A stretch of DNA of 64,000 bases. It comes from Trueperaceae bacterium (GTDB lineage Bacteria; Deinococcota; Deinococci; Deinococcales; Trueperaceae). Where the stretch lies: NCBI GenBank assembly GCA_034521815.1, contig JAXHLW010000013.1:640001-704000 (forward strand), given 5' to 3'. The position numbers were made by a program, and so were the translations under genes. Shown in pieces: positions 1 to 64,000 of the stretch (position 1 is the stretch's first letter; each line of letters opens with the position of its first letter). The notes beneath the pieces are model-generated. The model worked only from the letters and a program-made list of their open reading frames with translations. It was not told where the DNA came from and searched no databases.

Positions 1-108
1 GTCGGCGTTCCGGCAGGCGCCCGCGCGCCGTACAAGGCGTCCAGCGACGCGCGCATGACGGTGATGGGCGTGAGCCGCTACTGGCGAAAGCGGGACGAGC
101 ATCGCTGA
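1..108 (+). CDS. 3' end of an unidentified upstream gene (partial)
   Basis: Frame 1 is open from the window edge (VGVPAGARAPYKASSDARMTVMGVSRYWRKRDEHR) to TGA at 106-108, with GC3-rich codons. Confidence 0.55.
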   Translation, partial: VGVPAGARAPYKASSDARMTVMGVSRYWRKRDEHR

Positions 109-169
109 GCTGCCGGCCGCCGCGGGCCGCTGTCCACCGTTCCCGCTGCCCAGGACGGCGCGTCTGGCG

Positions 170-874
170 GTGCTGGCGTCGGGGCGCGGCAGCAACCTGG
201 CGTCGCTGCTGAACGCGTTTCCGCCGGCGTCGCTCTCCGCGACGGCGGACCACGAGCCCCCGGCCCGCGTCGTGCTGGTCGCCAGCAACGTTCCCGGCGC
301 GCCTGCGCTGGGGGTGGCCGAAACCGCCGGCGCCGACGCGTGCACGATTCCCTGGACGCGTCACGAGGGCGACCGCCTCGGCTTCGAGCGGGCCCTGCAG
401 AGCCAGCTGGACGCGCACGGCGTCGACCTCATCTGCCTCGCCGGGTTCATGCGAATCCTCTCGCCCACGTTCACCCAGCGCTGGGCGGGACGGATCGTGA
501 ACGTCCATCCCAGTCTGCTGCCGGCGTATCGCGGCCTCCACGCGCAGCGGCAGGCGCTCGAGGCGGGCGCGACGACGTCGGGCTGCACGATCCACCTGGT
601 GGACGCCGGGGTCGACACCGGCCGCGTCGTGCTGCAGCGGCAGGTGCCGGTGCTCCCCGGCGACGACGAGGCCACCCTGGCCGACCGCATCCTGGAGCAG
701 GAGCACCTCGCCTACCCCGAGGCCGTCCGGCGGCTGCTGCGCGGCCAGGTGGAAGCGACGGACGGCACAGGGACAGAGCGTGAGAGGACAGAGGCGAGAG
801 GACAGAAGGCGAGAGGACCGAAGGGGAGACGTTCGAGGGGGAGGGGCCCGCATGAAGGTTCTGCTGATCGGTAG
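170..874 (+). CDS. purN: Phosphoribosylglycinamide formyltransferase; true start probably upstream of 170
   Basis: Motifs ASGRGSNL, LAGFMRIL, NVHPSLLP, GCTIHLVDAGVDTG; adjacent to purD. Confidence 0.95.
   Translation: MLASGRGSNLASLLNAFPPASLSATADHEPPARVVLVASNVPGAPALGVAETAGADACTIPWTRHEGDRLGFERALQSQLDAHGVDLICLAGFMRILSPTFTQRWAGRIVNVHPSLLPAYRGLHAQRQALEAGATTSGCTIHLVDAGVDTGRVVLQRQVPVLPGDDEATLADRILEQEHLAYPEAVRRLLRGQVEATDGTGTERERTEARGQKARGPKGRRSRGRGPHEGSADR
768..830 (+). repeat. Imperfect purine-rich tandem repeat (unit about GCGAGAGGACAGA) in the purN tail
   Basis: ggacagagcg tgagaggacagaggcgagaggacagaaggcgagaggaccgaagg. Confidence 0.6.
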
Positions 875-2114
875 CGGAGGACGGGAGCACGCGCTGGCGT
901 GGGCGCTGGGCGCGTCGCCGCGCGTGAGCGAGGTGCTGGCCACGCCCGGCAACGCCGGCATCGCCCAGACGGCACGGATCGTCGCGGCGCAGGACGACGA
1001 CGAGCTGCTGCGGATCGCGGCGCGCGAGAAGGTGGACCTGGCCGTGATCGGTCCCGAGGCGCCGCTGGCGGCGGGACTGGCGGACCGCCTCCGGGACGAA
1101 GAGGTGCCCACCTTCGGTCCCGGCCGGGACGGCGCGCGGCTGGAGGCCTCGAAGGCGTACGCCAAGGCGTTCATGCAGCGCTTCGGCGTGCCCACCGCCG
1201 AGTTCGCCACCTTCTCGGCGCTGGATCCGGCGCTGGACCACCTGCGCCGGGTGGGGGCGCCGATCGTCGTGAAGGACTCCTACCTGGCGGCAGGGAAGGG
1301 CGTCACCGTCGCGGACACGCCCGGCCAGGCCGAGGCCGCGCTGCGCGAGCTGTTCGCGCGGCCCAACGCCGAGGTGGTGCTCGAGGAGCGCCTGGTGGGC
1401 CAGGAGCTCAGCGTGGTCGTGCTGACCGACGGCACGACGGCGCTGCCGCTGCCGTTGGCGCAGGACCACAAGCAGATCGGCGACGGCGACGTCGGGCCGA
1501 TGACCGGCGGGATGGGCGCCGTCGCGCCGGTGTCGTCGCTGTCCGACCCGCAGCGCGAACGGCTGGACCGCGAGATCGTGGAGCCGGTGCTGAGCGGCCT
1601 GCGGAGCGAGGGGATCGACTACCGCGGCGCGCTGTTCCTGGGCGTGATGTGGACCGCGTCGGGGCCCAAGCTGCTCGAGATCAACGTACGCCTGGGCGAC
1701 CCCGAGACGCAGACGGTGCTGCCCCTGATGGAGAACGACCTGATCAGCGTGCTCGAGGCGCTGGATCAGCGGCGCCTGCACGAGGTGGTCCCGGTCTGGC
1801 GGCCGGGCGCCGCGGCCACGGTGGTGGTGGCCGCCCCGGGCTACCCCGGGGCGTACCCGAAGGACCTGCCCGTCGGCGTCCCCGAGGGACGCGAGGCCGA
1901 CACCTGGGTGTTCCACGCCGGCACGCGCAGGAATGAGAGCGGCCGGCTGGTCTCGAGCGGCGGCCGCATCCTGGCCGTCACCGCGGTCGACGCGGACGTG
2001 CCCAGCGCCGCCGCGAAGGCGTACCGCGAGGTGGCGCGCATCGACGTGCCCGGCGGGGTGTCCAGGCGCGACATCGGTGGGCGCCCGACCGCAGGGGGCG
2101 GTACGCACGGCTAG
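852..2114 (+). CDS. purD: Phosphoribosylamine--glycine ligase
   Basis: MKVLLIGSGGREHALA N-terminus, LAAGKGV, QDHKQIGDGDVGPMTGGMGA, EINVRLGDPE; ATG 852 follows a GAGGGG SD. Confidence 0.97.
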   Translation: MKVLLIGSGGREHALAWALGASPRVSEVLATPGNAGIAQTARIVAAQDDDELLRIAAREKVDLAVIGPEAPLAAGLADRLRDEEVPTFGPGRDGARLEASKAYAKAFMQRFGVPTAEFATFSALDPALDHLRRVGAPIVVKDSYLAAGKGVTVADTPGQAEAALRELFARPNAEVVLEERLVGQELSVVVLTDGTTALPLPLAQDHKQIGDGDVGPMTGGMGAVAPVSSLSDPQRERLDREIVEPVLSGLRSEGIDYRGALFLGVMWTASGPKLLEINVRLGDPETQTVLPLMENDLISVLEALDQRRLHEVVPVWRPGAAATVVVAAPGYPGAYPKDLPVGVPEGREADTWVFHAGTRRNESGRLVSSGGRILAVTAVDADVPSAAAKAYREVARIDVPGGVSRRDIGGRPTAGGGTHG

Positions 2115-2173
2115 GATGCGGGACCGGGACACCGGCCCTCGCGAGCGGGACGACCGTGCGGTAGCCTTGCGGC

Positions 2174-2962
2174 ATGCCTCGTCGAATCTTCACGCCAGCT
2201 CGAACGCGCGTCCTCGCGGACGTTCGCGGCGACGTTCGCCGGCCCGTCCGCATCGGCGCCCGCTCGCCGCGCCGGCCGCTCCTGCTCCTGGCCGCGGCGC
2301 TGATCGTCTCGCTCGTCGCCGGTTGCGCGCCGACCGTCAGCGAGGAGACCGAAGCCGTCACGCAGCCCACCGGTCCACTCGCGTACGTCCCTCGCGAGAC
2401 CGGAGCCGCTTGGTCGTACCTTCCCGATCGCGCCACGCTGGACGAGGCCCGCGTCGTCGTCCGGGTCGAGGGTCCCACCGTGGTGGACGGCCAGGTACGG
2501 ACCGCCTGGCGGATGGTGGGGCGCGGCCTGGAGGTCCGCTGGTTCCGTGAGCATCGCGAGGACGGCACCTACCTGGTGCGCGAGGAGCGTCCGGGCACGG
2601 TGATCACCTTCGATCCTCCGATCCTCGAGATGGTCTCCGGGCCGCTTCGGGTGGGGCAGAACTGGACGGGCGCGACCACCGCGACCGTCCTCTTCCCGGA
2701 GGCGACCGCCGAGAACCGGACGTCGACCCTGGCGCTGGAGTGGGTCACGACCGTCGTCGATCGTCGCTCGGTGACGGTGGCGGCGGGGACGTTCGACGTG
2801 TTCGTGCTGAACTTCACCTCCCGGACGCTGGACGAGGACGGCGTGGTGCTCGAGGAGCTCACGCAAGAGACCTGGTTCTCGCCGTACCTGGGCGAGGTCC
2901 GGACCGAGAACGGCTTCTTCCTGGTCGACTCGAACCTGTTCGGGCTCCCGCGGGAGCCGTGA
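2174..2962 (+). CDS. Hypothetical lipoprotein
   Basis: Hydrophobic stretch with lipobox VAGC; beta-rich body with VTVAAGTF motif; TAGCCT -10 six nt before ATG. Confidence 0.75.
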   Translation: MPRRIFTPARTRVLADVRGDVRRPVRIGARSPRRPLLLLAAALIVSLVAGCAPTVSEETEAVTQPTGPLAYVPRETGAAWSYLPDRATLDEARVVVRVEGPTVVDGQVRTAWRMVGRGLEVRWFREHREDGTYLVREERPGTVITFDPPILEMVSGPLRVGQNWTGATTATVLFPEATAENRTSTLALEWVTTVVDRRSVTVAAGTFDVFVLNFTSRTLDEDGVVLEELTQETWFSPYLGEVRTENGFFLVDSNLFGLPREP

Positions 2963-3051
2963 GGCGCCGCTCCGGTACTGGTCACTCGCCTACCGTTGGG
3001 TAGGTCGTGCCGCGATAGGCTGAGCGAACGAAGATTGGAGCGTACGCACCG

Positions 3052-4983
3052 ATGGCACGCCTCGACGAGATTCACCAGCCCAGCGACCTGAAACGCGTCC
3101 CGCGAGAGGAGCTCGCGGCCGTCGCGGACGAGCTCCGCTCCGAGATCATCCGCGTCTGCTCGACCACCGGCGGACACCTCGCGTCCAGCCTGGGCGCGGT
3201 CGAGCTCACCGTCGCGCTGCACTGGCTGTTCGACACCGAACGCGACCGCATCGTCTGGGACGTGGGGCATCAGACGTACGGCCACAAGATCCTCACCGGC
3301 CGGCGCGACCGGATGGCCACCATCCGCAAGCACGGCGGGCTGGCCGGGTTCACGACCAGCAGCGAGTCGCCGCACGACGCCCTGACCGTGGGGCACGCCT
3401 CGACCAGCCTGGCCGCGGCGCTGGGCATGGCCATGGCGCGCGACGGCCGCGGCGATGGCTACCGCGTCGCGGCCGTGATCGGCGACGGCGCGCTCACCGG
3501 CGGGATGGCGCTGGCCGCGCTGAACCAGATCGGTCACGTCAAGCCGACGATGACCGTGATCCTGAACGACAACGAGATGTCGATCAGCGAGAACGTCGGG
3601 GCGCTGAACCACTACATGCGGCACCTCCAGGTCCAGAAGTGGGTGCAGAAGGCCGAGGCGGGCGGCAAGAAGGCGCTCTCGGACGTCTGGAAGCCGCTGG
3701 CCGAGCTCGGTAGCCGCGCCAAGTCGGCCACACGTCGCTTCCTGGACCCGGCCAGCAACAACCCGTTCCACGCCATGGGGCTCCGCTACGTCGGGCCGAT
3801 CGACGGCCACGACGTGGACGCGCTGCTGTACTACCTGGAGAACATCGACCAGCTCGAGGGCCCGACGATGCTGCACATCGTCACCCGCAAAGGCAAGGGC
3901 TACACCGTGGCCGAGTCCGACCCGATCGCCTGGCACGGCGCATCGAAGTTCGACATGGCGGACCCCGTGGCCACCGGCAAGCCGTACCAGTGGTCCGACG
4001 CGTTCGGCGACGCCGCGATCGCGCTGACCGACCGCGACGACCGCGTCTGGGTGATCACCCCCGCCATGCGCGAGGGCTCCGGCCTGGTCGCGTTCTCCAA
4101 GGCGCACCCCGAGCGCTACCTGGACGTCGGCATCGCCGAGGACGTCGCCGTCACGACCGCCGCCGGCATGGCGCTGCGCGGCGAGAAGCCGATCGTGGCG
4201 ATCTACTCGAGCTTCCTGCAGCGCGGCTTCGATCAGGTGGTGCACGACGTCTCGATCGAGAATCTCGACGTGCTGTTCGCGATCGACCGCGCCGGCCTGG
4301 TGGGCGGCGACGGCGCGACGCACCAGGGCGTGTACGACCTGGCCTACCTCCGCTCGCTGCCGAACCTGTCGGTCGCCATGCCGCGCGACGCCTCGCAGCT
4401 CAGGGGCATGCTGCGGCGCGCGCTGGAGCTGGGCGGCCCGAAGGCCGTCCGCTGGCCCCGCGGATCGGTCGAGGCGCCGCCCGACGCCGAGCCGGACGCC
4501 TGGGACGACATCGCCTGGGGGACCGCCGAGGTGCTGAAGGAAGGCAGCGAGGCGTGGATCCTGGCGCTCGGACCGATGGTCGACTACGCGCTGGCGGTCG
4601 CCGACGACGATCCCCGAATCGGGGTCGTCGACGCGCGCTTCGTCAAGCCGCTGGACGAGGAGCTCATCTTGCGGCTGGCGCGCGACGGCGCGAAGCTGAT
4701 CACGATCGAGGATCACGCCCTGCCCGGCGGCTTCGGCTCGGCCGTGGCCGAGCTGCTGGCCGATCACGGCGTGCCCGCGCGCCTCACGCGGCTCGGGATT
4801 CCGGACGTGATCGTGCCGCACGGAGACCCCGCACGGCAGCACGAGGAGCTGGGCTACGGGCCCGATGCGCTGCGCGCCAAGATCGCGTCCATGATCGGCG
4901 AACGCCAGCCTGCGCAGGCCGCCCGAATGAGCGATCACGAGCCGTCCGAACGGGCCGCTCCCAGGGCCCGTTCGCTCCGTTGA
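3052..4983 (+). CDS. dxs: 1-deoxy-D-xylulose-5-phosphate synthase
   Basis: GGHLASSLGAVE, WDVGHQ, GDGALTGGMA, NDNEMSIS, DRAGLVGGDGATHQG. Confidence 0.97.
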   Translation: MARLDEIHQPSDLKRVPREELAAVADELRSEIIRVCSTTGGHLASSLGAVELTVALHWLFDTERDRIVWDVGHQTYGHKILTGRRDRMATIRKHGGLAGFTTSSESPHDALTVGHASTSLAAALGMAMARDGRGDGYRVAAVIGDGALTGGMALAALNQIGHVKPTMTVILNDNEMSISENVGALNHYMRHLQVQKWVQKAEAGGKKALSDVWKPLAELGSRAKSATRRFLDPASNNPFHAMGLRYVGPIDGHDVDALLYYLENIDQLEGPTMLHIVTRKGKGYTVAESDPIAWHGASKFDMADPVATGKPYQWSDAFGDAAIALTDRDDRVWVITPAMREGSGLVAFSKAHPERYLDVGIAEDVAVTTAAGMALRGEKPIVAIYSSFLQRGFDQVVHDVSIENLDVLFAIDRAGLVGGDGATHQGVYDLAYLRSLPNLSVAMPRDASQLRGMLRRALELGGPKAVRWPRGSVEAPPDAEPDAWDDIAWGTAEVLKEGSEAWILALGPMVDYALAVADDDPRIGVVDARFVKPLDEELILRLARDGAKLITIEDHALPGGFGSAVAELLADHGVPARLTRLGIPDVIVPHGDPARQHEELGYGPDALRAKIASMIGERQPAQAARMSDHEPSERAAPRARSLR

Positions 4984-5008
4984 CAGCGCCTGGGAGGTCG
5001 GGTATTCT
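4980..5008 (+). promoter_or_regulatory. Sigma70-type promoter of the tRNA operon
   Basis: TTGACA (4980-4985), 17 nt spacer, TATTCT (5003-5008), followed by a GC-rich stretch, about 35 nt before tRNA-Asp. Confidence 0.85.
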
Positions 5009-5042
5009 TCTCTCCGCGCTCGCCTCAGGGCGCCGCTTTCGT

Positions 5043-5118
5043 GGAGCCGTAGTGTAGCGGTTAGCATATCTGCCTGTCACGCAGAAGGTCGCGGGTTCGA
5101 ATCCCGTCGGCTCCGCCA
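5043..5118 (+). tRNA. tRNA-Asp(GTC)
   Basis: Cloverleaf GGAGCCG...CGGCTCC, anticodon loop CTGTCAC, TTCGAAT T-loop, encoded CCA. Confidence 0.97.
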
Positions 5119-5156
5119 CGAACGGACCGGGCGCCCCGCGGGGCGCCCTCCGACAA

Positions 5157-5232
5157 GGCCGGGTAGCTCAGTAGGTAGAGCATACGACTGAAAATCGTAG
5201 TGTCGGCGGTTCGATCCCGCCCCCGGCCACCA
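5157..5232 (+). tRNA. tRNA-Phe(GAA)
   Basis: GGCCGGG acceptor stem, anticodon loop CTGAAAA, TTCGAT T-loop, CCA end. Confidence 0.97.
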
Positions 5233-5283
5233 ACGCCGCTCGGCCTGTTCGCACCGGTTCATTAACGAGCCGGCCCCGTGCGC

Positions 5284-5358
5284 GCCAATGTAGCTCAGCG
5301 GTAGAGCAGCCGATTCGTAATCGGCAGGTCGTCGGTTCAATTCCGACCATTGGCTCCA
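5284..5358 (+). tRNA. tRNA-Thr(CGT)
   Basis: GCCAATG/CATTGGC acceptor stem, anticodon arm GCCGA-TTCGTAA-TCGGC, CCA end. Confidence 0.97.
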
Positions 5359-5363
5359 AGACC

Positions 5364-5392
5364 GAACCCCGTCCCCGTGGCGGGGTTCTCGC
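5364..5392 (+). terminator. Hairpin after the tRNA operon, probable terminator
   Basis: GAACCCCGTC...GGCGGGGTTC stem directly after tRNA-Thr; weak U tail. Confidence 0.6.
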
Positions 5393-5577
5393 TCGATCGG
5401 CCCTTCGCGTCGTCACTCGCGTCGGTACAGGACGCGCGCAGCCGCCCGCGATCCCCTCATCGGCGCCCACCGAATGAAGTTTCGAACGCACCGCCAAGCC
5501 CCCTGACTCTATGCTCGTCCGTAGCGCTGGGAGGGGCAGAACGCCCGTCCACGCGGCGTGCGGGGGATCCCTGACCG

Positions 5578-6141
5578 ATGCGACTCTACTTCGTTCGACA
5601 CGGCGAGCCGGACTACGGCAGCCTCGGAAGCCCGAGGCTGGGGTCGGGCGCGCACGATCTGGCTCCGCTCACCTCGATCGGACGGCTGCAGATCGACACC
5701 ATCGCGCGCGACTACCGGCTGCAGGACGTCGACGCGGTGCTGTCGTCGAGCTACGCCCGCTCGCTCGAGTCCGCTGCCCTTCTCGCCCGCGCCGTGGGCA
5801 AGCCGTTCTTCGTCGAGGTGGACCTGCACGAGTGGCGGGCGCACCCCGATCCGGCTCGCGAGCTGGATCCGGATCTGCTTCGCCGCGCCGCTGAGAGACT
5901 GAGCTCGGGCGAGGATCCCGGCGACGGGCCGTGGGAGACGCTGGACGAGGTCCGTGAGCGGGTCGTTCGCGTCCTACGCCGCTACCGCCAGTTCGACAGC
6001 CTGGCCGTCGTCAGTCACGCCGTCGTGATCGCCGCGATGATCGGCGTGGATCGCCCCGTCGACCACGCCGAGATCGTGCCGGTCGACCTGGACCCCGACG
6101 CCCCGCCCAGCGTGAAGGGCCGCACCCGCACGCCGCGCTGA
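5578..6141 (+). CDS. Histidine phosphatase (phosphoglycerate mutase) family protein
   Basis: MRLYFVRHGE motif, SSSYARSLES, VVSHA second His. Confidence 0.9.
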   Translation: MRLYFVRHGEPDYGSLGSPRLGSGAHDLAPLTSIGRLQIDTIARDYRLQDVDAVLSSSYARSLESAALLARAVGKPFFVEVDLHEWRAHPDPARELDPDLLRRAAERLSSGEDPGDGPWETLDEVRERVVRVLRRYRQFDSLAVVSHAVVIAAMIGVDRPVDHAEIVPVDLDPDAPPSVKGRTRTPR

Positions 6142-6210
6142 CACCGCGACCACAACGCCACGACACCGCGACGACACTGCGCTGTCGAGACCCCAGCGCT
6201 GCGACGCCCC

Positions 6211-7578
6211 TCAGCGCCGGTGCACGCGAACCTGAAGCCCACCCTCGGGATGCAGCGTCATGCCCACCGGCTTCCTGGGCCCCTCGCCCAGCGGCTCGAC
6301 CCGGTAGCGGCCCAGCGTCAACGCCAGCCCGGTCTTGATCAACGCTGTCGCAGTGCCCGCGCCGATGCAGTGCCGCACGCCGTAGCCGAACGGCAGGTAC
6401 GCGAACGGCGGCGGCTCGCTGCTCACGAACCGCTCCGGATCGAACCGGTCCGGCTCGTGGAACGAGGCGGGGTCGAGGTGCGTCCGCAGGATCGACAACG
6501 CCACCCGGCTCCCCGCGGGCACGACGTGGCCCAGAATCTCGACCTCTCGCACGGTGCGCCGCAGCGCGGCCGCCGCCGGTGGGCGTAGACGAAGCGTCTC
6601 CTTCACGAACGCATCGGTGTACGGCGCCGCCTGCGCGGAGGCCGGGTCGCCGTGCGCCAGCTCGGCGGCGAGGCGCGCCCCCTGCTCGGGATGCTCGTCC
6701 GCCATCGCCAGGCACCAGGCGAGCGCCGCGGCGGTGGTGTCGAACCCGGCCGAGATCAGGCTGAGGCTCTGGTCGCGCAGCTCGCGGTCGCTGAGCTCCC
6801 CCTCGCTGAGTTCCCCCTCGCCGGCTGGCGAGGCCATCAGCAGCCCGAGGACGTCGCCCGTCGGCTGGGCGTCGTCGGCCGGCGGGCCGCTCGCGTCCGC
6901 ACGTCGCCGTGCGATCTCGGCGTACAGCGCGTCGTCGACGCGCCGCCGGGCGGCCGTGAACCGTGCCCACGGGGTGCCCGGGATCGGCAGCTTCCACTGC
7001 TGCTCCAGCATCGGCCGGCCGGGGAAGTCCATCAGCGCGTCGACGTCGCGGAGCCAGTGGTCGTCCCGCGCCAGCGGCACGTCGCCCAGCACGATCCGCG
7101 CCACGATCCGGACCAGCCTGGGTCGCGCCTCGCGGTAGAGGTCGAACGGCTGGCCCAGGGCGGCTCGCTCGGCCAGCCACGGCTCCAGGATGCCTTCGCC
7201 CGTCGCCAGCCACGAGGCGACCTGCCGTCCGTGGAAGGCGGGCTGGACCCGTCGGCGGCGTTGCAGATGCTCAGGCTCGTCGCTGGAGATGAGGGCCGTG
7301 TCGCCGCCGACCGGCCTCAGGAAGTCGTACCCGCCACGTTGCGAGAAGGCGTCCAGCTCGTCCCGCAGGATGGTGCGGGCCGCGTCGGGACCCACGAACC
7401 AGTGGAACCGGATCGGTCCGAACCCGAACGCGAACGCCGGACCCAGCTCCTCGTTCAGCTGCGCGACCGCGGCGTGAAGGTCGCGTCCGGCCAGCTCCAG
7501 AGCGCGTAGGTGCGCACGCCCCCTGGGCGCCGGCACGCCCGGACGGGCCCCGGCCGCGTCGCCGGCGACGCCGGGCAT
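6211..7578 (-). CDS. Cytochrome P450
   Basis: I-helix AGFDTTA, K-helix ETLR, FDPERF, heme motif PFGYGVRHCIG. Confidence 0.95.
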   Translation of the reverse strand: MPGVAGDAAGARPGVPAPRGRAHLRALELAGRDLHAAVAQLNEELGPAFAFGFGPIRFHWFVGPDAARTILRDELDAFSQRGGYDFLRPVGGDTALISSDEPEHLQRRRRVQPAFHGRQVASWLATGEGILEPWLAERAALGQPFDLYREARPRLVRIVARIVLGDVPLARDDHWLRDVDALMDFPGRPMLEQQWKLPIPGTPWARFTAARRRVDDALYAEIARRRADASGPPADDAQPTGDVLGLLMASPAGEGELSEGELSDRELRDQSLSLISAGFDTTAAALAWCLAMADEHPEQGARLAAELAHGDPASAQAAPYTDAFVKETLRLRPPAAAALRRTVREVEILGHVVPAGSRVALSILRTHLDPASFHEPDRFDPERFVSSEPPPFAYLPFGYGVRHCIGAGTATALIKTGLALTLGRYRVEPLGEGPRKPVGMTLHPEGGLQVRVHRR

Positions 7579-7583
7579 GCGCC

Positions 7584-8321
7584 TCAGCGCACGCCGTGCA
7601 GGACCTCTTCGAGGCCCTGCGTATCGGTGAGGAGGATCTCCTTGGGGCGGGTTTCGATCACGCCCTCGGCCTCCAGTGCACGCAGCGCGCGCGTGACGGT
7701 CTCGCGGCTGGTGCCGGCCATGTTGGCCAGCTCCTGGTGCGTCAGGCGGATCAGCGGCGGACCGTCGCTCAGCTCGACCACGCCGGCACGGTGCAGCTGC
7801 AGCAGGACGTACGCCACGCGGCCCTGCGCGTCCTTGTACGACAGCACCTGCGCCTCGTCGTCCATCCCGCGCAGGCGGCGGGCCAGCGTCGTGTTCACGT
7901 TCAGGCCGACCCTGGGATGGTCGCGCATCAGGCGGTGGAAGTCGTCGCCGAACAGCAGCAGCGCCTCGACGTTCTCGACCGCCACGGCGGTAGCGCTGCG
8001 CGTCCCTTCGGACAGCGGCGCCATCTCGCCGAAGAACTCGGGCGGCCGCAGCAGGGCCAGCGTCTTCTCGTGCCCGCCGAGATCCACCTTGGACAGCTTC
8101 ACGGTGCCCTGCCGCAACAGGTACACCGCCTCACCGACGTCCCCTTCGCGAAAGAGGACCGCGCCCGCCGGGTACGCGCGCTTCTGCACGGCCCCCGCGA
8201 CGATGTCCAGCAAGCGGTCGTCCGCGCCGGAGAACAGCGGTACGTCGGCCAGGAAGGCGAGCAGCTCGGCGTGCGGAGCACGGTCGTCTCCGGATGCGTC
8301 GTTGGGAGAGGAAGGTGTCAT
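7584..8321 (-). CDS. Crp/Fnr family transcriptional regulator
   Basis: cNMP domain (FFGEMA...RSATA) plus HTH LTHQELANMAGTSRETVTR. Confidence 0.95.
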   Translation of the reverse strand: MTPSSPNDASGDDRAPHAELLAFLADVPLFSGADDRLLDIVAGAVQKRAYPAGAVLFREGDVGEAVYLLRQGTVKLSKVDLGGHEKTLALLRPPEFFGEMAPLSEGTRSATAVAVENVEALLLFGDDFHRLMRDHPRVGLNVNTTLARRLRGMDDEAQVLSYKDAQGRVAYVLLQLHRAGVVELSDGPPLIRLTHQELANMAGTSRETVTRALRALEAEGVIETRPKEILLTDTQGLEEVLHGVR

Positions 8322-8379
8322 ATCTCGTCGGGCAAGGTACCACGGCTCGCGACGTCACGGCTTGCTAGCATGGGCGGCC

Positions 8380-9048
8380 GTGAACCCCGTTCTCGCCTGC
8401 CGCGACCTGCGCCGCGACTTCGTGACGCCCGCCGGCGTGCTGCCGATCCTGGCCGGAGCCGAGCTCGAGGTGCGCGCTGGCGAGGTGGTCGCGGTGCTGG
8501 GCCCCTCGGGCAGCGGCAAGACGACTCTGTTGCACCTGCTGGCCGGGCTGGACCGGCCGACGTCGGGCGAGGTGTGGTGGGGCGACGAGGCGGTGCACGC
8601 CCGTCCGCCGCGCGAGCTGGCCCGGCTGCGAGCCCAGCGGGTCGGCCTGGTGTTCCAGGATCCGCACCTGCTTTCCGAGCTGGACGCGCTCGCGAACGTG
8701 ACCCTCCCCGGCCGTATTCGTGGGCACGCCTCGGCCGAGCGGGGCATGGCGCTGCTGGCCGCGGTCGGGCTGGCGGAGCGCGCTCACGCCCGGCCCGCGA
8801 CGCTGTCCGGCGGCGAGCGTCAGCGCGTCGCGGTCGCCCGTGCCCTCTACGCCGATCCTCCGGTCGTGCTGGCCGACGAGCCGACCGGAAGCCTCGATCG
8901 CGCGACCGCGAAGACCGTCTACGATCTGCTCGTTCGCCTCGCGCGGGAGCGCGGCCGCGCGATCGTCATGGTCACCCACGACGAAGGCCTCGTGGTCGAT
9001 GTCGATGCACGGTTCCGACTCGAGGACGGGCGGTTGATTCGTGTCTGA
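8380..9048 (+). CDS. ABC transporter ATP-binding protein (LolD/MacB-like)
   Basis: Walker A GPSGSGKT, LSGGERQR, LADEPTGSLD, VTHD; GTG 8380 follows a TAGCAT -10. Confidence 0.9.
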   Translation: MNPVLACRDLRRDFVTPAGVLPILAGAELEVRAGEVVAVLGPSGSGKTTLLHLLAGLDRPTSGEVWWGDEAVHARPPRELARLRAQRVGLVFQDPHLLSELDALANVTLPGRIRGHASAERGMALLAAVGLAERAHARPATLSGGERQRVAVARALYADPPVVLADEPTGSLDRATAKTVYDLLVRLARERGRAIVMVTHDEGLVVDVDARFRLEDGRLIRV

Positions 9049-9172
9049 CGAAGCCGCCGCGCCGGGGCTCCGCTCGGCCTTCGCGTGCTAGGATCGAACT
9101 TGATGCAGGACAGATGCTCGTCTCGAACCCCATCGACGGGCCGTCCTGCCCACTCACGCTTTAGGAGGTTGC

Positions 9173-10747
9173 ATGAGGTTGAATAGGTTCACCATCGTAC
9201 TCGCAGCACTATCGGTCTTCGGACTGGCCGCAGCCCAGACGCTCGTCTTCGGGAACTCCGGTCAGCCGTCCTCGATGGACTCCGCCGACACGCAAGACGG
9301 CGAGTCCCTCGTCGTCAGCGGTCAGGTCACCGAGACGCTGATCGGCTTCGCGCCCGGCAGCGCCGAGCTCGAGCCGAAGCTGGCCGTCTCCTGGTCGACC
9401 AACGAGGCCGCCGACGTGTGGACGTTCGAGCTCCGCGAGGGCGTCCAGTTCCACGACGGTACGGCGTTCGACGCCGAGGCCGTCAAGTTCAGCTACGACC
9501 GCTGGAACCTGCTGGACCACCCCTACTCGTTCCGTGACGAGGGCAAGAACTACGTGCCCTTCGGCTGGGTCTTCGGCGGACCGCGCGGCGAAGGCGGCAT
9601 CATCGACGAGGTCGTCGCCACCGGCGAGCTCACCGTCGAGTTCCACCTGACGCAGCCCGTGCCGTTCTTCCCGGCCCTGGTCGCGGCCAACTACTTCCAG
9701 ATCGACAGCCCGGCTGCCGTGATGGAAGCCGGCGCCGACTACGGCAGTCCTTCGGTGGGCTCCGTCGGTACCGGTCCGTTCGTGTTCGAAGAGTGGGTCG
9801 AGGGTCAGCGCGTGCGCCTGAGCGCCAACGAGAACTACTGGGGCGGCGCGCCCAGCGTCGACGAGGTCGTGTTCCGGCCGATCCTCGAGCCGACCGCTCG
9901 CCTCGCCGAGCTGCAGGCCGGCGCGATCGACATCGCCGTCAACCTGCCCGCCGACAACCTGCAGACCGTCGAGAACGACGATGGCCTGGTCACCGCCGTC
10001 GCCAACGGCGAGCTGAACGTCGGCTACGTCGGCATCTCGCACGCCGAAGAGCACCCGATGAGCGACGTGCGGGTCCGCCAGGCGATCGCGCACGCGATCG
10101 ATCGCGATGCGATCGTGGACGCGTTCTACACCGGGACCGGCATGGTCGCGGAGGACCACCTGGCCGCCTCGCTGTTCGGTCACGGCATGGACTGGCCGTA
10201 CGAGTACGATCCCGAGCGCGCCATGGAGCTGCTGGCCGAGGCCGGCTACCCTGACGGCTTCGAGACCGAGCTCTGGTACATGCCGGTCAGCCGCCCGTAC
10301 TACCCGGCGCCGCAGCCGATCGCCGAGACGATCGCCAGCTACCTCGCCGACGTCGGCATCCAGGCCGACGTGCTGACCGAGGACTGGACGACCTACCTGG
10401 CCGACTACCGCGAAGGCAAGTTCCCGATGTGGATGCTCGGCTGGAACGCCGACTACGCCGATCCGGACAACTTCCTGCGCACCTTCTTCGGCGCCGACGG
10501 CGCAGCCGCCTACGACTGGGACCGTGACGAGGTCATCGCCATGCTGGACGAGGCCACCCGCGTCGCCGACCAGGACCGCCGTGCAGAGCTGTACGCAAGC
10601 GTGATCGAAGCCGTGGCCGAGCAGGCCGCCTCGATCCCGATGGCGCACAACAACACCCTGCACGCCCACCGCACCAACATCTCCGGTTGGACGCCGAGCC
10701 CGCTCGGCTACAGCTCGGTGTCGCTGGTGCCCGTCACCAAGGAGTAA
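9173..10747 (+). CDS. Peptide ABC transporter substrate-binding protein (DppA-like, SBP family 5)
   Basis: Signal peptide, WTFELREGVQFHDGTAFDAEAVKFS, GTGPF; SD AGGAGG. Confidence 0.93.
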   Translation: MRLNRFTIVLAALSVFGLAAAQTLVFGNSGQPSSMDSADTQDGESLVVSGQVTETLIGFAPGSAELEPKLAVSWSTNEAADVWTFELREGVQFHDGTAFDAEAVKFSYDRWNLLDHPYSFRDEGKNYVPFGWVFGGPRGEGGIIDEVVATGELTVEFHLTQPVPFFPALVAANYFQIDSPAAVMEAGADYGSPSVGSVGTGPFVFEEWVEGQRVRLSANENYWGGAPSVDEVVFRPILEPTARLAELQAGAIDIAVNLPADNLQTVENDDGLVTAVANGELNVGYVGISHAEEHPMSDVRVRQAIAHAIDRDAIVDAFYTGTGMVAEDHLAASLFGHGMDWPYEYDPERAMELLAEAGYPDGFETELWYMPVSRPYYPAPQPIAETIASYLADVGIQADVLTEDWTTYLADYREGKFPMWMLGWNADYADPDNFLRTFFGADGAAAYDWDRDEVIAMLDEATRVADQDRRAELYASVIEAVAEQAASIPMAHNNTLHAHRTNISGWTPSPLGYSSVSLVPVTKE

Positions 10748-10764
10748 GCGACCCTCGCTCGCCA

Positions 10765-10790
10765 CGCCGGACGCCTTCGGGCGTCCGGCG
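10765..10790 (+). terminator. Perfect 11-bp hairpin with cUUCGg tetraloop after the SBP gene (mRNA stabiliser or attenuator)
   Basis: CGCCGGACGCC-TTCG-GGCGTCCGGCG. Confidence 0.7.
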
Positions 10791-10887
10791 ATCTTCGCGA
10801 CCGGGGACCGCTCCGGACCTATTTGGCTGCTCGTATTCGTAGGACCGCCGGCGCCCCACATGGCGCCCGCGGTGGTGGAGGTTTCGC

Positions 10888-11940
10888 TTGACCACCTACG
10901 TGCTGCGTCGCGTCCTGGGACTGATTCCCGTCCTGTTCGGCGTGTCGCTCCTGCTGTTCCTGATCACCCGACTGATTCCCGGCGACCCGGCCGTCGCTCT
11001 GCTCGGCCAGCGCGCCTCACCGGCAGCGCTTCAGCAGCTTCGGATCGACCTGGGACTCACCCTGCCCGTCTGGTTCAACGTCGGGGCGGTGCTCGAGCGC
11101 GGCCCGCTGGCCCTGTTCGACTCCCAGTACTTCAACTACATGGGCGACCTGCTGAGCGGCGACCTCGGCCGCTCGGTGTTCAGCCGCATTCCGGTCACCG
11201 ATAGCCTGCTGGTGCGCTTCCCGGCCACCCTCGAGCTGGCGCTCGCGGCGATGCTGGTGGCGCTGGTCGTCGGCATCCCGGCCGGCGTGTACGCCGCCCT
11301 TCACCGCGGGCGACTTCCGGACACGCTGATCATGACGTTCGCGCTTTCGGGCGTGTCCTTCCCGGTGTTCTGGCTGGCGATCATCCTGATCTACATCTTC
11401 GCCGTGACGCTCGGCTGGCTGCCGCCGTCGTCGCGGATCGGCGTGTCCAGCGACCTGAACGAGATCACCAACCTGTACCTCCTCGACGCGGTGTTGACCA
11501 GGAACTGGAGCGCCTTGTCCGACGTCGCGCGTCACCTGGTGCTGCCGGCGATCGCGTTGGGCACCATCCCGCTGGCGATCGTGGTGCGGATGACGCGCTC
11601 GACGATGCTCGAGGTGCTCAGCCAGGACTACGTGCGGACCGCGCGCAGCAAGGGCGTGGGCGAGCGCGAGGTCGTCATCAAGCACGCGCTCCGCAACGCG
11701 ATGCTGCCGGTGATCACCGTCATCGGGCTCAGCTTCGGCACCCTTCTCTCCGGCGCGATCCTGACCGAGACGGTGTTCAGCTGGCCCGGGATCGGCCGCT
11801 GGATCTACGACGCCATCGGCTCGCGCGACTACCCGATCATTCAGGGCGGCGTGCTGTTCATCGCGGTCACCTTCGCCATCGTCAACCTGCTGGTCGACCT
11901 GTCCTACGCGCTGATCGATCCGCGCATCCAGTACACGTGA
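10888..11940 (+). CDS. Peptide ABC permease (DppB-like)
   Basis: RLIPGDPA, RFPATLELA, EAA loop DYVRTARSKG, DPRI C-terminus; TTG start after GGAGG. Confidence 0.93.
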   Translation: MTTYVLRRVLGLIPVLFGVSLLLFLITRLIPGDPAVALLGQRASPAALQQLRIDLGLTLPVWFNVGAVLERGPLALFDSQYFNYMGDLLSGDLGRSVFSRIPVTDSLLVRFPATLELALAAMLVALVVGIPAGVYAALHRGRLPDTLIMTFALSGVSFPVFWLAIILIYIFAVTLGWLPPSSRIGVSSDLNEITNLYLLDAVLTRNWSALSDVARHLVLPAIALGTIPLAIVVRMTRSTMLEVLSQDYVRTARSKGVGEREVVIKHALRNAMLPVITVIGLSFGTLLSGAILTETVFSWPGIGRWIYDAIGSRDYPIIQGGVLFIAVTFAIVNLLVDLSYALIDPRIQYT

Positions 11941-11950
11941 GGAGTCGGCC

Positions 11951-12839
11951 GTGAGCACATCCGATGCGGCCCCGCGGCGGGCACGCCTGTTCGGCGAAAG
12001 CGTCCTGGGCGACCAGCTGCGCAAGTTCTTCCGCCACACCACCGGCGTGACCGGGCTGATCATCGTCGGCGCGTTCGTGTTGATCTCGCTGCTCGCGCCC
12101 GTGCTGGCGCCCTACGACGCCAGCCGTGACCGCGACCTGCGCGCGCGACTCAACCCGCCCTCGGCCGAGCACCTGTTCGGCACCGACGAGCTGGGTCGCG
12201 ACCAGCTGATCCGCGTCTGGCACGGTGGCCGCATCAGTCTCCGCGTCGGACTCGCCGCCGTCGCCATGGCGGTCGTGGTCGGCTCGATCCTGGGCCTGAT
12301 CGCCGGCTACGTCGGCGGCTGGATCGACACGCTGATCATGTGGGTGATCGACATCTTGCTGGCGTTCCCGGGGATTCTGCTGGCGATCGCGATCGTGGCG
12401 ACATTGGGGCCCAACCTCACCAACGCGCTGATCGCGATCAGCGTCACCCAGGTCCCGATCTATGCGCGGATCATCCGCTCCGTGGTGCTGTCGCTGCGTG
12501 AATCGGAGTACGTCCAGGCGGCCCGGGCGCTCGGGCGCCAACCCGTTTCGGATCGTGCTTCGGCATCTGCTGCCGAACAGCCTCAGTCCGATCATCGTGC
12601 AGCTCACGCTGTCGATCGGCATCGCGATCCTGGACGTGGCGGCGCTGGGCTTCCTGGGCCTGGGCGCGCAGCCGCCCGCACCGGAGTGGGGCCTGATGAT
12701 TCGAGACGGCTTCTCGCAGTTCCTGCGAGCGCCGTGGATGTCGATCTTCCCGGGCATCGCCATCTTCCTCTCCGTGATCGGCTTCAACCTGCTGGGCGAC
12801 GCGATTCGCGACGTGCTGGATCCACGCCTGGCGGAGTAG
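11951..12839 (+). pseudogene. Peptide ABC permease (DppC-like) with a +1 frameshift at about 12533 (or a sequencing error)
   Basis: N-half FGTDELGRD...EYVQAARALG continues in another frame as GANPFRIVLRHLLPN...EWG...DVLDPRLAE; CTCGGGCGCC has one extra G. Confidence 0.85.
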
Positions 12840-13023
12840 CCGAACCGGTTCGCCGACATCCGAACCAGGAGCGTCCGCGAGGGCGCTCCTCGTCTCGTGA
12901 CGCCGCCGCCGGTGCACCGCGAAGCGCGCCGTGCGCCCTGAAACCGTGTGCTAGCCTTTCGCGAAGGGACGGGACGCCTGCGCCGCTCGGCCGGGACGTT
13001 CCGCCCTGATCCCCGGAGGTCCT

Positions 13024-14589
13024 ATGAAGCGTTTCATCCTTTTCGTCGCTCTCCTCGCGCTGCTGGGCACAGGCGCCGCGCAGACGTTGGCGTACGGCCT
13101 GTCCGGCCTGCCTGCGTCCATGGACGCCGCCGACTCGCAAGACGGCAACTCGCTCACCGTCTCGGCCTCCGTGACCGAGACGCTGGTCGGCTTCGTGCCC
13201 GGCTCGACCGAGCTGGCGCCCAAGCTGGCGACCGCGTGGGAGCCCAACGACGACGCCACCTCGTGGACGTTCGAGCTTCGCGAAGGCGTCACCTTCCACG
13301 ACGGCACGCCGTTCGACGCCGACGCGGTCAAGTTCAACTTCGACCGCTGGAACATCGTCGATCACCCGTACGGCTTCCGTGACCAGGGCAAGAACTACGT
13401 GCCGTTCGAGTGGGTGTTCGGCGCGCCCGCCTCCGAGGGAGGCATCCTGGACTCCGTCCACGTCGTGGACACGCACACCGTTCGCTTCGACATGACGCAG
13501 CCGACGCCGTTCCTGCCGTCCCTGCTGGCCGCGGTCTACTTCCAGATGAACAGCCCCGCCGCCGTCATGGAGGCCGGTGCCGACTACGGCACGCCCGGCG
13601 TGGGCAGCGTCGGCACGGGCCCGTTCGTGTTCGACGAATGGCGTGAAGGCCAGCAGATCCGGGTGGATCGCAACGACGACTACTGGAACGGTCCCGCCCA
13701 GGTCGAGACGGTCGTGTTCCGCGGCATCGCCGAGTCCACCTCCCGTCTGGCCGAGCTCCAGGCCGGCAGCATCGACATCGCCGTCGACCTGGCCCCGGAC
13801 GAGTTCTCCAGCGTCGCTTCCAACCCTGACCTGACCGCCGAAATCGCCGACAGCGACCTGAACGTCGGCTACCTCGCGATGCACCAGGCGAACGAGCCGT
13901 TCGACGATCTCCGCGTCCGCCAGGCGATCGCGCACGCGATCGACCGCGAAGCGATCGTCGACGCCTTCTACGGCGGCCTGGCCGTCACCGCCGAGGACCA
14001 TATTCCCCCCGGCTTCTTCGGGCACGGCATGGACTGGCCGTACGACTACGATCCCGAGCGCGCGATGGAGCTGCTGGCCGAGGCCGGCTACGCAGGCGGC
14101 TTCGAGACCGAGCTCTGGTACATGCCGGTCAGCCGCCCGTACTACCCGTCTCCGCAGCCGATCGCCGAGGCGATGGCCAGCTACCTGGCCGACGTCGGGA
14201 TCACGGCGGAGCTTCTCACCGAAGACTGGACGACCTACCTGTCGGACTACAACACCGGCGCGTTTCCGATGTACATGCTGGGCTGGTACGGCGACATCCC
14301 CGATCCGGACAACTTCCTGAACACGTTCTTCGGCGGGACGGCTCCCGACGAGTTCGGCTGGGACGCCCCCGAGGTGCGCGAGGCGCTGAACGAGGCGCGG
14401 CAGATCGTCGACCTCGACCAGCGGGCCGAGCTGTACGCGCAGGTGAACGACGCCGTCGCGCGCCAGGCCGTCTCGATCCCGATGGGGCACAACCGCACGC
14501 TCAACGCGGTCCGTGCCGGCATCGACGGCTACGTGGCCAGCCCGCTGGGCTACAGCGCGGTGTCGCTGCACTCCGTCACCAAGAACTGA
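13024..14589 (+). CDS. Second DppA-like substrate-binding protein, paralog of 9173-10747
   Basis: Shared blocks such as DQGKNYVPF, HGMDWPY and ELWYMPVSRPYYP; SD GGAGG. Confidence 0.93.
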   Translation: MKRFILFVALLALLGTGAAQTLAYGLSGLPASMDAADSQDGNSLTVSASVTETLVGFVPGSTELAPKLATAWEPNDDATSWTFELREGVTFHDGTPFDADAVKFNFDRWNIVDHPYGFRDQGKNYVPFEWVFGAPASEGGILDSVHVVDTHTVRFDMTQPTPFLPSLLAAVYFQMNSPAAVMEAGADYGTPGVGSVGTGPFVFDEWREGQQIRVDRNDDYWNGPAQVETVVFRGIAESTSRLAELQAGSIDIAVDLAPDEFSSVASNPDLTAEIADSDLNVGYLAMHQANEPFDDLRVRQAIAHAIDREAIVDAFYGGLAVTAEDHIPPGFFGHGMDWPYDYDPERAMELLAEAGYAGGFETELWYMPVSRPYYPSPQPIAEAMASYLADVGITAELLTEDWTTYLSDYNTGAFPMYMLGWYGDIPDPDNFLNTFFGGTAPDEFGWDAPEVREALNEARQIVDLDQRAELYAQVNDAVARQAVSIPMGHNRTLNAVRAGIDGYVASPLGYSAVSLHSVTKN

Positions 14590-14603
14590 CCCGACCGCAC
14601 TCC

Positions 14604-14630
14604 CCGGTCGGCGCGCGAGGCGCCGATGGG
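14604..14630. terminator. GC hairpin between convergent genes
   Basis: TCGGCGC-GCGAG-GCGCCGA. Confidence 0.45.
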
Positions 14631-14655
14631 CGCGATCCCCGCCCCGTGGCTTCGG

Positions 14656-15274
14656 CTACGGGGCGGTGTCGCGCCGGTCGTCTCGAAGGTCGTTGCGCGC
14701 GACCTGGTCACGCTGCGCCATCCGCGCCAAGCGCCGGCGCACTTCGGGGCGCACCTTGTTCATCCCCCAGAGGATCGGGATCATCACCAGCGCCACCAGG
14801 ATCAGCGCCGCATCGTTCACCAGCAGCACCTCGCCCGCCCAGGCGGCCACCACCAGCCACGGAAGCCGCGCAGCCATCGCCGTCAGCCACAGCGAGCGCG
14901 CCGACAACGACGACAGGCCGGCCGCCATCACCGCGATGTCCAGGTTCAACACCAGGAAGATCACGAACCACATCCACAAGCGAGCGGACCCCGAGCAGCG
15001 CCTCCCACTCGTTCCAGACCCGCTCGGGAACGATCCGCCGAATGGCGCGCCGCCCAAGCTGCCGTGCGATCGTCAACGCCAGACCCGCACCCAGCGCCAT
15101 GCCCACGAGGCCGTACAGGATCGCGGGGACGGTGCCGAACGCCGTGCCGCCCAGCGCCGCGATCAGGGGCGTCGGGATGATCGGCACGAGGGCCGCGAGC
15201 AGGAATCCGGCGACGTACCAAGCCGGCGCCAGCCAGCCTTGCGACGTGATCAGCGTGGTCAAGCCCTCGATCAT
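14656..15274 (-). pseudogene. TVP38/TMEM64 (DedA/VTT-domain) membrane protein with a +1 frameshift at about 14978 (or a sequencing error)
   Basis: MIEGLTT...VPIIPTPLIAALGGTAFG...ARQLGR...LGVRSL continues in another frame as WMWFVIFLVLNLDIAVMAAGLS; TCGCTTGTGG has one extra T. Confidence 0.8.
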
Positions 15275-15349
15275 GGGAGCCAATGTACCCCCGTCGGCTG
15301 AGACGGTCGTGATGGTGACGTCCCGCCTCGGACCGGTATCCTGGCGTCC

Positions 15350-16345
15350 ATGGAGTCGCTTCCCCCGCTGCGTCTGCGCCCCGCGTTCCACCGTCGCCTC
15401 TGGGGAGGCGATACCCTCCCCGCCTGGCTGAACGAGGTGGCGCCGCCCGGCGACGATCAGGACGAGCCGGTCGGCGAGGCGTGGATCGCGAACGGCGACA
15501 GCGTGATCGTCGACGGTCCGTTCGACGGCCTGCGCCTGGCCGAGCTGATCACGCGCTACGGGCCCGCCGTCGTCGGGGAGGCCTCGGTCGCGCGCTACGG
15601 CGAGGTGATGCCGCTGCTGGCGAAGTTCTTGGACGCCGCTGCGGACCTGTCGGTGCAAGTCCATCCGGACGACGCCTACGCGGCGCGTCGCCATCCGGGC
15701 AGCGGGCACCTGGGCAAGACCGAGAGCTGGCGCGTCCAGCAGGTCGCGTCCGGCGCATCGATCGTGTGGGGCTTCGAGAGGCCGGTGACGGAGGAACAGG
15801 TGAGGCGCGCGCTCCAGGACGGGACGATCGCCGACCTGCTCCGCACCGTTCCGGTCCGGACGGGCGACGTGGTGCACAATCCCGCCGGAACGGTGCACGC
15901 CGTCGGCGCCGGCGTGCGGCTGTACGAGCTGCAGCAGGCCTCCGACCTCACCTACCGCCTCTGGGATCACGACCGACGTGGCGCCGACGGCCGGCCACGC
16001 GAGCTTCACGTCGAGGACGCGCTGGCGGTGGCGGACCTGAGCGGGCGCGGCGACCCGCTGCCCGCCCCGCGGCCCGGGCCGGACGGCTGGACGGTGCGCG
16101 TCGACTGCCCCTTCTACCGGCTCGAAGAGGCCACCACCGACGGCACGGCCAGCGGGCGCACCGATCCGGTCGCCATGCACGTCGTCACGGTGCTGAACGG
16201 CACGTTCGAGCTCGAGGCCGGCGTGGGCGCCCGGATCCACCTGGCCGAGGGCGCCACCGCCGTGGTCCCCGCCGCCACCGGTCCGTACGGGCTCACGGGC
16301 CGCGGCACCGTCGTGCGTGGACGGCCGGTGCCGGACCGGCGCTGA
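15350..16345 (+). CDS. manA: Type I mannose-6-phosphate isomerase
   Basis: RRLWGG, GEAW, LLAKFLDAAADLSVQVHP, GKTESW, GTVHA, ELQQASDLTYRLWD. Confidence 0.9.
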   Translation: MESLPPLRLRPAFHRRLWGGDTLPAWLNEVAPPGDDQDEPVGEAWIANGDSVIVDGPFDGLRLAELITRYGPAVVGEASVARYGEVMPLLAKFLDAAADLSVQVHPDDAYAARRHPGSGHLGKTESWRVQQVASGASIVWGFERPVTEEQVRRALQDGTIADLLRTVPVRTGDVVHNPAGTVHAVGAGVRLYELQQASDLTYRLWDHDRRGADGRPRELHVEDALAVADLSGRGDPLPAPRPGPDGWTVRVDCPFYRLEEATTDGTASGRTDPVAMHVVTVLNGTFELEAGVGARIHLAEGATAVVPAATGPYGLTGRGTVVRGRPVPDRR

Positions 16346-16394
16346 GCGCGCTCGACGACCGGGACGACGGCGACGACGGGGTAGCCTGCCGGGC

Positions 16395-18272
16395 GTGGAT
16401 CGTCCCTCTCGCCCGACCTCTCGTCCGACCTCACGCCCGACCCCGACCTCGCCTACTGCGGCCAGCGCGACGGATGCCGACCGCCCCGCCGCGGAGAGCG
16501 CTGCGCAGGCGCTGTGGCGTCTGTTGCGCCCCTACCGCGTTCGGCTGATCGGCCTCTCGGCGTTGATCGCCCTCTCGTCGGGCGTGACCCAGCTGGCGCC
16601 GCAGTTCGTGCGCTACGTGTTCGACGTGGTGATCCCGCGCGGCGAAGCCCGTCTGTTCCTCCTCACCGGCGTCGCCATGGTGCTGTTCTTCCTGGTGTCC
16701 GAAGCGCTGCGCTACGCGGGAATGCTGCTCAGCTTCGCGTTCACGCAGCACGTGGTGAACGAGACGCGTCGCGCCGCCTACGGTCGCTTGCTGGCCCTGC
16801 CGCTGGCGCGCTTCACCCGCGAACGCTCCGGCAGCCTGGTCTCGCGCGTCGTCTCGGACGTGAACGCGCTCGAGGCGATGATCCAGGCGGGCGCCAGCCG
16901 CATGGTGGGGCAGGCGTTCTCGATCGTCGTGGTGCTGATCATCCTGTTCGCGATGGACGTGCGGCTGGCGCTGGTGTCGGTCGCGATCGTGGTGATCATG
17001 GGGTTCTTCACCGTGCGGTTCCAGGAGCCTCTGCGGCGCCTGGCGCGTCGGATCCGCGGCCGGGTGGGCGAGATGACGGCCGTGGCCAGCGAGGCGGTGC
17101 AGAACGTCGCGGTCGTCAAGGCGTTCTCGGCCGAGGACGTCGAATGGGAGCGGTTCCGGTCGGAGTCGGACGCCTACCGTGACCTGAACCTGGCGCGCCG
17201 CAAGGAGGTCGGCAAGATGCAGGCCGCGATCGGGCTGACCAGCGAGTGGGGCGTCGCGGCGTTGGTGCTGGGCGGCGGCTGGCTGCTGGTCCAGGGCGGA
17301 GGGGACGTCGGCGGCCTGACGGTGGGGACGCTCACGGCGTTCGTGCTGTACCTGAACAACCTGATCAACCCCGTCCGGTTCGTGCTGAACTTCAACAACG
17401 TGCTGCAGTCCGGCGTCGCCGCGCTGGAGCGGATCGACGCCCTGCTGGCCGACGCGCCCGAGCCGTACGAGCGCGGCGAGCCGTTCGAGCCGGGCGAGAT
17501 CCGCTTCGAGGCGGTCCGCTTCGGCTACCCGGAAGCGGAGGCGGAGGCGCTCCGTGGCCTGGACCTCGCCGTTCCGGCCGGGACCACCGCGGCGCTGGTC
17601 GGGCCGTCGGGAGCGGGGAAGAGCACCGTGACGCGACTGTTGGGGCGGCTGTACGAGCCGGACGGTGGCACGATCCGCATCGGGGGCCGGCCGATCGCCG
17701 AGATGTCGCTGTCGTCGCTTCGCCGCGCCGTCGCGATCGTGCCGCAGGAGCCGACGCTGTTCTCCGGGTCGGTCGCCGACAACGTCCGCTACGGCCGTCC
17801 CGACGCCGATCGGGCCGAGGTCGAGGAGGCGATCCGCCTGGCCAACGCCGAGGCGTTCGTCGCCGCGCTGCCACGCGGCATCGACACCGAGATCGGCGAG
17901 CGCGGCGTGAAGCTCTCGGGCGGCCAGAAGCAACGGATCGCCATCGCACGGGCGCTGCTCAAGGGCGCCTCGATCCTCGTCCTGGACGAGGCGACCAGCA
18001 GCCTGGACAGCGAGTCCGAGGCGTTGATCCAGGACGCGCTCGAAGGGGTGCTGGGCCGCCGCGACGAGCTGACCACGCTGGTGATCGCGCACCGGCTGTC
18101 GACCATCCAGAGCGCCGACCGGATCCACGTGCTGGACGACGGGATGCGGGTCGAAGCGGGCCGGCACGACGAGCTGCTGGAGCGAGGAGGGCTGTACGCC
18201 CACCTGCACGCGCTTCAGGCCGGCGACGGCGCCGCCCGGCCCAGCTCCGCTCTCCGCGGAGCGGCACGATGA
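16395..18272 (+). CDS. ABC exporter, fused permease/ATP-binding (MsbA/MdlB-like)
   Basis: Six TM segments, then GPSGAGKS, LSGGQKQRIAIARA, LDEATSSLD, IAHRLST; GTG 16395 follows a TAGCCT -10. Confidence 0.93.
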   Translation: MDRPSRPTSRPTSRPTPTSPTAASATDADRPAAESAAQALWRLLRPYRVRLIGLSALIALSSGVTQLAPQFVRYVFDVVIPRGEARLFLLTGVAMVLFFLVSEALRYAGMLLSFAFTQHVVNETRRAAYGRLLALPLARFTRERSGSLVSRVVSDVNALEAMIQAGASRMVGQAFSIVVVLIILFAMDVRLALVSVAIVVIMGFFTVRFQEPLRRLARRIRGRVGEMTAVASEAVQNVAVVKAFSAEDVEWERFRSESDAYRDLNLARRKEVGKMQAAIGLTSEWGVAALVLGGGWLLVQGGGDVGGLTVGTLTAFVLYLNNLINPVRFVLNFNNVLQSGVAALERIDALLADAPEPYERGEPFEPGEIRFEAVRFGYPEAEAEALRGLDLAVPAGTTAALVGPSGAGKSTVTRLLGRLYEPDGGTIRIGGRPIAEMSLSSLRRAVAIVPQEPTLFSGSVADNVRYGRPDADRAEVEEAIRLANAEAFVAALPRGIDTEIGERGVKLSGGQKQRIAIARALLKGASILVLDEATSSLDSESEALIQDALEGVLGRRDELTTLVIAHRLSTIQSADRIHVLDDGMRVEAGRHDELLERGGLYAHLHALQAGDGAARPSSALRGAAR

Positions 18273-19129
18273 GCGAGAAGAAGCGGCCGACGGCCCGTGG
18301 CTCGGCAGGGCGCCGCGGAGCGTCGCCTCGTCGGCGTGCATCGCGCACCAAGACGAGCGGCACGAGGTCCACGTCCGGCCTGCGCCGGGGGCTGCGCTGG
18401 ACCCTCGTTCTGGCGCTGGCCGTCGCCGCCGGCTGGCTGGGCGGCGTCGCGATCCCCGGTCCGCTGCGGCCGTCCGCCGACGCGGCCGTGCCCGGCGTGC
18501 CGCCGACCCTGGTCCGCATAGGCGCTTACCAGGGGAACGGCGGCGGGGTCGAGGTGGCGCCCGTCGACGGTGGCGCGGACGTCCTGCTGATCATCTACCC
18601 GGGCGGCCTGGTGCGTCCGCACGCCTACACCTGGATCGGGGTGGCGCTGGCGCCGGTCGGTGTCCGCACCTTGGTGCCCACCATGCCGCTGGACCTCGCG
18701 GTGCTGGGCCGAGACCGGGCCGCTGCGCTCATCCGGGACCGTCGCGACGGCGAGGCGTCGGTCGTGGTCGCCGGGCATTCGCTGGGCGGGGCGATGGCGG
18801 CGTCGTGGGCGGCGCGCCACGAAGGCGTGGTGGACGGACTGATCCTGATGGGCGCCTACCCGGCGTCGGGCGACGACCTGAGCGGACGCGACCTGCCGAC
18901 GCTGGTGCTGGCGGCGGAGCACGACGGCCTGGCGACGCTCCCGGAGGTGCGGGACGGCATGGACCGGCTCCCCGGCCGAGCCGGGATCGAGGTCATCGGC
19001 GGGGCGGTGCACGCCTTCTTCGGCCGGTACGGACCGCAGCGAGGCGACGGCCTGCCGACCGTCCCGCGTGCCGACGCCGAGGCCGAGATCGCCGGCGCGT
19101 TCGAGGCGTTCCTGATGGGGGTTCGGTAA
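18269..19129 (+). CDS. Membrane-anchored alpha/beta hydrolase
   Basis: N-terminal TM, IIYPGG, nucleophile motif GHSLGG, HAFFGRYGPQRGD; ATGA overlap with upstream gene. Confidence 0.88.
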   Translation: MSEKKRPTARGSAGRRGASPRRRASRTKTSGTRSTSGLRRGLRWTLVLALAVAAGWLGGVAIPGPLRPSADAAVPGVPPTLVRIGAYQGNGGGVEVAPVDGGADVLLIIYPGGLVRPHAYTWIGVALAPVGVRTLVPTMPLDLAVLGRDRAAALIRDRRDGEASVVVAGHSLGGAMAASWAARHEGVVDGLILMGAYPASGDDLSGRDLPTLVLAAEHDGLATLPEVRDGMDRLPGRAGIEVIGGAVHAFFGRYGPQRGDGLPTVPRADAEAEIAGAFEAFLMGVR

Positions 19130-19164
19130 GCGACGGGGTGCGCTCGTGGACCTGCGGGGCTGGC

Positions 19165-19881
19165 CTAGACCTCCGGCAGGTAGCGCCGCCAGATCGGATC
19201 GACGTCCTGGATCAGGCCGTACGCGCTGCTGAACACGAACCGCGGCGCCTTCGGCGGGCGGTCGAGGGCCATGCCGGCTTCGTCGGGCGTGCGGTCGCGC
19301 TTTCGGGCGTTGCACGAGCGGCAGCAGGCCACGACGTTCTCCCAGCTGGTCGAGCCGCCCCGGCTCCGCGGCAGGACGTGGTCCAGGGTCAGATCGCTGC
19401 CGCGCTTCCTGCAGTACTGGCAGCGGTGATCGTCGCGACGGAACAGGTTGCGCCGGTTGAACGCGACCTTCTGGCGGTGAGGTCTTCGAACGTAGCGTGC
19501 CAGGCGCACCACGCTGGGGACCGGCACGACCCGCGAGGGGGTGCGCAGCACGGCCTCGGCGTCCTCGACCCGGACGGCCACCTCGGTCATGATCAGCTGG
19601 ATGGCGCGCTTCACGCTGCAGACGTGCAGCGGCTCGAAGCTGGCGTTGAGGATCAGCACCCGCGCGGCGGCGGGATCGGTGAGCGGCTCGAGACCCAGCT
19701 CGTCGGCGAGGCGCTTCTCGGCGGCAAGGTCCGATGCGGCAAGGTCCGATGCGGCAAGGTCCGATGCGGCATCCGATGACGAATCGGACGCCGAGTCCGC
19801 GAAGCGTTCACGCTCGGCCTCGGACGGTGCGTCGACCAGGACGTCGTGCTGGCGATCGTCGGTGTGCGCGGCGGCCGCCAC
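19165..19881 (-). CDS. HNH endonuclease (McrA-like)
   Basis: VLILNASFEPL, RRNLFRRDDHRCQYC, LTLDHVLPRSRGG, WENVVACCRSCNARK. Confidence 0.92.
   Translation of the reverse strand: MAAAAHTDDRQHDVLVDAPSEAERERFADSASDSSSDAASDLAASDLAASDLAAEKRLADELGLEPLTDPAAARVLILNASFEPLHVCSVKRAIQLIMTEVAVRVEDAEAVLRTPSRVVPVPSVVRLARYVRRPHRQKVAFNRRNLFRRDDHRCQYCRKRGSDLTLDHVLPRSRGGSTSWENVVACCRSCNARKRDRTPDEAGMALDRPPKAPRFVFSSAYGLIQDVDPIWRRYLPEV
19721..19771. repeat. Perfect 15-bp tandem repeat, about 3.4 copies (GCGGCAAGGTCCGAT), encoding AASDL repeats
   Basis: Directly visible in the sequence. Confidence 0.95.
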
Positions 19882-19899
19882 CTCCCTCCGGGCACGATT

Positions 19900-20973
19900 C
19901 TATCCGAGCCGGCCGTGCCGCTCCACGGCCAGCTCCACGAGCCGCTCGATCAGGTCGGGGTACGCCACCCCGGCAGCGGCCCACAGCCGCGGGTACATCG
20001 ACAGCCGCGTGAAGCCGGGAATCGTGTTGATCTCGTTCACCAGCACCTCGCCCGCGGCGGTCAGGAAGAAGTCGACGCGCGCCAGGCCGGCAGCGTCGAC
20101 CAGCTCGAACGCACGGATCGCCAGGCGGCGCAGCGTCGCAGCGGTGTCGGCGGGCACGTCGGCGGGGATCACCAGCTCGGCGCCTCCCTCGGTGTACTTG
20201 TGCTCGTAGTCGTAGAACGCGTCGCCCACGACGCGGATCTCGCCCGCTGGGGCGGCCTGTGGATCGTCGTTGCCCAGAACGGCGACCTCGATCTCGCGGC
20301 CCCCGACGACGGCGGCCTCGACGACGGCGCGGCGATCGTGCCGGAACGCCTCGCGAAGCGCCGCGTCCTGACCGGCAGCGTCGTCGGCGCGACCGATGCC
20401 GACCGACGATCCGAGGTTCGCGGGCTTCACGAAGCGCGGCCAGGGAAGGGCGGCGAGCCGTGCCGCGACGGCGGCGGGATCGTGCGCCCAGGCGTGCTGC
20501 GAGACCTCGCCCCAGGCGACTTGCGGTAGCCCGTCGGCGGCGAAGACGCGCTTCATCGTGGCCTTGTCCATCGCGGCCGCGCTTCCCAGCACGTCCGATC
20601 CGACGAACGGCACGCCCGCGACGCGAAGCAGCCCCTGAACGGTGCCGTCCTCGCCGTTGGGCCCGTGCAGCAACGGGAACACCGCGTCGACGTCGGCCAG
20701 GGACGTGGTCGCGAGGCCGCGGATCAGATCGGGCGCGGCAGCCTCGTCGCGGACGTCTCGGCTGTCCCCGGCGGCCAGGGCGCGCCGACTGGCGTCCTCG
20801 CTCAGAAGCCGCCCGTCACGGTGGATCACGCGCGGCACCAGGTCCATGCGTCCCTCTGCGGCGGCCAGGACGCTGGCGGCGGAGGCCAGCGATACGTCGT
20901 GCTCGCCGGAACGGCCGCCACAGAGCAGCAGGACGCGGCGGCGGCGCGCGGTGCGACGTTCGCGACTGTCCAT
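19900..20973 (-). CDS. ddl: D-alanine--D-alanine ligase
   Basis: GGRSGEHDVS, FPLLHGPNGEDGTVQG, KPANLGSSVG, FYDYEHKY, NEINTIPGFT; start could be 20973 or 20991. Confidence 0.96.
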   Translation of the reverse strand: MDSRERRTARRRRVLLLCGGRSGEHDVSLASAASVLAAAEGRMDLVPRVIHRDGRLLSEDASRRALAAGDSRDVRDEAAAPDLIRGLATTSLADVDAVFPLLHGPNGEDGTVQGLLRVAGVPFVGSDVLGSAAAMDKATMKRVFAADGLPQVAWGEVSQHAWAHDPAAVAARLAALPWPRFVKPANLGSSVGIGRADDAAGQDAALREAFRHDRRAVVEAAVVGGREIEVAVLGNDDPQAAPAGEIRVVGDAFYDYEHKYTEGGAELVIPADVPADTAATLRRLAIRAFELVDAAGLARVDFFLTAAGEVLVNEINTIPGFTRLSMYPRLWAAAGVAYPDLIERLVELAVERHGRLG

Positions 20974-21187
20974 GTGTAGGTTACACATCATGCTGCATCC
21001 TAAGCGGTCGTGCGGGCGGGGTCAACGGGCGTACGCGATCCCGGACCGGACGGGGCTGCATGCTAGCGTGGATTCGGTCTGCATACCAGCGAACGGTGTC
21101 GGTGTCCGAGTCGCCGTACGCTCCACGAGACCGCAACAGACGGCGGACCCTTCCGCTCCCGTTCTTGGCCCCACCTAGGAGGCCCCC

Positions 21188-22696
21188 ATGCTCGTCCGTA
21201 CCTTCTTCTGCACCCGCCTTGGCGTGCACATCGCCGCCAGCGTGCTGACCCTGGCGCTGGTCATCGGAACAGCCTCCGCGCAGACGCTCTCCGTCGGCAT
21301 CGAAATCCCGTCCCAGCTGGACCCCGCGTTCGCCTCGGCCGACTCCGAGATCCTGATCCTCTCGAACGTCTACGACTACCTGGTCGAGATCGACGCCTCG
21401 AACGACGTGCAGCCCGGCCTGGCGACCTCGTGGAGCGTGTCCGAGGACGGCCGCACCTGGACCTTCGAGCTGCGTGACGACGTGACCTACCACAGCGGCG
21501 CGGCGTTCGGCCCCGACGACGTGGTCGCCACGTTCGACCGGCTGCGCGAGCCGGACAGCGGGCTGCCCACCGCCGACGTCTACGCCGACGTCACCTCGGT
21601 CGAGGCCAGCGGCCCCGCCCAGGTGACCTTCACGCTGAGCGAGCCGAACCCGTTCTTCCTGTACGACCTGTCGGACAACCACGCCGTGATCGTCGACGCG
21701 GACGCCACCGATCTGGGCACGACGTTCGACGGCACCGGACCGTTCCGGGTGGCGTCGTACAACGCCGAGGACCGGATGAGCCTCGAGGCCAACGCCGACC
21801 ACTTCGGCGGCGCGCCCGGCGTCGAGCAGGTCGACCTCATCTTCTTCGCCGAGCAGGCCGCCGCCGTCAGCGCGCTGCGAGGCGGACAGATCGACCTGGT
21901 GCTGCGCATGCCCACGCCGCTGTACCAGAGCCTCGAAGGCGCCCGCGGGATCGAGCGGATCAGCGTCCCGACGAACGCCTTCGACCTCCTCCGGCTTCGC
22001 GTCGACCGGGCCCCCGGAAACGACCCGCGCGTCGTCGAGGCGCTCAAGCTGGCCGTCGACCGCGCCTCGATCGTCGAGGTGGTCACCGACGGCCTCGCGG
22101 CCCAGGGCTCCGACACGCCCATCGGCCCGCTGTACGGGGCGTACTACCGTCAGGACGTCACGCCGCCCGCGCGCGACGTCGAGCGGGCGCGCGAGCTGCT
22201 GGCCGAAGCCGGCTACGAAGACGGGCTGGAGCTGGTGCTGAACGTGCCGGACAGCGGCGACCGTCCCGACCTGGCCGTGGTGCTCAAGGAGCAGCTCGAC
22301 GAGGCCGGCTTCGACATCGAGGTCCGCCTGCAGCCCGAAAGCGTGTACTACGGCGACGGCGGCTGGCTCGAGGTCGACTTCGGCATCACCGGCTGGGGCT
22401 CGCGCCCCGTCCCGCAGTTCTACTTCGAGACGATGATCGCCTGCGACGCCGTCTGGAACGAGGCGCACTACTGCGACCCCGAGGTCGACGCGCTGATCGA
22501 GACGGCCGGCAGCACGCTGGACGACGATGAGCGTGCCGAGGCGTACGCCGAGCTTCAGCGCATCCTGGCGAACGACGGTCCGTACGTGATCCCCTACTTC
22601 TTCCCGCAGTTCGCCGCGCTGGCCGACACCTTCACCGGGATGGAGCTCAAGGCCTTCCCGGGCCGTACCGACCTGGCAACGATCACCGTTCGGTGA
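21188..22696 (+). CDS. ABC transporter substrate-binding protein (family 5)
   Basis: Signal peptide, PGLATSW, WTFELRDDVTYHSG, GTGPF; SD AGGAGG. Confidence 0.92.
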   Translation: MLVRTFFCTRLGVHIAASVLTLALVIGTASAQTLSVGIEIPSQLDPAFASADSEILILSNVYDYLVEIDASNDVQPGLATSWSVSEDGRTWTFELRDDVTYHSGAAFGPDDVVATFDRLREPDSGLPTADVYADVTSVEASGPAQVTFTLSEPNPFFLYDLSDNHAVIVDADATDLGTTFDGTGPFRVASYNAEDRMSLEANADHFGGAPGVEQVDLIFFAEQAAAVSALRGGQIDLVLRMPTPLYQSLEGARGIERISVPTNAFDLLRLRVDRAPGNDPRVVEALKLAVDRASIVEVVTDGLAAQGSDTPIGPLYGAYYRQDVTPPARDVERARELLAEAGYEDGLELVLNVPDSGDRPDLAVVLKEQLDEAGFDIEVRLQPESVYYGDGGWLEVDFGITGWGSRPVPQFYFETMIACDAVWNEAHYCDPEVDALIETAGSTLDDDERAEAYAELQRILANDGPYVIPYFFPQFAALADTFTGMELKAFPGRTDLATITVR

Positions 22697-23589
22697 CGAC
22701 GCCCGGAGGTGGGGGTGCGGCCACGGCCGCACCCCCTGCGCAGCCCGCGCCGCTGGCCGGCGCGCGCCACCTGCTGGGCGAGCTGTACGCACGCCCCACG
22801 AGCGCGATCGGCACCACGCTGGTCGCGCTCTTCGTCGCGATGGCGCTGATCGGCCCCTGGCTGGCGCCGTACGGTCCGACCGAGCAGATCCTGAGCGATC
22901 GCTCGCAGGCGCCGGGAGCGGCCCACTGGTTCGGCACCGACCGCTTGGGCCGCGACGTGTTCAGCCGCGTGGTCACCGGGGCGCGCGACATCTTCCTGCT
23001 GGCCGGGGGCGGCACGGCGGTCGCGGTCGCGATCGGCACCGTCGCCGGCCTGGTCACCTCCACGCTGGGCGGCTGGTGGGAAGAGATCACCTTCCGGCTG
23101 TTCGACACGCTCCTGGCCATGCCGGCACTGCTGCTGGCGCTGCTGCTGCTGGGCACCCTCGGACCGTCGCGCAGCAGCGTGCTGTGGGTGATCGCCGTGG
23201 CGTACACCCCGATCGTCGCGCGGGTCGTGCGCAGCGTGGTGCTCAGCGTCAAGACCCGCGAGTGGGTGGCCGCCGCGCGGATGCAGGGGGAGACCCTGCC
23301 GTGGATCCTCACCCGCGAGATCCTGCCCAGCGTCCTGCCCGCCCTGGCGGTCGAGGCCGCGCTGCGCTTCAGCTACGCCATCTTCCTCGTCGCCTCGCTG
23401 GGGTTCCTGGGCGTCGGCGTGCAGCCGCCCAACCCGGACTGGGGCCTGATGGTGGCCGAGGCCCGGGACTACGTCTACCTGACGCCCTGGTCGCTGATCT
23501 TCCCGGCCGCGGCGATCAGCCTGCTGGTCGTGTCGGTGAACCTCGCCGCCGACGGTCTGGGCCGGGCGCTCAGAACGGAGGGCCGATGA
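22693..23589 (+). CDS. ABC permease (DppC-like)
   Basis: HWFGTDRLGRDVFSR, EWVAAARMQGE, PPNPDWG. Confidence 0.92.
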   Translation: MTTPGGGGAATAAPPAQPAPLAGARHLLGELYARPTSAIGTTLVALFVAMALIGPWLAPYGPTEQILSDRSQAPGAAHWFGTDRLGRDVFSRVVTGARDIFLLAGGGTAVAVAIGTVAGLVTSTLGGWWEEITFRLFDTLLAMPALLLALLLLGTLGPSRSSVLWVIAVAYTPIVARVVRSVVLSVKTREWVAAARMQGETLPWILTREILPSVLPALAVEAALRFSYAIFLVASLGFLGVGVQPPNPDWGLMVAEARDYVYLTPWSLIFPAAAISLLVVSVNLAADGLGRALRTEGR

Positions 23590-25670
23590 GCGCCGAGCGG
23601 CGTGGCGCCGGCCTGGAGGTGGAGGGGCTCACCGTCCGCTACGGCGACGGACCGGACGCTCCCGCAGCGATCCGCGACGTCGATCTGCAGGTCGCGCCGG
23701 GCGAGACGGTCGGCCTGGTGGGCGAGTCGGGAAGCGGCAAGACGACGCTGGCGCTGGCGGTGCTGCGCGCGCTGCCCGAGGCCGGCCGCGTCGACGGGGG
23801 ACGGATCTCGCTGGCCGGCGACGACCTGCTGGCGATGGACGCGCGCGCCCTGCGCGAGCTGTGGCGCCACCGGATCAAGCTGGTGCCGCAGAACCCGCTG
23901 CCGTCGATGAACCCGGCCCACACCGTGGGTCATCAGCTGGCCGAGTCGCTGTCGCCCGATCGGCCCGGCCGCGCCGACCGGGAGCGGATCGACGCCATGC
24001 TGGACGCCGTCGGCCTGGCCGATCCGGGGCGCATCCGCCGCTCGTACCCGTTCGAGCTGTCCGGCGGCCAACAGCAGCGCGTCATGATCGCCATGGCGCT
24101 GCTGGGCGAGCCCGAGCTGCTGGTGATGGACGAGCCCACCACGAACCTCGACGTGACGACCGAGGCCGCCATCCTGGAGCTGGTCCGCGGGCTGGTGCGC
24201 GGCTCGGACACCGCCGTGTTGTACGTCAGCCACAGCCTGGGCGTGGTGTCGCAGCTGTGCGACCGCGTCGAGGTGCTCTACGCCGGCGAGCTGGTCGAGT
24301 GCGCCCCGGTCGATGAACTCTACGACGCCCCTCGCCACCCGTACACCGTCGGGCTGTTGGACAGCGTGCCGCTGCTGGGACGCACCAAGACCGACGCGCC
24401 GCTCAGGCCGATCCCCGGTCGCATTCCGGACCCCACCGAGCTGCCCCCCGGCTGCGTGTTCGCGCCCCGTTGTCCCGCCGCGGAGGAGGCCTGCCGGACA
24501 GCGCGCCCGGCGCTGGAGTCGGCGGGACCGAACCGGCTGGTCGCCTGCCGTCGCTGGCGCGAGATCGCGGACGGCGACGTGTCCGCGCGTCAGCCCGCTC
24601 CGGGCCATGCCGAGGAGGCCTTGGAGGTCGCCGCCGGCGACGCTCCCGCCCTGAGCGCGATCGGCATCGAGAAGCGGTTCGAGACGCGCCGCGGCCTCAT
24701 GGACCGGCTTCGTGGACGCGAAGCCGGCGCGGTCAAGGCCCTGCGGGGCGTCGACCTCGAGGTGCGGCAAGGCCGGACGCTGGGCCTGGTCGGCGAGAGC
24801 GGCAGCGGCAAGAGCACGCTGGCCCGCGCCGTCATCGGTCTGGAGCCCGCCAGCGACGGGACGTTCGAGCTCCTGGGCGTGCCGCTCACCCGCCGGCTGG
24901 AGCGTCGCGATCGCGAGGTGATCCGTCGCTTGCAGATGGTGTTCCAGTCCAGCGACGAGGCGCTCAACCCCCACCGCAGCGTGGGCGCCACCTTGCGACG
25001 GCCGTTCATGCACCTCGCCGGGCTGGACCGCGCGGAGGCGGACCGCCGGGTCGCGCGGCTGCTGGAGTCCGTGAACCTGACCGCGGACTACGCCGCCCGC
25101 ATGCCCGATCAGCTGTCGGGCGGCGAGAAGCAGCGCGTGACCGTCGCACGGGCGTTCGCGAGCGATCCCGAGCTGATCCTGTTCGACGAGTCCGTGTCGG
25201 GCCTGGACGTGAGCGTGCAGGCGTCGCTGCTGAACCTCCTCGACGAGCTTCAGCGCGAGCGCCACGCCAGCTACCTGTTCATCAGCCACGACCTCGCCGT
25301 GGTGGCTCACCTCGCGGACGACGTCGCGGTGCTGTACCTGGGCCAGGTGATGGAGTCCGGTCCCGCCGGGACCGTCCTGGCGCCGCCGTACCACCCGTAC
25401 ACCGAAGCGTTGCTGGCCGCCGTGCCGCGGATCGATCCGCACGTCGCAGCGGCACGGCCGCCTCTGGAGGGCGAGGTGCCCAGCCCGCGCGACGTGCCGC
25501 CAGGGTGCCCGTTCGCGACGCGCTGTCCGCGCGTCCTGGGCGCGGTCTGCCACGACGAGCCGCCGCCCGTCACCGTGGACGAGGATGGGCGCCACCGGAT
25601 CCGCTGCCACATCCCTCGTGACGAGCTCCTGGAGCTCCAAGAGCCGCTGGTCGAGAGGGTCGCGACGTGA
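23586..25670 (+). CDS. Fused DppD/DppF double ABC ATPase
   Basis: Two GESGSGK Walker A motifs and two Cys-rich oligo_HPY tails (GCVFAPRC, GCPFATRC). Confidence 0.92.
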   Translation: MSAERRGAGLEVEGLTVRYGDGPDAPAAIRDVDLQVAPGETVGLVGESGSGKTTLALAVLRALPEAGRVDGGRISLAGDDLLAMDARALRELWRHRIKLVPQNPLPSMNPAHTVGHQLAESLSPDRPGRADRERIDAMLDAVGLADPGRIRRSYPFELSGGQQQRVMIAMALLGEPELLVMDEPTTNLDVTTEAAILELVRGLVRGSDTAVLYVSHSLGVVSQLCDRVEVLYAGELVECAPVDELYDAPRHPYTVGLLDSVPLLGRTKTDAPLRPIPGRIPDPTELPPGCVFAPRCPAAEEACRTARPALESAGPNRLVACRRWREIADGDVSARQPAPGHAEEALEVAAGDAPALSAIGIEKRFETRRGLMDRLRGREAGAVKALRGVDLEVRQGRTLGLVGESGSGKSTLARAVIGLEPASDGTFELLGVPLTRRLERRDREVIRRLQMVFQSSDEALNPHRSVGATLRRPFMHLAGLDRAEADRRVARLLESVNLTADYAARMPDQLSGGEKQRVTVARAFASDPELILFDESVSGLDVSVQASLLNLLDELQRERHASYLFISHDLAVVAHLADDVAVLYLGQVMESGPAGTVLAPPYHPYTEALLAAVPRIDPHVAAARPPLEGEVPSPRDVPPGCPFATRCPRVLGAVCHDEPPPVTVDEDGRHRIRCHIPRDELLELQEPLVERVAT

Positions 25671-26611
25671 CGCGCTACCTGCTACGGCGCGTCGGCTTCC
25701 TGGCGCTCACGGTGTTGCTCACCTCGATGCTGGTGTTCGCCGTGACGCAGCTGCTCCCCGGCGATCCGGCCAGGATCATCCTGGGCCGCGAGGCCGGCCC
25801 GGCGGCGCTGGCCCAGCTGCGCGAGGAGCTGGGCCTGGACCGCTCCGTGCCGGTGCAGTACCTGGACTGGCTCGGCGGCTTCATGACCGGTGACTGGGGC
25901 GACAGCTACGGCACCGGTCAGGCGATCCGGCCGCTGGTGACCGAGCGCCTGGGCAACAGCCTTCGCCTGGCCGGCCTGACCCTGCTGGTCGCCGTTCCCC
26001 TGGCGCTGCTGCTGGGCATCGTCGCCGCCGTGAACGCCGAGCGCTGGCCGGACACGCTGATCAGCGTCGGCAGCCTGGCGGTGGTCGGGCTGCCCGAGTT
26101 CGTGACCGGGCTGGTGCTGATCCAGCTGTTCTCGTTCCAGCTGGGCTGGCTGCCCGCCAACGCGTCGATCCCGGCAGGCACCGGGTTCGTGGCCGCCCTG
26201 CCGCAGCTGATCCTGCCGGCGCTCACCGCCACGCTGGTGATGCTGGCGTACGTCGCCCGGCTCACGCGCGCCAGCGTGCTCGAGGAGCTCCAGCGACCGT
26301 ACGTCCGGACCGCGCGACTCAAAGGCGTGACGGGGCGGAGCGTGCTGCTCCGGCACGTGCTCAGGAACGCGCTGCTACCCGCCATCACCGTCATCGCGAT
26401 CAGCTTCGGCTGGCTGATCAGCGGCCTGATCGTCGTCGAGAACGTGTTCAACTACCCGGGCCTCGGAAGGCTGATGACGTTCGCGATCGATCGGCGCGAC
26501 CTGCCGCTGATGCAGTCGATCACGCTGGTGGCCGTCGTGGCGTTCGCCCTGGCGAACCTGATCGCGGACCTGCTGTACGCCGCGCTCGATCCCAGGATCC
26601 GGCTGTCCTGA
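25667..26611 (+). CDS. ABC permease (DppB-like)
   Basis: LLPGDPA, PYVRTARLKG, LDPRI. Confidence 0.92.
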   Translation: MTRYLLRRVGFLALTVLLTSMLVFAVTQLLPGDPARIILGREAGPAALAQLREELGLDRSVPVQYLDWLGGFMTGDWGDSYGTGQAIRPLVTERLGNSLRLAGLTLLVAVPLALLLGIVAAVNAERWPDTLISVGSLAVVGLPEFVTGLVLIQLFSFQLGWLPANASIPAGTGFVAALPQLILPALTATLVMLAYVARLTRASVLEELQRPYVRTARLKGVTGRSVLLRHVLRNALLPAITVIAISFGWLISGLIVVENVFNYPGLGRLMTFAIDRRDLPLMQSITLVAVVAFALANLIADLLYAALDPRIRLS

Positions 26612-26648
26612 CGCTGCCCGATCGGCCGGTTCATCGGACCCGGCCGGA

Positions 26649-27434
26649 TCAGACGCCGGTGAACGACGCGATGCGCTCGCGCGCGTCGTCCGCGTGGGTA
26701 TCCACCTCGCCGGCGACGCGGCCGTCCCGCAGGAACACGATCCGATCGGCCATCATCGCCGCGTTGGGGTCGTGCGACACCATGGCCACCGTCCAGCCGC
26801 GGTCGTTCACGCCGGAGCGGAGCAGGTCGAGCACCTCCTGCCCCGACACCGAGTCCAGGTTGCCCGTCGGCTCGTCCGCGAGGACGACGACCGGATCGTT
26901 CACGAGGGCCCGCGCCAAGGCGACGCGCTGGCGCTGACCCCCGGACAGCTGGGCCGGCCGATGCTCGAGCCGGTCCGCGACGCCCAGGTGCTCGGCCAGG
27001 CTGGCCAGCCGACGCTCGCCTTGGGCGCGTCGCCCCGCCACCTCGGCGGGCAGCAGCACGTTCTCGCGAGCCGACAGGTTCGCGATCAGCTCGAACGTCT
27101 GGAACACGAACCCGATCCGGTCGCGGCGCATCGCCGTCAGCGCGTCGTCGTCCAAGCCGGCGGTGTCCTGCCCGTCCACCAGGACGGTGCCCTCGTCCGG
27201 CGCGTCCAGCAGCCCCAGCAGATGAAGCAGCGTGGACTTGCCGCTCCCCGACGGGCCCATCACCGCCACGAAGCTTCCCGGCGCGATCCGCAGCGAGACG
27301 TCGTCCAGCGCCAGGATCTCGACCTCGCCCAGGCGGTAGCGCTTGCTCAGTCCGACCGCTTCGAGCGCGGGCGCCACGTCGCCCGCGTCGTCGGCCGTCG
27401 CGTTCGCAGGTGGCGGATCAGGGGCTCGCGTCAT
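26649..27434 (-). CDS. ABC transporter ATP-binding protein (MacB/LolD-like)
   Basis: GPSGSGKS, LSGGQRQR, ADEPTGNLD; ATGA-coupled to the upstream permease. Confidence 0.92.
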   Translation of the reverse strand: MTRAPDPPPANATADDAGDVAPALEAVGLSKRYRLGEVEILALDDVSLRIAPGSFVAVMGPSGSGKSTLLHLLGLLDAPDEGTVLVDGQDTAGLDDDALTAMRRDRIGFVFQTFELIANLSARENVLLPAEVAGRRAQGERRLASLAEHLGVADRLEHRPAQLSGGQRQRVALARALVNDPVVVLADEPTGNLDSVSGQEVLDLLRSGVNDRGWTVAMVSHDPNAAMMADRIVFLRDGRVAGEVDTHADDARERIASFTGV

Positions 27435-29989
27435 TCGGTTCCTCTCAGGGCCACGACCGGCGGCAGCCGGGCCGCGCGTCGCGCAGGCAGCAGCGACGCC
27501 AACAGGCCGACCGCCGGCGACGCCGCCAGCGCGATGGCGACCAGCGGCCACGGCAGCACGGGATCGATTCGGAAGCCGCTCAGGGCGGCCGCTCCGGCGG
27601 TCACGACGTTCGCCAGCATCAGGCCGAACGCCACGCCCAGCACGCTGCCCAGCATGACGACCACCAGGCCCTCGGCGACGACGACCTTGCGGATCCCGGA
27701 GCGGGTCAGGCCCAGCACCCGCAGCGTGGCCAGCTCGCGTGCACGGGAGGACAGGTTCATGCCCAGCGTGTTCGCGACGCCCAGCGCCGCGATCGCGACC
27801 GCCAGCAGCAGCAGCGTGTTCGTGGTGGTGAACGTTCGGCGGCTCAGCGACACGATCTCGGCACGGTACTCGTCGTTGGGCGTCGCGTCGAGGTAGAGCC
27901 CTGGGAACGTCGCCAGCAGGCGTTCTCGGACCTCGACCACACTGGCCCCTGGATCGACGGTCATCACGAACAGGTCGGGCGTCCCCCCGCCGAAGCGGTC
28001 CAGCATCTCGATCGAGGCCACGAACGTCTCGCCGCCGCCGGTGAAGTCCACGACGACGCCTCCGACCTCGAACGTCTCGAACCCGTCGTTGGTGCGGAGG
28101 GTGACCTCGTCCCCGGCGCCGACGCCGAACCGCTCCTGGATGGTGCTGGCCGCCAGCACGCCATCGTTCGACGTCAACGCCCGGTAGCCCTGACGCGCGT
28201 CGCCCTCGCCCTGCACGTACTGGAACGATCCGAATCCCTCGTCGGGATCGAACCGGCTCGGGTCGACGAGGATCAACGCCACGCTCCGTCCGCGCTCCTC
28301 GCCCTCCGGCTGGAACCGCACGACCCGGATGCCGACGCCCGACACCTGATCGACGCCGGCGGTCTGGGCCGCCCGAACGGCGAAGTCGTCGGGGAACGAC
28401 ACGGGCGAGGTCACGAACAGGTCGCCGACGATCGTGGTGTCCACCCAGCCGCGGATCTCGGCGTTGATGCCGGACACCATCGAGCCGACGCCGACCACCA
28501 GTCCGGTCCCCACCACGACGGTGCCCACGGCCACGCCGTTGCGGCTGGCGCTGTGGTCCGCGAAGGCCGAGCCCAGCCGTCCCGCCGTGCCGAACGCGGC
28601 GCGCAGCAACGGCTCAGCCAGGCGCAGGGTGGGACGCAGCAGGCTCCGCGCCGCCAGCGCGGTCCCCACCGCGAAGGCGGCCATCGCCAGCCCCGCGCCG
28701 GCCAGCGCCCACAGCCCGGGCCAGGGAACGCGCGTGGCGACCACCGCCAGCGCCAGCAGCGCCCAGCCGAGGACGGTCCTGCTGGGTGCGGCCGCGTCGT
28801 CCGCGCTGCGGCGAGCGGCCAGGGGAGAGGCCTGCGACGCGGTCCAGGCCGGAAGCACGCCGGCACCCAGCGCGACCGCGGCGCCGGTGACGGTCGCGGC
28901 CGCCACCGCCCAGGTCGGCAGCACCAGCGTGCGCACCTCGAACCCCAGGCCGAAGGCGTTGATCGAGGTGATCAGCCACGACATGGCGATCCCCAGCACC
29001 ACGCCGAACACGGCGCCGGCCAGCGCCACGAACGCCGCTTCGGCCAGGGCCAGCCGGCGGATGTCCCGGCGGCGGAACGCCACGGTGCGCAACAGCGCGT
29101 ACTCGCGGGTCCGCTCGACCACGCCCGCCATGAAGGTGTTGTACGCCATGAACCCGCCCAGGGCCAGCAGCGTCACCGCCAGCACCAGCAGGCCCGACTG
29201 CAGCGTCTGGACGATCCCGCCGGCCAGCTCGCCGCTGCCGGCCGGGTAGACGACCGCGTAGCTCTCGCTCAGCCGCCCGGTCAGGGCGTCCTCGACGTCG
29301 ACGGTGAGCGCGCCCTCCTCGAGCACGACCTCCATGACCGAGATCCTGCCGGGGAGCCGCACCGCGTCCTGCACCGCGTCGATCGGAGCGATCGCGACCC
29401 GGCCGCCGTTCGTGCTGGCGTACCCCAGCGCGGCGTCCATCAGGCCCACCACGTCGAACGTGACGTCGCCGAACCGGCTCGCGAACGTGAGCGGGTCGCC
29501 CACCTCGATCCCGCGCACCTCGGCGAACGCGTCCGAGAGCGCCAGCGCTCGCTCGCCGGGCTGGGGCCAGCGCCCGGCGGAGAGGCTCGAGGGGAGCAGC
29601 TCCTGGCGCGTCACGTCGCGACCGGACAGCTGAAACCCGCTGTCCACGCCGGGGACGACCGAGCGCTCGAACGCCTCGATGTCGCGCACCGGCTCCAGAC
29701 GGACGTTCAGGACGGGAAGGAACGCAGCGACGTCGGGCGTGTCGCGGATCAGGTCCAGCAGCGGCTCGGCCTCCATCACCGCCCGGCCGGCCGCACCCGG
29801 CGTGACGACCAGCGCCGCCGGGCCGGCCGCCGCCTCGAGGTCCGCTTGCAGGTTGGCGCGGACGTTCGCGCCGACCGACAGCGTCGCCAGCACCGCGGCG
29901 ATCCCCAGCGCCACGCCGAGGACCGTCGCGGAGGTGCGCCACGGGTGGCGGAACAGGTTGCGTGCTGCGAGGCGGATCAGGATCGGCAT
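27431..29989 (-). CDS. FtsX/MacB-type ABC permease (duplicated, about 850 aa)
   Basis: RLAARNLFRHPWRT, ERTREYALLR, RARELATLRVLG, PARRAARLPPVVAL; SD AGGAG. Confidence 0.92.
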   Translation of the reverse strand: MPILIRLAARNLFRHPWRTSATVLGVALGIAAVLATLSVGANVRANLQADLEAAAGPAALVVTPGAAGRAVMEAEPLLDLIRDTPDVAAFLPVLNVRLEPVRDIEAFERSVVPGVDSGFQLSGRDVTRQELLPSSLSAGRWPQPGERALALSDAFAEVRGIEVGDPLTFASRFGDVTFDVVGLMDAALGYASTNGGRVAIAPIDAVQDAVRLPGRISVMEVVLEEGALTVDVEDALTGRLSESYAVVYPAGSGELAGGIVQTLQSGLLVLAVTLLALGGFMAYNTFMAGVVERTREYALLRTVAFRRRDIRRLALAEAAFVALAGAVFGVVLGIAMSWLITSINAFGLGFEVRTLVLPTWAVAAATVTGAAVALGAGVLPAWTASQASPLAARRSADDAAAPSRTVLGWALLALAVVATRVPWPGLWALAGAGLAMAAFAVGTALAARSLLRPTLRLAEPLLRAAFGTAGRLGSAFADHSASRNGVAVGTVVVGTGLVVGVGSMVSGINAEIRGWVDTTIVGDLFVTSPVSFPDDFAVRAAQTAGVDQVSGVGIRVVRFQPEGEERGRSVALILVDPSRFDPDEGFGSFQYVQGEGDARQGYRALTSNDGVLAASTIQERFGVGAGDEVTLRTNDGFETFEVGGVVVDFTGGGETFVASIEMLDRFGGGTPDLFVMTVDPGASVVEVRERLLATFPGLYLDATPNDEYRAEIVSLSRRTFTTTNTLLLLAVAIAALGVANTLGMNLSSRARELATLRVLGLTRSGIRKVVVAEGLVVVMLGSVLGVAFGLMLANVVTAGAAALSGFRIDPVLPWPLVAIALAASPAVGLLASLLPARRAARLPPVVALRGTE

Positions 29990-30032
29990 CGGCGGATCTC
30001 CTGGCGGCAAGACGTCGCGGAGGCAGTCTACC
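29981..30032 (-). promoter_or_regulatory. Promoter/5' leader of the FtsX ABC operon; near copy of 32458-32522
   Basis: Minus strand GGTAGACTGCC...CCGCGACG...GCCGCCAGGAGATCCGCCGATGCCGA. Confidence 0.7.
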
Positions 30033-30101
30033 TGCGGAGGGCCAGAGGCCACGCAGCGAAGCCGGCGTGGGGCGCCCAGGCTGCGTTGGTACGATAGCGT
30101 C

Positions 30102-31349
30102 ATCGCCCGCCCACGTACGATCGCCCTCGCCACCATCGAGTACCCGCCCGATCCTCTCAGCGCCGGCATCGGATCGTACGTTCGTACCCTCGCCCGCTTC
30201 CTGCGCGACGCCGGCCACCAGGTGCACGTGGTCGCACGCGCGTACGCGCCGGCGCGCGAGGAGGAGGACGAGCAGGGAATCACCGTGCACCGGGTCGGTC
30301 CGGTGCGGCCCGACCTGCCTGCCGGGTTCGAGGGCGTCCGCACGATCTCGTTCGCGCTTCGCGCCGCGATGGGGGAGTGGCGCTACCGGCGCGACGTCGC
30401 GCGCACGCTGGAGCGCCTGGTCGATCACGAGGGGGTCGAGCTCATCGAGGCGGCGGATCATCTCGCCGAGCCGATCTTCTATCGTTCGACGCGAAGGCCC
30501 CAGGTGCCGTTCGTGGTGCGACTGCACACGCCGCTGGCCTTCACCGAGATGCTCGATCCGCACCTTCCGGGGTACGCCCGCCGTGTCGTGGGCGCGATCG
30601 AGCGCGCGTTCATCGTTCGGGCCAGCCACGTCTCGGCCCCGACCCGGACGGCGGCGACGGCGATCCGGGGCGTCATGCGGCTCGACAACGTGCCGGTCCA
30701 CGTGCACGCCAACCCGGTGCGATTTCCCGAGCGACGTCCCGAGCCGTCCACGGAGCCGGGCGACGACGCGCCCGAGCGACCGACGGTGCTCTTCGTCGGA
30801 CGCGTCTGCCGATTGAAGGGCGTGCACCTGTTGGCGCGTGCCTTGCCTGACATCGTCGAACGCGTCCCCGACGTGAGGTTCGATCTGGTCGGCTCGGACC
30901 ACGTGCCGATGGACGGCCATCCCGATACCCGGAGCTGGCTGCTGGCCCGCCTCCCGGAGAGGTACCACGATCACCTTCGGTTCCACGGCCACGTGCCCCC
31001 AGGGGAGCTCGGCGCGATCTACCGAGGGGCGACCGTGTGCGCGTTCCCCTCGCTGTTCGAGAGCTTCTCGTACGTCTGCCTCGAAGCGATGATCCACGGC
31101 AAGCCGGTGGTCGGAAGCTCGCGGGGCGGCATGGCCGAGCTTCTGGACGGCGGTCGCGCAGGCGTGCTGGTCGACCCTACCGAGGTGGACGCCCTGGCCG
31201 AGGCGATCTCCGGTCTGCTGCTCGATCCCGAGCGGCGCCGCACGCTGGGCGATCGCGCGCGGCGCAGGGCGCTGGAGAGCTACGGCCCAGACCGCGTGCT
31301 TCGCGACATCGAGGCGTTCTACGAGCGCGCGATCGACGAGCTCGCCTGA
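30102..31349 (+). CDS. Glycosyltransferase family 4 (GT-B); start codon non-canonical or uncertain
   Basis: EYPP...GIGSY, GHQVHV, LFVGRVCRLKG, PSLFESFSYVCLEAMIHGKPVV. Confidence 0.9.
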   Translation: MARPRTIALATIEYPPDPLSAGIGSYVRTLARFLRDAGHQVHVVARAYAPAREEEDEQGITVHRVGPVRPDLPAGFEGVRTISFALRAAMGEWRYRRDVARTLERLVDHEGVELIEAADHLAEPIFYRSTRRPQVPFVVRLHTPLAFTEMLDPHLPGYARRVVGAIERAFIVRASHVSAPTRTAATAIRGVMRLDNVPVHVHANPVRFPERRPEPSTEPGDDAPERPTVLFVGRVCRLKGVHLLARALPDIVERVPDVRFDLVGSDHVPMDGHPDTRSWLLARLPERYHDHLRFHGHVPPGELGAIYRGATVCAFPSLFESFSYVCLEAMIHGKPVVGSSRGGMAELLDGGRAGVLVDPTEVDALAEAISGLLLDPERRRTLGDRARRRALESYGPDRVLRDIEAFYERAIDELA

Positions 31350-31374
31350 CCCTCGTCTGGGCGCCCCTTGGTGC

Positions 31375-32466
31375 TCAGCTTTCGCCGTCGTCGGAGCGGC
31401 GGCCTCCGCGCTCGCCTCCACGCTCGCCGGCCGATCCCGACGCGGCGGTCTCGGCGTCGGCCGGCGCCGCCGCCGTGCGGACGACGAGATAGCCGCCCAG
31501 CATCGGACCGATCAGGTAGAGCGAGTAGTGGCTCACGGCTCGCCAGACCACGACCGCGGCCGCGACGCCGCTCCGCCCGGATTGGCTCAGCAGAGCCAGC
31601 GAGGCGCCGAACTCGAAGAACCCGCTTCCGCCGGGCGTCGGGAACAGCGAGCCCACACCCGCGACGATCGACATCGCCGCGACGACGGGCAGGGGCTGGG
31701 CCTCCACGCCGAAACCGCGAGCGCTGGCCCAGAGCACCAGGAAGAAGGTCGACCAGGAGCCGGCGACGAGCAGGTGAAACAGCCCGTGCCAGCGCCACGA
31801 GGCGCGTTGGAGCCGCTCGTTGGCCGCCACCAGCTCGTGGATGAACCGGTCCGCCTGCGGCCTGAAGCGCGCGAGACGACCACGGAGCACGACGCCGGCG
31901 ATCGGCGCGAGCCAGGCCAATCGGAACGCGAGCAGGTACGCGACCACCAGCGCCACGGCGGCGACGCCGACGATCAGGCCCTGCAGCCCGGGCGCATCGT
32001 CCAGGGCGCCCGTCGTCGTTCTCAACACGACCAGCGCGACCGGCAGCGACCAGCCGTAGAACACGGTATCGGCCGTCGTCGCCGCCACCGCCACGGACCA
32101 CGCCGCGCCGTGGGGGATCCCCTGGCGCTGCAGCACCAGCGCTACCGCCGGCATGCCGCCGCTTCCGCCCGGCGTGACGGTGCTGGCGAACAGGCCCAGC
32201 ACGTGCGCGCGCACGGCGTGACGGAGGTGGATGCGCTCCCCCGACCTCCGTACCAGCATCGCGAGTCTCGCACCCGCGAACAGGAACGACGCCAGGAAGA
32301 AGCCGATGGCCAGCGCCAGCCAGGCGGGCCGAATCGCCCGAACGGCGCGCAGCTCGTCGGGACCGAGCCACCACACGACCAGAGCGAGGGCGCCTGCGCC
32401 CAGAAGGAGCGAGAGCACCAGAGCGCGCAGCAAGCTGCGGGATGCGAGAGGGTTCAGGGTCGGCAT
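31375..32466 (-). CDS. Lysylphosphatidylglycerol-synthase TM domain (UPF0104/flippase-like) protein
   Basis: Multiple TMs; FASTVTPGGSGG, PTPGGSGFFE, WRAVSHY. Confidence 0.88.
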   Translation of the reverse strand: MPTLNPLASRSLLRALVLSLLLGAGALALVVWWLGPDELRAVRAIRPAWLALAIGFFLASFLFAGARLAMLVRRSGERIHLRHAVRAHVLGLFASTVTPGGSGGMPAVALVLQRQGIPHGAAWSVAVAATTADTVFYGWSLPVALVVLRTTTGALDDAPGLQGLIVGVAAVALVVAYLLAFRLAWLAPIAGVVLRGRLARFRPQADRFIHELVAANERLQRASWRWHGLFHLLVAGSWSTFFLVLWASARGFGVEAQPLPVVAAMSIVAGVGSLFPTPGGSGFFEFGASLALLSQSGRSGVAAAVVVWRAVSHYSLYLIGPMLGGYLVVRTAAAPADAETAASGSAGERGGERGGRRSDDGES

Positions 32467-32522
32467 CAGCGGATCTCCAGGCGGCGTGGCGTCGCGGCGT
32501 GGCGTCGAAGCGGCAGTCTACC
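32458..32522 (-). promoter_or_regulatory. Promoter/5' leader of the flippase gene; near copy of 29981-30032
   Basis: Minus strand GGTAGACTGCC...CCGCGACG...GCCGCCTGGAGATCCGCTGATGCCGA. Confidence 0.7.
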
Positions 32523-32558
32523 CGGCCGGGTCGCGCCGCCGAGGCGCCAGACGCGCGG

Positions 32559-34757
32559 TCAGCCGTGCTGAAGCCCGATCCGGTCGATCAGCCTCCCGAG
32601 CCAACGCGGAATGCGCCAGTTCCAGTCGCCCAGCAGCACCACCGTCGACGGCACCAGCACCGAGCGCACCAGCGTCGCATCGAGCAGCACGGCCACCGTC
32701 AGCCCCAACGCCAGCGTCTTGATCAACACCACGCTGCTGAACAGGAAGACCGAAAACACCACGACCATGATCAACGCGGCCGAGGTGATCACGCCCCCGG
32801 TGGACGCCAGCGCGTCCCCCACCGCCTCCCGGTCGGATCGCCCCAGGCGGTGGCTCTCGGCCACCCGCGAGATCAGGAACACCTCGTAGTCCATCGACAA
32901 GCCGAACACGACGGCGAAGATGAAGATCGGGACGCTGGTCTCGACGAAGCCCAGTCCCCCTGGCACGCCGAACAGGCCGCCCGCCCAGCCGTGCTGGAAC
33001 ACGAGCGTGATCACGCCGAACGCCGAGCCGACCGTGAGCGTGTTCAACACCAGCGACTTCAGCGGAATCGCCAACGACCGGAAGGCCAGACCGAGCAGGA
33101 CGAACGTCGAGACGAACACCAGCGCCATCGCCCACGGAAAGTTCCCGTACAACGTTCGCGTCCACTCCTGCCCGCCGACGCGCGCGCCGCCCACCACCGC
33201 CACCAGGCCCGCCTCCTGCGCCATCTGCTCCAGGGTCCGGCCCAACGAGCTCGACACCTCGGCGCCGGTCGGGAACGCCCGAATCAGGGCGTAGCGCCCA
33301 GCGGTCGAGACGGTGGCGCGCGCGACGTCGGCCAGCGGGCTCTCCATCGCGAGCTCGCGCGTGGCGTAGTACTGCTGGACGAACAGGCCGGGCAGCGTCC
33401 CGGCGGTGGTGGGCGCCAGCACGCGGTCCACGTCGTCCAGAGTCCGGATCTCGCGAGCGAAGCCGGACACCGCGCGAACCGAGCTGGGGTGGAAGAACCC
33501 GCGCTCGCCGAAGTCGAGCAGCACGTTGTACGGCTCGAGCAGCCCTGCCAAGCCCGCGTCGACCAGCAGCCGTTGCGCACGGCTGGTGTCGCTCGTGCCG
33601 GTGATCCCCTCCACGCCGGAGAAGCCGAACCGCATGGTCAGCGTCGCGGAGCTGATCAGCAGCAGGAACGTCGTGCCCGTGATCGTCCACAAGCGAGGTC
33701 GAGCGAGGACCCGCTCCGACCACGATCGCCAGAAGGTCGTGCTACGCGTCCCTGGAGCGCGGCGTCCGATCCGGCCGGCGTCGACGTTGGCGCCCAGGAG
33801 CACCAGCATCGCCGGAACCGCGGTCACGGCGACGGCCATGCCGACGGCGAGCACGATCATCGACGCGGCCCCCATCGTGCGCACGAAGCCCAAGGGCGGG
33901 ACCAGCAGGGCGGAGAGGGCCAGCAGGACCGTGCTACCGCTGAACAGCACCGACGCGCCTGCGGTCCTCAACGTGACGCGCAGCGCGGTCTCGGTGTCGG
34001 GGTCGTTGCGAAGCTCCTCGCGATAGCGATTGACGAGCAGCAGCGCGTAGTCGATGCCGATCGCGAGCCCCAGCATCGTGACGATGATCTGTGCGAACGC
34101 GGCGATCTGGACCAGCTGACCCAGCACGAACAGCAGGGCGAACGACACCGTGATCGACGTGACCGCCGCGATCAGCGGAAGCGACGCCGCCACCCAGGAG
34201 CCGAACACCACGACCAGGACCGCCAGGCTCAACGGCAACCCGATCAGCTCGGCACGGAACGCGTCGCGCTCGCTGGTGCGCTTGAGGTCCAGATCGACGA
34301 CCGACGCGCCGGTGACGTAGATGGGATCTCCGCTACGGTCCGCGACGGCGGCACGGACGGCGTCCACCGCGCTCGCGACCTGCCCGTCGTCGCCGTCGCG
34401 CACCTCGACGAGCGCGACGGACAGCTGCATGGCCAGCTCCTGCAGCAGCGGGTCGTTGCGGCCGTCCCGTACCGCGACGACCTGATCGAGGTCGGCGACG
34501 CGGTCCACGACGCCGCGGAACGCCGACGTCGGTGCCTCGGACACCAGAAGCAGCTCGGGCCGATCGTGGCTCGCGAACGCGTCGCCCAGCACCCGATCGA
34601 CGTGCTCGGCCGCGCCGCCCGGCGCGAACCCCGCGTCGGTGCTCAGCACGCTCGACAGCCTCGCGGCCGTCGGGGCGCCGACGGCAAGGATCAGCGTCCA
34701 CACCAGCAGGACGGCGCGAGGTCGGGCGAGGAGGAGGGAGGCGAGGCGATCGATCAT
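32559..34757 (-). CDS. MMPL family (RND) transporter
   Basis: GLAIGIDYALLLVNRYREEL, FGLSMDYEVFLISRVAE, LDATLVRSVLVP. Confidence 0.93.
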   Translation of the reverse strand: MIDRLASLLLARPRAVLLVWTLILAVGAPTAARLSSVLSTDAGFAPGGAAEHVDRVLGDAFASHDRPELLLVSEAPTSAFRGVVDRVADLDQVVAVRDGRNDPLLQELAMQLSVALVEVRDGDDGQVASAVDAVRAAVADRSGDPIYVTGASVVDLDLKRTSERDAFRAELIGLPLSLAVLVVVFGSWVAASLPLIAAVTSITVSFALLFVLGQLVQIAAFAQIIVTMLGLAIGIDYALLLVNRYREELRNDPDTETALRVTLRTAGASVLFSGSTVLLALSALLVPPLGFVRTMGAASMIVLAVGMAVAVTAVPAMLVLLGANVDAGRIGRRAPGTRSTTFWRSWSERVLARPRLWTITGTTFLLLISSATLTMRFGFSGVEGITGTSDTSRAQRLLVDAGLAGLLEPYNVLLDFGERGFFHPSSVRAVSGFAREIRTLDDVDRVLAPTTAGTLPGLFVQQYYATRELAMESPLADVARATVSTAGRYALIRAFPTGAEVSSSLGRTLEQMAQEAGLVAVVGGARVGGQEWTRTLYGNFPWAMALVFVSTFVLLGLAFRSLAIPLKSLVLNTLTVGSAFGVITLVFQHGWAGGLFGVPGGLGFVETSVPIFIFAVVFGLSMDYEVFLISRVAESHRLGRSDREAVGDALASTGGVITSAALIMVVVFSVFLFSSVVLIKTLALGLTVAVLLDATLVRSVLVPSTVVLLGDWNWRIPRWLGRLIDRIGLQHG

Positions 34758-34861
34758 GGCGGTAGCAACGTCAGTCCTCGGAGCGTACCAGAGGCGACGC
34801 TCTGCCGCGCTCGCACGAAACGCCGAGGCGCCGGAGCGCCATCACCACCGGAGCGCCATCG

Positions 34862-36034
34862 TCACCGCGGGGTCGCGGTCCGCGGCGACCACGGATCGAC
34901 GTCCAAGCCCAACGGTGCCGCCTGCGCCGTTCCGTCCGCGAGGGTCGTGAGGTGGACGCCCAGCCGCTCCGACATCCGCTGGAAGGCGGCCCTGACCGAG
35001 CCAGGCACGCCGGACGTGAACGAGGCCCCGAGCACGGCCGCCAGATCGTCCGGGTGCGGCAGGTAGCGACCCGTTCCGGACGCTTCGAGATAGGCGATGA
35101 CCGCGCGCTCGTTCAGGCCCGCGTACGAGGTCGCCACGAACGGTCGCCCGGCCGCCACCGCCTCGAGCGCCGAAGCGGGGCCCGCCTTGCCCACCACGAC
35201 GTCCACCGCCGCGAGCCGCAACGGCATGTCGTCCACGAAGCCGTGGACCGACACCGAGACGCCGGCACCGGGGTGGCCCGACAGTCGTTCACGGAGCGCC
35301 TCGTTACGTCCGGCCACGACCATCACCTGCCAGCCCGCCGCGACGAGCGCCTCGATCCACGCCTCGGGCCGGTCGGCGACCCCTTCGCCGCCCAGGCTGA
35401 GCAACGCCCAGCGTCCCGTGGTCAGGCCCAGTCGGCGACGCGCTTCCTCCTGGGGACGGGGGGTGAGGATCGCACCGGCCACCGGGTAGCCCATCAGGTC
35501 GATCCGCTCGGCGGGGACGCCCAGGCGGATCAGGTGCGTCCGGGCCGCAAGCGAAGGCGCCACGACCCGGTCCGGATCGGGCTCGGCCCAGAGCGCGTTG
35601 GCGTCGAACGGCTCGGTCGCGAAGGTGACGACGGTCCGACGCAAGCCGTAGCGCTGCCGAGCGCGGGCGTACGCCACCATCAGGAAGCCGTGGTTCACGA
35701 CGACGAGGTCCACGGGGCGCGCGTTCAGGTCGGCCGCCGCGCGGCGAGCCAGCTCGTCCAGCCAGCGAGCTTCCGCCGCATGGACCAGGGAGGGCGCCAT
35801 CTCCATCGCACGCTGCCCCGCACGCACCAGCCAGGGCACCCGCAACAGGCGCGACCACGTCCGCTTGTGCCGTCGGTCCTGGGCTCCTAGGTCCAGGGCC
35901 GCCATGGCGTCGCGGACCTCGCCTCGGACACGTCCTCGCGACACGCGCTCGACGGCGTCTCGCATGGCGCGCGCGGTGGCGACGTGCCCGCCGCCTGCGG
36001 CGATGGTGTCGAACAGGATGGTGCGGGACGTCAT
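34862..36034 (-). CDS. MGDG-synthase/UgtP-like (GT28) glycosyltransferase, divergent; candidate ceramide glycosyltransferase
   Basis: GGGHVATA, GRNEALR, GFVDDM, DVVVGKAGPAS; ATGA-coupled to the SDR gene. Confidence 0.85.
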   Translation of the reverse strand: MTSRTILFDTIAAGGGHVATARAMRDAVERVSRGRVRGEVRDAMAALDLGAQDRRHKRTWSRLLRVPWLVRAGQRAMEMAPSLVHAAEARWLDELARRAAADLNARPVDLVVVNHGFLMVAYARARQRYGLRRTVVTFATEPFDANALWAEPDPDRVVAPSLAARTHLIRLGVPAERIDLMGYPVAGAILTPRPQEEARRRLGLTTGRWALLSLGGEGVADRPEAWIEALVAAGWQVMVVAGRNEALRERLSGHPGAGVSVSVHGFVDDMPLRLAAVDVVVGKAGPASALEAVAAGRPFVATSYAGLNERAVIAYLEASGTGRYLPHPDDLAAVLGASFTSGVPGSVRAAFQRMSERLGVHLTTLADGTAQAAPLGLDVDPWSPRTATPR

Positions 36035-37053
36035 CGCGGCGACGCTCCCGCCGTCCCGAGCGGAGGCGCGCCTGTGCCGTCCAGGTCGCGCAGCGCTGCC
36101 TCGAGGGCGGCGCGACGCGTCCGCGTCGGACGGACGCCCAGCTCGCCGTAGGCGGCAGAGGCGTCCAGCACCACGTCGCTCCGCATCAGGCCGGCCCGGT
36201 AGCGGGTCAAGGGAGGCTCGCCGCGCAGCCGCAGCGAGGCCCAGGCCGACTCGAATGCCGGGGCGACCGCTTCGAGCGGCCCGCCCGGCAGCGCCAGGCG
36301 AGGCGGGGAGGCTCCCAGTAGCTCGGCGATCTCGCCGAACAGCTCGCGCCAGGTCGGTGCGCCAGGATCGGCCACCAGGTAGCTGCGACCGATCGCGACC
36401 GGGTCACGGGCGCAAACGACCAGCGCCGTCGCCAGCAACGCGGCGTCCACCGTCTGCAGCCGCGCCCGGCCCCCGTCCACGAGGGGCAGAACGCCCCGCC
36501 TGAGCGCCGTGGCCACGCGGGCGAGGTTCGGATCCCGCGTCCCGTACGGCCACAGCGCGGGCCGGACGACGACCGGCTCGGGGGCCGCGGCGCGCACCAC
36601 GTCCTCGGCCAGCGCCTTCGAGCGGCCGTAAGGGAGCACGTGCTGGTCGCGCGGCCGGGTGCGGGGGTCGTCGCCCGAGATGCCGCGGTAGCGCCAGACG
36701 GCGACGCTCGAGACCAGCACGACCCTGGCGACGCCGCTGCGCACGGCGGCTCGGGCCACGTTCGCGGTGCCTTGGACGTTCACGCGGTGGAACGCACGCC
36801 ACGGCCCGTGGTCGGCGACCCGGGCAGCGGCGTGGACGACCGCGTCGACGCCGTCGAACACGCCGTTCAGCGAGGCGGGGTCGGTGACGTCGGCGCGGAG
36901 CAGGCGGACCGCCGGGTCGTGCGCGTGCGCCGCGAGGCGGTCCGTTCGGCCCCACGGCGAGACCACGGCGACGACGTCCGCGCCGTCCAGCCTCGCGGCG
37001 TCGACGACGTGCGAGCCCAAGAAGCCGTGCGCGCCCGTGACCGCCAGCTTCAC
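36031..37053 (-). CDS. NAD-dependent epimerase/dehydratase (extended SDR, 3-beta-HSD-like); candidate ceramide reductase
   Basis: VTGAHGFLG, HAAA, NVQGT, VSS, YGRSK catalytic motif; GTGA overlap with the Abi gene. Confidence 0.9.
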   Translation of the reverse strand: MKLAVTGAHGFLGSHVVDAARLDGADVVAVVSPWGRTDRLAAHAHDPAVRLLRADVTDPASLNGVFDGVDAVVHAAARVADHGPWRAFHRVNVQGTANVARAAVRSGVARVVLVSSVAVWRYRGISGDDPRTRPRDQHVLPYGRSKALAEDVVRAAAPEPVVVRPALWPYGTRDPNLARVATALRRGVLPLVDGGRARLQTVDAALLATALVVCARDPVAIGRSYLVADPGAPTWRELFGEIAELLGASPPRLALPGGPLEAVAPAFESAWASLRLRGEPPLTRYRAGLMRSDVVLDASAAYGELGVRPTRTRRAALEAALRDLDGTGAPPLGTAGASPR

Positions 37054-37736
37054 GGCGCGCTCCGCAGCACCACCGCGAGGTCCAGCGTCAGTCCGATCAC
37101 GAGGTGCAGCGCGGCGGCCGGCCAGATCGAGCGGAACCGTAGCGTGAGCCAGCCGAACGCCAGGCTCGCGGGGAAGGCGGCGATCGTTTCGGTGAGCGGC
37201 TTTCCGACGTGGATCAGCGTCGCCAGCATCGCTTGCGCGACGTTGGCCGAGCGCGGCCCCAGACGGCCGACGAGGGCGTGCAGGACGGCTCCGCGGTAGA
37301 ACGCCTCGAACGCGAGGTAGTACGCCGCGTACCCCGCTGCCCAGAGCGTGAAGCGGCCGGGACGCCCGGCCAGCCAGTCGACGCCGACCCACGGATAGGT
37401 CGCCGCCAAGGCGGGGTCGTCCGCGATCCACCACAGCACCGGAATCGCCAGCAACGCCGCGCCGGCGGCCCACGCCAGCCCGCGACCGCTGCGGCCCCAC
37501 CCCAGCCCGATCTCGCTCAGCGTGCGACGCAGCAACGGTGCGGCGAGAAGCGACGCCGTCAGCAGCGTCGCGACCGACCAGGCGATCCACGCCGCCGCGG
37601 CGCCCGGCCCGCGCTGGGCGCCGGCCAGCACCACCGGACCGGGCGTGGCCAGGAACCAGAACGCCAGCTGCGCGGCGGTCGCCAGCGTCAGGAAGGCCGG
37701 CAGACGCCAGCCGGCCTCCGGCCGGAGCGACGCCAC
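37050..37736 (-). CDS. CPBP (CAAX/Abi) family intramembrane metalloprotease
   Basis: FEAFYRG (ExxxR), LIH, SIWPAAALH; multi-TM. Confidence 0.85.
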   Translation of the reverse strand: MASLRPEAGWRLPAFLTLATAAQLAFWFLATPGPVVLAGAQRGPGAAAAWIAWSVATLLTASLLAAPLLRRTLSEIGLGWGRSGRGLAWAAGAALLAIPVLWWIADDPALAATYPWVGVDWLAGRPGRFTLWAAGYAAYYLAFEAFYRGAVLHALVGRLGPRSANVAQAMLATLIHVGKPLTETIAAFPASLAFGWLTLRFRSIWPAAALHLVIGLTLDLAVVLRSAP

Positions 37737-37737
37737 C

Positions 37738-38850
37738 TCACACGGCCTTCTGGTACAGCCGATACGTCTTGTAGATCTCGCCGCCCAGCGCGCGCAGGCC
37801 TTTCGCGATCGGCTCGTTGTCCTCGAGGATCCACGACAGCTCGGCCCGGTGGTAGCCCGCCGCGACCCCGCGGTTCCACACCTCGTCGATCAGGATCAGC
37901 TCCAGGCCGCGATTGCGGAAGCTGGGCAGGACGCCCAGGATCGCCAGGCGAATCTGATCGACGATCGCCTTGCGGCGCAGGAGCGGCACGATGCCGAACG
38001 GCACGATCCGACCGTCGAACTTCGCCAGCACCTGATTCAGGTCGGGCAGGCCCAGCGACACGCCGACGATCTCGTCGTCGATCTCGAGGAACAGCGCGAT
38101 ACGGGGGTCGATGATCAGCTTCAGCGTCTCGGCGAGGTGGGCGAACTCGGCGTCGGTGTACGGCACTTGCCCCCAGTTCCGTTCCCACGCCTCGGTGTAG
38201 ATCCGCTGAACGGTGTCCAGCTCGGCCTTCCAGTCGCTCATGCGGACCTCGCGCACCACCGCGCCGGTGCGTTCGCGAGCACGTTGGGCCAGACGCCCGA
38301 ACCGCTCGGGAATCCCCTTCTCCTCGTCCGCCATCCAGGCGTGGAGGTCCTTGATCTTCTCGAAGCCGTGCGCTTCGATCCACGCCCGGTACTCGGGCGG
38401 GTTCCACGGCATCATCACGAACGGGGGCTTGTCGAACGCGTCGATCTGCAGCCCCGAGCTGTCGTTCATCGACGGGTTCATCGGGCCGCGCACAGCGCGC
38501 TTTCCGAGCTCGGACGCGCGCTCGTCGACCACGTCGAGGAGCGCCTTGGCGACGTCCGCGTCGGCGGCGTCGAAGAACCCGAAGAACAGGAGATCGTCGT
38601 CGGGATGGAACGCGGCGTGACGGTCGTCGTCGATCACCGCGACACGGCCTACGACCCGGCCGCCTCGCTCCGCCAGCCAGGTCTCGACCCGTGCGTGCTC
38701 GAAGAACGGGTTGCGACGCGGATCGAGGGTCTCGAGCTCGGCCATGCGCAACGGCGCCACGAAGCCGGCGCGACCCCGGTGCAGGCGAACGGGCAGATCC
38801 ACGAAGCGCCCCAGGTCGCGGCGGGAGTCGGTCGGTCGAACGCGGATCAT
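37738..38850 (-). CDS. GNAT-fold acyltransferase of the bCerS/YghO type; candidate bacterial ceramide synthase
   Basis: About 370 aa; FVDLP, NPFFEHA, VGRVA, FFGFFD, RGPMNPSMND.SGL.IDAFD.PP.VMMPWNPPEY, AW..NWG, LPDLNQ, ELSWILEDN, YKTYRLY; directly downstream of the SPT-like gene. Confidence 0.85.
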   Translation of the reverse strand: MIRVRPTDSRRDLGRFVDLPVRLHRGRAGFVAPLRMAELETLDPRRNPFFEHARVETWLAERGGRVVGRVAVIDDDRHAAFHPDDDLLFFGFFDAADADVAKALLDVVDERASELGKRAVRGPMNPSMNDSSGLQIDAFDKPPFVMMPWNPPEYRAWIEAHGFEKIKDLHAWMADEEKGIPERFGRLAQRARERTGAVVREVRMSDWKAELDTVQRIYTEAWERNWGQVPYTDAEFAHLAETLKLIIDPRIALFLEIDDEIVGVSLGLPDLNQVLAKFDGRIVPFGIVPLLRRKAIVDQIRLAILGVLPSFRNRGLELILIDEVWNRGVAAGYHRAELSWILEDNEPIAKGLRALGGEIYKTYRLYQKAV

Positions 38851-38920
38851 CGCTTCCTCCAGATGCCGTCGGCGCGCCCGAGCGAGTCGGGAGCGCCGCT
38901 TCGGGCCGTGCCGGTGCGGC

Positions 38921-40198
38921 TCAGATCACGCCCAACGACCGGCCCACACGGTCGAACGCGTCCAGCAGGAGGTTCAGCTGATCGGGCGTGTGGTTCGCGT
39001 TCACGCTGGTGCGGATGATCGACTGGCCCTTGGGCACGCCGGGCGGAATGGCCGGGGTCGTGAACACGCCGGCGTCCCAGAGGCCGCGCCAGAAGCGGAT
39101 CGTCTCGTCGTCGCCGCCGATCAGGACCGGCACGATCGGCGTGCGACTGCCGAGCGTGTCGAAGCCCAGGTCGTGCAGCCCGCCACGGAGCTGGCGGACG
39201 TTCCGCCACAGGGCCTCGCGCAGCTCGGGCTCGGACGACATGATCTCGAGCGCCTTCAGGGCCGCGGCCATCTGCATGGCGGGCAACGCGGCGGTGAACA
39301 TGAACGGGCGCGCGTGGTGCTTGACGTACTTCACCACGCTGGACGTTCCGGCCATGAACCCGCCCACCGAGCCGAACGACTTCGAGAAGGTGCCGATGAT
39401 CAGGTCGACTTCGCGCTCGAGGCCGAAGTGCTCGGCCGTGCCGCGGCCACCGGCGCCCAGCACACCGGTGGCGTGCGCGTCGTCGACGATCAGGCGCGCT
39501 CCGTAGCGCCGCGCGACCTCGACCAGCTCGGGCAGGGGAGCGATGTGACCGGTCATCGAGAAGACGCCGTCGGTGACGATCATCCGTCCTCCCGACCGCC
39601 CAACGTCGCGCTCCAGCAGGCGGGCCAGATCGTCCACGTCGGCGTGGTCGTACTTGCGCAGCGAGCCGTAGCTGAGCCGGGCCCCGTCGTACAGGCAGGC
39701 GTGGTTCTCGCGATCGAAGTACAGCACGTCGTGACGGCCGGTGAGGGCGGAGAGGACCGAGAGCGAGCCGAGGTAGCCGGCGCTGAACGTCAGCGCCGCC
39801 TCCTTGTTCAGGTACTCGGCCAAGCGCAGCTCCAAGGTCCGATGCAGCGTCAGCGTGCCGGTCAGGAACCGCGAGCCGGTACAGCTGGTGCCGAAGTGGG
39901 TCAGCGCGTCGCGGGCGGCTTGCTTCAGCCGCGGGTCCTGCGTCAAGCCGAGGTAGTCGTTCGACCCGGAGATCACCATCTCGCGGCCGTCCACCACGAC
40001 CGTTCCGCCGCGCTGCTCCTCGATCACCTTGAAGTAGGGGTGAACGCCGGCGGCCTCGGCCTGGTCGGCGCGCGTGAACGCCTCGGCTTTCGCGAACGCG
40101 TCTTGCGGGGGCCGTGAGGCGTCGATCTTCTCGGCCGCGCCGTACGGTGGCGGTCGGGTGTCGGGAGCGTCAGACAACGGGTCCTCCAGCGCCGGCAC
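38921..40198 (-). CDS. spt: Alpha-oxoamine synthase, serine palmitoyltransferase-like
   Basis: GVHPYF, GSNDYLGL, GTSCTGSRFLTGT, NHAC, DGVFSM, DDAH, PLP-lysine motif GTFSKS, PPGVP...IIR; lipid gene context. Confidence 0.8.
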   Translation of the reverse strand: MPALEDPLSDAPDTRPPPYGAAEKIDASRPPQDAFAKAEAFTRADQAEAAGVHPYFKVIEEQRGGTVVVDGREMVISGSNDYLGLTQDPRLKQAARDALTHFGTSCTGSRFLTGTLTLHRTLELRLAEYLNKEAALTFSAGYLGSLSVLSALTGRHDVLYFDRENHACLYDGARLSYGSLRKYDHADVDDLARLLERDVGRSGGRMIVTDGVFSMTGHIAPLPELVEVARRYGARLIVDDAHATGVLGAGGRGTAEHFGLEREVDLIIGTFSKSFGSVGGFMAGTSSVVKYVKHHARPFMFTAALPAMQMAAALKALEIMSSEPELREALWRNVRQLRGGLHDLGFDTLGSRTPIVPVLIGGDDETIRFWRGLWDAGVFTTPAIPPGVPKGQSIIRTSVNANHTPDQLNLLLDAFDRVGRSLGVI

Positions 40199-41180
40199 CG
40201 ACCGGCGAAGTTTCTATGCTAGCACGGGCGGGAGGCGTCTCCGGGAGCCCTCCGGCGAGGGTCGACCCCAAGCACGTCACGATCTCCTCGACCGTCTCGG
40301 CGCGCACCAGGGCGGAGCGCAATCCGCGTCCCTCGGCGTACGGCGCCACGTAGCGGGCCAGGTGGCCACGGAGGGCGCGCACGCCCCGCGCCTCGCCGTA
40401 CCAGGCGGCCTGAAGGCGGGCGTGACGCACGATCAGCGTGGCCGCCTCGGGCCAGTCGGGGGCGGGGGCGCCGCGCAGCTCGGCGAAGATCCAGGGGCGG
40501 CCCAGCGCGCCGCGCGCGATCATCACCCCCACGCCCTGAGCCCGCCGCTCCCGGAAGGTGGCCAGGTCCGTCACGTCGCCGGACCCGACCACGGGGACGG
40601 GCAGACGCGCAGCGAGCTCCACGATCGGCGCCCAGTCGGCGGTTCCTTCGTACTTCTGCGCACCGGTGCGGCCGTGCACCGCGACCAGCGAGGCGCCCCC
40701 GTCGACGACGGCGTGAGCGGCTTCGCTCAGCCTGACCTCGTCCTTGCCCAGCCGCATCTTCGTCGAGACCGGCAGACCGGTGGCGTCCCGCACGGCGGCG
40801 ACGATCGACCTGGCCAGCTCGGGACGGGCCATCAGCTCCACCCCGCAGCCCTTGTGCACGACCTTCTTCACCGGGCAGCCCATGTTCAGGTCGAACGCCA
40901 CGGGGCGGTAACGCTCATGCAGCTTCCGCGCAGCGATCGCCGCGTCGTCCGGATCCGAGGCGAACAGCTGGATCACGAGATCCGGCTCGCCCGGGTAGGG
41001 CGCGCCGATGAGCAGGGTCCGCTCGTCGCCACGCGCCAGCGCGCGGGCGCTGACCATCTCGGTCACGGCCCAGGCGCTGCCCTGTTCTCTGCACAGTCGC
41101 CGAAACGGCGCGTCGGTGTAGCCGGCCATCGGCGCCAGCACCGCGCCGCCCTGCGCCAGTCTGGAGGCGAAGAGGTTCAC
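40170..41180 (-). CDS. dusB: tRNA-dihydrouridine synthase
   Basis: LAPMAGYTDAPFR, TEMVS, DLNMGCPV, VHGRT, GSGDV, RGALGRPW; GTG 41180 follows a TAGACT -10. Confidence 0.9.
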   Translation of the reverse strand: MNLFASRLAQGGAVLAPMAGYTDAPFRRLCREQGSAWAVTEMVSARALARGDERTLLIGAPYPGEPDLVIQLFASDPDDAAIAARKLHERYRPVAFDLNMGCPVKKVVHKGCGVELMARPELARSIVAAVRDATGLPVSTKMRLGKDEVRLSEAAHAVVDGGASLVAVHGRTGAQKYEGTADWAPIVELAARLPVPVVGSGDVTDLATFRERRAQGVGVMIARGALGRPWIFAELRGAPAPDWPEAATLIVRHARLQAAWYGEARGVRALRGHLARYVAPYAEGRGLRSALVRAETVEEIVTCLGSTLAGGLPETPPARASIETSPVGAGAGGPVV

Positions 41181-41328
41181 GTTGGCGCAGTCTACCCGCC
41201 ATGTCCGGGTCGTCGGCCTAGCCGCCCGCGGTACACGCCCTCCACGGAAGGGGCGTACACGCACAGGGTGGTACCCTCCCTCGAGTGACGCATTCACGGA
41301 CGATCCACGCCGTCGGGCGGCGACCGTC

Positions 41329-41856
41329 GTGCAGGTGACGGCTCCATCGGTGACGTTTCGGCCGGTAGGGCCGGACGAGGCTGCTGCGGTGCACGCCATC
41401 TACTGCGGCGCGCCGAGCTACTTCGACGCGCTCTCGATCCCGCTTCCCACGGTCCGCGAGGTCCAGACCGAGCTCGAGACCGCCGCAGCCGACCCGCGCC
41501 GCAGTACCGAGCTCGTCCTCGCCCACCTCGGCTCGGACGAGCCGCAGGTCGCGGGCTATCTCGACGTGACGCTGGCCTACCTCGAGCCCGACGACGCCAC
41601 GGTCAACCTCCTGCTGGTCCGTGAAGAGCTGCAGGGCAGAGGCATCGGCTCGGAGGCGATCCGTCGGCTCGAGGAGCGTCTCGCCGGTCGCGTGAGCCGC
41701 GTGCTGGCCAGCGTGTACGGCAAGAACGCCCGCGCCCAGCGGTTCTGGCGCTCGCTCGGCTACGTGTTCGCGATCGACGCCGCTCCCGTCCTCGAGTGGT
41801 ACGCCAAGCGCCTGGGGGCCCCGGCCAGCGACGGTCCGACACGGCTGCTGGTCTGA
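41329..41856 (+). CDS. GNAT family N-acetyltransferase
   Basis: LLVREELQGRGIGS acetyl-CoA motif, N.RA.RFW..LGY; start uncertain. Confidence 0.85.
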   Translation: MQVTAPSVTFRPVGPDEAAAVHAIYCGAPSYFDALSIPLPTVREVQTELETAAADPRRSTELVLAHLGSDEPQVAGYLDVTLAYLEPDDATVNLLLVREELQGRGIGSEAIRRLEERLAGRVSRVLASVYGKNARAQRFWRSLGYVFAIDAAPVLEWYAKRLGAPASDGPTRLLV

Positions 41857-42013
41857 GGCGGTAGAGCGCGCCGTCCGTACGGGCCGTCGCCGGGACCGTC
41901 GGTGGTCAGGACGACGCGGTCCGGGAACGGCGCGCGCCGGGTGGTAGACTGCGCAGGACATTCCCGAAACCGTGGGCGCCGCGCGTGCCCCGCCCCCAGT
42001 GGAGGAAACGACA

Positions 42014-42571
42014 ATGATCAGCGTGACGGACTTGCGCAACGGCACGAAGGTGGACATGGACGGCGGTCTCTGGGAGTGCTTGGACTACCAGCACCAGAAG
42101 ATCGGCCGTGGCGGCGCGAAGGTCGTGGCGAAGTTCCGCAACCTCGAGACCGGCAGCATCGTGGAACGAACCTTCAACGCCTCCGAGAAGCTTCAGGACA
42201 TCTTCATCGACTACAAGACGATGCAGTACCTCTTCAACGACGGCGATCACTACACCTTCATGGACCTCGAGACGTTCGAGCAACCGACGCTCAGCCGTGC
42301 GCAGATCGGTGACGCGGCGAAGTGGCTGAAGCAGAACACCGAGGTCACGGTCGACTACTACCGCGACAAGCCGCTCAAGGTCACCCTTCCCAACGTGATG
42401 GAGCTCCAGATCGTCGAGACCGATCCGGGCGTCAAGGGCGACACCGTGTCGGGCGGGACGAAGCGCGCGAAGCTCGAGACGGGCGCGACCGTGGCCGTCC
42501 CTCTGTTCATCGACCAGGGGACGGTCGTCAAGGTCGATACGCGCACCGGCGACTACCTCGGGCGAGCCTGA
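42014..42571 (+). CDS. efp: Elongation factor P
   Basis: [42 protein letters not shown]. Confidence 0.97.
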
Positions 42572-43071
42572 TGGACGTCAAGGAGGTCAAGAAGCTTCTC
42601 GACGCCGCGGCCGCCGCCGACGTCAACGAGCTGACCTACGAGACCGGCGACGTGCGCATCACCGTCAAGCGTGGCGCGCAGCCGACCGAGGAGTCCCCGG
42701 TCGGGCCCGTCGTCCCTGCGCCCCAGGCGGCCTCCGTACCGGACGCCGCCACGACCGTCGCTGCGCCCGCCGGAGCGCCAGCGGCGGTCCCGCCGGCCGA
42801 GGAGACGCCGCCTCCCGCGGCCGGTGCGCACCTCGTCGAGGTCACCGCGCCGATCGTCGGCACGTTCTACGACTCGCCAGCGCCGGACGCCGACGCCTAC
42901 GTCAAGGTGGGCGACCGCGTCAAAGCCGGCGCGGTTCTGTGCATCATCGAGGCGATGAAGCTCATGAACGAAATCGAGGCCGAGACGGCCGGAACCGTGG
43001 CCGAGATCCTCGTCCGCGACGAAGAGCCGGTCGAATACGGCCAGGTGCTGTTCCGCATCGATCCGGACTGA
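42571..43071 (+). CDS. accB: Acetyl-CoA carboxylase biotin carboxyl carrier protein
   Basis: [25 protein letters not shown]. Confidence 0.96.
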
Positions 43072-43076
43072 CGCCG

Positions 43077-44411
43077 GTGTTCAAGAAGATCCTGATCGCG
43101 AACCGCGGCGAGATCGCCCTCCGAATCCTGCGAGCCGCGCGCGAGCTGGGGATCCGTACCGTCGCGGCGTACTCGGAAGCCGACGAGTCCAGCCTGCCGG
43201 TGCTGCTCGCCGACGAGGCGGTCTGCATCGGGCCGCCCTCCGCGACCGGCTCGTACCTGAACGTCCGCAACCTGTTGTCCGCGGCGCTGGTGTCCGGGTG
43301 CGAAGCGATCCACCCGGGCTACGGCTTCCTCGCGGAGAACGCCGAGTTCGCCGAGAAGTGCGAAGAGCACAACCTGGTGTTCATCGGGCCTCGACCGGAA
43401 ACGATCCGCCTCATCGGCGACAAGGCCAGCGCCCGACGCTTGGCCGAGGAGGCCGGTGTGCCGCTCACCCCCGGATCCGGTGCTCTCGAGAACGTCGCGG
43501 CGGCCGAGGCGTACGCCGAGAAGGTCGGCTACCCGGTCATCCTCAAGGCGTCCGCCGGCGGGGGAGGCCGTGGCATGCGCGTCGTGCAGAGCCCGACCGA
43601 TCTGGAGCGCCAGTTCGTGAACGCTCGCGAAGAGGCGCGCAGCTCGTTCGGGAACCCCGAGATGTACCTCGAGAAGTACCTCGAGGAGCCCAAGCACGTC
43701 GAGATCCAGGTGTTCGGCGACGGCGAGGGCGAGGTGATCCATTTCTTCGATCGCGACTGCTCGATCCAGCGTCGCTATCAGAAGGTGCTCGAGGAGGCGC
43801 CCAGCATCCTCGATCCAGGGCTGCGTGCCCGCATCGCGACCGCCGCCGTGGACCTCGCCAAGCACATCCACTATCGGGGCGCCGGCACGACCGAGTTCCT
43901 GGTCGACAAACACGGCGACTTCTTCTTCAGCGAGATGAACACGCGGATCCAGGTCGAGCATCCCGTCACCGAGATGGTGACCCGGGTGGACCTGGTGCAA
44001 GAGCAGTTCCGCGTCGCGTTCGGCCAGGGCCTGTCGCTGACGCAGGACGACGTACGCGTCGACGGTCACGCGATCGAGGTCCGGATCAACGCCGAGGATC
44101 CGGATCGCGACTTCAGGCCCGCTGCGGGCACCGTCACCGACCTGCACTGGCCCGGCGGACCGGGGATTCGCGTCGATTCGCACATCTATGCGGGGTACCG
44201 CGTCCCTCCGAACTACGACAGCCTGATCGCCAAGGTGATCGCCTGGGCGCCGACCCGTGAACAGGCGATCGCCCGCATGGAGCGCGCCCTGCGCGAGACG
44301 GTGATCGAAGGGATCACGACCACGATTCCGTTCCATTTGCGCGTTCTGGACAACGCCTTCTATCGCCGTGGCGCGGTCTACACGAACTTCGTGGCGCGCC
44401 GCATGAGCTGA
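43077..44411 (+). CDS. accC: Biotin carboxylase
   Basis: KILIANRGEIA, HPGYGFLAEN, GGGGRGMR, EMNTRIQVEHPVTE. Confidence 0.97.
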   Translation: MFKKILIANRGEIALRILRAARELGIRTVAAYSEADESSLPVLLADEAVCIGPPSATGSYLNVRNLLSAALVSGCEAIHPGYGFLAENAEFAEKCEEHNLVFIGPRPETIRLIGDKASARRLAEEAGVPLTPGSGALENVAAAEAYAEKVGYPVILKASAGGGGRGMRVVQSPTDLERQFVNAREEARSSFGNPEMYLEKYLEEPKHVEIQVFGDGEGEVIHFFDRDCSIQRRYQKVLEEAPSILDPGLRARIATAAVDLAKHIHYRGAGTTEFLVDKHGDFFFSEMNTRIQVEHPVTEMVTRVDLVQEQFRVAFGQGLSLTQDDVRVDGHAIEVRINAEDPDRDFRPAAGTVTDLHWPGGPGIRVDSHIYAGYRVPPNYDSLIAKVIAWAPTREQAIARMERALRETVIEGITTTIPFHLRVLDNAFYRRGAVYTNFVARRMS

Positions 44412-44427
44412 GGACGAGGAGACCCAC

Positions 44428-44784
44428 GTGAACGACACAGCTCCGCCCGAACTCGGTCAGGACGTTCTGTTCGGCATCGCGCAGCTCGCTTTGGAGCAGG
44501 TCGAAGGCATCAAGCCTCTCGCGCCGCCGCCCCGCGTCGGCGAGTTCCTCACCGGCCGACGCGCGAAGGGCATCCGCATCGAGCGTGACGGCGACGTCGT
44601 GGACATCGATCTCAACGTCACGGTGCGCTACGGCCTGGAGATCCCCAAGGTCGCCGAGCGTGCGCGGCGGGTCGTCCGCGAGGCGATCGGCTCGATGACG
44701 GGCCTGAAGGTTCGCTCGGTCCGCGTCTCGGTCGTCGGAATCGACGTCGCCGAGGACGGCGTGTCGGAGGACGAGGATGGCTAG
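44428..44784 (+). CDS. Asp23/Gls24 family protein
   Basis: VLFGIA...VEGI, IDLNVTVRYG..IPKVA, MTGLKV..V.V.V; between accC and nusB. Confidence 0.9.
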   Translation: MNDTAPPELGQDVLFGIAQLALEQVEGIKPLAPPPRVGEFLTGRRAKGIRIERDGDVVDIDLNVTVRYGLEIPKVAERARRVVREAIGSMTGLKVRSVRVSVVGIDVAEDGVSEDEDG

Positions 44785-45244
44785 ACGCCGAGCGCGGGAG
44801 CTGGCGTTCCGCGCGCTGTTCCAAGCGGACCGTGGCAGCGCCGATCTGGACACCGTGTGGGCGCAGGTCCGGGGCGACGTCGGTGAGCGTGAGGACGACC
44901 GTTCGGGCGAGAACGGCTACGGCGACGTGCTGGACGCAGAGGCGCTGAGCTTCGCGGAGCGGCTGGTTCACGCCTACCGCGACCACCGCGGCGAGATCGA
45001 CGAGCTCCTCGGGGAGCTGATCGAAGGATGGAGCTTTTCGCAGATGTCTCAGACCGACCTGAACGTGTTGCGGCTGTCCGTGACCGAGATGCTGTACGAA
45101 GACGACATTCCGCCTCGCGTCACCCTGGAGATGGCGGTCCGGCTGGCCAAGCGCTTCGGAGGCGAGGACTCGGGCCGATTCGTCAACGGGGTGCTCGGAA
45201 CCCTTTACCGCAAGCGGCACCCGCGCGCCGCCGAGGCATCGTGA
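44777..45244 (+). CDS. nusB: Transcription antitermination factor NusB
   Basis: RRRARELAF, D..VLRL...E, LAKRFG...SGRFVNGVLG. Confidence 0.95.
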   Translation: MARRRARELAFRALFQADRGSADLDTVWAQVRGDVGEREDDRSGENGYGDVLDAEALSFAERLVHAYRDHRGEIDELLGELIEGWSFSQMSQTDLNVLRLSVTEMLYEDDIPPRVTLEMAVRLAKRFGGEDSGRFVNGVLGTLYRKRHPRAAEAS

Positions 45245-46086
45245 GCGCCCGCATCCTGAACGGTCGCGAGGTGGCGGCCTCGCTGATGGAGGAGCTCCGC
45301 GTGGAGGTCGCCGACATGCCGGTCGCCCCCAGGCTGGTGTTCGTGCGCGCCGGGGACGATCCCGCGAGCGCCTCGTACGTGCGCTCCAAGCAGCGCCTGG
45401 CCGCGAAGGCCGGCGTTCGCGCCGAAACACGGGTCTTGGACCCGGACACGACGCAGCGCGCGCTGATGGCGGAAGTCGCGTCCCTGAACGACGATCCGGA
45501 CGTCGACGGCATTCTGGTCCAGCTTCCGCTGTACGACCATCTCGACGCCGCGCCCGTGCTGGAGGCGATCGATCCCGCCAAGGACGTCGACGGGTTCCAT
45601 CCCGTGAACGTCGGGCGTCTCTGGAGCGGCCGGCCGACGTTGGTGCCCGCCACGCCGTCCGGTCTGATTCGGATCCTCGACCACTACGGCTACGAGATCG
45701 AGGGGCGGGACGTGCTGATCGTGGGTCGCAGCAACCTGGTGGGCAAACCGGCCGCGGCCCTGTTCCTGGCGCGGCACGCCACGGTGACGCTGGCGCACTC
45801 CCGCACGCGCGACCTACCGGGCTGGATCCGTAAAGCCGACATGATCGTCGCCGCCGCCGGACGTCCCGGCATGATCCGACCCGACATGGTGCGTGCCGGC
45901 GCGGTGCTGCTGGACGTCGGCCAATCTCCGGTCGAAGGCGTGCTGCGTGGCGACGTGGCGCCGGAGGTGGCGGAGGTCGCCGGCGCGATGACCCCGACGC
46001 CCGGCGGAACGGGGCCGATGACGGTGGCGATGGTCGTCGCCAACACCGTGAAGGCGGCCCGAGCCCGGCGAGGGACCGGTGGCTGA
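45241..46086 (+). CDS. folD: Methylenetetrahydrofolate dehydrogenase/cyclohydrolase
   Basis: DPASASYVRSK, DGILVQLPL, KDVDGFHP, GRSNLVGKP, TPTPGGTGPMT. Confidence 0.96.
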   Translation: MSARILNGREVAASLMEELRVEVADMPVAPRLVFVRAGDDPASASYVRSKQRLAAKAGVRAETRVLDPDTTQRALMAEVASLNDDPDVDGILVQLPLYDHLDAAPVLEAIDPAKDVDGFHPVNVGRLWSGRPTLVPATPSGLIRILDHYGYEIEGRDVLIVGRSNLVGKPAAALFLARHATVTLAHSRTRDLPGWIRKADMIVAAAGRPGMIRPDMVRAGAVLLDVGQSPVEGVLRGDVAPEVAEVAGAMTPTPGGTGPMTVAMVVANTVKAARARRGTGG

Positions 46087-46522
46087 GCTGCTCGCCAACC
46101 GGCCGCTGGTGATCGCCCTGGCGGCGACGTTGGCGGCCCAGATCGTCAAGATCCTGATCGTTGCCGCGACGGAGCGCCGCTTCGCGCCCGAGCGGCTGCT
46201 CGAGACCGGAGGCATGCCGTCGTCGCACTCCGCGGCGGTCACGGCGCTGGCCATCTCGATCGGAATCCAGTACGGCTGGTCGTCGCCGCTGTTCGCGGTC
46301 GCCGCCGTCACCGGCGGGATCGTCATGTACGACGCGACCGGTATCCGGCGTGCCGCCGGCATGCAGGCGCAGATGATCAACGACCTGGTCGACGAGCTGG
46401 CTCACCTGTTCGACGAAGGGTTCCAGCCGCAGGCGCTCAAGACGCTTCTCGGTCATACCTACCCCCAAGTCCTGATCGGCGGCGTGTTGGGCGCGCTGAC
46501 GGCGGTCGTCCTGAACCCCTGA
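46079..46522 (+). CDS. Divergent PAP2 family (DUF212) protein
   Basis: TGGMPSSHSA, MYDATGIRRAAG, LGHT..QV. Confidence 0.92.
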   Translation: MAELLANRPLVIALAATLAAQIVKILIVAATERRFAPERLLETGGMPSSHSAAVTALAISIGIQYGWSSPLFAVAAVTGGIVMYDATGIRRAAGMQAQMINDLVDELAHLFDEGFQPQALKTLLGHTYPQVLIGGVLGALTAVVLNP

Positions 46523-47142
46523 CCCGCCGCATCGTTGCCGGCGCGCGCGACGACGGCGACGCGGACCTCACGCGCACCTGCTCTCAGCAGCGCGGTCCGG
46601 CACGCGCGCGCCGTCGCCCCGGTCGTCCAGACGTCGTCGACGAGCAGCACCGGGACCGGCGGCAGGCGTAGGCACTCGAACGCGCCCTCCACGTTCGATC
46701 GGCGCGCCGCCGAATCGCCGCGGGCCTGCCGCGCGGTCGCGCGGACCCGGCGCAGCCCGGCCCAGGCGGGCGCCCCCAGCTGAGGCGCAGCGGCGGCGGC
46801 CAACAGCCACGCCTGGTCGTAGCCGCGGCGGATCCTCCTGGACCGGTGCAACGGCACCGGCACGACCCGCCCGACCGGCCAGCCGGCGTAGCGCGTCTGC
46901 CGACCCAAGGCGCATCCGAGCGCGTGCGCCAGCGACCGGCGGCTTCCGAACTTGACCGCCCGGACGGCGCGCAGCCACGGCCCGTCGTACGGGCCGAGCC
47001 ACAGCACCTCGACCCCGTCCAGGCGGGAGGAGCCTGGCGGGACCGACAGCGTGGCGAGGCAGGCAGGGCAGGCGCCCGAGCGGCCGGACGCCGCGCGTCC
47101 GCAGAGTGGGCAGGGAAGAAGCGTGGCAGCGAGGATCCGCAT
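46459..47142 (-). CDS. comF: ComF family protein (zinc ribbon plus phosphoribosyltransferase)
   Basis: CPLC/CPAC, VPVPLH, RGYDQA, LLVDDVWTTGAT. Confidence 0.88.
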   Translation of the reverse strand: MRILAATLLPCPLCGRAASGRSGACPACLATLSVPPGSSRLDGVEVLWLGPYDGPWLRAVRAVKFGSRRSLAHALGCALGRQTRYAGWPVGRVVPVPLHRSRRIRRGYDQAWLLAAAAAPQLGAPAWAGLRRVRATARQARGDSAARRSNVEGAFECLRLPPVPVLLVDDVWTTGATARACRTALLRAGAREVRVAVVARAGNDAAGQGFRTTAVSAPNTPPIRTWG

Positions 47143-47210
47143 GGAGGCAGCCTAGACGGCCGCGTGCGCCGACACGCTGGCACCTGGGACGCCGGCCGCG
47201 GGTCCAGCGA

Positions 47211-48218
47211 TCAGGAGCGGCGGGCCGCCAAGCTTTCGACCAACGTGGTCACGGCCGATGCGCCTTCGGCGTCGGCGACCGTGGTCAGCGCATCGCGAAG
47301 AAGCGCGAGGCCTTCCTCGGCCTTCGCTTCCGCGACGTCTTGGGCGTGGTTCAGCGCACCCGCACGGCGCAGCAGGCTCAGCGCCTCGTCCATCTCCTCG
47401 GCCGACTTCGCGGCGCGCGGCCGATCGAGCAGCGCGCGCAGCCTGTCGCCACCGCTCGCGTCCAGCGTCGCGAACGCGTGCGCCAGGACGAGCGTCCGCT
47501 TTCCCTCGTAGAGGTCGCCGGCGAACTCCTTGCCGTAGCCGCCGTGCTCGTCGGGAAGCAGGTTCAGCACGTCGTCACGGATCTGGAACGCCGCGCCCAG
47601 CGCCAAGCCCGCGGCCTCGTAGCGAGGATCGGGAACCGCGCCCGCGATCAGAGCTCCGAGCCGAAGCGGCGCGACGACGGTGTAGTACGCGGTCTTGCGC
47701 TCGACCATCGCCAGGTAGTCGGCTTCGCCGACGTCGAAGCGGCGGGTCGCGACCCACGCCAGATCCAGATGCTGGCCTTCCGCGGTGCGGTCGATCGTGT
47801 CCAGGAACTCGCTCAGCACGTCGTCGCGCCAGGCGGCACGCTGCTCGATCAGGAGCCGCCACATCGCGACGTGCATCGCGTCGCCGACGTTGATCGCGAC
47901 CGGCGTGCCCACCGCGCGGTGCAGGGCGGGCTGGCCACGACGCGTCTCGGAGTCGTCCTCGACGTCGTCGTGAACGAGCACCCAGTTCTGGAACAGCTCC
48001 AGCGCGGCCGCGACCGGGAGCGCCGCGTCCGCGCTCGCGCCGTGCGCCAACGCCGAGGCGACCGTCAGCCGGCCGCGAAGGCCTTTTCCGCTCCGCTGCG
48101 GGTAGTCGCGTTGCAAACGCGCGAAGCGATCCAGCTCGGGCACGTCGTGACCTGCCGGTAACGCCGCCAGGACGCGCCGTTGGACGAGGCGATCGAGATC
48201 GCTGGGGAGTCGCGTCAC
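47211..48218 (-). CDS. Short-chain polyprenyl diphosphate synthase (GGPP synthase-like)
   Basis: GKGLR, FARM ELFQNWVLVHDDVED..RRG, GQHLDL, KTAYYT, SARM FQIRDD, DLYEGKRT. Confidence 0.92.
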   Translation of the reverse strand: MTRLPSDLDRLVQRRVLAALPAGHDVPELDRFARLQRDYPQRSGKGLRGRLTVASALAHGASADAALPVAAALELFQNWVLVHDDVEDDSETRRGQPALHRAVGTPVAINVGDAMHVAMWRLLIEQRAAWRDDVLSEFLDTIDRTAEGQHLDLAWVATRRFDVGEADYLAMVERKTAYYTVVAPLRLGALIAGAVPDPRYEAAGLALGAAFQIRDDVLNLLPDEHGGYGKEFAGDLYEGKRTLVLAHAFATLDASGGDRLRALLDRPRAAKSAEEMDEALSLLRRAGALNHAQDVAEAKAEEGLALLRDALTTVADAEGASAVTTLVESLAARRS

Positions 48219-48406
48219 CGGAACAGGACCGTCGTGAACAGCCAGGTGGCCAGAACCAGACCGAGCAGGACCACCAGGAACACCGGCAGCGTGGCGCGGT
48301 ACGAGGCGAAGATCAGTCGCACCACATCGCGTCGCGACAGGGCGGGCCGCCCCTCTCGGGGCGACCCGTCACGTTCGCGTCTGGTGGACTCGTCGTCTTC
48401 GACCAT
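48215..48406 (-). CDS. Small hypothetical membrane protein
   Basis: 63 aa with a C-terminal TM; GTGA-coupled to the prenyl synthase; GAGG SD. Confidence 0.6.
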   Translation of the reverse strand: MVEDDESTRRERDGSPREGRPALSRRDVVRLIFASYRATLPVFLVVLLGLVLATWLFTTVLFR

Positions 48407-48449
48407 GTCCGAGGCGACCTCCTGTCCGATCGTTCTGTGGACCGGTCCT

Positions 48450-49510
<1,061 letters not shown>

Positions 49511-49514
<4 letters not shown>

Positions 49515-50527
49515 GCGCCCACCTCGTCGTCCTTCAGATTGATCTCGTCCCACCGGATGCAGCGCACCATGTGACCTGCGCCGGTGTCCTCGAGCGGCGG
49601 GATCGCCTCCTTGCAGGCGTCCTTCATGTACTTGCAGCGCGGGTGGAACGCGCAGCCCTCGGGCAGGTTCAGCGGGTTGGGCACGTTGCCGGGGATCGCC
49701 TCGAGACGCTCCTGCGCCTCCGCGGCCTGGTCCACGCGCGGAATCGAGTTCAGCAGGCCCCTCGTGTACGGCATCTGCGGCTTCGCGTAGATGTCGTTCA
49801 CGTCCGCCTCCTCGACGGCGCGACCGGCGTACATCACCACCACGCGATCGGCGATCTCGGCCACGACGCCCAGATCGTGCGTGATGAACAGGATCGACAT
49901 GCCGATCTCGCGCTGCAGCTGCCGCATCAGGTCGAGGATCTGCGCCTGGATCGTCACGTCGAGCGCGGTGGTGGGCTCGTCCGCGATCAGCAGCTTCGGA
50001 CCGCACGACAGCGCCATCGCGATCATCACGCGCTGCCGCATGCCGCCCGACATCTGGTGCGGGTAGTTCCGCACGCGCTTGGCGGGCTCGGGGATCCCGA
50101 CGAGGTCCAGCATCTCCGTCGCGAGCTTCATCGCCTGCTTGCGGGTCTTGCCCTGGTGCAGCACGATCGCCTCGGCGATCTGATCACCGACGGTGTAGAC
50201 CGGGTTCAGGCTCGTCATCGGCTCCTGGAAGATCATGCTGATCTCGTTGCCGCGGATCTTGCGCATCTCGCGCTCGGACTTCTTCAGAATGTCCTGGCCC
50301 TCGAACTTGATCTCGCCCCCCGCGAACCGTCCGGGAGGCTGAGGAATGAGGCGCATCGCGGAGAGGCTGGTCACCGACTTGCCGGAGCCGGACTCGCCGA
50401 CCACGCCGAGCGTCTCGCCCTTGTCGATGTGGAAGCTGACGCCGTCCACCGCCTTGACGGTGCCTTCATCGGTGTCGAAGTACGTCTTGAGGTCGTGGAC
50501 CTCCAAGAGCCGGTCAGAATCGGGCAT
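49511..50527 (-). CDS. oppD: Oligopeptide ABC ATPase (OppD)
   Basis: [46 protein letters not shown]. Confidence 0.94.
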
Positions 50528-50802
50528 GCATGAATCTCCTCACGGAACCGGAATGGAACCCCGCACAGGCGGTCGCCCCCGGTGAGGGGGACGGCGACGG
50601 AATAGCGTGCCTCCGCCGCGGCAAGATCGCCTGCTCGAGATTCCGATTCGTGAGAGAACGCGCGACGCACGGCGCAAGACCAGCAGATAGGCGTCCGAAA
50701 GGAACGGACTGAGGAAGTGTACCCCAGATCGCCGACGGTCGGGCGGGGCCTCCAGTGTGTCCACGACGACGAAGGACTCAGCGTGCCGTGCGGAGGCCCG
50801 GC

Positions 50803-51995
50803 TCAGCGTCGCTTGCGGGGATCGAGCGCGTCGCGGAGACCGTCGCCGACCAAGTTCCACGACAGCACCGCGAGGAAGATCGGGATCCCCGGAATCAGGA
50901 GCCACGGCACGAACTGGATCGAGATCCCTCGCGCCGTCGCGTCGCGCAACAGCAGGCCCCAGCTGGCCGTGTCCACCTCGCTGGGGCCCAGGCCGATGAA
51001 CGACAGGCCCGTCTCGGTCAGGATGAAGCCGGGGATCGCGAGGGTCAGGTCCACGATCACGTAGCTCGCGGTGGCGGGCAGCAGGTGCCGCCACAGCACC
51101 CGGCTCTCGCTGGCGCCCAGCGCCTTGGCCGCCTGGGCGTAGTCCATCTCGCGAATCGACAGGATCAGGCTGCGGATCGTGCGCGCCAGGCCACCCCAGC
51201 CGACGAGCCCGAGCACCATCACGATCATCAGGAACGTCTGCGCGGAGTTCATCTGCAGACCGAACGCCCGCGCGAGCGGGTTGCGGGGGTCCTGCAGAAG
51301 GCTGGCCAGCACCACCAGCAGGAACAGGCCCGGAATCGCCGAGAGCACCTCGACGAGGCGCATCACGAACTCGTCGACCCAGCCTCCGTAGAACCCGGCC
51401 AGCCCGCCGAACAGCAGGCCGAGGGACAACGACACCCAGACGGCCAGGATGCCGATGGTGAGACTGACCTGTCCCCCGTACAGCACGCGACTGAACACGT
51501 CCTTGCCCAGGTTGTTCGTTCCCCACAGGAAGATGCGGGCGGGATCGTCCACCCCGAACAGGTGCAGGTCGCTCTCGATCAGACCGAGGATCTTGTACGT
51601 GGCTTCGGGACGCTGCACGAAGAACCGGATCGGATAGCGGGTGCTGGTGTCCTCGACGTACACCCGCTGGAACGTGATCGGGTCGCGCTCCTGCGCGACG
51701 TCGTACACGAACGGGCGCGTCAGGCGACCGGTGTCGGGGTCGGTCCAGTGGATTTGCGTGGGAGCGCGGAACGCCGCGGACGGACGCGTGCGGTACTCGT
51801 TGATCCCGTACGGCGCCAGGAAACCCGCGAACGCCGCGATGAGGTACATCACGATCAGCACGCCGCCGCCGATCAGGGCGACCCTGTGCTTCTTGAACTG
51901 CTCCCAGGCGATCTCGCCCTGGCTCTTGGACTGCTTCTTCAGCACCGGATCGGCGCTATCGGGCGAAGGACGGCTTCGGGGGATCGGTCGCTCAT
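50803..51995 (-). CDS. oppC: Oligopeptide ABC permease (OppC); ATG 51995 is out of frame, so either a frameshift near 51980 or a start at GTG 51945
   Basis: WEQFKKHRVA, GTNNLGKDVFSR, DYAQAAKALGA, GDGLRDALDPR. Confidence 0.9.
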
Positions 51996-52004
51996 CGCAC
52001 GGCC

Positions 52005-53006
52005 TCAGTCGTACCGGATCCGTGGGTCGACCACGGCCAGAAGGAGATCGGAGATCAGGTTGCCCACCATCAGCAGCAACGTCGTGATCACGACGAGCCC
52101 GAGCACCACGTAGATGTCCTGGCGGCTGATCGCCTCGAGCAGCGTCGGCGTGATACCGGGCCAGGACACGACGATCTCGACCAGGCCAGCGCCTCCGATC
52201 AGCACCGGCAGAATGCCGCCGATGCCGGCGACGAACGGGATGATCGCCGGCCGCAGCGCGTGCTTGTACGTCACGCTCCGTTGGCCCAGGCCTTTGGCGC
52301 GTGCGGTCCGGATGAAGTCGCTCGAGAGGTACTCGATCATCTGCGCGCGCAGCACCCGGGTGAACCCGGCGATGCCGGCGGTCGCGACCACGAACGCCGG
52401 CATCAGCGCGTGGAGGAAGATGTCCCACGCCTGCCGGTACCACGGCCAGTCCAGGTAGCCGCTGCTGGTCATCTGCGCGACCGGCAACAGCAGCTGGTTG
52501 AAGCCGAACGCCTCGCGCGTCCAGCCGCGGAGCACGAACAGGCCCAGGATCAGCACCTGCGCGAAGAAGAAGTTCGGGATCGCGAGGCCGAAGTAGCTGA
52601 CGGCGGACACGATCTGGTCCGCCGCGGAGTACTGACGCACCGCCGAGTACACGCCCAGCGGGATCGCCAGCGTGTACAGCATCACCAGCGACATCAGCAC
52701 CAGGATCATCGAGTTGCGGATCGGATCGAGGATCAGGTTCGTGACCGGCTGGTTGCTGCTGAACGACAGGCCCAGGTCGCCCTGGAGCAGGCTGCCCATC
52801 CACCGCACGTACTGCACCGGCCAGGGGAGATCGAGACCGAACTGGGTGCGCAGACGCTCGATCGTCTCGGGACGCACGTTGGGCTCCAGCGCACGTTGCG
52901 CCAGGAAGTCGCCCGGCACCAGCTGCGCGATCAGGAATGCGAGCAGGGTCGCCCCGACGAACGTGGGGATCAGGTTGAACAGGCGCCGGACGATATACGC
53001 GAACAC
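52005..53006 (-). CDS. oppB: Oligopeptide ABC permease (OppB)
   Basis: YIVRRL, VPGD, DFIRTARAKG, VDPRIRY; GTG after GGAGG. Confidence 0.93.
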   Translation of the reverse strand: MFAYIVRRLFNLIPTFVGATLLAFLIAQLVPGDFLAQRALEPNVRPETIERLRTQFGLDLPWPVQYVRWMGSLLQGDLGLSFSSNQPVTNLILDPIRNSMILVLMSLVMLYTLAIPLGVYSAVRQYSAADQIVSAVSYFGLAIPNFFFAQVLILGLFVLRGWTREAFGFNQLLLPVAQMTSSGYLDWPWYRQAWDIFLHALMPAFVVATAGIAGFTRVLRAQMIEYLSSDFIRTARAKGLGQRSVTYKHALRPAIIPFVAGIGGILPVLIGGAGLVEIVVSWPGITPTLLEAISRQDIYVVLGLVVITTLLLMVGNLISDLLLAVVDPRIRYD

Positions 53007-53060
53007 GAAAGAGGAGCCTCCTGCGAGGATCCGCGCCCCACGCGGGACGCGGCGCTTGCG

Positions 53061-53100
53061 AAAAAATAGGGGTCGGGGCGCGCTGGGCGCCCCGACCCGA
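53061..53100 (-). terminator. Intrinsic terminator-like hairpin between oppA and oppB
   Basis: Minus strand GGGTCGGGGCGC-CCA-GCGCGCCCCGACCC followed by CTATTTTTT. Confidence 0.8.
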
Positions 53101-53104
53101 AGTG

Positions 53105-54850
53105 CTACTGGACCTTGTAGGTCAGCGGCAGCTCGCGGGAGCCGAGCGCGTCGTTGATCAGGCCTTCGGGGTGCTCGCCGGCCACGTCGTTCAGCCAGCT
53201 GTAGTGCGACAGCGGGCTGACCGTGAAGATCTGCCCCTGGAGCGTCGCCAGCGTGTTCTGGAGCCGGAAGCCGATCTCCTGGGCAGCGTCGGTGTCGAGC
53301 TCCTGGCGACCCTGGAAGTAGAGCTCCTCGGCCAGCGTCTCCTGCGCGCTGAGGCACTCGCCGGAGGTGTTGTACATGTGCAGGTTCGTCCCGCACGGGA
53401 TCACGTTCACGCCGAACGGCCACACCCGGTTGCCGCCCTGCAGACCGATCAGGATCGCGTCGAACGGACGATCGTCGCCGGTCGAGAGGAGCTGGTCGAC
53501 GAGCAGGTTGAAGTCGATCGCCTGCACGTCGATGTCGACGCCCACCTCGCGGGCCGCGTCGGCGAAGATCTGGGTGATCTGCTCGCGCTGGGAGTTGCCG
53601 GCGTTCGTGGCCAGCGTGAACGACAGCTCGTTGCCGTCGGCGTCGACCAGGATGCCCGCCGAGTTCGTCTGCGTGAAGCCGATCTCGGCCAGCAGCTCGG
53701 TGGCGCGCTCGGGATCGAACGGGTACTTCGGAACGTCCGGGTTCACCCAGAAGTCGTACACCTGGTACACGTTCGACCACATCGGCGAGGCGGAGCCGCC
53801 GTACACCAGGTCCACGAGCGCCTCGCGATCCATGAGGTGGCTCATCGCCTGACGGAACGCCGTGTTGCGGAACAGGTTCTGCTTGAACGGATCGCTGGCC
53901 TTGTTCCAGTTGAACACCACGAACTGGCTGGAGGCGACGGGAGCGACGTTGGGAAGCAGCGTCGCGTCGACGTCGCCGTTGTTGATCGCCTGGCTGACGA
54001 CGCCGACCTCGTCGAGGTTCGCCGGCGAGTACGCGTCGATCTCGCCCGCGAGGTAGAGGTTCAGCGCGGCGTCGGTCGACTCGACGGTCTGGACGATGTA
54101 GCGGTCCAGGTAGGGAAGCGCGTTGCCCTGCTCGTCGACGTTCCACTCGCCGAAGTACTCGTTGCGCTCGAACACGACGCGCTGGCCGGGAACGTACTCG
54201 GTCGGCACGAACGCCGTGGCCCAGACGGTCTCGGAGATCTCCGCGTCGGTGCCCCAGGCGCCCTGCAGCGCCTCGGCGCCGCCGTCACGGTAGATCTCGC
54301 CCAGAACGTGATCGGGCGTGGGCACGATGGCCAGCACCGGCAGCGCGGTGCGGTCCTGCGTCGGGAAGGTGAAGCGCAGCGTCATCTCGTCGACCAGCTC
54401 GGCCTCGATCTGGGCGTCGCCGATGAACCAGCTGTCGTAGCCGTTCGAGCCGACGTCGGGATCGGTCTCCGCGAGGTAGGTGAGGTAGAAGTCCTGCGCG
54501 GTGATGTCTTCGCCGTCGGACCACTTCATGCCCTCACGCACGTTGACCGTCACGACCAGCCCGTCGTCGCTGATCTCGAAGCTCTCGGCCATGTACGGAA
54601 TGAACGCGTCCGAGTCGGGACCCTGCTGGATCAGCGTGGTGGCGTCAGCCAGGTCGACGACCTGGTTCTGCTCGGCGCTGATGATCGGGTTGAACGTCCG
54701 CGGGTCCGAGATGGCGTAATCGCGGAACGTACCGCCGTACGCCGCTTCGCCGGGCTCGGCGGCGGTCCAGGCGTTGGGCCACACGAACGGCTGCGCCGCC
54801 GCCATGGACACCACAGCCAGAGCTGCGAGGGAAAGAAGGACTCTCTTCAT
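53105..54850 (-). CDS. oppA: Oligopeptide ABC substrate-binding protein (OppA-like)
   Basis: Signal peptide MKRVLLSLAALAVVSMAAA, DPRTFNP, REGMKWSDG, FRQAMSH; SD GGAGG. Confidence 0.92.
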   Translation of the reverse strand: MKRVLLSLAALAVVSMAAAQPFVWPNAWTAAEPGEAAYGGTFRDYAISDPRTFNPIISAEQNQVVDLADATTLIQQGPDSDAFIPYMAESFEISDDGLVVTVNVREGMKWSDGEDITAQDFYLTYLAETDPDVGSNGYDSWFIGDAQIEAELVDEMTLRFTFPTQDRTALPVLAIVPTPDHVLGEIYRDGGAEALQGAWGTDAEISETVWATAFVPTEYVPGQRVVFERNEYFGEWNVDEQGNALPYLDRYIVQTVESTDAALNLYLAGEIDAYSPANLDEVGVVSQAINNGDVDATLLPNVAPVASSQFVVFNWNKASDPFKQNLFRNTAFRQAMSHLMDREALVDLVYGGSASPMWSNVYQVYDFWVNPDVPKYPFDPERATELLAEIGFTQTNSAGILVDADGNELSFTLATNAGNSQREQITQIFADAAREVGVDIDVQAIDFNLLVDQLLSTGDDRPFDAILIGLQGGNRVWPFGVNVIPCGTNLHMYNTSGECLSAQETLAEELYFQGRQELDTDAAQEIGFRLQNTLATLQGQIFTVSPLSHYSWLNDVAGEHPEGLINDALGSRELPLTYKVQ

Positions 54851-55116
54851 GCTACCTCCAAGATATCGGGGCGTCGCTCGTTCGGTGGTCCGACCCGATG
54901 TCGGCGTTCGTCCGAAACCGATACGGCGTACGCGTTCCGCGACACGTGCAGAGGGTAACCCAGGCAGGCGGCCCGAGACGTGAGGAGTCCCGCGCCGGGG
55001 ACGCCGTCGCCGCCGCACTATCGCGGTGTCGCTCGACTCACCATGGAGCGAGGCCCGGACCGTCACCGGGCCAGGCCTCTCGCGTTCGTTCGGCGGGTTC
55101 GCTGTCCAGCGGAACG

Positions 55117-55350
55117 CTAGCGGGGAACGACCTGCAGCAGCAGCGCCAGTGCGCCCCAGGAGACGCCCAGGTAGATCGTCACGCGCTGAAGCCCGCCGGC
55201 GGTGCCGCCGCCGGTGCCGAAGTCCTGGCCCCCGCCGCCACCGCCCGTCAAGCCGTCGCCCAGACCGGCCTGCTTGGGCTCTTGAATCAGGACGACCGTG
55301 GTGAGCAACACGGACGCGAGGACGAATAGGACGAGAACGATCCAGAACAA
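55117..55350 (-). CDS. secG: Preprotein translocase subunit SecG
   Basis: 77 aa; TM1, then VLIQEPKQAGLG and a Gly-rich loop, LQRVT, TM2; TTG after GGAGG; adjacent to tRNA-Leu. Confidence 0.88.
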   Translation of the reverse strand: MFWIVLVLFVLASVLLTTVVLIQEPKQAGLGDGLTGGGGGGQDFGTGGGTAGGLQRVTIYLGVSWGALALLLQVVPR

Positions 55351-55391
55351 GGGGACCTCCAACGCGGACGAGGGTCCGGGGGAAACGATGC

Positions 55392-55475
55392 TGGTGCCGG
55401 GAGCGGGATTCGAACCCGCACGGGTCTCCCCGGTAGATTTTGAGTCTACTGCGTCTACCGTTCCGCCATCCCGGC
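55392..55475 (-). tRNA. tRNA-Leu(CAA)
   Basis: GCCGGGA...TCCCGGCACCA, anticodon arm GTAGA-CTCAAAA-TCTAC, long variable arm. Confidence 0.97.
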
Positions 55476-55613
55476 ACGGAGTCAACGTTCGATGCTAGCA
55501 ACGAGGGGCCCTGCGGTCAACCGACGCGGGAGCCGAAGCCCCGATACGGACGCGCTCCGAACACCGTCTTTTGGGCGTCCGCCCGGCCGGAGCGCGCTGG
55601 TAGCATGGCGCGC

Positions 55614-56327
55614 ATGGCCATCGCCGTCGTCCTCTTCCCGGGCTCCAACTGCGACCAGGACACCGTTTGGGCGTTGGGGCGCATCCTCGGAGCCGAGGTG
55701 GTCGAGGTTCCGCACACCAGCGCGGACGTGATGGGCGCCGACGCGGTGGTGCTGCCGGGCGGCTTCAGCTACGGCGACTACCTTCGCAGCGGCGCGTTGG
55801 CGGCCCGCAGCCCGGTGATGGGAGCGGTCCGCGCGTTCGCCCAGCGTGGCGGTCCGGTCCTCGGCGTCTGCAACGGCTTCCAGGTCTTGACCGAGGCCGG
55901 GCTGCTCCCCGGCGCCCTGGCGCGGAACGACGGCCTGCACTTCGTGTGCAAGGACGTGCACGTGCGCGTCGAGCGGGCAGCCCCGCCGTTCACCGGGCGC
56001 GCCGCACGGGGCGACGTGCTGCGTCTTCCCGTCGCGCATCACGACGGGCGTTTCGTCGCCGGCCCCGAGCTGCTGGCGCGTCTCGAGGGAGAGGGCCGGA
56101 TCGCGTTCCGCTACGTCGCTTCGGACGGGCGCAGGGATCCCGCGGCGAATCCGAACGGCAGCGACGGCGACGTGGCGGGCATCGTCGACGCGCGCGGCAC
56201 GGTGCTGGGCATGATGCCGCACCCCGAGCGGGCCGCCGATCCTCTCCTGGGCGGCGAGGACGGACTCGTCGTGCTGGGATCCCTGCTGGACGCTCTGGCC
56301 GGCGCGGCCGCCGAGGCGACGGCGTGA
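55614..56327 (+). CDS. purQ: FGAM synthase glutaminase subunit
   Basis: FPGSNCD, PGGFSYGDYLR, GVCNGFQ, GMMPHPER; ATG seven nt after TAGCAT. Confidence 0.96.
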   Translation: MAIAVVLFPGSNCDQDTVWALGRILGAEVVEVPHTSADVMGADAVVLPGGFSYGDYLRSGALAARSPVMGAVRAFAQRGGPVLGVCNGFQVLTEAGLLPGALARNDGLHFVCKDVHVRVERAAPPFTGRAARGDVLRLPVAHHDGRFVAGPELLARLEGEGRIAFRYVASDGRRDPAANPNGSDGDVAGIVDARGTVLGMMPHPERAADPLLGGEDGLVVLGSLLDALAGAAAEATA

Positions 56328-58564
56328 CGGTCGCGGACGCCGGCGCGGACCTGCGCCACCGCGCCGCCGAGTTCGGCCTGAGCGGCGACGAGTACGCGCG
56401 CCTGGTGGCCGGCCTGGGGCGGCAGCCCAGTCCGCTGGAGGCCGCCATCACCGGCGCCCTCTGGAGCGAGCACTGCGGGTACAAGAACTCGCGTCCGCTC
56501 CTGCGTCGGCTTCCGACCGAGGGGCCGCAGGTGCTTCAGGGCCCCGGCGAGAACGCGGGGGTCGTCGCGATCGGCCACGGCCTCGGCCTGGCGTTCAAGA
56601 TGGAGAGCCACAACCACCCCAGCGCGGTCGAGCCGGTCCAGGGAGCCGCCACCGGCGTGGGCGGCATCCTGCGCGACATCTTCGCGATGGGCGCCCGTCC
56701 GGTCGCGGTGCTGGACGCGCTGCGCTTCGGGCCGCTGGACCACCCCCGCACGCGCTACCTGCTGCACGGCGTCGTCGAGGGGATCGCGTCGTACGGCAAC
56801 GCGGTCGGCGTGCCCACCGTCGGCGGCGACCTGGCGTTCCACGACAGCTACCTCGAGAACCCGCTCGTGAACGTGATGGCGCTGGGCGTGCTCCCCGTCG
56901 AGCGTCTCCAGAGCGGCACGGTCGGCCAGCCCGGGAACCGCCTTCTTTACGTGGGCTCCCGGACCGGCCGTGACGGCCTTGGCGGCGCGGTGTTCGCCTC
57001 GGCCGACCTGTCCGGCGCCTCGGCCGCCGATCGGCCCGCGGTCCAGGTCGGCGATCCGTTCCTCGAGAAGCAGCTGCTCGAGGCGACCCTGGCCGTGATC
57101 GAGGCCGAGCTGGTCGAAGGGGTCCAGGACATGGGCGCCGCCGGGCTGACCAGCAGCGTGGCCGAGATGGCGCACCGGGCGGGCCGCGGCGTCGACCTGC
57201 ACGTCGATCGCGTGCCCAGACGCGAGCGCGGCATGACCCCGCTCGAGGTGATGCTGTCCGAGTCGCAGGAGCGCATGGTGCTGACGGTTCGGCCCGACCG
57301 GATGGAGGCGGTGCTGGCCGTGCTCGAGCGCTTCGAGCTGGACGCCGCCTGGATCGGCGAGGTGGTCGAGGGCGACCGCTTCCGGGTCCTGGACGACGGC
57401 CGGGTCGTCGCCGACCTGCCGGTCGCCCTGATCAACGAGGCACCCGCCTACGTCCGCGACCATCACGAGGACCCCGCCGTCACGGCCGCTCGCGAGACCG
57501 ATCCGGACCCGGAGATGCCGCGCGACCTCGGGGCGGTGCTGGACACGATGGTCGCCGCGCCGGGCCTGGCCTCGACCCGGCCGATCTGGCAGCGCTACGA
57601 CCATCAGGTCCGGACGGACACGGTCGTCGCGCCCGGCGCCGCCGACGCCGCGGTCATCCGCGTCAAGGGAACGCCGCTCGGGATCGCCGCGACCGTGGAC
57701 GCGAACCCGCGCCAGGTCCGCCTCGATCCGTACCAGGGCGCGGTGCTGGCGGTCGCGGAGGCCGCGCGCAACCTGTCCGCCGTGGGCGCGACGCCGCTGG
57801 GCGTGACGGACAACCTCAACTTCGGCAACCCCGAGCGGCCGCACGTGTACCACCAGATGGTTCGCGCCGTGGAGGGACTGCGCGACGCCTGCCTGGCGCT
57901 CGGCACGCCGGTCACGGGAGGCAACGTGAGTCTGTACAACCAGTGGCGCGACGGCGACGACGACCGGGCGATCGCGCCGACGCCGACCGTCGGCATGGTC
58001 GGCGTCCTGAGCGACGTGCGGCGCCACGCCACCACCGGGCTCAAGCGCGCCGGCGACCGGCTGTGGCTGATCGGCGAGACGCTGGACGAGCTGGGGGCCA
58101 GCGCGTACCTCTGGCACGTGCACCGGCTCGAGGTCGGGCGCCCACCGGCGTGCGACCTGGCGCGCGAGGCGGCCGTGCAGGCGGTCGTGCGCGAGCTGGT
58201 CGCGGACGGGCTGGTCGACACGGCGCACGACTGCGGCGAAGGCGGGCTGGCCGTCGCCCTGGCCGAGATGACGTTCGAAGGCGGTATCGGGCTGGCGGCC
58301 GACGTCGGCGCCGGCGCCGCGCCCGGGGTCCGTCCCGACGCGCTGCTGTTCGGCGAGAGCGCGTCGCGCATCGTGATCGCCGGGCCGGCCTCCAGGACGG
58401 CCGAGATCGAGCGGCGACTCGCCGCGTCGGACGTGCCCTGGTCGGTGCTCGGCCGCAGCGGCGGGGGCGACCTGGTGCTGCGCTGGCCGGACGGCCGGCT
58501 GCGCAGGAGCGTGGACGACCTCCGCGCCCGTCACGAAGCGCCGCTGACCGAGGCGCTGGCGTGA
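56324..58564 (+). CDS. purL: FGAM synthase subunit PurL (small type)
   Basis: WSEHCGYK, ESHNHPS, QDMGAAGL, SESQERM, GGNVSLYN. Confidence 0.97.
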   Translation: MTVADAGADLRHRAAEFGLSGDEYARLVAGLGRQPSPLEAAITGALWSEHCGYKNSRPLLRRLPTEGPQVLQGPGENAGVVAIGHGLGLAFKMESHNHPSAVEPVQGAATGVGGILRDIFAMGARPVAVLDALRFGPLDHPRTRYLLHGVVEGIASYGNAVGVPTVGGDLAFHDSYLENPLVNVMALGVLPVERLQSGTVGQPGNRLLYVGSRTGRDGLGGAVFASADLSGASAADRPAVQVGDPFLEKQLLEATLAVIEAELVEGVQDMGAAGLTSSVAEMAHRAGRGVDLHVDRVPRRERGMTPLEVMLSESQERMVLTVRPDRMEAVLAVLERFELDAAWIGEVVEGDRFRVLDDGRVVADLPVALINEAPAYVRDHHEDPAVTAARETDPDPEMPRDLGAVLDTMVAAPGLASTRPIWQRYDHQVRTDTVVAPGAADAAVIRVKGTPLGIAATVDANPRQVRLDPYQGAVLAVAEAARNLSAVGATPLGVTDNLNFGNPERPHVYHQMVRAVEGLRDACLALGTPVTGGNVSLYNQWRDGDDDRAIAPTPTVGMVGVLSDVRRHATTGLKRAGDRLWLIGETLDELGASAYLWHVHRLEVGRPPACDLAREAAVQAVVRELVADGLVDTAHDCGEGGLAVALAEMTFEGGIGLAADVGAGAAPGVRPDALLFGESASRIVIAGPASRTAEIERRLAASDVPWSVLGRSGGGDLVLRWPDGRLRRSVDDLRARHEAPLTEALA

Positions 58565-59991
58565 GCGGGTTCGTGAACGACCGTCCCGTCGAGGAGTGCG
58601 GCGTCGTCGCGATCCGCGTTCCCGACGCGGTCGAGGCCGACGTCGCCGGGATGTGTCAAATCGGGCTGTTCGCCCTGCAGCACCGCGGCCAGGAGTCGTG
58701 CGGCATCTCGGTCGCGGGCGGCGAGGAGTTCCGGATCGAGAAGGACATGGGCCTCGTCGCCGAGGTGTTCGACGAGCCCCGCTTGGACAAGCTGCGATTC
58801 GAAGAGGCCCGCGTCGGCGTCGGGCACACCCGCTACTCGACGACCGGGTCCAGCCTGCGCTTCAACGCGCAGCCGCTCACCGTGCGCAGCAACAAGGGCC
58901 TGATCGCGCTGGCGCACAACGGCAACTTCACGAACGCCCGCGCCATGCGCGACCGGATGCTGGGCGAGGGCGCGGTGTTCCAGACCACGAACGACAGCGA
59001 GGTGATGATCAACCTCGTCGCGCGCTACGCGCACCTCGACCTCGCGAACGCCACCGCCCGCGTCATGGGCGAGCTCGAGGGCGGGTTCGCGGTGGTGCTG
59101 ATGGACAAGGAACGGATCGTGGGCCTGCGCGACGGCCACGGCGTGCGGCCGCTGGTGATCGGCGAGAGCGACGACGGCACCGTGGTGTTCGCCAGCGAGC
59201 CCGCCGCCCTGGCCGTCGTGGGGGCACGGTTCGTTCGCGACGTGCGGCCGGGCGAGCTGGTCGTCGCCGACGGCCGGGGATTCCGGTCGATGCAGGTCCT
59301 GGCGCCCACGCCCACGCCGTGCGCGTTCGAATGGATCTACTTCGCGCGCGGCGACGGCGTGCTGGACGGTGCGCCTGTGCACGACGCCCGCGTTCGGATG
59401 GGGGAGCGGCTGTGGACCGAGGCGCCGGCCGACGCGGACGTCGTCGTCGGCGTGCCCGAGTCGGGGCTGGCCGCGGCCCTGGGCTACGCCCGCGCCAGCG
59501 GCATCCCGTACGACCTGGGGCTGTACAAGAGCCCGTACGCAGGGCGGACGTTCATCAACCCGAACCAGCGCCTGCGCGAGCGCAAGGTTCGGCTCAAGCT
59601 CGCCGCGACCGGCGCGGTCCACGGCAAGCGGGTCGTCCTGGTCGACGACTCGATCGTGCGCGGCACCACCTCGGGACGGATCGTCGGGCTGCTCAGGGAA
59701 GCCGGAGCGCTCGAGGTGCACTTCCGCGTCTCGAGCCCGCCGATTCGCTACCCGTGCTACTACGGGATCGACACCGCCGCGCGCAAGGAGCTGGCCGCGG
59801 CCACGCTGACGGTCGAGCAGATCCGCGAACGAATCGGCGCGGACAGCCTGGCGTTCATCAGCGACGACGGTCTGCAGCGGGCGATCGGTCTGGCGCGCAC
59901 CTGCACCGCCTGCTTCGACGGCCACTACCCGGCGGGGCACCCCGGCGACGACGCCGAGAAGGACGCGCTGGACGTTCTCACCGCAGGCTGA
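58561..59991 (+). CDS. purF: Amidophosphoribosyltransferase
   Basis: Propeptide then EECG, LQHRGQE, HTRYST, VDDSIVRGTT; Fe-S cysteines (PCAFE, PCYYG, CTAC). Confidence 0.97.
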   Translation: MSGFVNDRPVEECGVVAIRVPDAVEADVAGMCQIGLFALQHRGQESCGISVAGGEEFRIEKDMGLVAEVFDEPRLDKLRFEEARVGVGHTRYSTTGSSLRFNAQPLTVRSNKGLIALAHNGNFTNARAMRDRMLGEGAVFQTTNDSEVMINLVARYAHLDLANATARVMGELEGGFAVVLMDKERIVGLRDGHGVRPLVIGESDDGTVVFASEPAALAVVGARFVRDVRPGELVVADGRGFRSMQVLAPTPTPCAFEWIYFARGDGVLDGAPVHDARVRMGERLWTEAPADADVVVGVPESGLAAALGYARASGIPYDLGLYKSPYAGRTFINPNQRLRERKVRLKLAATGAVHGKRVVLVDDSIVRGTTSGRIVGLLREAGALEVHFRVSSPPIRYPCYYGIDTAARKELAAATLTVEQIRERIGADSLAFISDDGLQRAIGLARTCTACFDGHYPAGHPGDDAEKDALDVLTAG

Positions 59992-60016
59992 CGCGCGCCT
60001 ACCGCTCGCGCTTGCC

Positions 60017-60058
60017 GCACGCGCTCATCGCACGCGCTCACTGCACGCGCTCACTGCA
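60017..60058. repeat. 13-bp tandem repeat, 3 copies (GCACGCGCTCAYY), between convergent genes
   Basis: gcacgcgctcatc gcacgcgctcact gcacgcgctcact gca. Confidence 0.85.
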
Positions 60059-61877
60059 CCAGCGCCGCCGCCAGGGCGTACGTCTCGCCCCGCGTCAGCA
60101 CGCCCTCCCGCGCCACACCGGGAGGCCACAAGCCCACGCGCGCCAGATCGTCCGGAGCGTCTCCGTCGGGGCAGGGAAGCCCCAGGCGGCAGGCGGCGGC
60201 GCGCTGGACCGGGGCGACGCGCTCCACGAGGGCGGGACCGCTCACGCCCCCGTACGCCGCGACGAGGTCGACCGCGAGCTCGGGGCGCAGCGCGAACCTG
60301 CGGATCACGTTCGACGTCAGGTAGACGTGGCTCAACGCGCCCACCGGCTGGTCCAGGCTGGGATCGTTCTGATAGCCGCCGAGGGCGAGGCCGCGACTCA
60401 GCATCAGGCGATACGCGCCGAAGTGCGGATGCCCGGTCGGACCGACCGGAGCACGGTTCCTGGCTGGAGGAAGGTAGGCGCCGCGCTCTCGCAGCTCGTC
60501 GCGCACGCCGGCCAGGAAGGCCTCGTCGACCGACGCGAGCCGAGGGTCGCCGCCCCGCAGGGCGAGGCGTGCCGCAGCCACCCCGACACCCTCCGCGACC
60601 GCCATGCCCAACGGCACCACCCGGGTGCTGGCGTGCGCCAACGGGTCGTATCCCACGCTTCGTCCCACCGTCCACAGCCCCACGGGGCCGTGCTCCGGGA
60701 CGGCGACGCAGAGGGGCACGCCGTAGAGCTCGGGCGTGCCGAACACGAAGCCGGTGTCGTCGGGCGTGAGGCTCTGCACGTCCAGCGGGTAGCCCCCGAC
60801 CGCGACGTCCAGCGGCCCGGTGACGTTGTCGAGAAGGTGGTCGGCGTCCAGCACGCAACGAGCTTGCAGGTGCCGGGTCTCGCGGACGTAGAGGCGAGCC
60901 GCGACCGCGCCCAGCCGGGCGTCCGCGAAGCCGGGAAGCCGATCGGCCAGCCACGCCACCATGCGCTCCGCCTCGTCGGCCGCACGGGCGCGGGCGGCTT
61001 CCCGCGCGTCCGCATCGAACGGATCGACGCCGTGGATCAGCAGCGCGTTCACCCAGACGCCGCTCCCCGCGTCGCGTCCCAGATTGAGGCCGCGAAGCCG
61101 GATCGTCGGATCGCGCGACGGATAGTCGGCCGGGACGCCGCCGAACGGCCCCCAGGCGACACCGTCGTCGACGCGGGCCCAGCCCGATCCGCGTGCGCGG
61201 GCCGCGGCCCGCAGCGTGGACCAGTCGACGCCGTCGATGCGGAACACCAGCGTGTCGGCCATGCGGGCGTCGATCCCGAACGACGCCCACCCGAACGAAG
61301 CGCGGGCGCCCGCCGCGACGGCGTATCGAAGGTCGGCGTCACCGTCGACGACCTGACGCGCGGTCAGCGATCCGCCGTCCCACGACACGCCGACCACGAT
61401 CGCGGCGGTGGCCGTCGTGTCGGTCGCCGTCGTGTCGGTCGCCGCGGCCTCGGTCGTCACGATTCGCAGATCGCCCGCGTTCAGGACCACGCTCACGCCG
61501 GCCTCCGCCAGCATCTCGCCGAACACCCGCTCGGCCTCGGCAGGATCGAACGCGCCACGCCCGCCGACGCGCTGCCACCAGCGCTCGAAGATGCCGCGCT
61601 GGTACGGCTCGGGCGAGGTTCGCATGTCCAACACGTTCAGCGCGCCCAGCACGAAAAGGCCGCCCAGGCGAGCGTCCTGGCTCAGCAGGGCGGTACGCGC
61701 GCCGCTCTCGGCCGCCGCGATCGCAGCGCTGATCGCCTCGGGCTCCGAGCCGAGCACCACCACGTCGAAGCTTCGGCGTCCCTCCGTCGCGAGGGGCTGA
61801 ACGGCCTGCGCAGCGGCGACGCACGCCAGCGACGCCAGCGCCACGAGCGCCACCGCGACCCGGGACCGAACGCTCAC
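60051..61877 (-). CDS. Exported FAD-dependent oxidoreductase family protein
   Basis: Signal peptide; FDVVVLGSEPEAISAAIAAAESG, LGGLF, LYVRETRH, YPLDVQ, STRVVP. Confidence 0.8.
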   Translation of the reverse strand: MSVRSRVAVALVALASLACVAAAQAVQPLATEGRRSFDVVVLGSEPEAISAAIAAAESGARTALLSQDARLGGLFVLGALNVLDMRTSPEPYQRGIFERWWQRVGGRGAFDPAEAERVFGEMLAEAGVSVVLNAGDLRIVTTEAAATDTTATDTTATAAIVVGVSWDGGSLTARQVVDGDADLRYAVAAGARASFGWASFGIDARMADTLVFRIDGVDWSTLRAAARARGSGWARVDDGVAWGPFGGVPADYPSRDPTIRLRGLNLGRDAGSGVWVNALLIHGVDPFDADAREAARARAADEAERMVAWLADRLPGFADARLGAVAARLYVRETRHLQARCVLDADHLLDNVTGPLDVAVGGYPLDVQSLTPDDTGFVFGTPELYGVPLCVAVPEHGPVGLWTVGRSVGYDPLAHASTRVVPLGMAVAEGVGVAAARLALRGGDPRLASVDEAFLAGVRDELRERGAYLPPARNRAPVGPTGHPHFGAYRLMLSRGLALGGYQNDPSLDQPVGALSHVYLTSNVIRRFALRPELAVDLVAAYGGVSGPALVERVAPVQRAAACRLGLPCPDGDAPDDLARVGLWPPGVAREGVLTRGETYALAAALVQ

Positions 61878-63016
61878 GCCGCCACCCCCAGGAGCTCCCG
61901 GCACGACGCCGCGACCGTGGCGGCGGCGGCCGGACGTCCCATGCGCAGCGAGGCCGAGCGCATCGAGGCACGACGCTCCGGATCGCTCAGCACCCGCACG
62001 ACCTTGTGGCCGAACGTGGTCAGCGGCTCGATGCGCACGCCAGCGCCGTGCTCCAGCAGGTACGTCGCGTTCGCTTCCTCCTGCAGGGGGTAGGGCTGGA
62101 TCACCGCGAACGGCAGGCCGACCGCCAACGCCTCGCTGACCGTCAGGCCGCCGGGCTTGCCGGCGATCATGTCCGCCGCCGTCATCAGCGCCGGCACCTC
62201 GGTCGTGAAGCCCATCGGCCGGATGCGCACCAGGCCCTCGCGCGACTCCGACGCCCGGGTGGCCGCGTCCAGCAGCTCGGGGCTGCGTCCGCACACCACG
62301 ATCGCGGTCAGCGGCCAGCGCACCGACGAGAGCTCCTCGAGCAGCGTCGAGAGCGTTCGCCGGTCCATCCCGCCCGCCATCAGCAGCAGCAGGTCGCGGT
62401 CCGGCGGAACGTCCAGCGCTGCGCGAACCGTGGTCCGGTCGGGCGGCCGCGTGAAGCGCTTGTCGATCGGAATGCCCGTCACGTCGATTCGGCCTGCGTC
62501 CACGCCGCTGGCGCGGAGGTGCACCGCGACCTCTTCGGCGGCGACGAAGTAGCGCTCGATGCCCCTCTGGATCCAGAGGGCGTGCGCGCCGAAGTCGGTG
62601 ACGATGACCGCCTGGCGCGGGAGCGATGGACGACGCGTCGAAGAGAGGATCTCGGGCGGCAGGAAGTGGGTATGGACGATCAGATCGGGCCGGTACGAGG
62701 CGAGCACGCCTGGGAGCTGGTAGGAGACGAGACGCGACAGTCGGGCGCGCACGCGCCTGGCGCGGCTGGGCACCTCGCCCGGACTGCGGTCGAGTCGCTT
62801 CCCGAGCCAGTCCACGAAGTCGGGCGCGCTCCGCACCAGCTCGAAGTAGCTGCGGCGGTACAGACGCCGGAACGGCGCCGAGGTGTAGTCGAGCAGGTCG
62901 ACGTGGAGGCACGGATCGCCGCTGGCGCCGAACGCCGCCTCCAACGCCCGGCCGGCCGCGACGTGACCGCCACCGATCGACGCGGACAGGATCAGGACCC
63001 GGGGTCGGATGGACAC
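61874..63016 (-). CDS. MGDG synthase/UgtP family glycosyltransferase
   Basis: SASIGGGH, HTHFLP, VTDF..H..W, TGIPI, GKPGGLTVSEA, QEE.NA. Confidence 0.92.
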   Translation of the reverse strand: MSIRPRVLILSASIGGGHVAAGRALEAAFGASGDPCLHVDLLDYTSAPFRRLYRRSYFELVRSAPDFVDWLGKRLDRSPGEVPSRARRVRARLSRLVSYQLPGVLASYRPDLIVHTHFLPPEILSSTRRPSLPRQAVIVTDFGAHALWIQRGIERYFVAAEEVAVHLRASGVDAGRIDVTGIPIDKRFTRPPDRTTVRAALDVPPDRDLLLLMAGGMDRRTLSTLLEELSSVRWPLTAIVVCGRSPELLDAATRASESREGLVRIRPMGFTTEVPALMTAADMIAGKPGGLTVSEALAVGLPFAVIQPYPLQEEANATYLLEHGAGVRIEPLTTFGHKVVRVLSDPERRASMRSASLRMGRPAAAATVAASCRELLGVAA

Positions 63017-63078
63017 GCGCCAGAGTCTAGCAACTGGTCCTCACGGCGGCTCACCCGGCGGTGCTACCGTGGTGCGCG

Positions 63079-64000
63079 ATGCGCACCCACCTGCTCGCCC
63101 CCCTGCTCCTGGCCGTCCTGCTGGCCGCGTGCGCGCCGGTCGGAAGCCGGGAGCTCCACGAGGTCGTCCTGATCGATTCAGAAGGCGCGACCCGCCTTCG
63201 CTACGTGTACGGCAGTGCGGACACGCTTCCCCTCGACGGCCGCGACCTCGAGCTCGGTCGAACGGCGGGCGACGCCGCCGACGCCGCCGCGTTCGGCGTC
63301 CCCGGCGCGCGGCTCGTGGACGGAGCCCCGCTTCTCCGCGACTCGCTCCCCGCCGACTCGCTCCCCGCCGCGGTCGAGCCGCCCCTGCGCGTGGCGCGGA
63401 TTCCGCTCACCACCGATCTCCGGGTGGTGACCACCCGGGCGATCCCGCGCTCGTTCTACTTCGACGGGCAGCGTTGGTTCGAGCTCCCGCGCGACCTGAG
63501 CGCCGGGGTGACGGTCACCGCCGTCCCACGTCCGGTCGGTACCCCGCTCCGCGGCACGTCCTCGCTCACCCCGGCCGAGGCGGACGCCGTGGCCGCGGGC
63601 CTCGCCGAAGAGGGTCGCCCCCTGGTGGTCGCCGCGCTCGCCGGCGATGCGGCGGACGGCGAGGCCGGAGAGGCGGCGTCGACCGGGATCGGCCCGCGCC
63701 CTCCGGGCGGCTTGGACGAGTACCGCTACAGCGCCTACTGGGTGCAACGCGCGGTCACGACCGACCCGGACGCGTACCGCGCGCCCGCACGCCGGACGGT
63801 CTACGAGGTGATCGCGCGGGGCGACCAGGGTGTCGACCCGGGTCGTGACCGGTTCGTGCTGATCGACGACGCGGACGAGCTGCGATCGTTCTGGAACGCG
63901 GTCCAGGCGGCGTCGTTCCGGCCGGACGCCGTCCCCGAGGCCGACTTCGGTCGAGAGACCGTGCTGGGCGTGCGACTCTCGCAGCGCCCCAGCGGCGGCT
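63079..64000 (+). CDS. Lipoprotein with a probable C-terminal PrcB domain (partial, runs off the window)
   Basis: Frame open from ATG 63079 (MRTHLLAPLLLAVLLAAC lipobox) to the window end; ends DFGRETVLGVRLSQRPSGG, a PrcB_C-like motif. Confidence 0.75.
   Translation, partial: MRTHLLAPLLLAVLLAACAPVGSRELHEVVLIDSEGATRLRYVYGSADTLPLDGRDLELGRTAGDAADAAAFGVPGARLVDGAPLLRDSLPADSLPAAVEPPLRVARIPLTTDLRVVTTRAIPRSFYFDGQRWFELPRDLSAGVTVTAVPRPVGTPLRGTSSLTPAEADAVAAGLAEEGRPLVVAALAGDAADGEAGEAASTGIGPRPPGGLDEYRYSAYWVQRAVTTDPDAYRAPARRTVYEVIARGDQGVDPGRDRFVLIDDADELRSFWNAVQAASFRPDAVPEADFGRETVLGVRLSQRPSGG

What the first reader, a model, noticed from the sequence alone, without database searches (positions are those of the whole stretch)
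31375..40198. Candidate complete (glyco)sphingolipid/ceramide biosynthesis and export cluster in a Deinococcota-like genome
Seen: seven co-oriented minus-strand genes in the order SPT-like, bCerS/YghO-like GNAT, CPBP protease, extended SDR, GT28 glycosyltransferase, MMPL, LPG-synthase-type flippase. The GNAT, CPBP, SDR and GT genes are tightly coupled (1-nt gap, then two 4-nt overlaps). Established: the bacterial ceramide route described in Caulobacter uses Spt, a GNAT-type bCerS and an NAD-dependent epimerase-like CerR. Inference: this locus makes 3-oxo-sphinganine, N-acylates and reduces it, glycosylates the ceramide, then flips and exports it. To my knowledge sphingolipids are not a recognised lipid class in Deinococcota, and the MMPL plus CPBP plus MGDG-type GT arrangement differs from the Caulobacter locus. 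An alternative product is one of the phylum's unusual alkylamine or long-chain-diol lipids.
Basis: partly seen in the sequence, partly recalled or inferred. Interest (0 to 1): 0.92.

Follow-up and report, generated by a model that had tools for sequence, protein, structure and literature searches.

The report
Ceramide-type lipid gene cluster in Trueperaceae
An uncultured relative of the radiation-resistant bacterium Truepera carries a conserved operon that most likely makes, sugar-coats and exports a ceramide-type (sphingolipid) membrane lipid, which extends a recently described bacterial pathway to a phylum where such lipids have not been reported.

Summary
Seven co-oriented minus-strand genes have the stated families and the stated 1-nt gap and two 4-nt overlaps.

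- **Host:** a Trueperaceae (Deinococcota) metagenome-assembled genome.
- **Aminotransferase:** it scores best against solved serine palmitoyltransferases. In a tree it groups with a Sphingomonas Spt, apart from Kbl and BioF. The genome has its own Kbl, and no bioB or bioD was found.
- **GNAT:** a full-length homologue (29-36% identity) of the N-acyltransferase at the bCerS position of Caulobacter-type sphingolipid clusters. It is also homologous to E. coli YghO, and it models as a tandem GNAT.
- **Distribution:** the GNAT is in 104 of 127 genomes of the window's family and 19 of 19 of a second family. It is in 0 of 216 genomes of three other Deinococcota families.
- **Synteny:** Spt-GNAT-(CPBP-SDR)-GT28-flippase recurs across genera. 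A MacB-type ABC exporter just outside the given coordinates recurs more often than the MMPL.
- **Reductase:** it is not of the CerR type. A CPBP-coupled divergent SDR sits where same-genus relatives carry a CerR-type SDR.

Verdict: a new lineage and a new variant of the known bacterial ceramide pathway. Earlier follow-ups in this scan reported the core gene pair on other DNA from several phyla. The lipid product is untested. A near-identical core sits on a plasmid of cultured Rubrobacter radiotolerans.

The parts
38921..40198 (-). Serine-palmitoyltransferase-like alpha-oxoamine synthase (425 aa; the first ~37 residues and the exact start are uncertain, and the ORF overlaps the stop of the upstream Dus gene by 29 nt)
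   Evidence: Aminotran_1_2 at 193 bits; NCBIfam SerpalmtaseCFB at 429.5 bits is the best hit but lies below its cut-off of 640; best PDB match is Sphingobacterium multivorum SPT at 360 bits, against about 285 for Sphingomonas SPT, 283 for Thermus BioF/KBL, 249 for KBL and about 204 for BioF; the PLP-lysine motif GTFSKS and the His and Asp-x-x-His motifs align; groups in a tree with Sphingomonas Spt, apart from Kbl and BioF.
37738..38850 (-). bCerS/YghO-family tandem-GNAT N-acyltransferase (370 aa)
   Evidence: 29% identity over the full length, E 5e-56, to the GNAT at the bCerS position of the Sphingomonas parapaucimobilis sphingolipid cluster; 34-36% identity to GNATs inside Caulobacter-type clusters of Roseomonas and Diaphorobacter; 30% identity to E. 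coli YghO. AF2 model with pLDDT 90.4 and a tandem-GNAT fold.
37050..37736 (-). CPBP (Rce1-like) polytopic membrane protein of the glutamic-type intramembrane protease family (228 aa); role in the pathway unknown
   Evidence: PF02517 at 41.6 bits (cut-off 22.4); myxosortase-type models are the best hits but lie far below their cut-offs. E144, R148, G149, H211 and D219 are invariant and H176 nearly invariant in 20 orthologues; present in 11 of 16 Trueperaceae 20-kb loci, followed by the type-B SDR in 10 of those 11.
36031..37053 (-). Extended SDR (340 aa), the candidate 3-oxo reductase; a lineage distinct from the CerR-type SDRs
   Evidence: Epimerase family at 84 bits; best NCBIfam hits are OleD 2-alkyl-3-oxoalkanoate reductase (115.7 bits) and HpnA (105.8 bits), both below cut-off. 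G7-x-x-G10-x-x-G13 and Y142-x-x-x-K146 are invariant; 40-94 bits to CerR-type SDRs; it sits where relatives have a CerR-type SDR.
34862..36034 (-). GT28-type (MGDG-synthase/UgtP-like) lipid glycosyltransferase (390 aa)
   Evidence: Arabidopsis MGD1 at E 2.2e-21, processive DAG glucosyltransferase at 1.2e-9, MurG at 2e-4. Glyco_tran_28_C at 25 bits (cut-off 22); present in 13 of 16 Trueperaceae loci; strong matches are confined to families f1 and f3.
32559..34757 (-). MMPL-family RND-type lipid transporter (732 aa); a variable member of the cluster
   Evidence: PF03176 at 239.7 bits. MmpL3 model at 294 bits (cut-off 1400); present in 5 of 16 loci.
31375..32466 (-). LPG_synthase_TM flippase-like membrane protein (363 aa)
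   Evidence: PF03706 at 111 bits. TIGR00374 flippase-like domain at 94.5 bits (cut-off 43.2) and GlcN-PG flippase model at 71 bits (cut-off 320); present in 14 of 16 loci.
27431..29989 (-).
   Evidence: FtsX and MacB_PCD domains; 50% identity over the full length to the permease that directly follows Spt-GNAT-flippase in L118; present in 9 of 16 Trueperaceae loci, on the cluster's strand.
26649..27365 (-). ABC ATPase partner of the MacB-type permease (start uncertain)
   Evidence: 63% identity to the ATPase of L118; lies next to the permease in 6 of 16 loci; three more loci are cut by the locus end.
29679..31349 (+). GT4 glycosyltransferase, convergent with the cluster (the true start is probably later than the ORF start); not conserved in relatives
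   Evidence: Glycos_transf_1 and Glyco_transf_4 domains; no match at E<=1e-15 in any fetched locus.

Best explanation
The locus is a Trueperaceae version of the bacterial ceramide pathway with its own tailoring and export genes.

Proposed steps:
1. A soluble PLP enzyme of the Spt type condenses serine with a fatty acyl thioester to give a 3-oxo long-chain base.
2. The tandem-GNAT bCerS homologue N-acylates this base.
3. The CPBP-coupled extended SDR reduces the 3-oxo group, standing in for the CerR-type reductase that relatives carry at the same position.
4. The GT28-type transferase adds a sugar at the cytoplasmic face.
5. The flippase-like protein moves the glycolipid across the inner membrane.
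6. The MacB-type ABC exporter, and in this genome also the MMPL, pass it on to the outer envelope.

**Shown here:** homology of the two core enzymes to the known family, the catalytic motifs, and conserved linkage across genera.

**Inferred:** the substrates, the order of steps, the acceptor of the glycosyltransferase, the cargo of the transporters, and any role of the CPBP protein.
For: **Spt**
- It scores best against solved SPTs and the SPT NCBIfam model.
- The PLP-Lys, His and Asp motifs align.
- In a tree of 59 rows, the 56 rows that hold the window's gene, the other GNAT-linked synthases, the Sphingomonas Spt and the P. veronii synthase form one clade (SH-aLRT 97). E. coli Kbl plus the genome's own Kbl (100) and E. 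coli BioF lie outside it.
- The genome has a separate Kbl (658 bits, over its cut-off) beside Tdh. No bioB or bioD was found in the 83.5%-complete genome.

**GNAT**
- Full-length homology to GNATs at the bCerS position of Caulobacter-type clusters in Sphingomonas, Roseomonas and Diaphorobacter. The cluster order follows PMC11324152 (passages).
- Spt-like genes lie in 48 of 80 GNAT loci from many phyla.
- The model is a confident tandem-GNAT fold.

**SDR**
- Invariant Rossmann and YxxxK motifs.
- Its best models are lipid 3-oxo reductases (OleD).
- It takes the position of CerR-type SDRs.

**Linkage in 16 Trueperaceae 20-kb loci**
- CPBP 11, SDR 10, GT 13, flippase-like 14, MacB permease 9, MMPL 5.

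**Distribution of the GNAT**
- 104 of 127 genomes in f1, 19 of 19 in f3 and 1 of 1 in f6.
- 0 of 216 genomes in f2, f4 and f5 together.

Where the GNAT stands alone, an Spt orthologue of 57-67% identity lies elsewhere in 5 of 5 genomes tested.
Against: - No lipid data exist for any of these genomes. [quoted passage not shown]
- The Spt is below every NCBIfam equivalog cut-off (429.5 against 640). Its margin over the BioF/Kbl-related model is only 40 bits.
- The bCerS reference was assigned by gene order in Sphingomonas, not by comparison with the assayed Caulobacter protein, which I could not fetch.
- E. coli, which is not known to make sphingolipids (recalled), has a family member (YghO), so membership alone does not prove the activity.
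- The SDR is only distantly related to CerR-type enzymes.
- GT28 enzymes normally use diacylglycerol. The genome has two further weaker GT matches.
- No acyl carrier protein or acyl-ACP synthetase gene accompanies the cluster, unlike in Caulobacter.
- The tree had only three non-Spt outgroup sequences and used the quick search.
Confidence: 0.7

Rival explanations
1. Only the Spt-GNAT(-SDR) core makes a ceramide-type lipid. The GT28 transferase, flippase-like protein, MMPL and MacB exporter serve the diacylglycerol glycolipids that abound in this phylum, and lie nearby as part of a general envelope-lipid island.
For: The closest solved relatives of the GT are diacylglycerol glycosyltransferases. 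The order and content of the distal genes vary even within the genus. In 3 of 16 loci no GT lies within the 20 kb. Several genomes hold extra GT copies away from the GNAT. The known bacterial ceramide glycosyltransferases Sgt1 and Sgt2 are GT4 enzymes (PMC6445935, passages).
Against: The GT overlaps the SDR gene by 4 nt. It lies within about 3 kb of the GNAT in most Trueperaceae genomes, by my reading of the place tables. Strong GT matches (E below 1e-40) occur only in the two families that also have the GNAT; the other families give only matches of 1e-16 to 1e-19. A paper title in the reference list of PMC6445935 (Jorasch 2000, title only seen) says that such transferases can make glycosphingolipids.
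Confidence: 0.2
2. The synthase uses an amino acid other than serine (alanine, glycine or cysteate). The product is then a 1-deoxy, nor- or sulfono-type N-acyl amino lipid and not a true sphingolipid.
For: A cysteate-C-fatty acyltransferase scores 265 bits, not far below the Sphingomonas SPTs at about 285. The protein is below all Spt equivalog cut-offs. Substrate choice in this enzyme family cannot be read from the sequence with these tools.
Against: The best match by a margin of 75 bits is a solved, serine-using SPT. The gene is paired with the bCerS family, as in known ceramide producers.
Confidence: 0.07
3. The aminotransferase is the cell's BioF or Kbl, and the cluster has nothing to do with sphingoid bases. 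A variant of this rival is that the locus makes the alkylamine or long-chain-diol lipids known from other Deinococcota.
For: The BioF model scores 383 bits (cut-off 426) and the Kbl model 353. Long-chain 1,2-diols are reported from Truepera (PMC3072082).
Against: The genome has its own Kbl next to Tdh. No bioB or bioD was found (the genome is 83.5% complete). In the tree the gene lies apart from Kbl and BioF. The GNAT is absent from all 216 genomes of three other Deinococcota families. These families are unnamed in the tool, but by size they should include the Deinococcus and Thermus families.
Confidence: 0.03

Closest known systems
Caulobacter crescentus ceramide pathway: Spt, bCerS (CC_1154) and CerR (CC_1164), with AcpR and AasR (PMC11324152 and PMC11087976, passages read; Stankeviciute 2022 not held and cited from recall)
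   Same: It has an Spt-type synthase plus a GNAT of the same family. The GNAT shows 29-36% identity to GNATs at the bCerS position of Caulobacter-type clusters. An NAD(P)-dependent extended SDR is the third gene, and a flippase candidate and dedicated exporters lie nearby.
   Different: There is no dedicated ACP or acyl-ACP synthetase. The reductase belongs to another SDR lineage and is coupled to a CPBP membrane protein. There are no LptF/G-type genes; a MacB-type ABC exporter and an MMPL are present instead. A GT28-type transferase lies inside the operon, whereas Caulobacter uses unlinked GT4 enzymes.
Sphingobacterium multivorum serine palmitoyltransferase (PDB 3a2b, 8guh)
   Same: It is the best-scoring solved relative, at 360 bits over residues 38-417, with the PLP-binding and catalytic motifs aligned.
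   Different: The window's protein has an N-terminal extension of about 37 residues. It falls below the NCBIfam cut-off for that Spt type (429.5 against 640).
Actinobacterial spt-GNAT-epimerase clusters: Rubrobacter radiotolerans RSPS-4 plasmid 1 and Streptomyces sp. NBC_01001 plasmid
   Same: The core order is the same. The Rubrobacter Spt is 70% and its GNAT 52% identical to the window's. In the trees they fall beside or inside the Trueperaceae clade.
   Different: These clusters carry a CerR-type SDR directly after the GNAT and have no CPBP. They are followed by an LTA-synthase-family (sulfatase-domain) protein or a condensation-domain protein, with no GT28 or flippase.
GT28 lipid glycosyltransferases (plant MGD1, bacterial UgtP) and Caulobacter Sgt1/Sgt2
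   Same: It is a GT-B lipid glycosyltransferase with recognisable similarity to MGD1 and to a processive diacylglycerol glucosyltransferase. It is placed so as to glycosylate the cluster's lipid.
   Different: The known acceptor of this family is diacylglycerol, and the acceptor here is untested. Sgt1 and Sgt2 belong to GT4 (PMC6445935).
MprF-type flippase domain (LPG_synthase_TM, TIGR00374), MmpL3-type and MacB/Lol-type lipid exporters
   Same: The domain families match above the Pfam or TIGR cut-offs.
   Different: There is no synthase domain fused to the flippase-like protein. The matches are far below the equivalog cut-offs for MmpL3 and for the GlcN-PG flippase. The cargo is unknown.

Membership tests
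Bacterial serine palmitoyltransferase (alpha-oxoamine synthase family) | PLP-binding lysine and the catalytic His and Asp-x-x-His motifs of the family | tested here: met
   GTFSKS, ENHA and DDAHATG align with the corresponding motifs of the S. multivorum and Sphingomonas SPTs. These motifs are shared by the whole family, so they do not separate Spt from Kbl or BioF.
Bacterial serine palmitoyltransferase (alpha-oxoamine synthase family) | Closer to characterised Spt than to Kbl, BioF or HemA | tested here: met
   360 bits to the S. multivorum SPT, against 283 for BioF/KBL, 249 for KBL and about 204 for BioF; in a clade with Sphingomonas Spt (SH-aLRT 97), apart from two Kbl sequences and one BioF. 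Only three outgroup rows were used, with the quick search.
Bacterial serine palmitoyltransferase (alpha-oxoamine synthase family) | Score above the curated NCBIfam Spt equivalog cut-off | tested here: not met
   429.5 against 640 (CFB type), 391 against 500 (beta type) and 313 against 670 (alpha type). The models are lineage-specific, and the control search showed Caulobacter itself below the alpha-type cut-off.
Bacterial serine palmitoyltransferase (alpha-oxoamine synthase family) | Condenses L-serine with a long-chain acyl thioester | not testable with these tools
   An enzyme assay or isotope labelling is needed.
bCerS (bacterial ceramide synthase, YghO-like tandem GNAT) | Full-length homology to the N-acyltransferase of the Caulobacter-type sphingolipid cluster | tested here: met
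   29% identity over residues 2-368, E 5e-56, to the Sphingomonas GNAT that follows lptF-lptG-desaturase and lies 6 kb from cerR-acpR-spt; 34-36% identity to the Roseomonas and Diaphorobacter cluster GNATs. The assayed Caulobacter protein itself could not be fetched, so the reference rests on gene order as described in PMC11324152.
bCerS (bacterial ceramide synthase, YghO-like tandem GNAT) | Genomic linkage to spt | tested here: met
   There is a 70-nt gap to the Spt gene in the window. Spt lies in 48 of 80 GNAT loci across phyla and in 30 of 30 Deinococcota loci.
bCerS (bacterial ceramide synthase, YghO-like tandem GNAT) | N-acylates a (3-oxo) long-chain base with acyl-CoA | not testable with these tools
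   The fold is a tandem GNAT, like small-molecule amine N-acyltransferases. That fits the activity but does not show it.
CerR (bacterial ceramide reductase) | NAD(P)-binding extended SDR with Rossmann motif and catalytic YxxxK | tested here: met
   G7, G10, G13, S115/S116, Y142 and K146 are invariant in 11 orthologues.
CerR (bacterial ceramide reductase) | Belongs to the same SDR lineage as the reductases of known ceramide clusters | tested here: not met
   the window's SDR scores 40-94 bits to six CerR-type SDRs (Sphingomonas, P. veronii, Streptomyces, Rubrobacter, Gemmatimonadales and the same-genus L113). Those six score 87-234 bits among themselves. The window's SDR scores 241 bits to the CPBP-coupled SDR of another genus.
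CerR (bacterial ceramide reductase) | Sits in the ceramide cluster at the reductase position | tested here: met
   same-genus and other relatives have a CerR-type SDR directly after the GNAT, where the window has CPBP plus SDR. No CerR-type gene was found elsewhere in the window's genome (83.5% complete).
CerR (bacterial ceramide reductase) | Periplasmic location (reported for Caulobacter CerR, PMC11087976) | tested here: inconclusive
   The Rossmann motif starts at residue 5, so there is no N-terminal signal peptide. The Sphingomonas CerR-position protein also starts this way, so sequence alone does not settle the location.
CPBP / Rce1-like glutamic intramembrane proteases | Pfam PF02517 above its cut-off, with conserved Glu, Arg and two His motif residues | tested here: met
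   41.6 bits (cut-off 22.4). E144, R148 and H211 are invariant and H176 nearly so. The first Glu of the canonical Glu-Glu pair (motif recalled, not from a call) is Phe in the window and is not conserved. Protease activity is untested.
GT28 lipid glycosyltransferases | Sequence similarity to MGD1, UgtP and MurG, and the GT28 C-terminal domain | tested here: met
   MGD1 at E 2.2e-21 over residues 13-337. PF04101 at 25 bits (cut-off 22). The acceptor lipid cannot be tested here.
Flippase-like LPG_synthase_TM domain (TIGR00374) | Score above the curated cut-off | tested here: met
   94.5 bits (cut-off 43.2). PF03706 at 111 bits (cut-off 33.4).

The most novel reading that the evidence does not exclude
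The CPBP protein is not a bystander. It is an invariant-motif, myxosortase-like intramembrane enzyme, always paired with its own SDR in place of CerR. It may act on the lipid pathway itself, for example by presenting or processing the membrane-embedded oxo-ceramide. Alternatively it may cleave a sorting signal and join an envelope protein to the ceramide-type lipid, giving a bacterial counterpart of ceramide-based protein anchoring.
Probability: 0.06. Interest if true: 0.85.

Novelty: new variant of a known kind. Interest (0 to 1): 0.45.

Why it matters
- **Taxonomic reach.** If the product is confirmed, sphingolipids would become a family-wide trait of Trueperaceae and of a second Deinococcota family. 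They would still be absent from the families that presumably hold Deinococcus and Thermus. That would add a phylum to the known producers and give a lipid marker for salt-pan and sediment Trueperaceae.
- **Open steps of the pathway.** The cluster gathers candidates for steps that are still unknown in bacterial sphingolipid biology. PMC11087976 states that no flippase or transporter has been identified. Here a flippase-like gene, a MacB-type exporter and an MMPL are linked to the core genes.
- **A natural experiment on the reductase step.** Either a CerR-type SDR or a CPBP-SDR pair sits at the same position.
- **A test organism.** The near-identical core on a plasmid of cultured Rubrobacter radiotolerans offers an immediate test organism. 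It also points to lateral transfer between two stress-tolerant lineages.

Tried and rejected
- **Stankeviciute 2022.** The key paper is not held. Its content is cited only through other papers or from recall. Its supplementary list of bCerS and CerR sequences, and the supplements of PMC11334938 that list the phyla, could not be seen. Deinococcota may be listed there.
- **ESM Atlas.** It holds neither the GNAT nor the one stored homologue I tried, so I dropped it.
- **NCBIfam and PDB sequence searches for the GNAT.** Neither gave anything usable.
- **Direct comparison with the Caulobacter proteins.** This was not possible. The Sphingomonas, Roseomonas and Diaphorobacter records from the plasmid collection served as stand-ins.
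- **Complex prediction of the SDR with the CPBP protein.** The verdict was 'no answer', with score 0.00 in both runs. This is no evidence either way.
- **Promoter and terminator scan of 30800-41600.** It found 0 promoter-like sites and 4 terminator-like sites, against 2.8 expected by chance. It is uninformative in this 72% GC DNA.
- **RNA evidence.** One metatranscriptome library (X17) holds contigs at 90-99% likeness over parts of the MMPL, GNAT, Spt and Dus genes. The run is stored as contigs, DNA carry-over cannot be excluded, and most pieces are from relatives. I do not count it as proof of expression. Uncovered parts mean nothing.
- **Glycosphingolipids replacing LPS, as in Sphingomonas.** The genome has an LpxC-like match at 152 bits, below the cut-off of 187. 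The idea is therefore neither supported nor excluded.
- **Is the cluster in Truepera radiovictrix itself?** This could not be tested, because genomes in the genome search are unnamed. The pattern scan found only 8 Deinococcota loci (five of them titled Trueperaceae), against 104 family-f1 genomes found. Its silence on the type strain therefore means nothing.

Full report
**Observation.** Pfam and NCBIfam give the stated families:
- a class I/II aminotransferase whose best NCBIfam model is serine palmitoyltransferase;
- a 370-aa protein with only a weak GNAT hit;
- an Rce1-like CPBP membrane protein;
- an extended SDR of the epimerase family;
- a GT-B glycosyltransferase whose best solved relative is Arabidopsis MGD1, E 2.2e-21;
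- an MMPL transporter;
- an LPG_synthase_TM flippase-like protein.

I read the junctions directly. There is a one-base gap between the GNAT and CPBP genes, a GTGA overlap between CPBP and SDR, and an ATGA overlap between SDR and GT. The window has about 71% GC. The nearest named records are Trueperaceae MAGs. The genome held for the window is 2.63 Mb in 13 contigs and 83.5% complete.

**The synthase.**
- Against solved structures it scores 360 bits with the Sphingobacterium multivorum serine palmitoyltransferase. It scores about 285 with the Sphingomonas enzymes, 283 with the Thermus BioF/KBL enzyme, 265 with a cysteate acyltransferase, 249 with KBL and about 204 with BioF.
- The PLP-lysine and the His and Asp motifs align.
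- It stays below all three NCBIfam Spt cut-offs (429.5 against 640 for the best). The next non-Spt model is only 40 bits lower.
- The genome has a second family member, a clear Kbl (658 bits, cut-off 460) beside threonine dehydrogenase. I found no bioB or bioD, so a biotin role is unlikely.
- I built a quick maximum-likelihood tree of 59 synthases: the window, 16 Trueperaceae, 35 GNAT-linked genes from other phyla, and 7 references. I left out hits shorter than 370 aa and loci that repeat the same genomes. The 56 rows that hold the window's gene, the other GNAT-linked genes, the Sphingomonas Spt and the P. veronii synthase form one clade (SH-aLRT 97). E. coli Kbl plus the genome's own Kbl (100) and the BioF root lie apart. 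Only three non-Spt sequences were available, so this is support and not proof.

**The GNAT.** It has no NCBIfam or PDB sequence match. It is 30% identical over its whole length to E. coli YghO.

A search of the plasmid collection gave the link to the known pathway.
- A Sphingomonas parapaucimobilis replicon carries an NAD(P)H-binding protein, an acyl carrier protein, an aminotransferase, lptF, lptG, a desaturase and then a GNAT. It also carries rplU, rpmA and obgE, so it is really chromosomal. The gene order is that of cerR-acpR-spt ... lptF2-lptG2 ... cerS described for Caulobacter (PMC11324152, passages).
- The window's GNAT is 29% identical to that GNAT over residues 2-368, E 5e-56.
- It is 34-36% identical to GNATs inside similar clusters of Roseomonas and Diaphorobacter.
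- A Pseudomonas veronii plasmid has yghO beside an oxoamine synthase and yghR/S/T. The E. coli K-12 yghO, which abuts an IS5, therefore looks like a remnant of such a cluster.

In a quick tree of 69 GNATs the family shows no long end branches. The proteobacterial references form one clade and the window sits in a Trueperaceae clade.

The AlphaFold model is confident (pLDDT 90.4, pTM 0.87). It is a tandem-GNAT fold like small-molecule amine N-acyltransferases.

Across 80 loci from many phyla, an Spt-like gene lies in 48, mostly directly upstream.

**Distribution in the phylum.** With the GNAT as query, 125 of 364 Deinococcota genomes match (the count includes the window's genome). By family this is 104 of 127 in the window's family, 19 of 19 in a second family, 1 of 1 in a third, and 0 of 125, 0 of 23 and 0 of 68 in three others. 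The families are unnamed. One matching genome, G325, is unpublished; without it the first figure is 103 of 126.

In the 30 loci fetched around the best matches, Spt is adjacent in 30. That is 28 of 28 without the window's own genome and G325. The CPBP-SDR pair follows in 21, or 19 of 28.

In five genomes where the GNAT stands alone, an Spt orthologue of 57-67% identity lies elsewhere in all five.

**The longer cluster.** I examined 16 Trueperaceae loci of 20 kb that hold Spt and the GNAT, drawn from 16 genomes of 11 genera.

| Gene | Loci with it (of 16) |
|---|---|
| flippase-like | 14 |
| GT28-type transferase | 13 |
| CPBP | 11 |
| window-type SDR | 10 |
| MacB-type permease | 9 |
| MMPL | 5 |

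In the window the non-conserved convergent GT4 gene lies between them and the flippase-like gene. They are 50% and 63% identical to the pair that directly follows Spt-GNAT-flippase in another genus. They lie on the cluster's strand in the 9 loci noted above.

Strong matches to the GT (E below 1e-40) are confined to the two families that have the GNAT.

**The reductase.** The window's SDR has the invariant Rossmann and YxxxK motifs. Its best models are the lipid 3-oxo reductase OleD and HpnA. It is not of the CerR type.
- Six SDRs found directly beside Spt/GNAT genes score 87-234 bits among themselves and align nearly end to end. They come from Sphingomonas, P. veronii, Streptomyces, Rubrobacter, Gemmatimonadales and a same-genus relative.
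- The window's SDR scores 40-94 bits to those six, and 241 bits to the CPBP-coupled SDR of another genus.
- In relatives without CPBP, a CerR-type SDR sits directly after the GNAT.
- The window's genome shows no CerR-type gene elsewhere.

The two forms are therefore alternatives at one position. This is my reason for assigning the reduction step to the CPBP-coupled SDR.

The CPBP protein keeps E144, R148, H176 and H211 in 20 orthologues. Its role is unknown.

**Comparison with what is known.** The core matches the bacterial ceramide pathway of Caulobacter. In that pathway Spt and bCerS act in the cytoplasm and CerR acts after them, and no flippase or transporter had been identified (PMC11087976, passages). 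The differences are:
- no dedicated ACP or acyl-ACP synthetase;
- another reductase lineage, coupled to CPBP;
- a GT28-type transferase in the operon, whereas the Caulobacter ceramide glycosyltransferases are GT4 enzymes encoded elsewhere (PMC6445935, passages);
- a MacB-type exporter and an MMPL, where Caulobacter has LptF/G-like genes.

Spt-like genes have been reported from 38 phyla of Black Sea MAGs, which brings the count of potential producer phyla to 40.

Three searches pairing sphingolipid or serine palmitoyltransferase with Deinococcota, Truepera or Deinococcus-Thermus gave only microbiome co-mentions or nothing. [quoted passage not shown]

Earlier follow-ups in this scan reported Spt+bCerS pairs in several other phyla. 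The core system is therefore not new.

**Other evidence.** Near-identical DNA is held by sediment and salt-pan metagenomes of three studies. One of them may be the source of the assembly.

Plasmid 1 of cultured Rubrobacter radiotolerans RSPS-4 carries Spt (70% identical), the GNAT (52%) and a CerR-type SDR, followed by an LTA-synthase-family protein. In the trees it falls beside or within the Trueperaceae clade. This points to lateral transfer and gives a strain in which the chemistry can be tested.

**Verdict.** The locus is best read as a new lineage and a new variant of the known bacterial ceramide pathway. Glycosylation, flipping and export are inferred from conserved linkage only, and the product is untested.

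Noticed in passing
L134 (Rubrobacter radiotolerans RSPS-4 plasmid 1, NZ_CP007515.1, record 14230-19822): A cultured actinobacterium carries Spt (70% identical to the window's), the GNAT (52%), a CerR-type SDR and an LTA-synthase-family (sulfatase-domain) protein on a 191-kb plasmid, next to type I-D CRISPR genes. In the trees it falls beside or inside the Trueperaceae clade, which suggests lateral transfer.
   Followed up: partly
L133 (E. coli K-12, record 3129043-3131340) and L139 (P. veronii plasmid LT599585.1): E. coli yghO is a full-length homologue of the bCerS-family GNAT and abuts an IS5. On a Pseudomonas veronii plasmid, yghO lies with an oxoamine synthase, a small ORF, two further ORFs and yghR/S/T. 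The E. coli yghO-yghQRST region may therefore be the remnant of a sphingolipid-type cluster.
   Followed up: partly
L135/L136 (Sphingomonas parapaucimobilis YK209 'plasmid unnamed5', NZ_CP155753.1): This 385-kb record labelled a plasmid carries rplU, rpmA, obgE, proB and the sphingolipid genes. It looks like a chromosome piece or a chromid, not a plasmid.
   Followed up: no
L113 and L114 (same genus as the window), around L113:8453-9439: Same-genus relatives have a CerR-type SDR directly after the GNAT and no CPBP gene. The reductase module has therefore been swapped within a genus.
   Followed up: yes
G000:C13:1305048-1305797 (outside the window): There is an LpxC-like match at 152 bits, below the model's cut-off of 187. 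The same search did not ring in the Deinococcus and Thermus control genomes. Lipid A synthesis in this lineage may be worth a look.
   Followed up: no
window 41972-44411 (+) and the whole genome: EF-P, biotin carboxyl carrier protein and biotin carboxylase lie upstream of the cluster. No bioB or bioD was found in the 83.5%-complete genome, which would mean biotin is taken up from outside.
   Followed up: partly
window 40170-41399 (-): A tRNA dihydrouridine synthase gene lies directly upstream on the same strand. Its stop overlaps the longest Spt ORF by 29 nt. It also precedes Spt in several relatives (56-89% identity in L001-L005, L114-L116 and L132).
   Followed up: partly
L118:12721-14100 (-): In one Trueperaceae genome a DegT/DnrJ/EryC1-type sugar aminotransferase lies directly upstream of Spt. 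This hints at an amino-sugar head group in that lineage.
   Followed up: no
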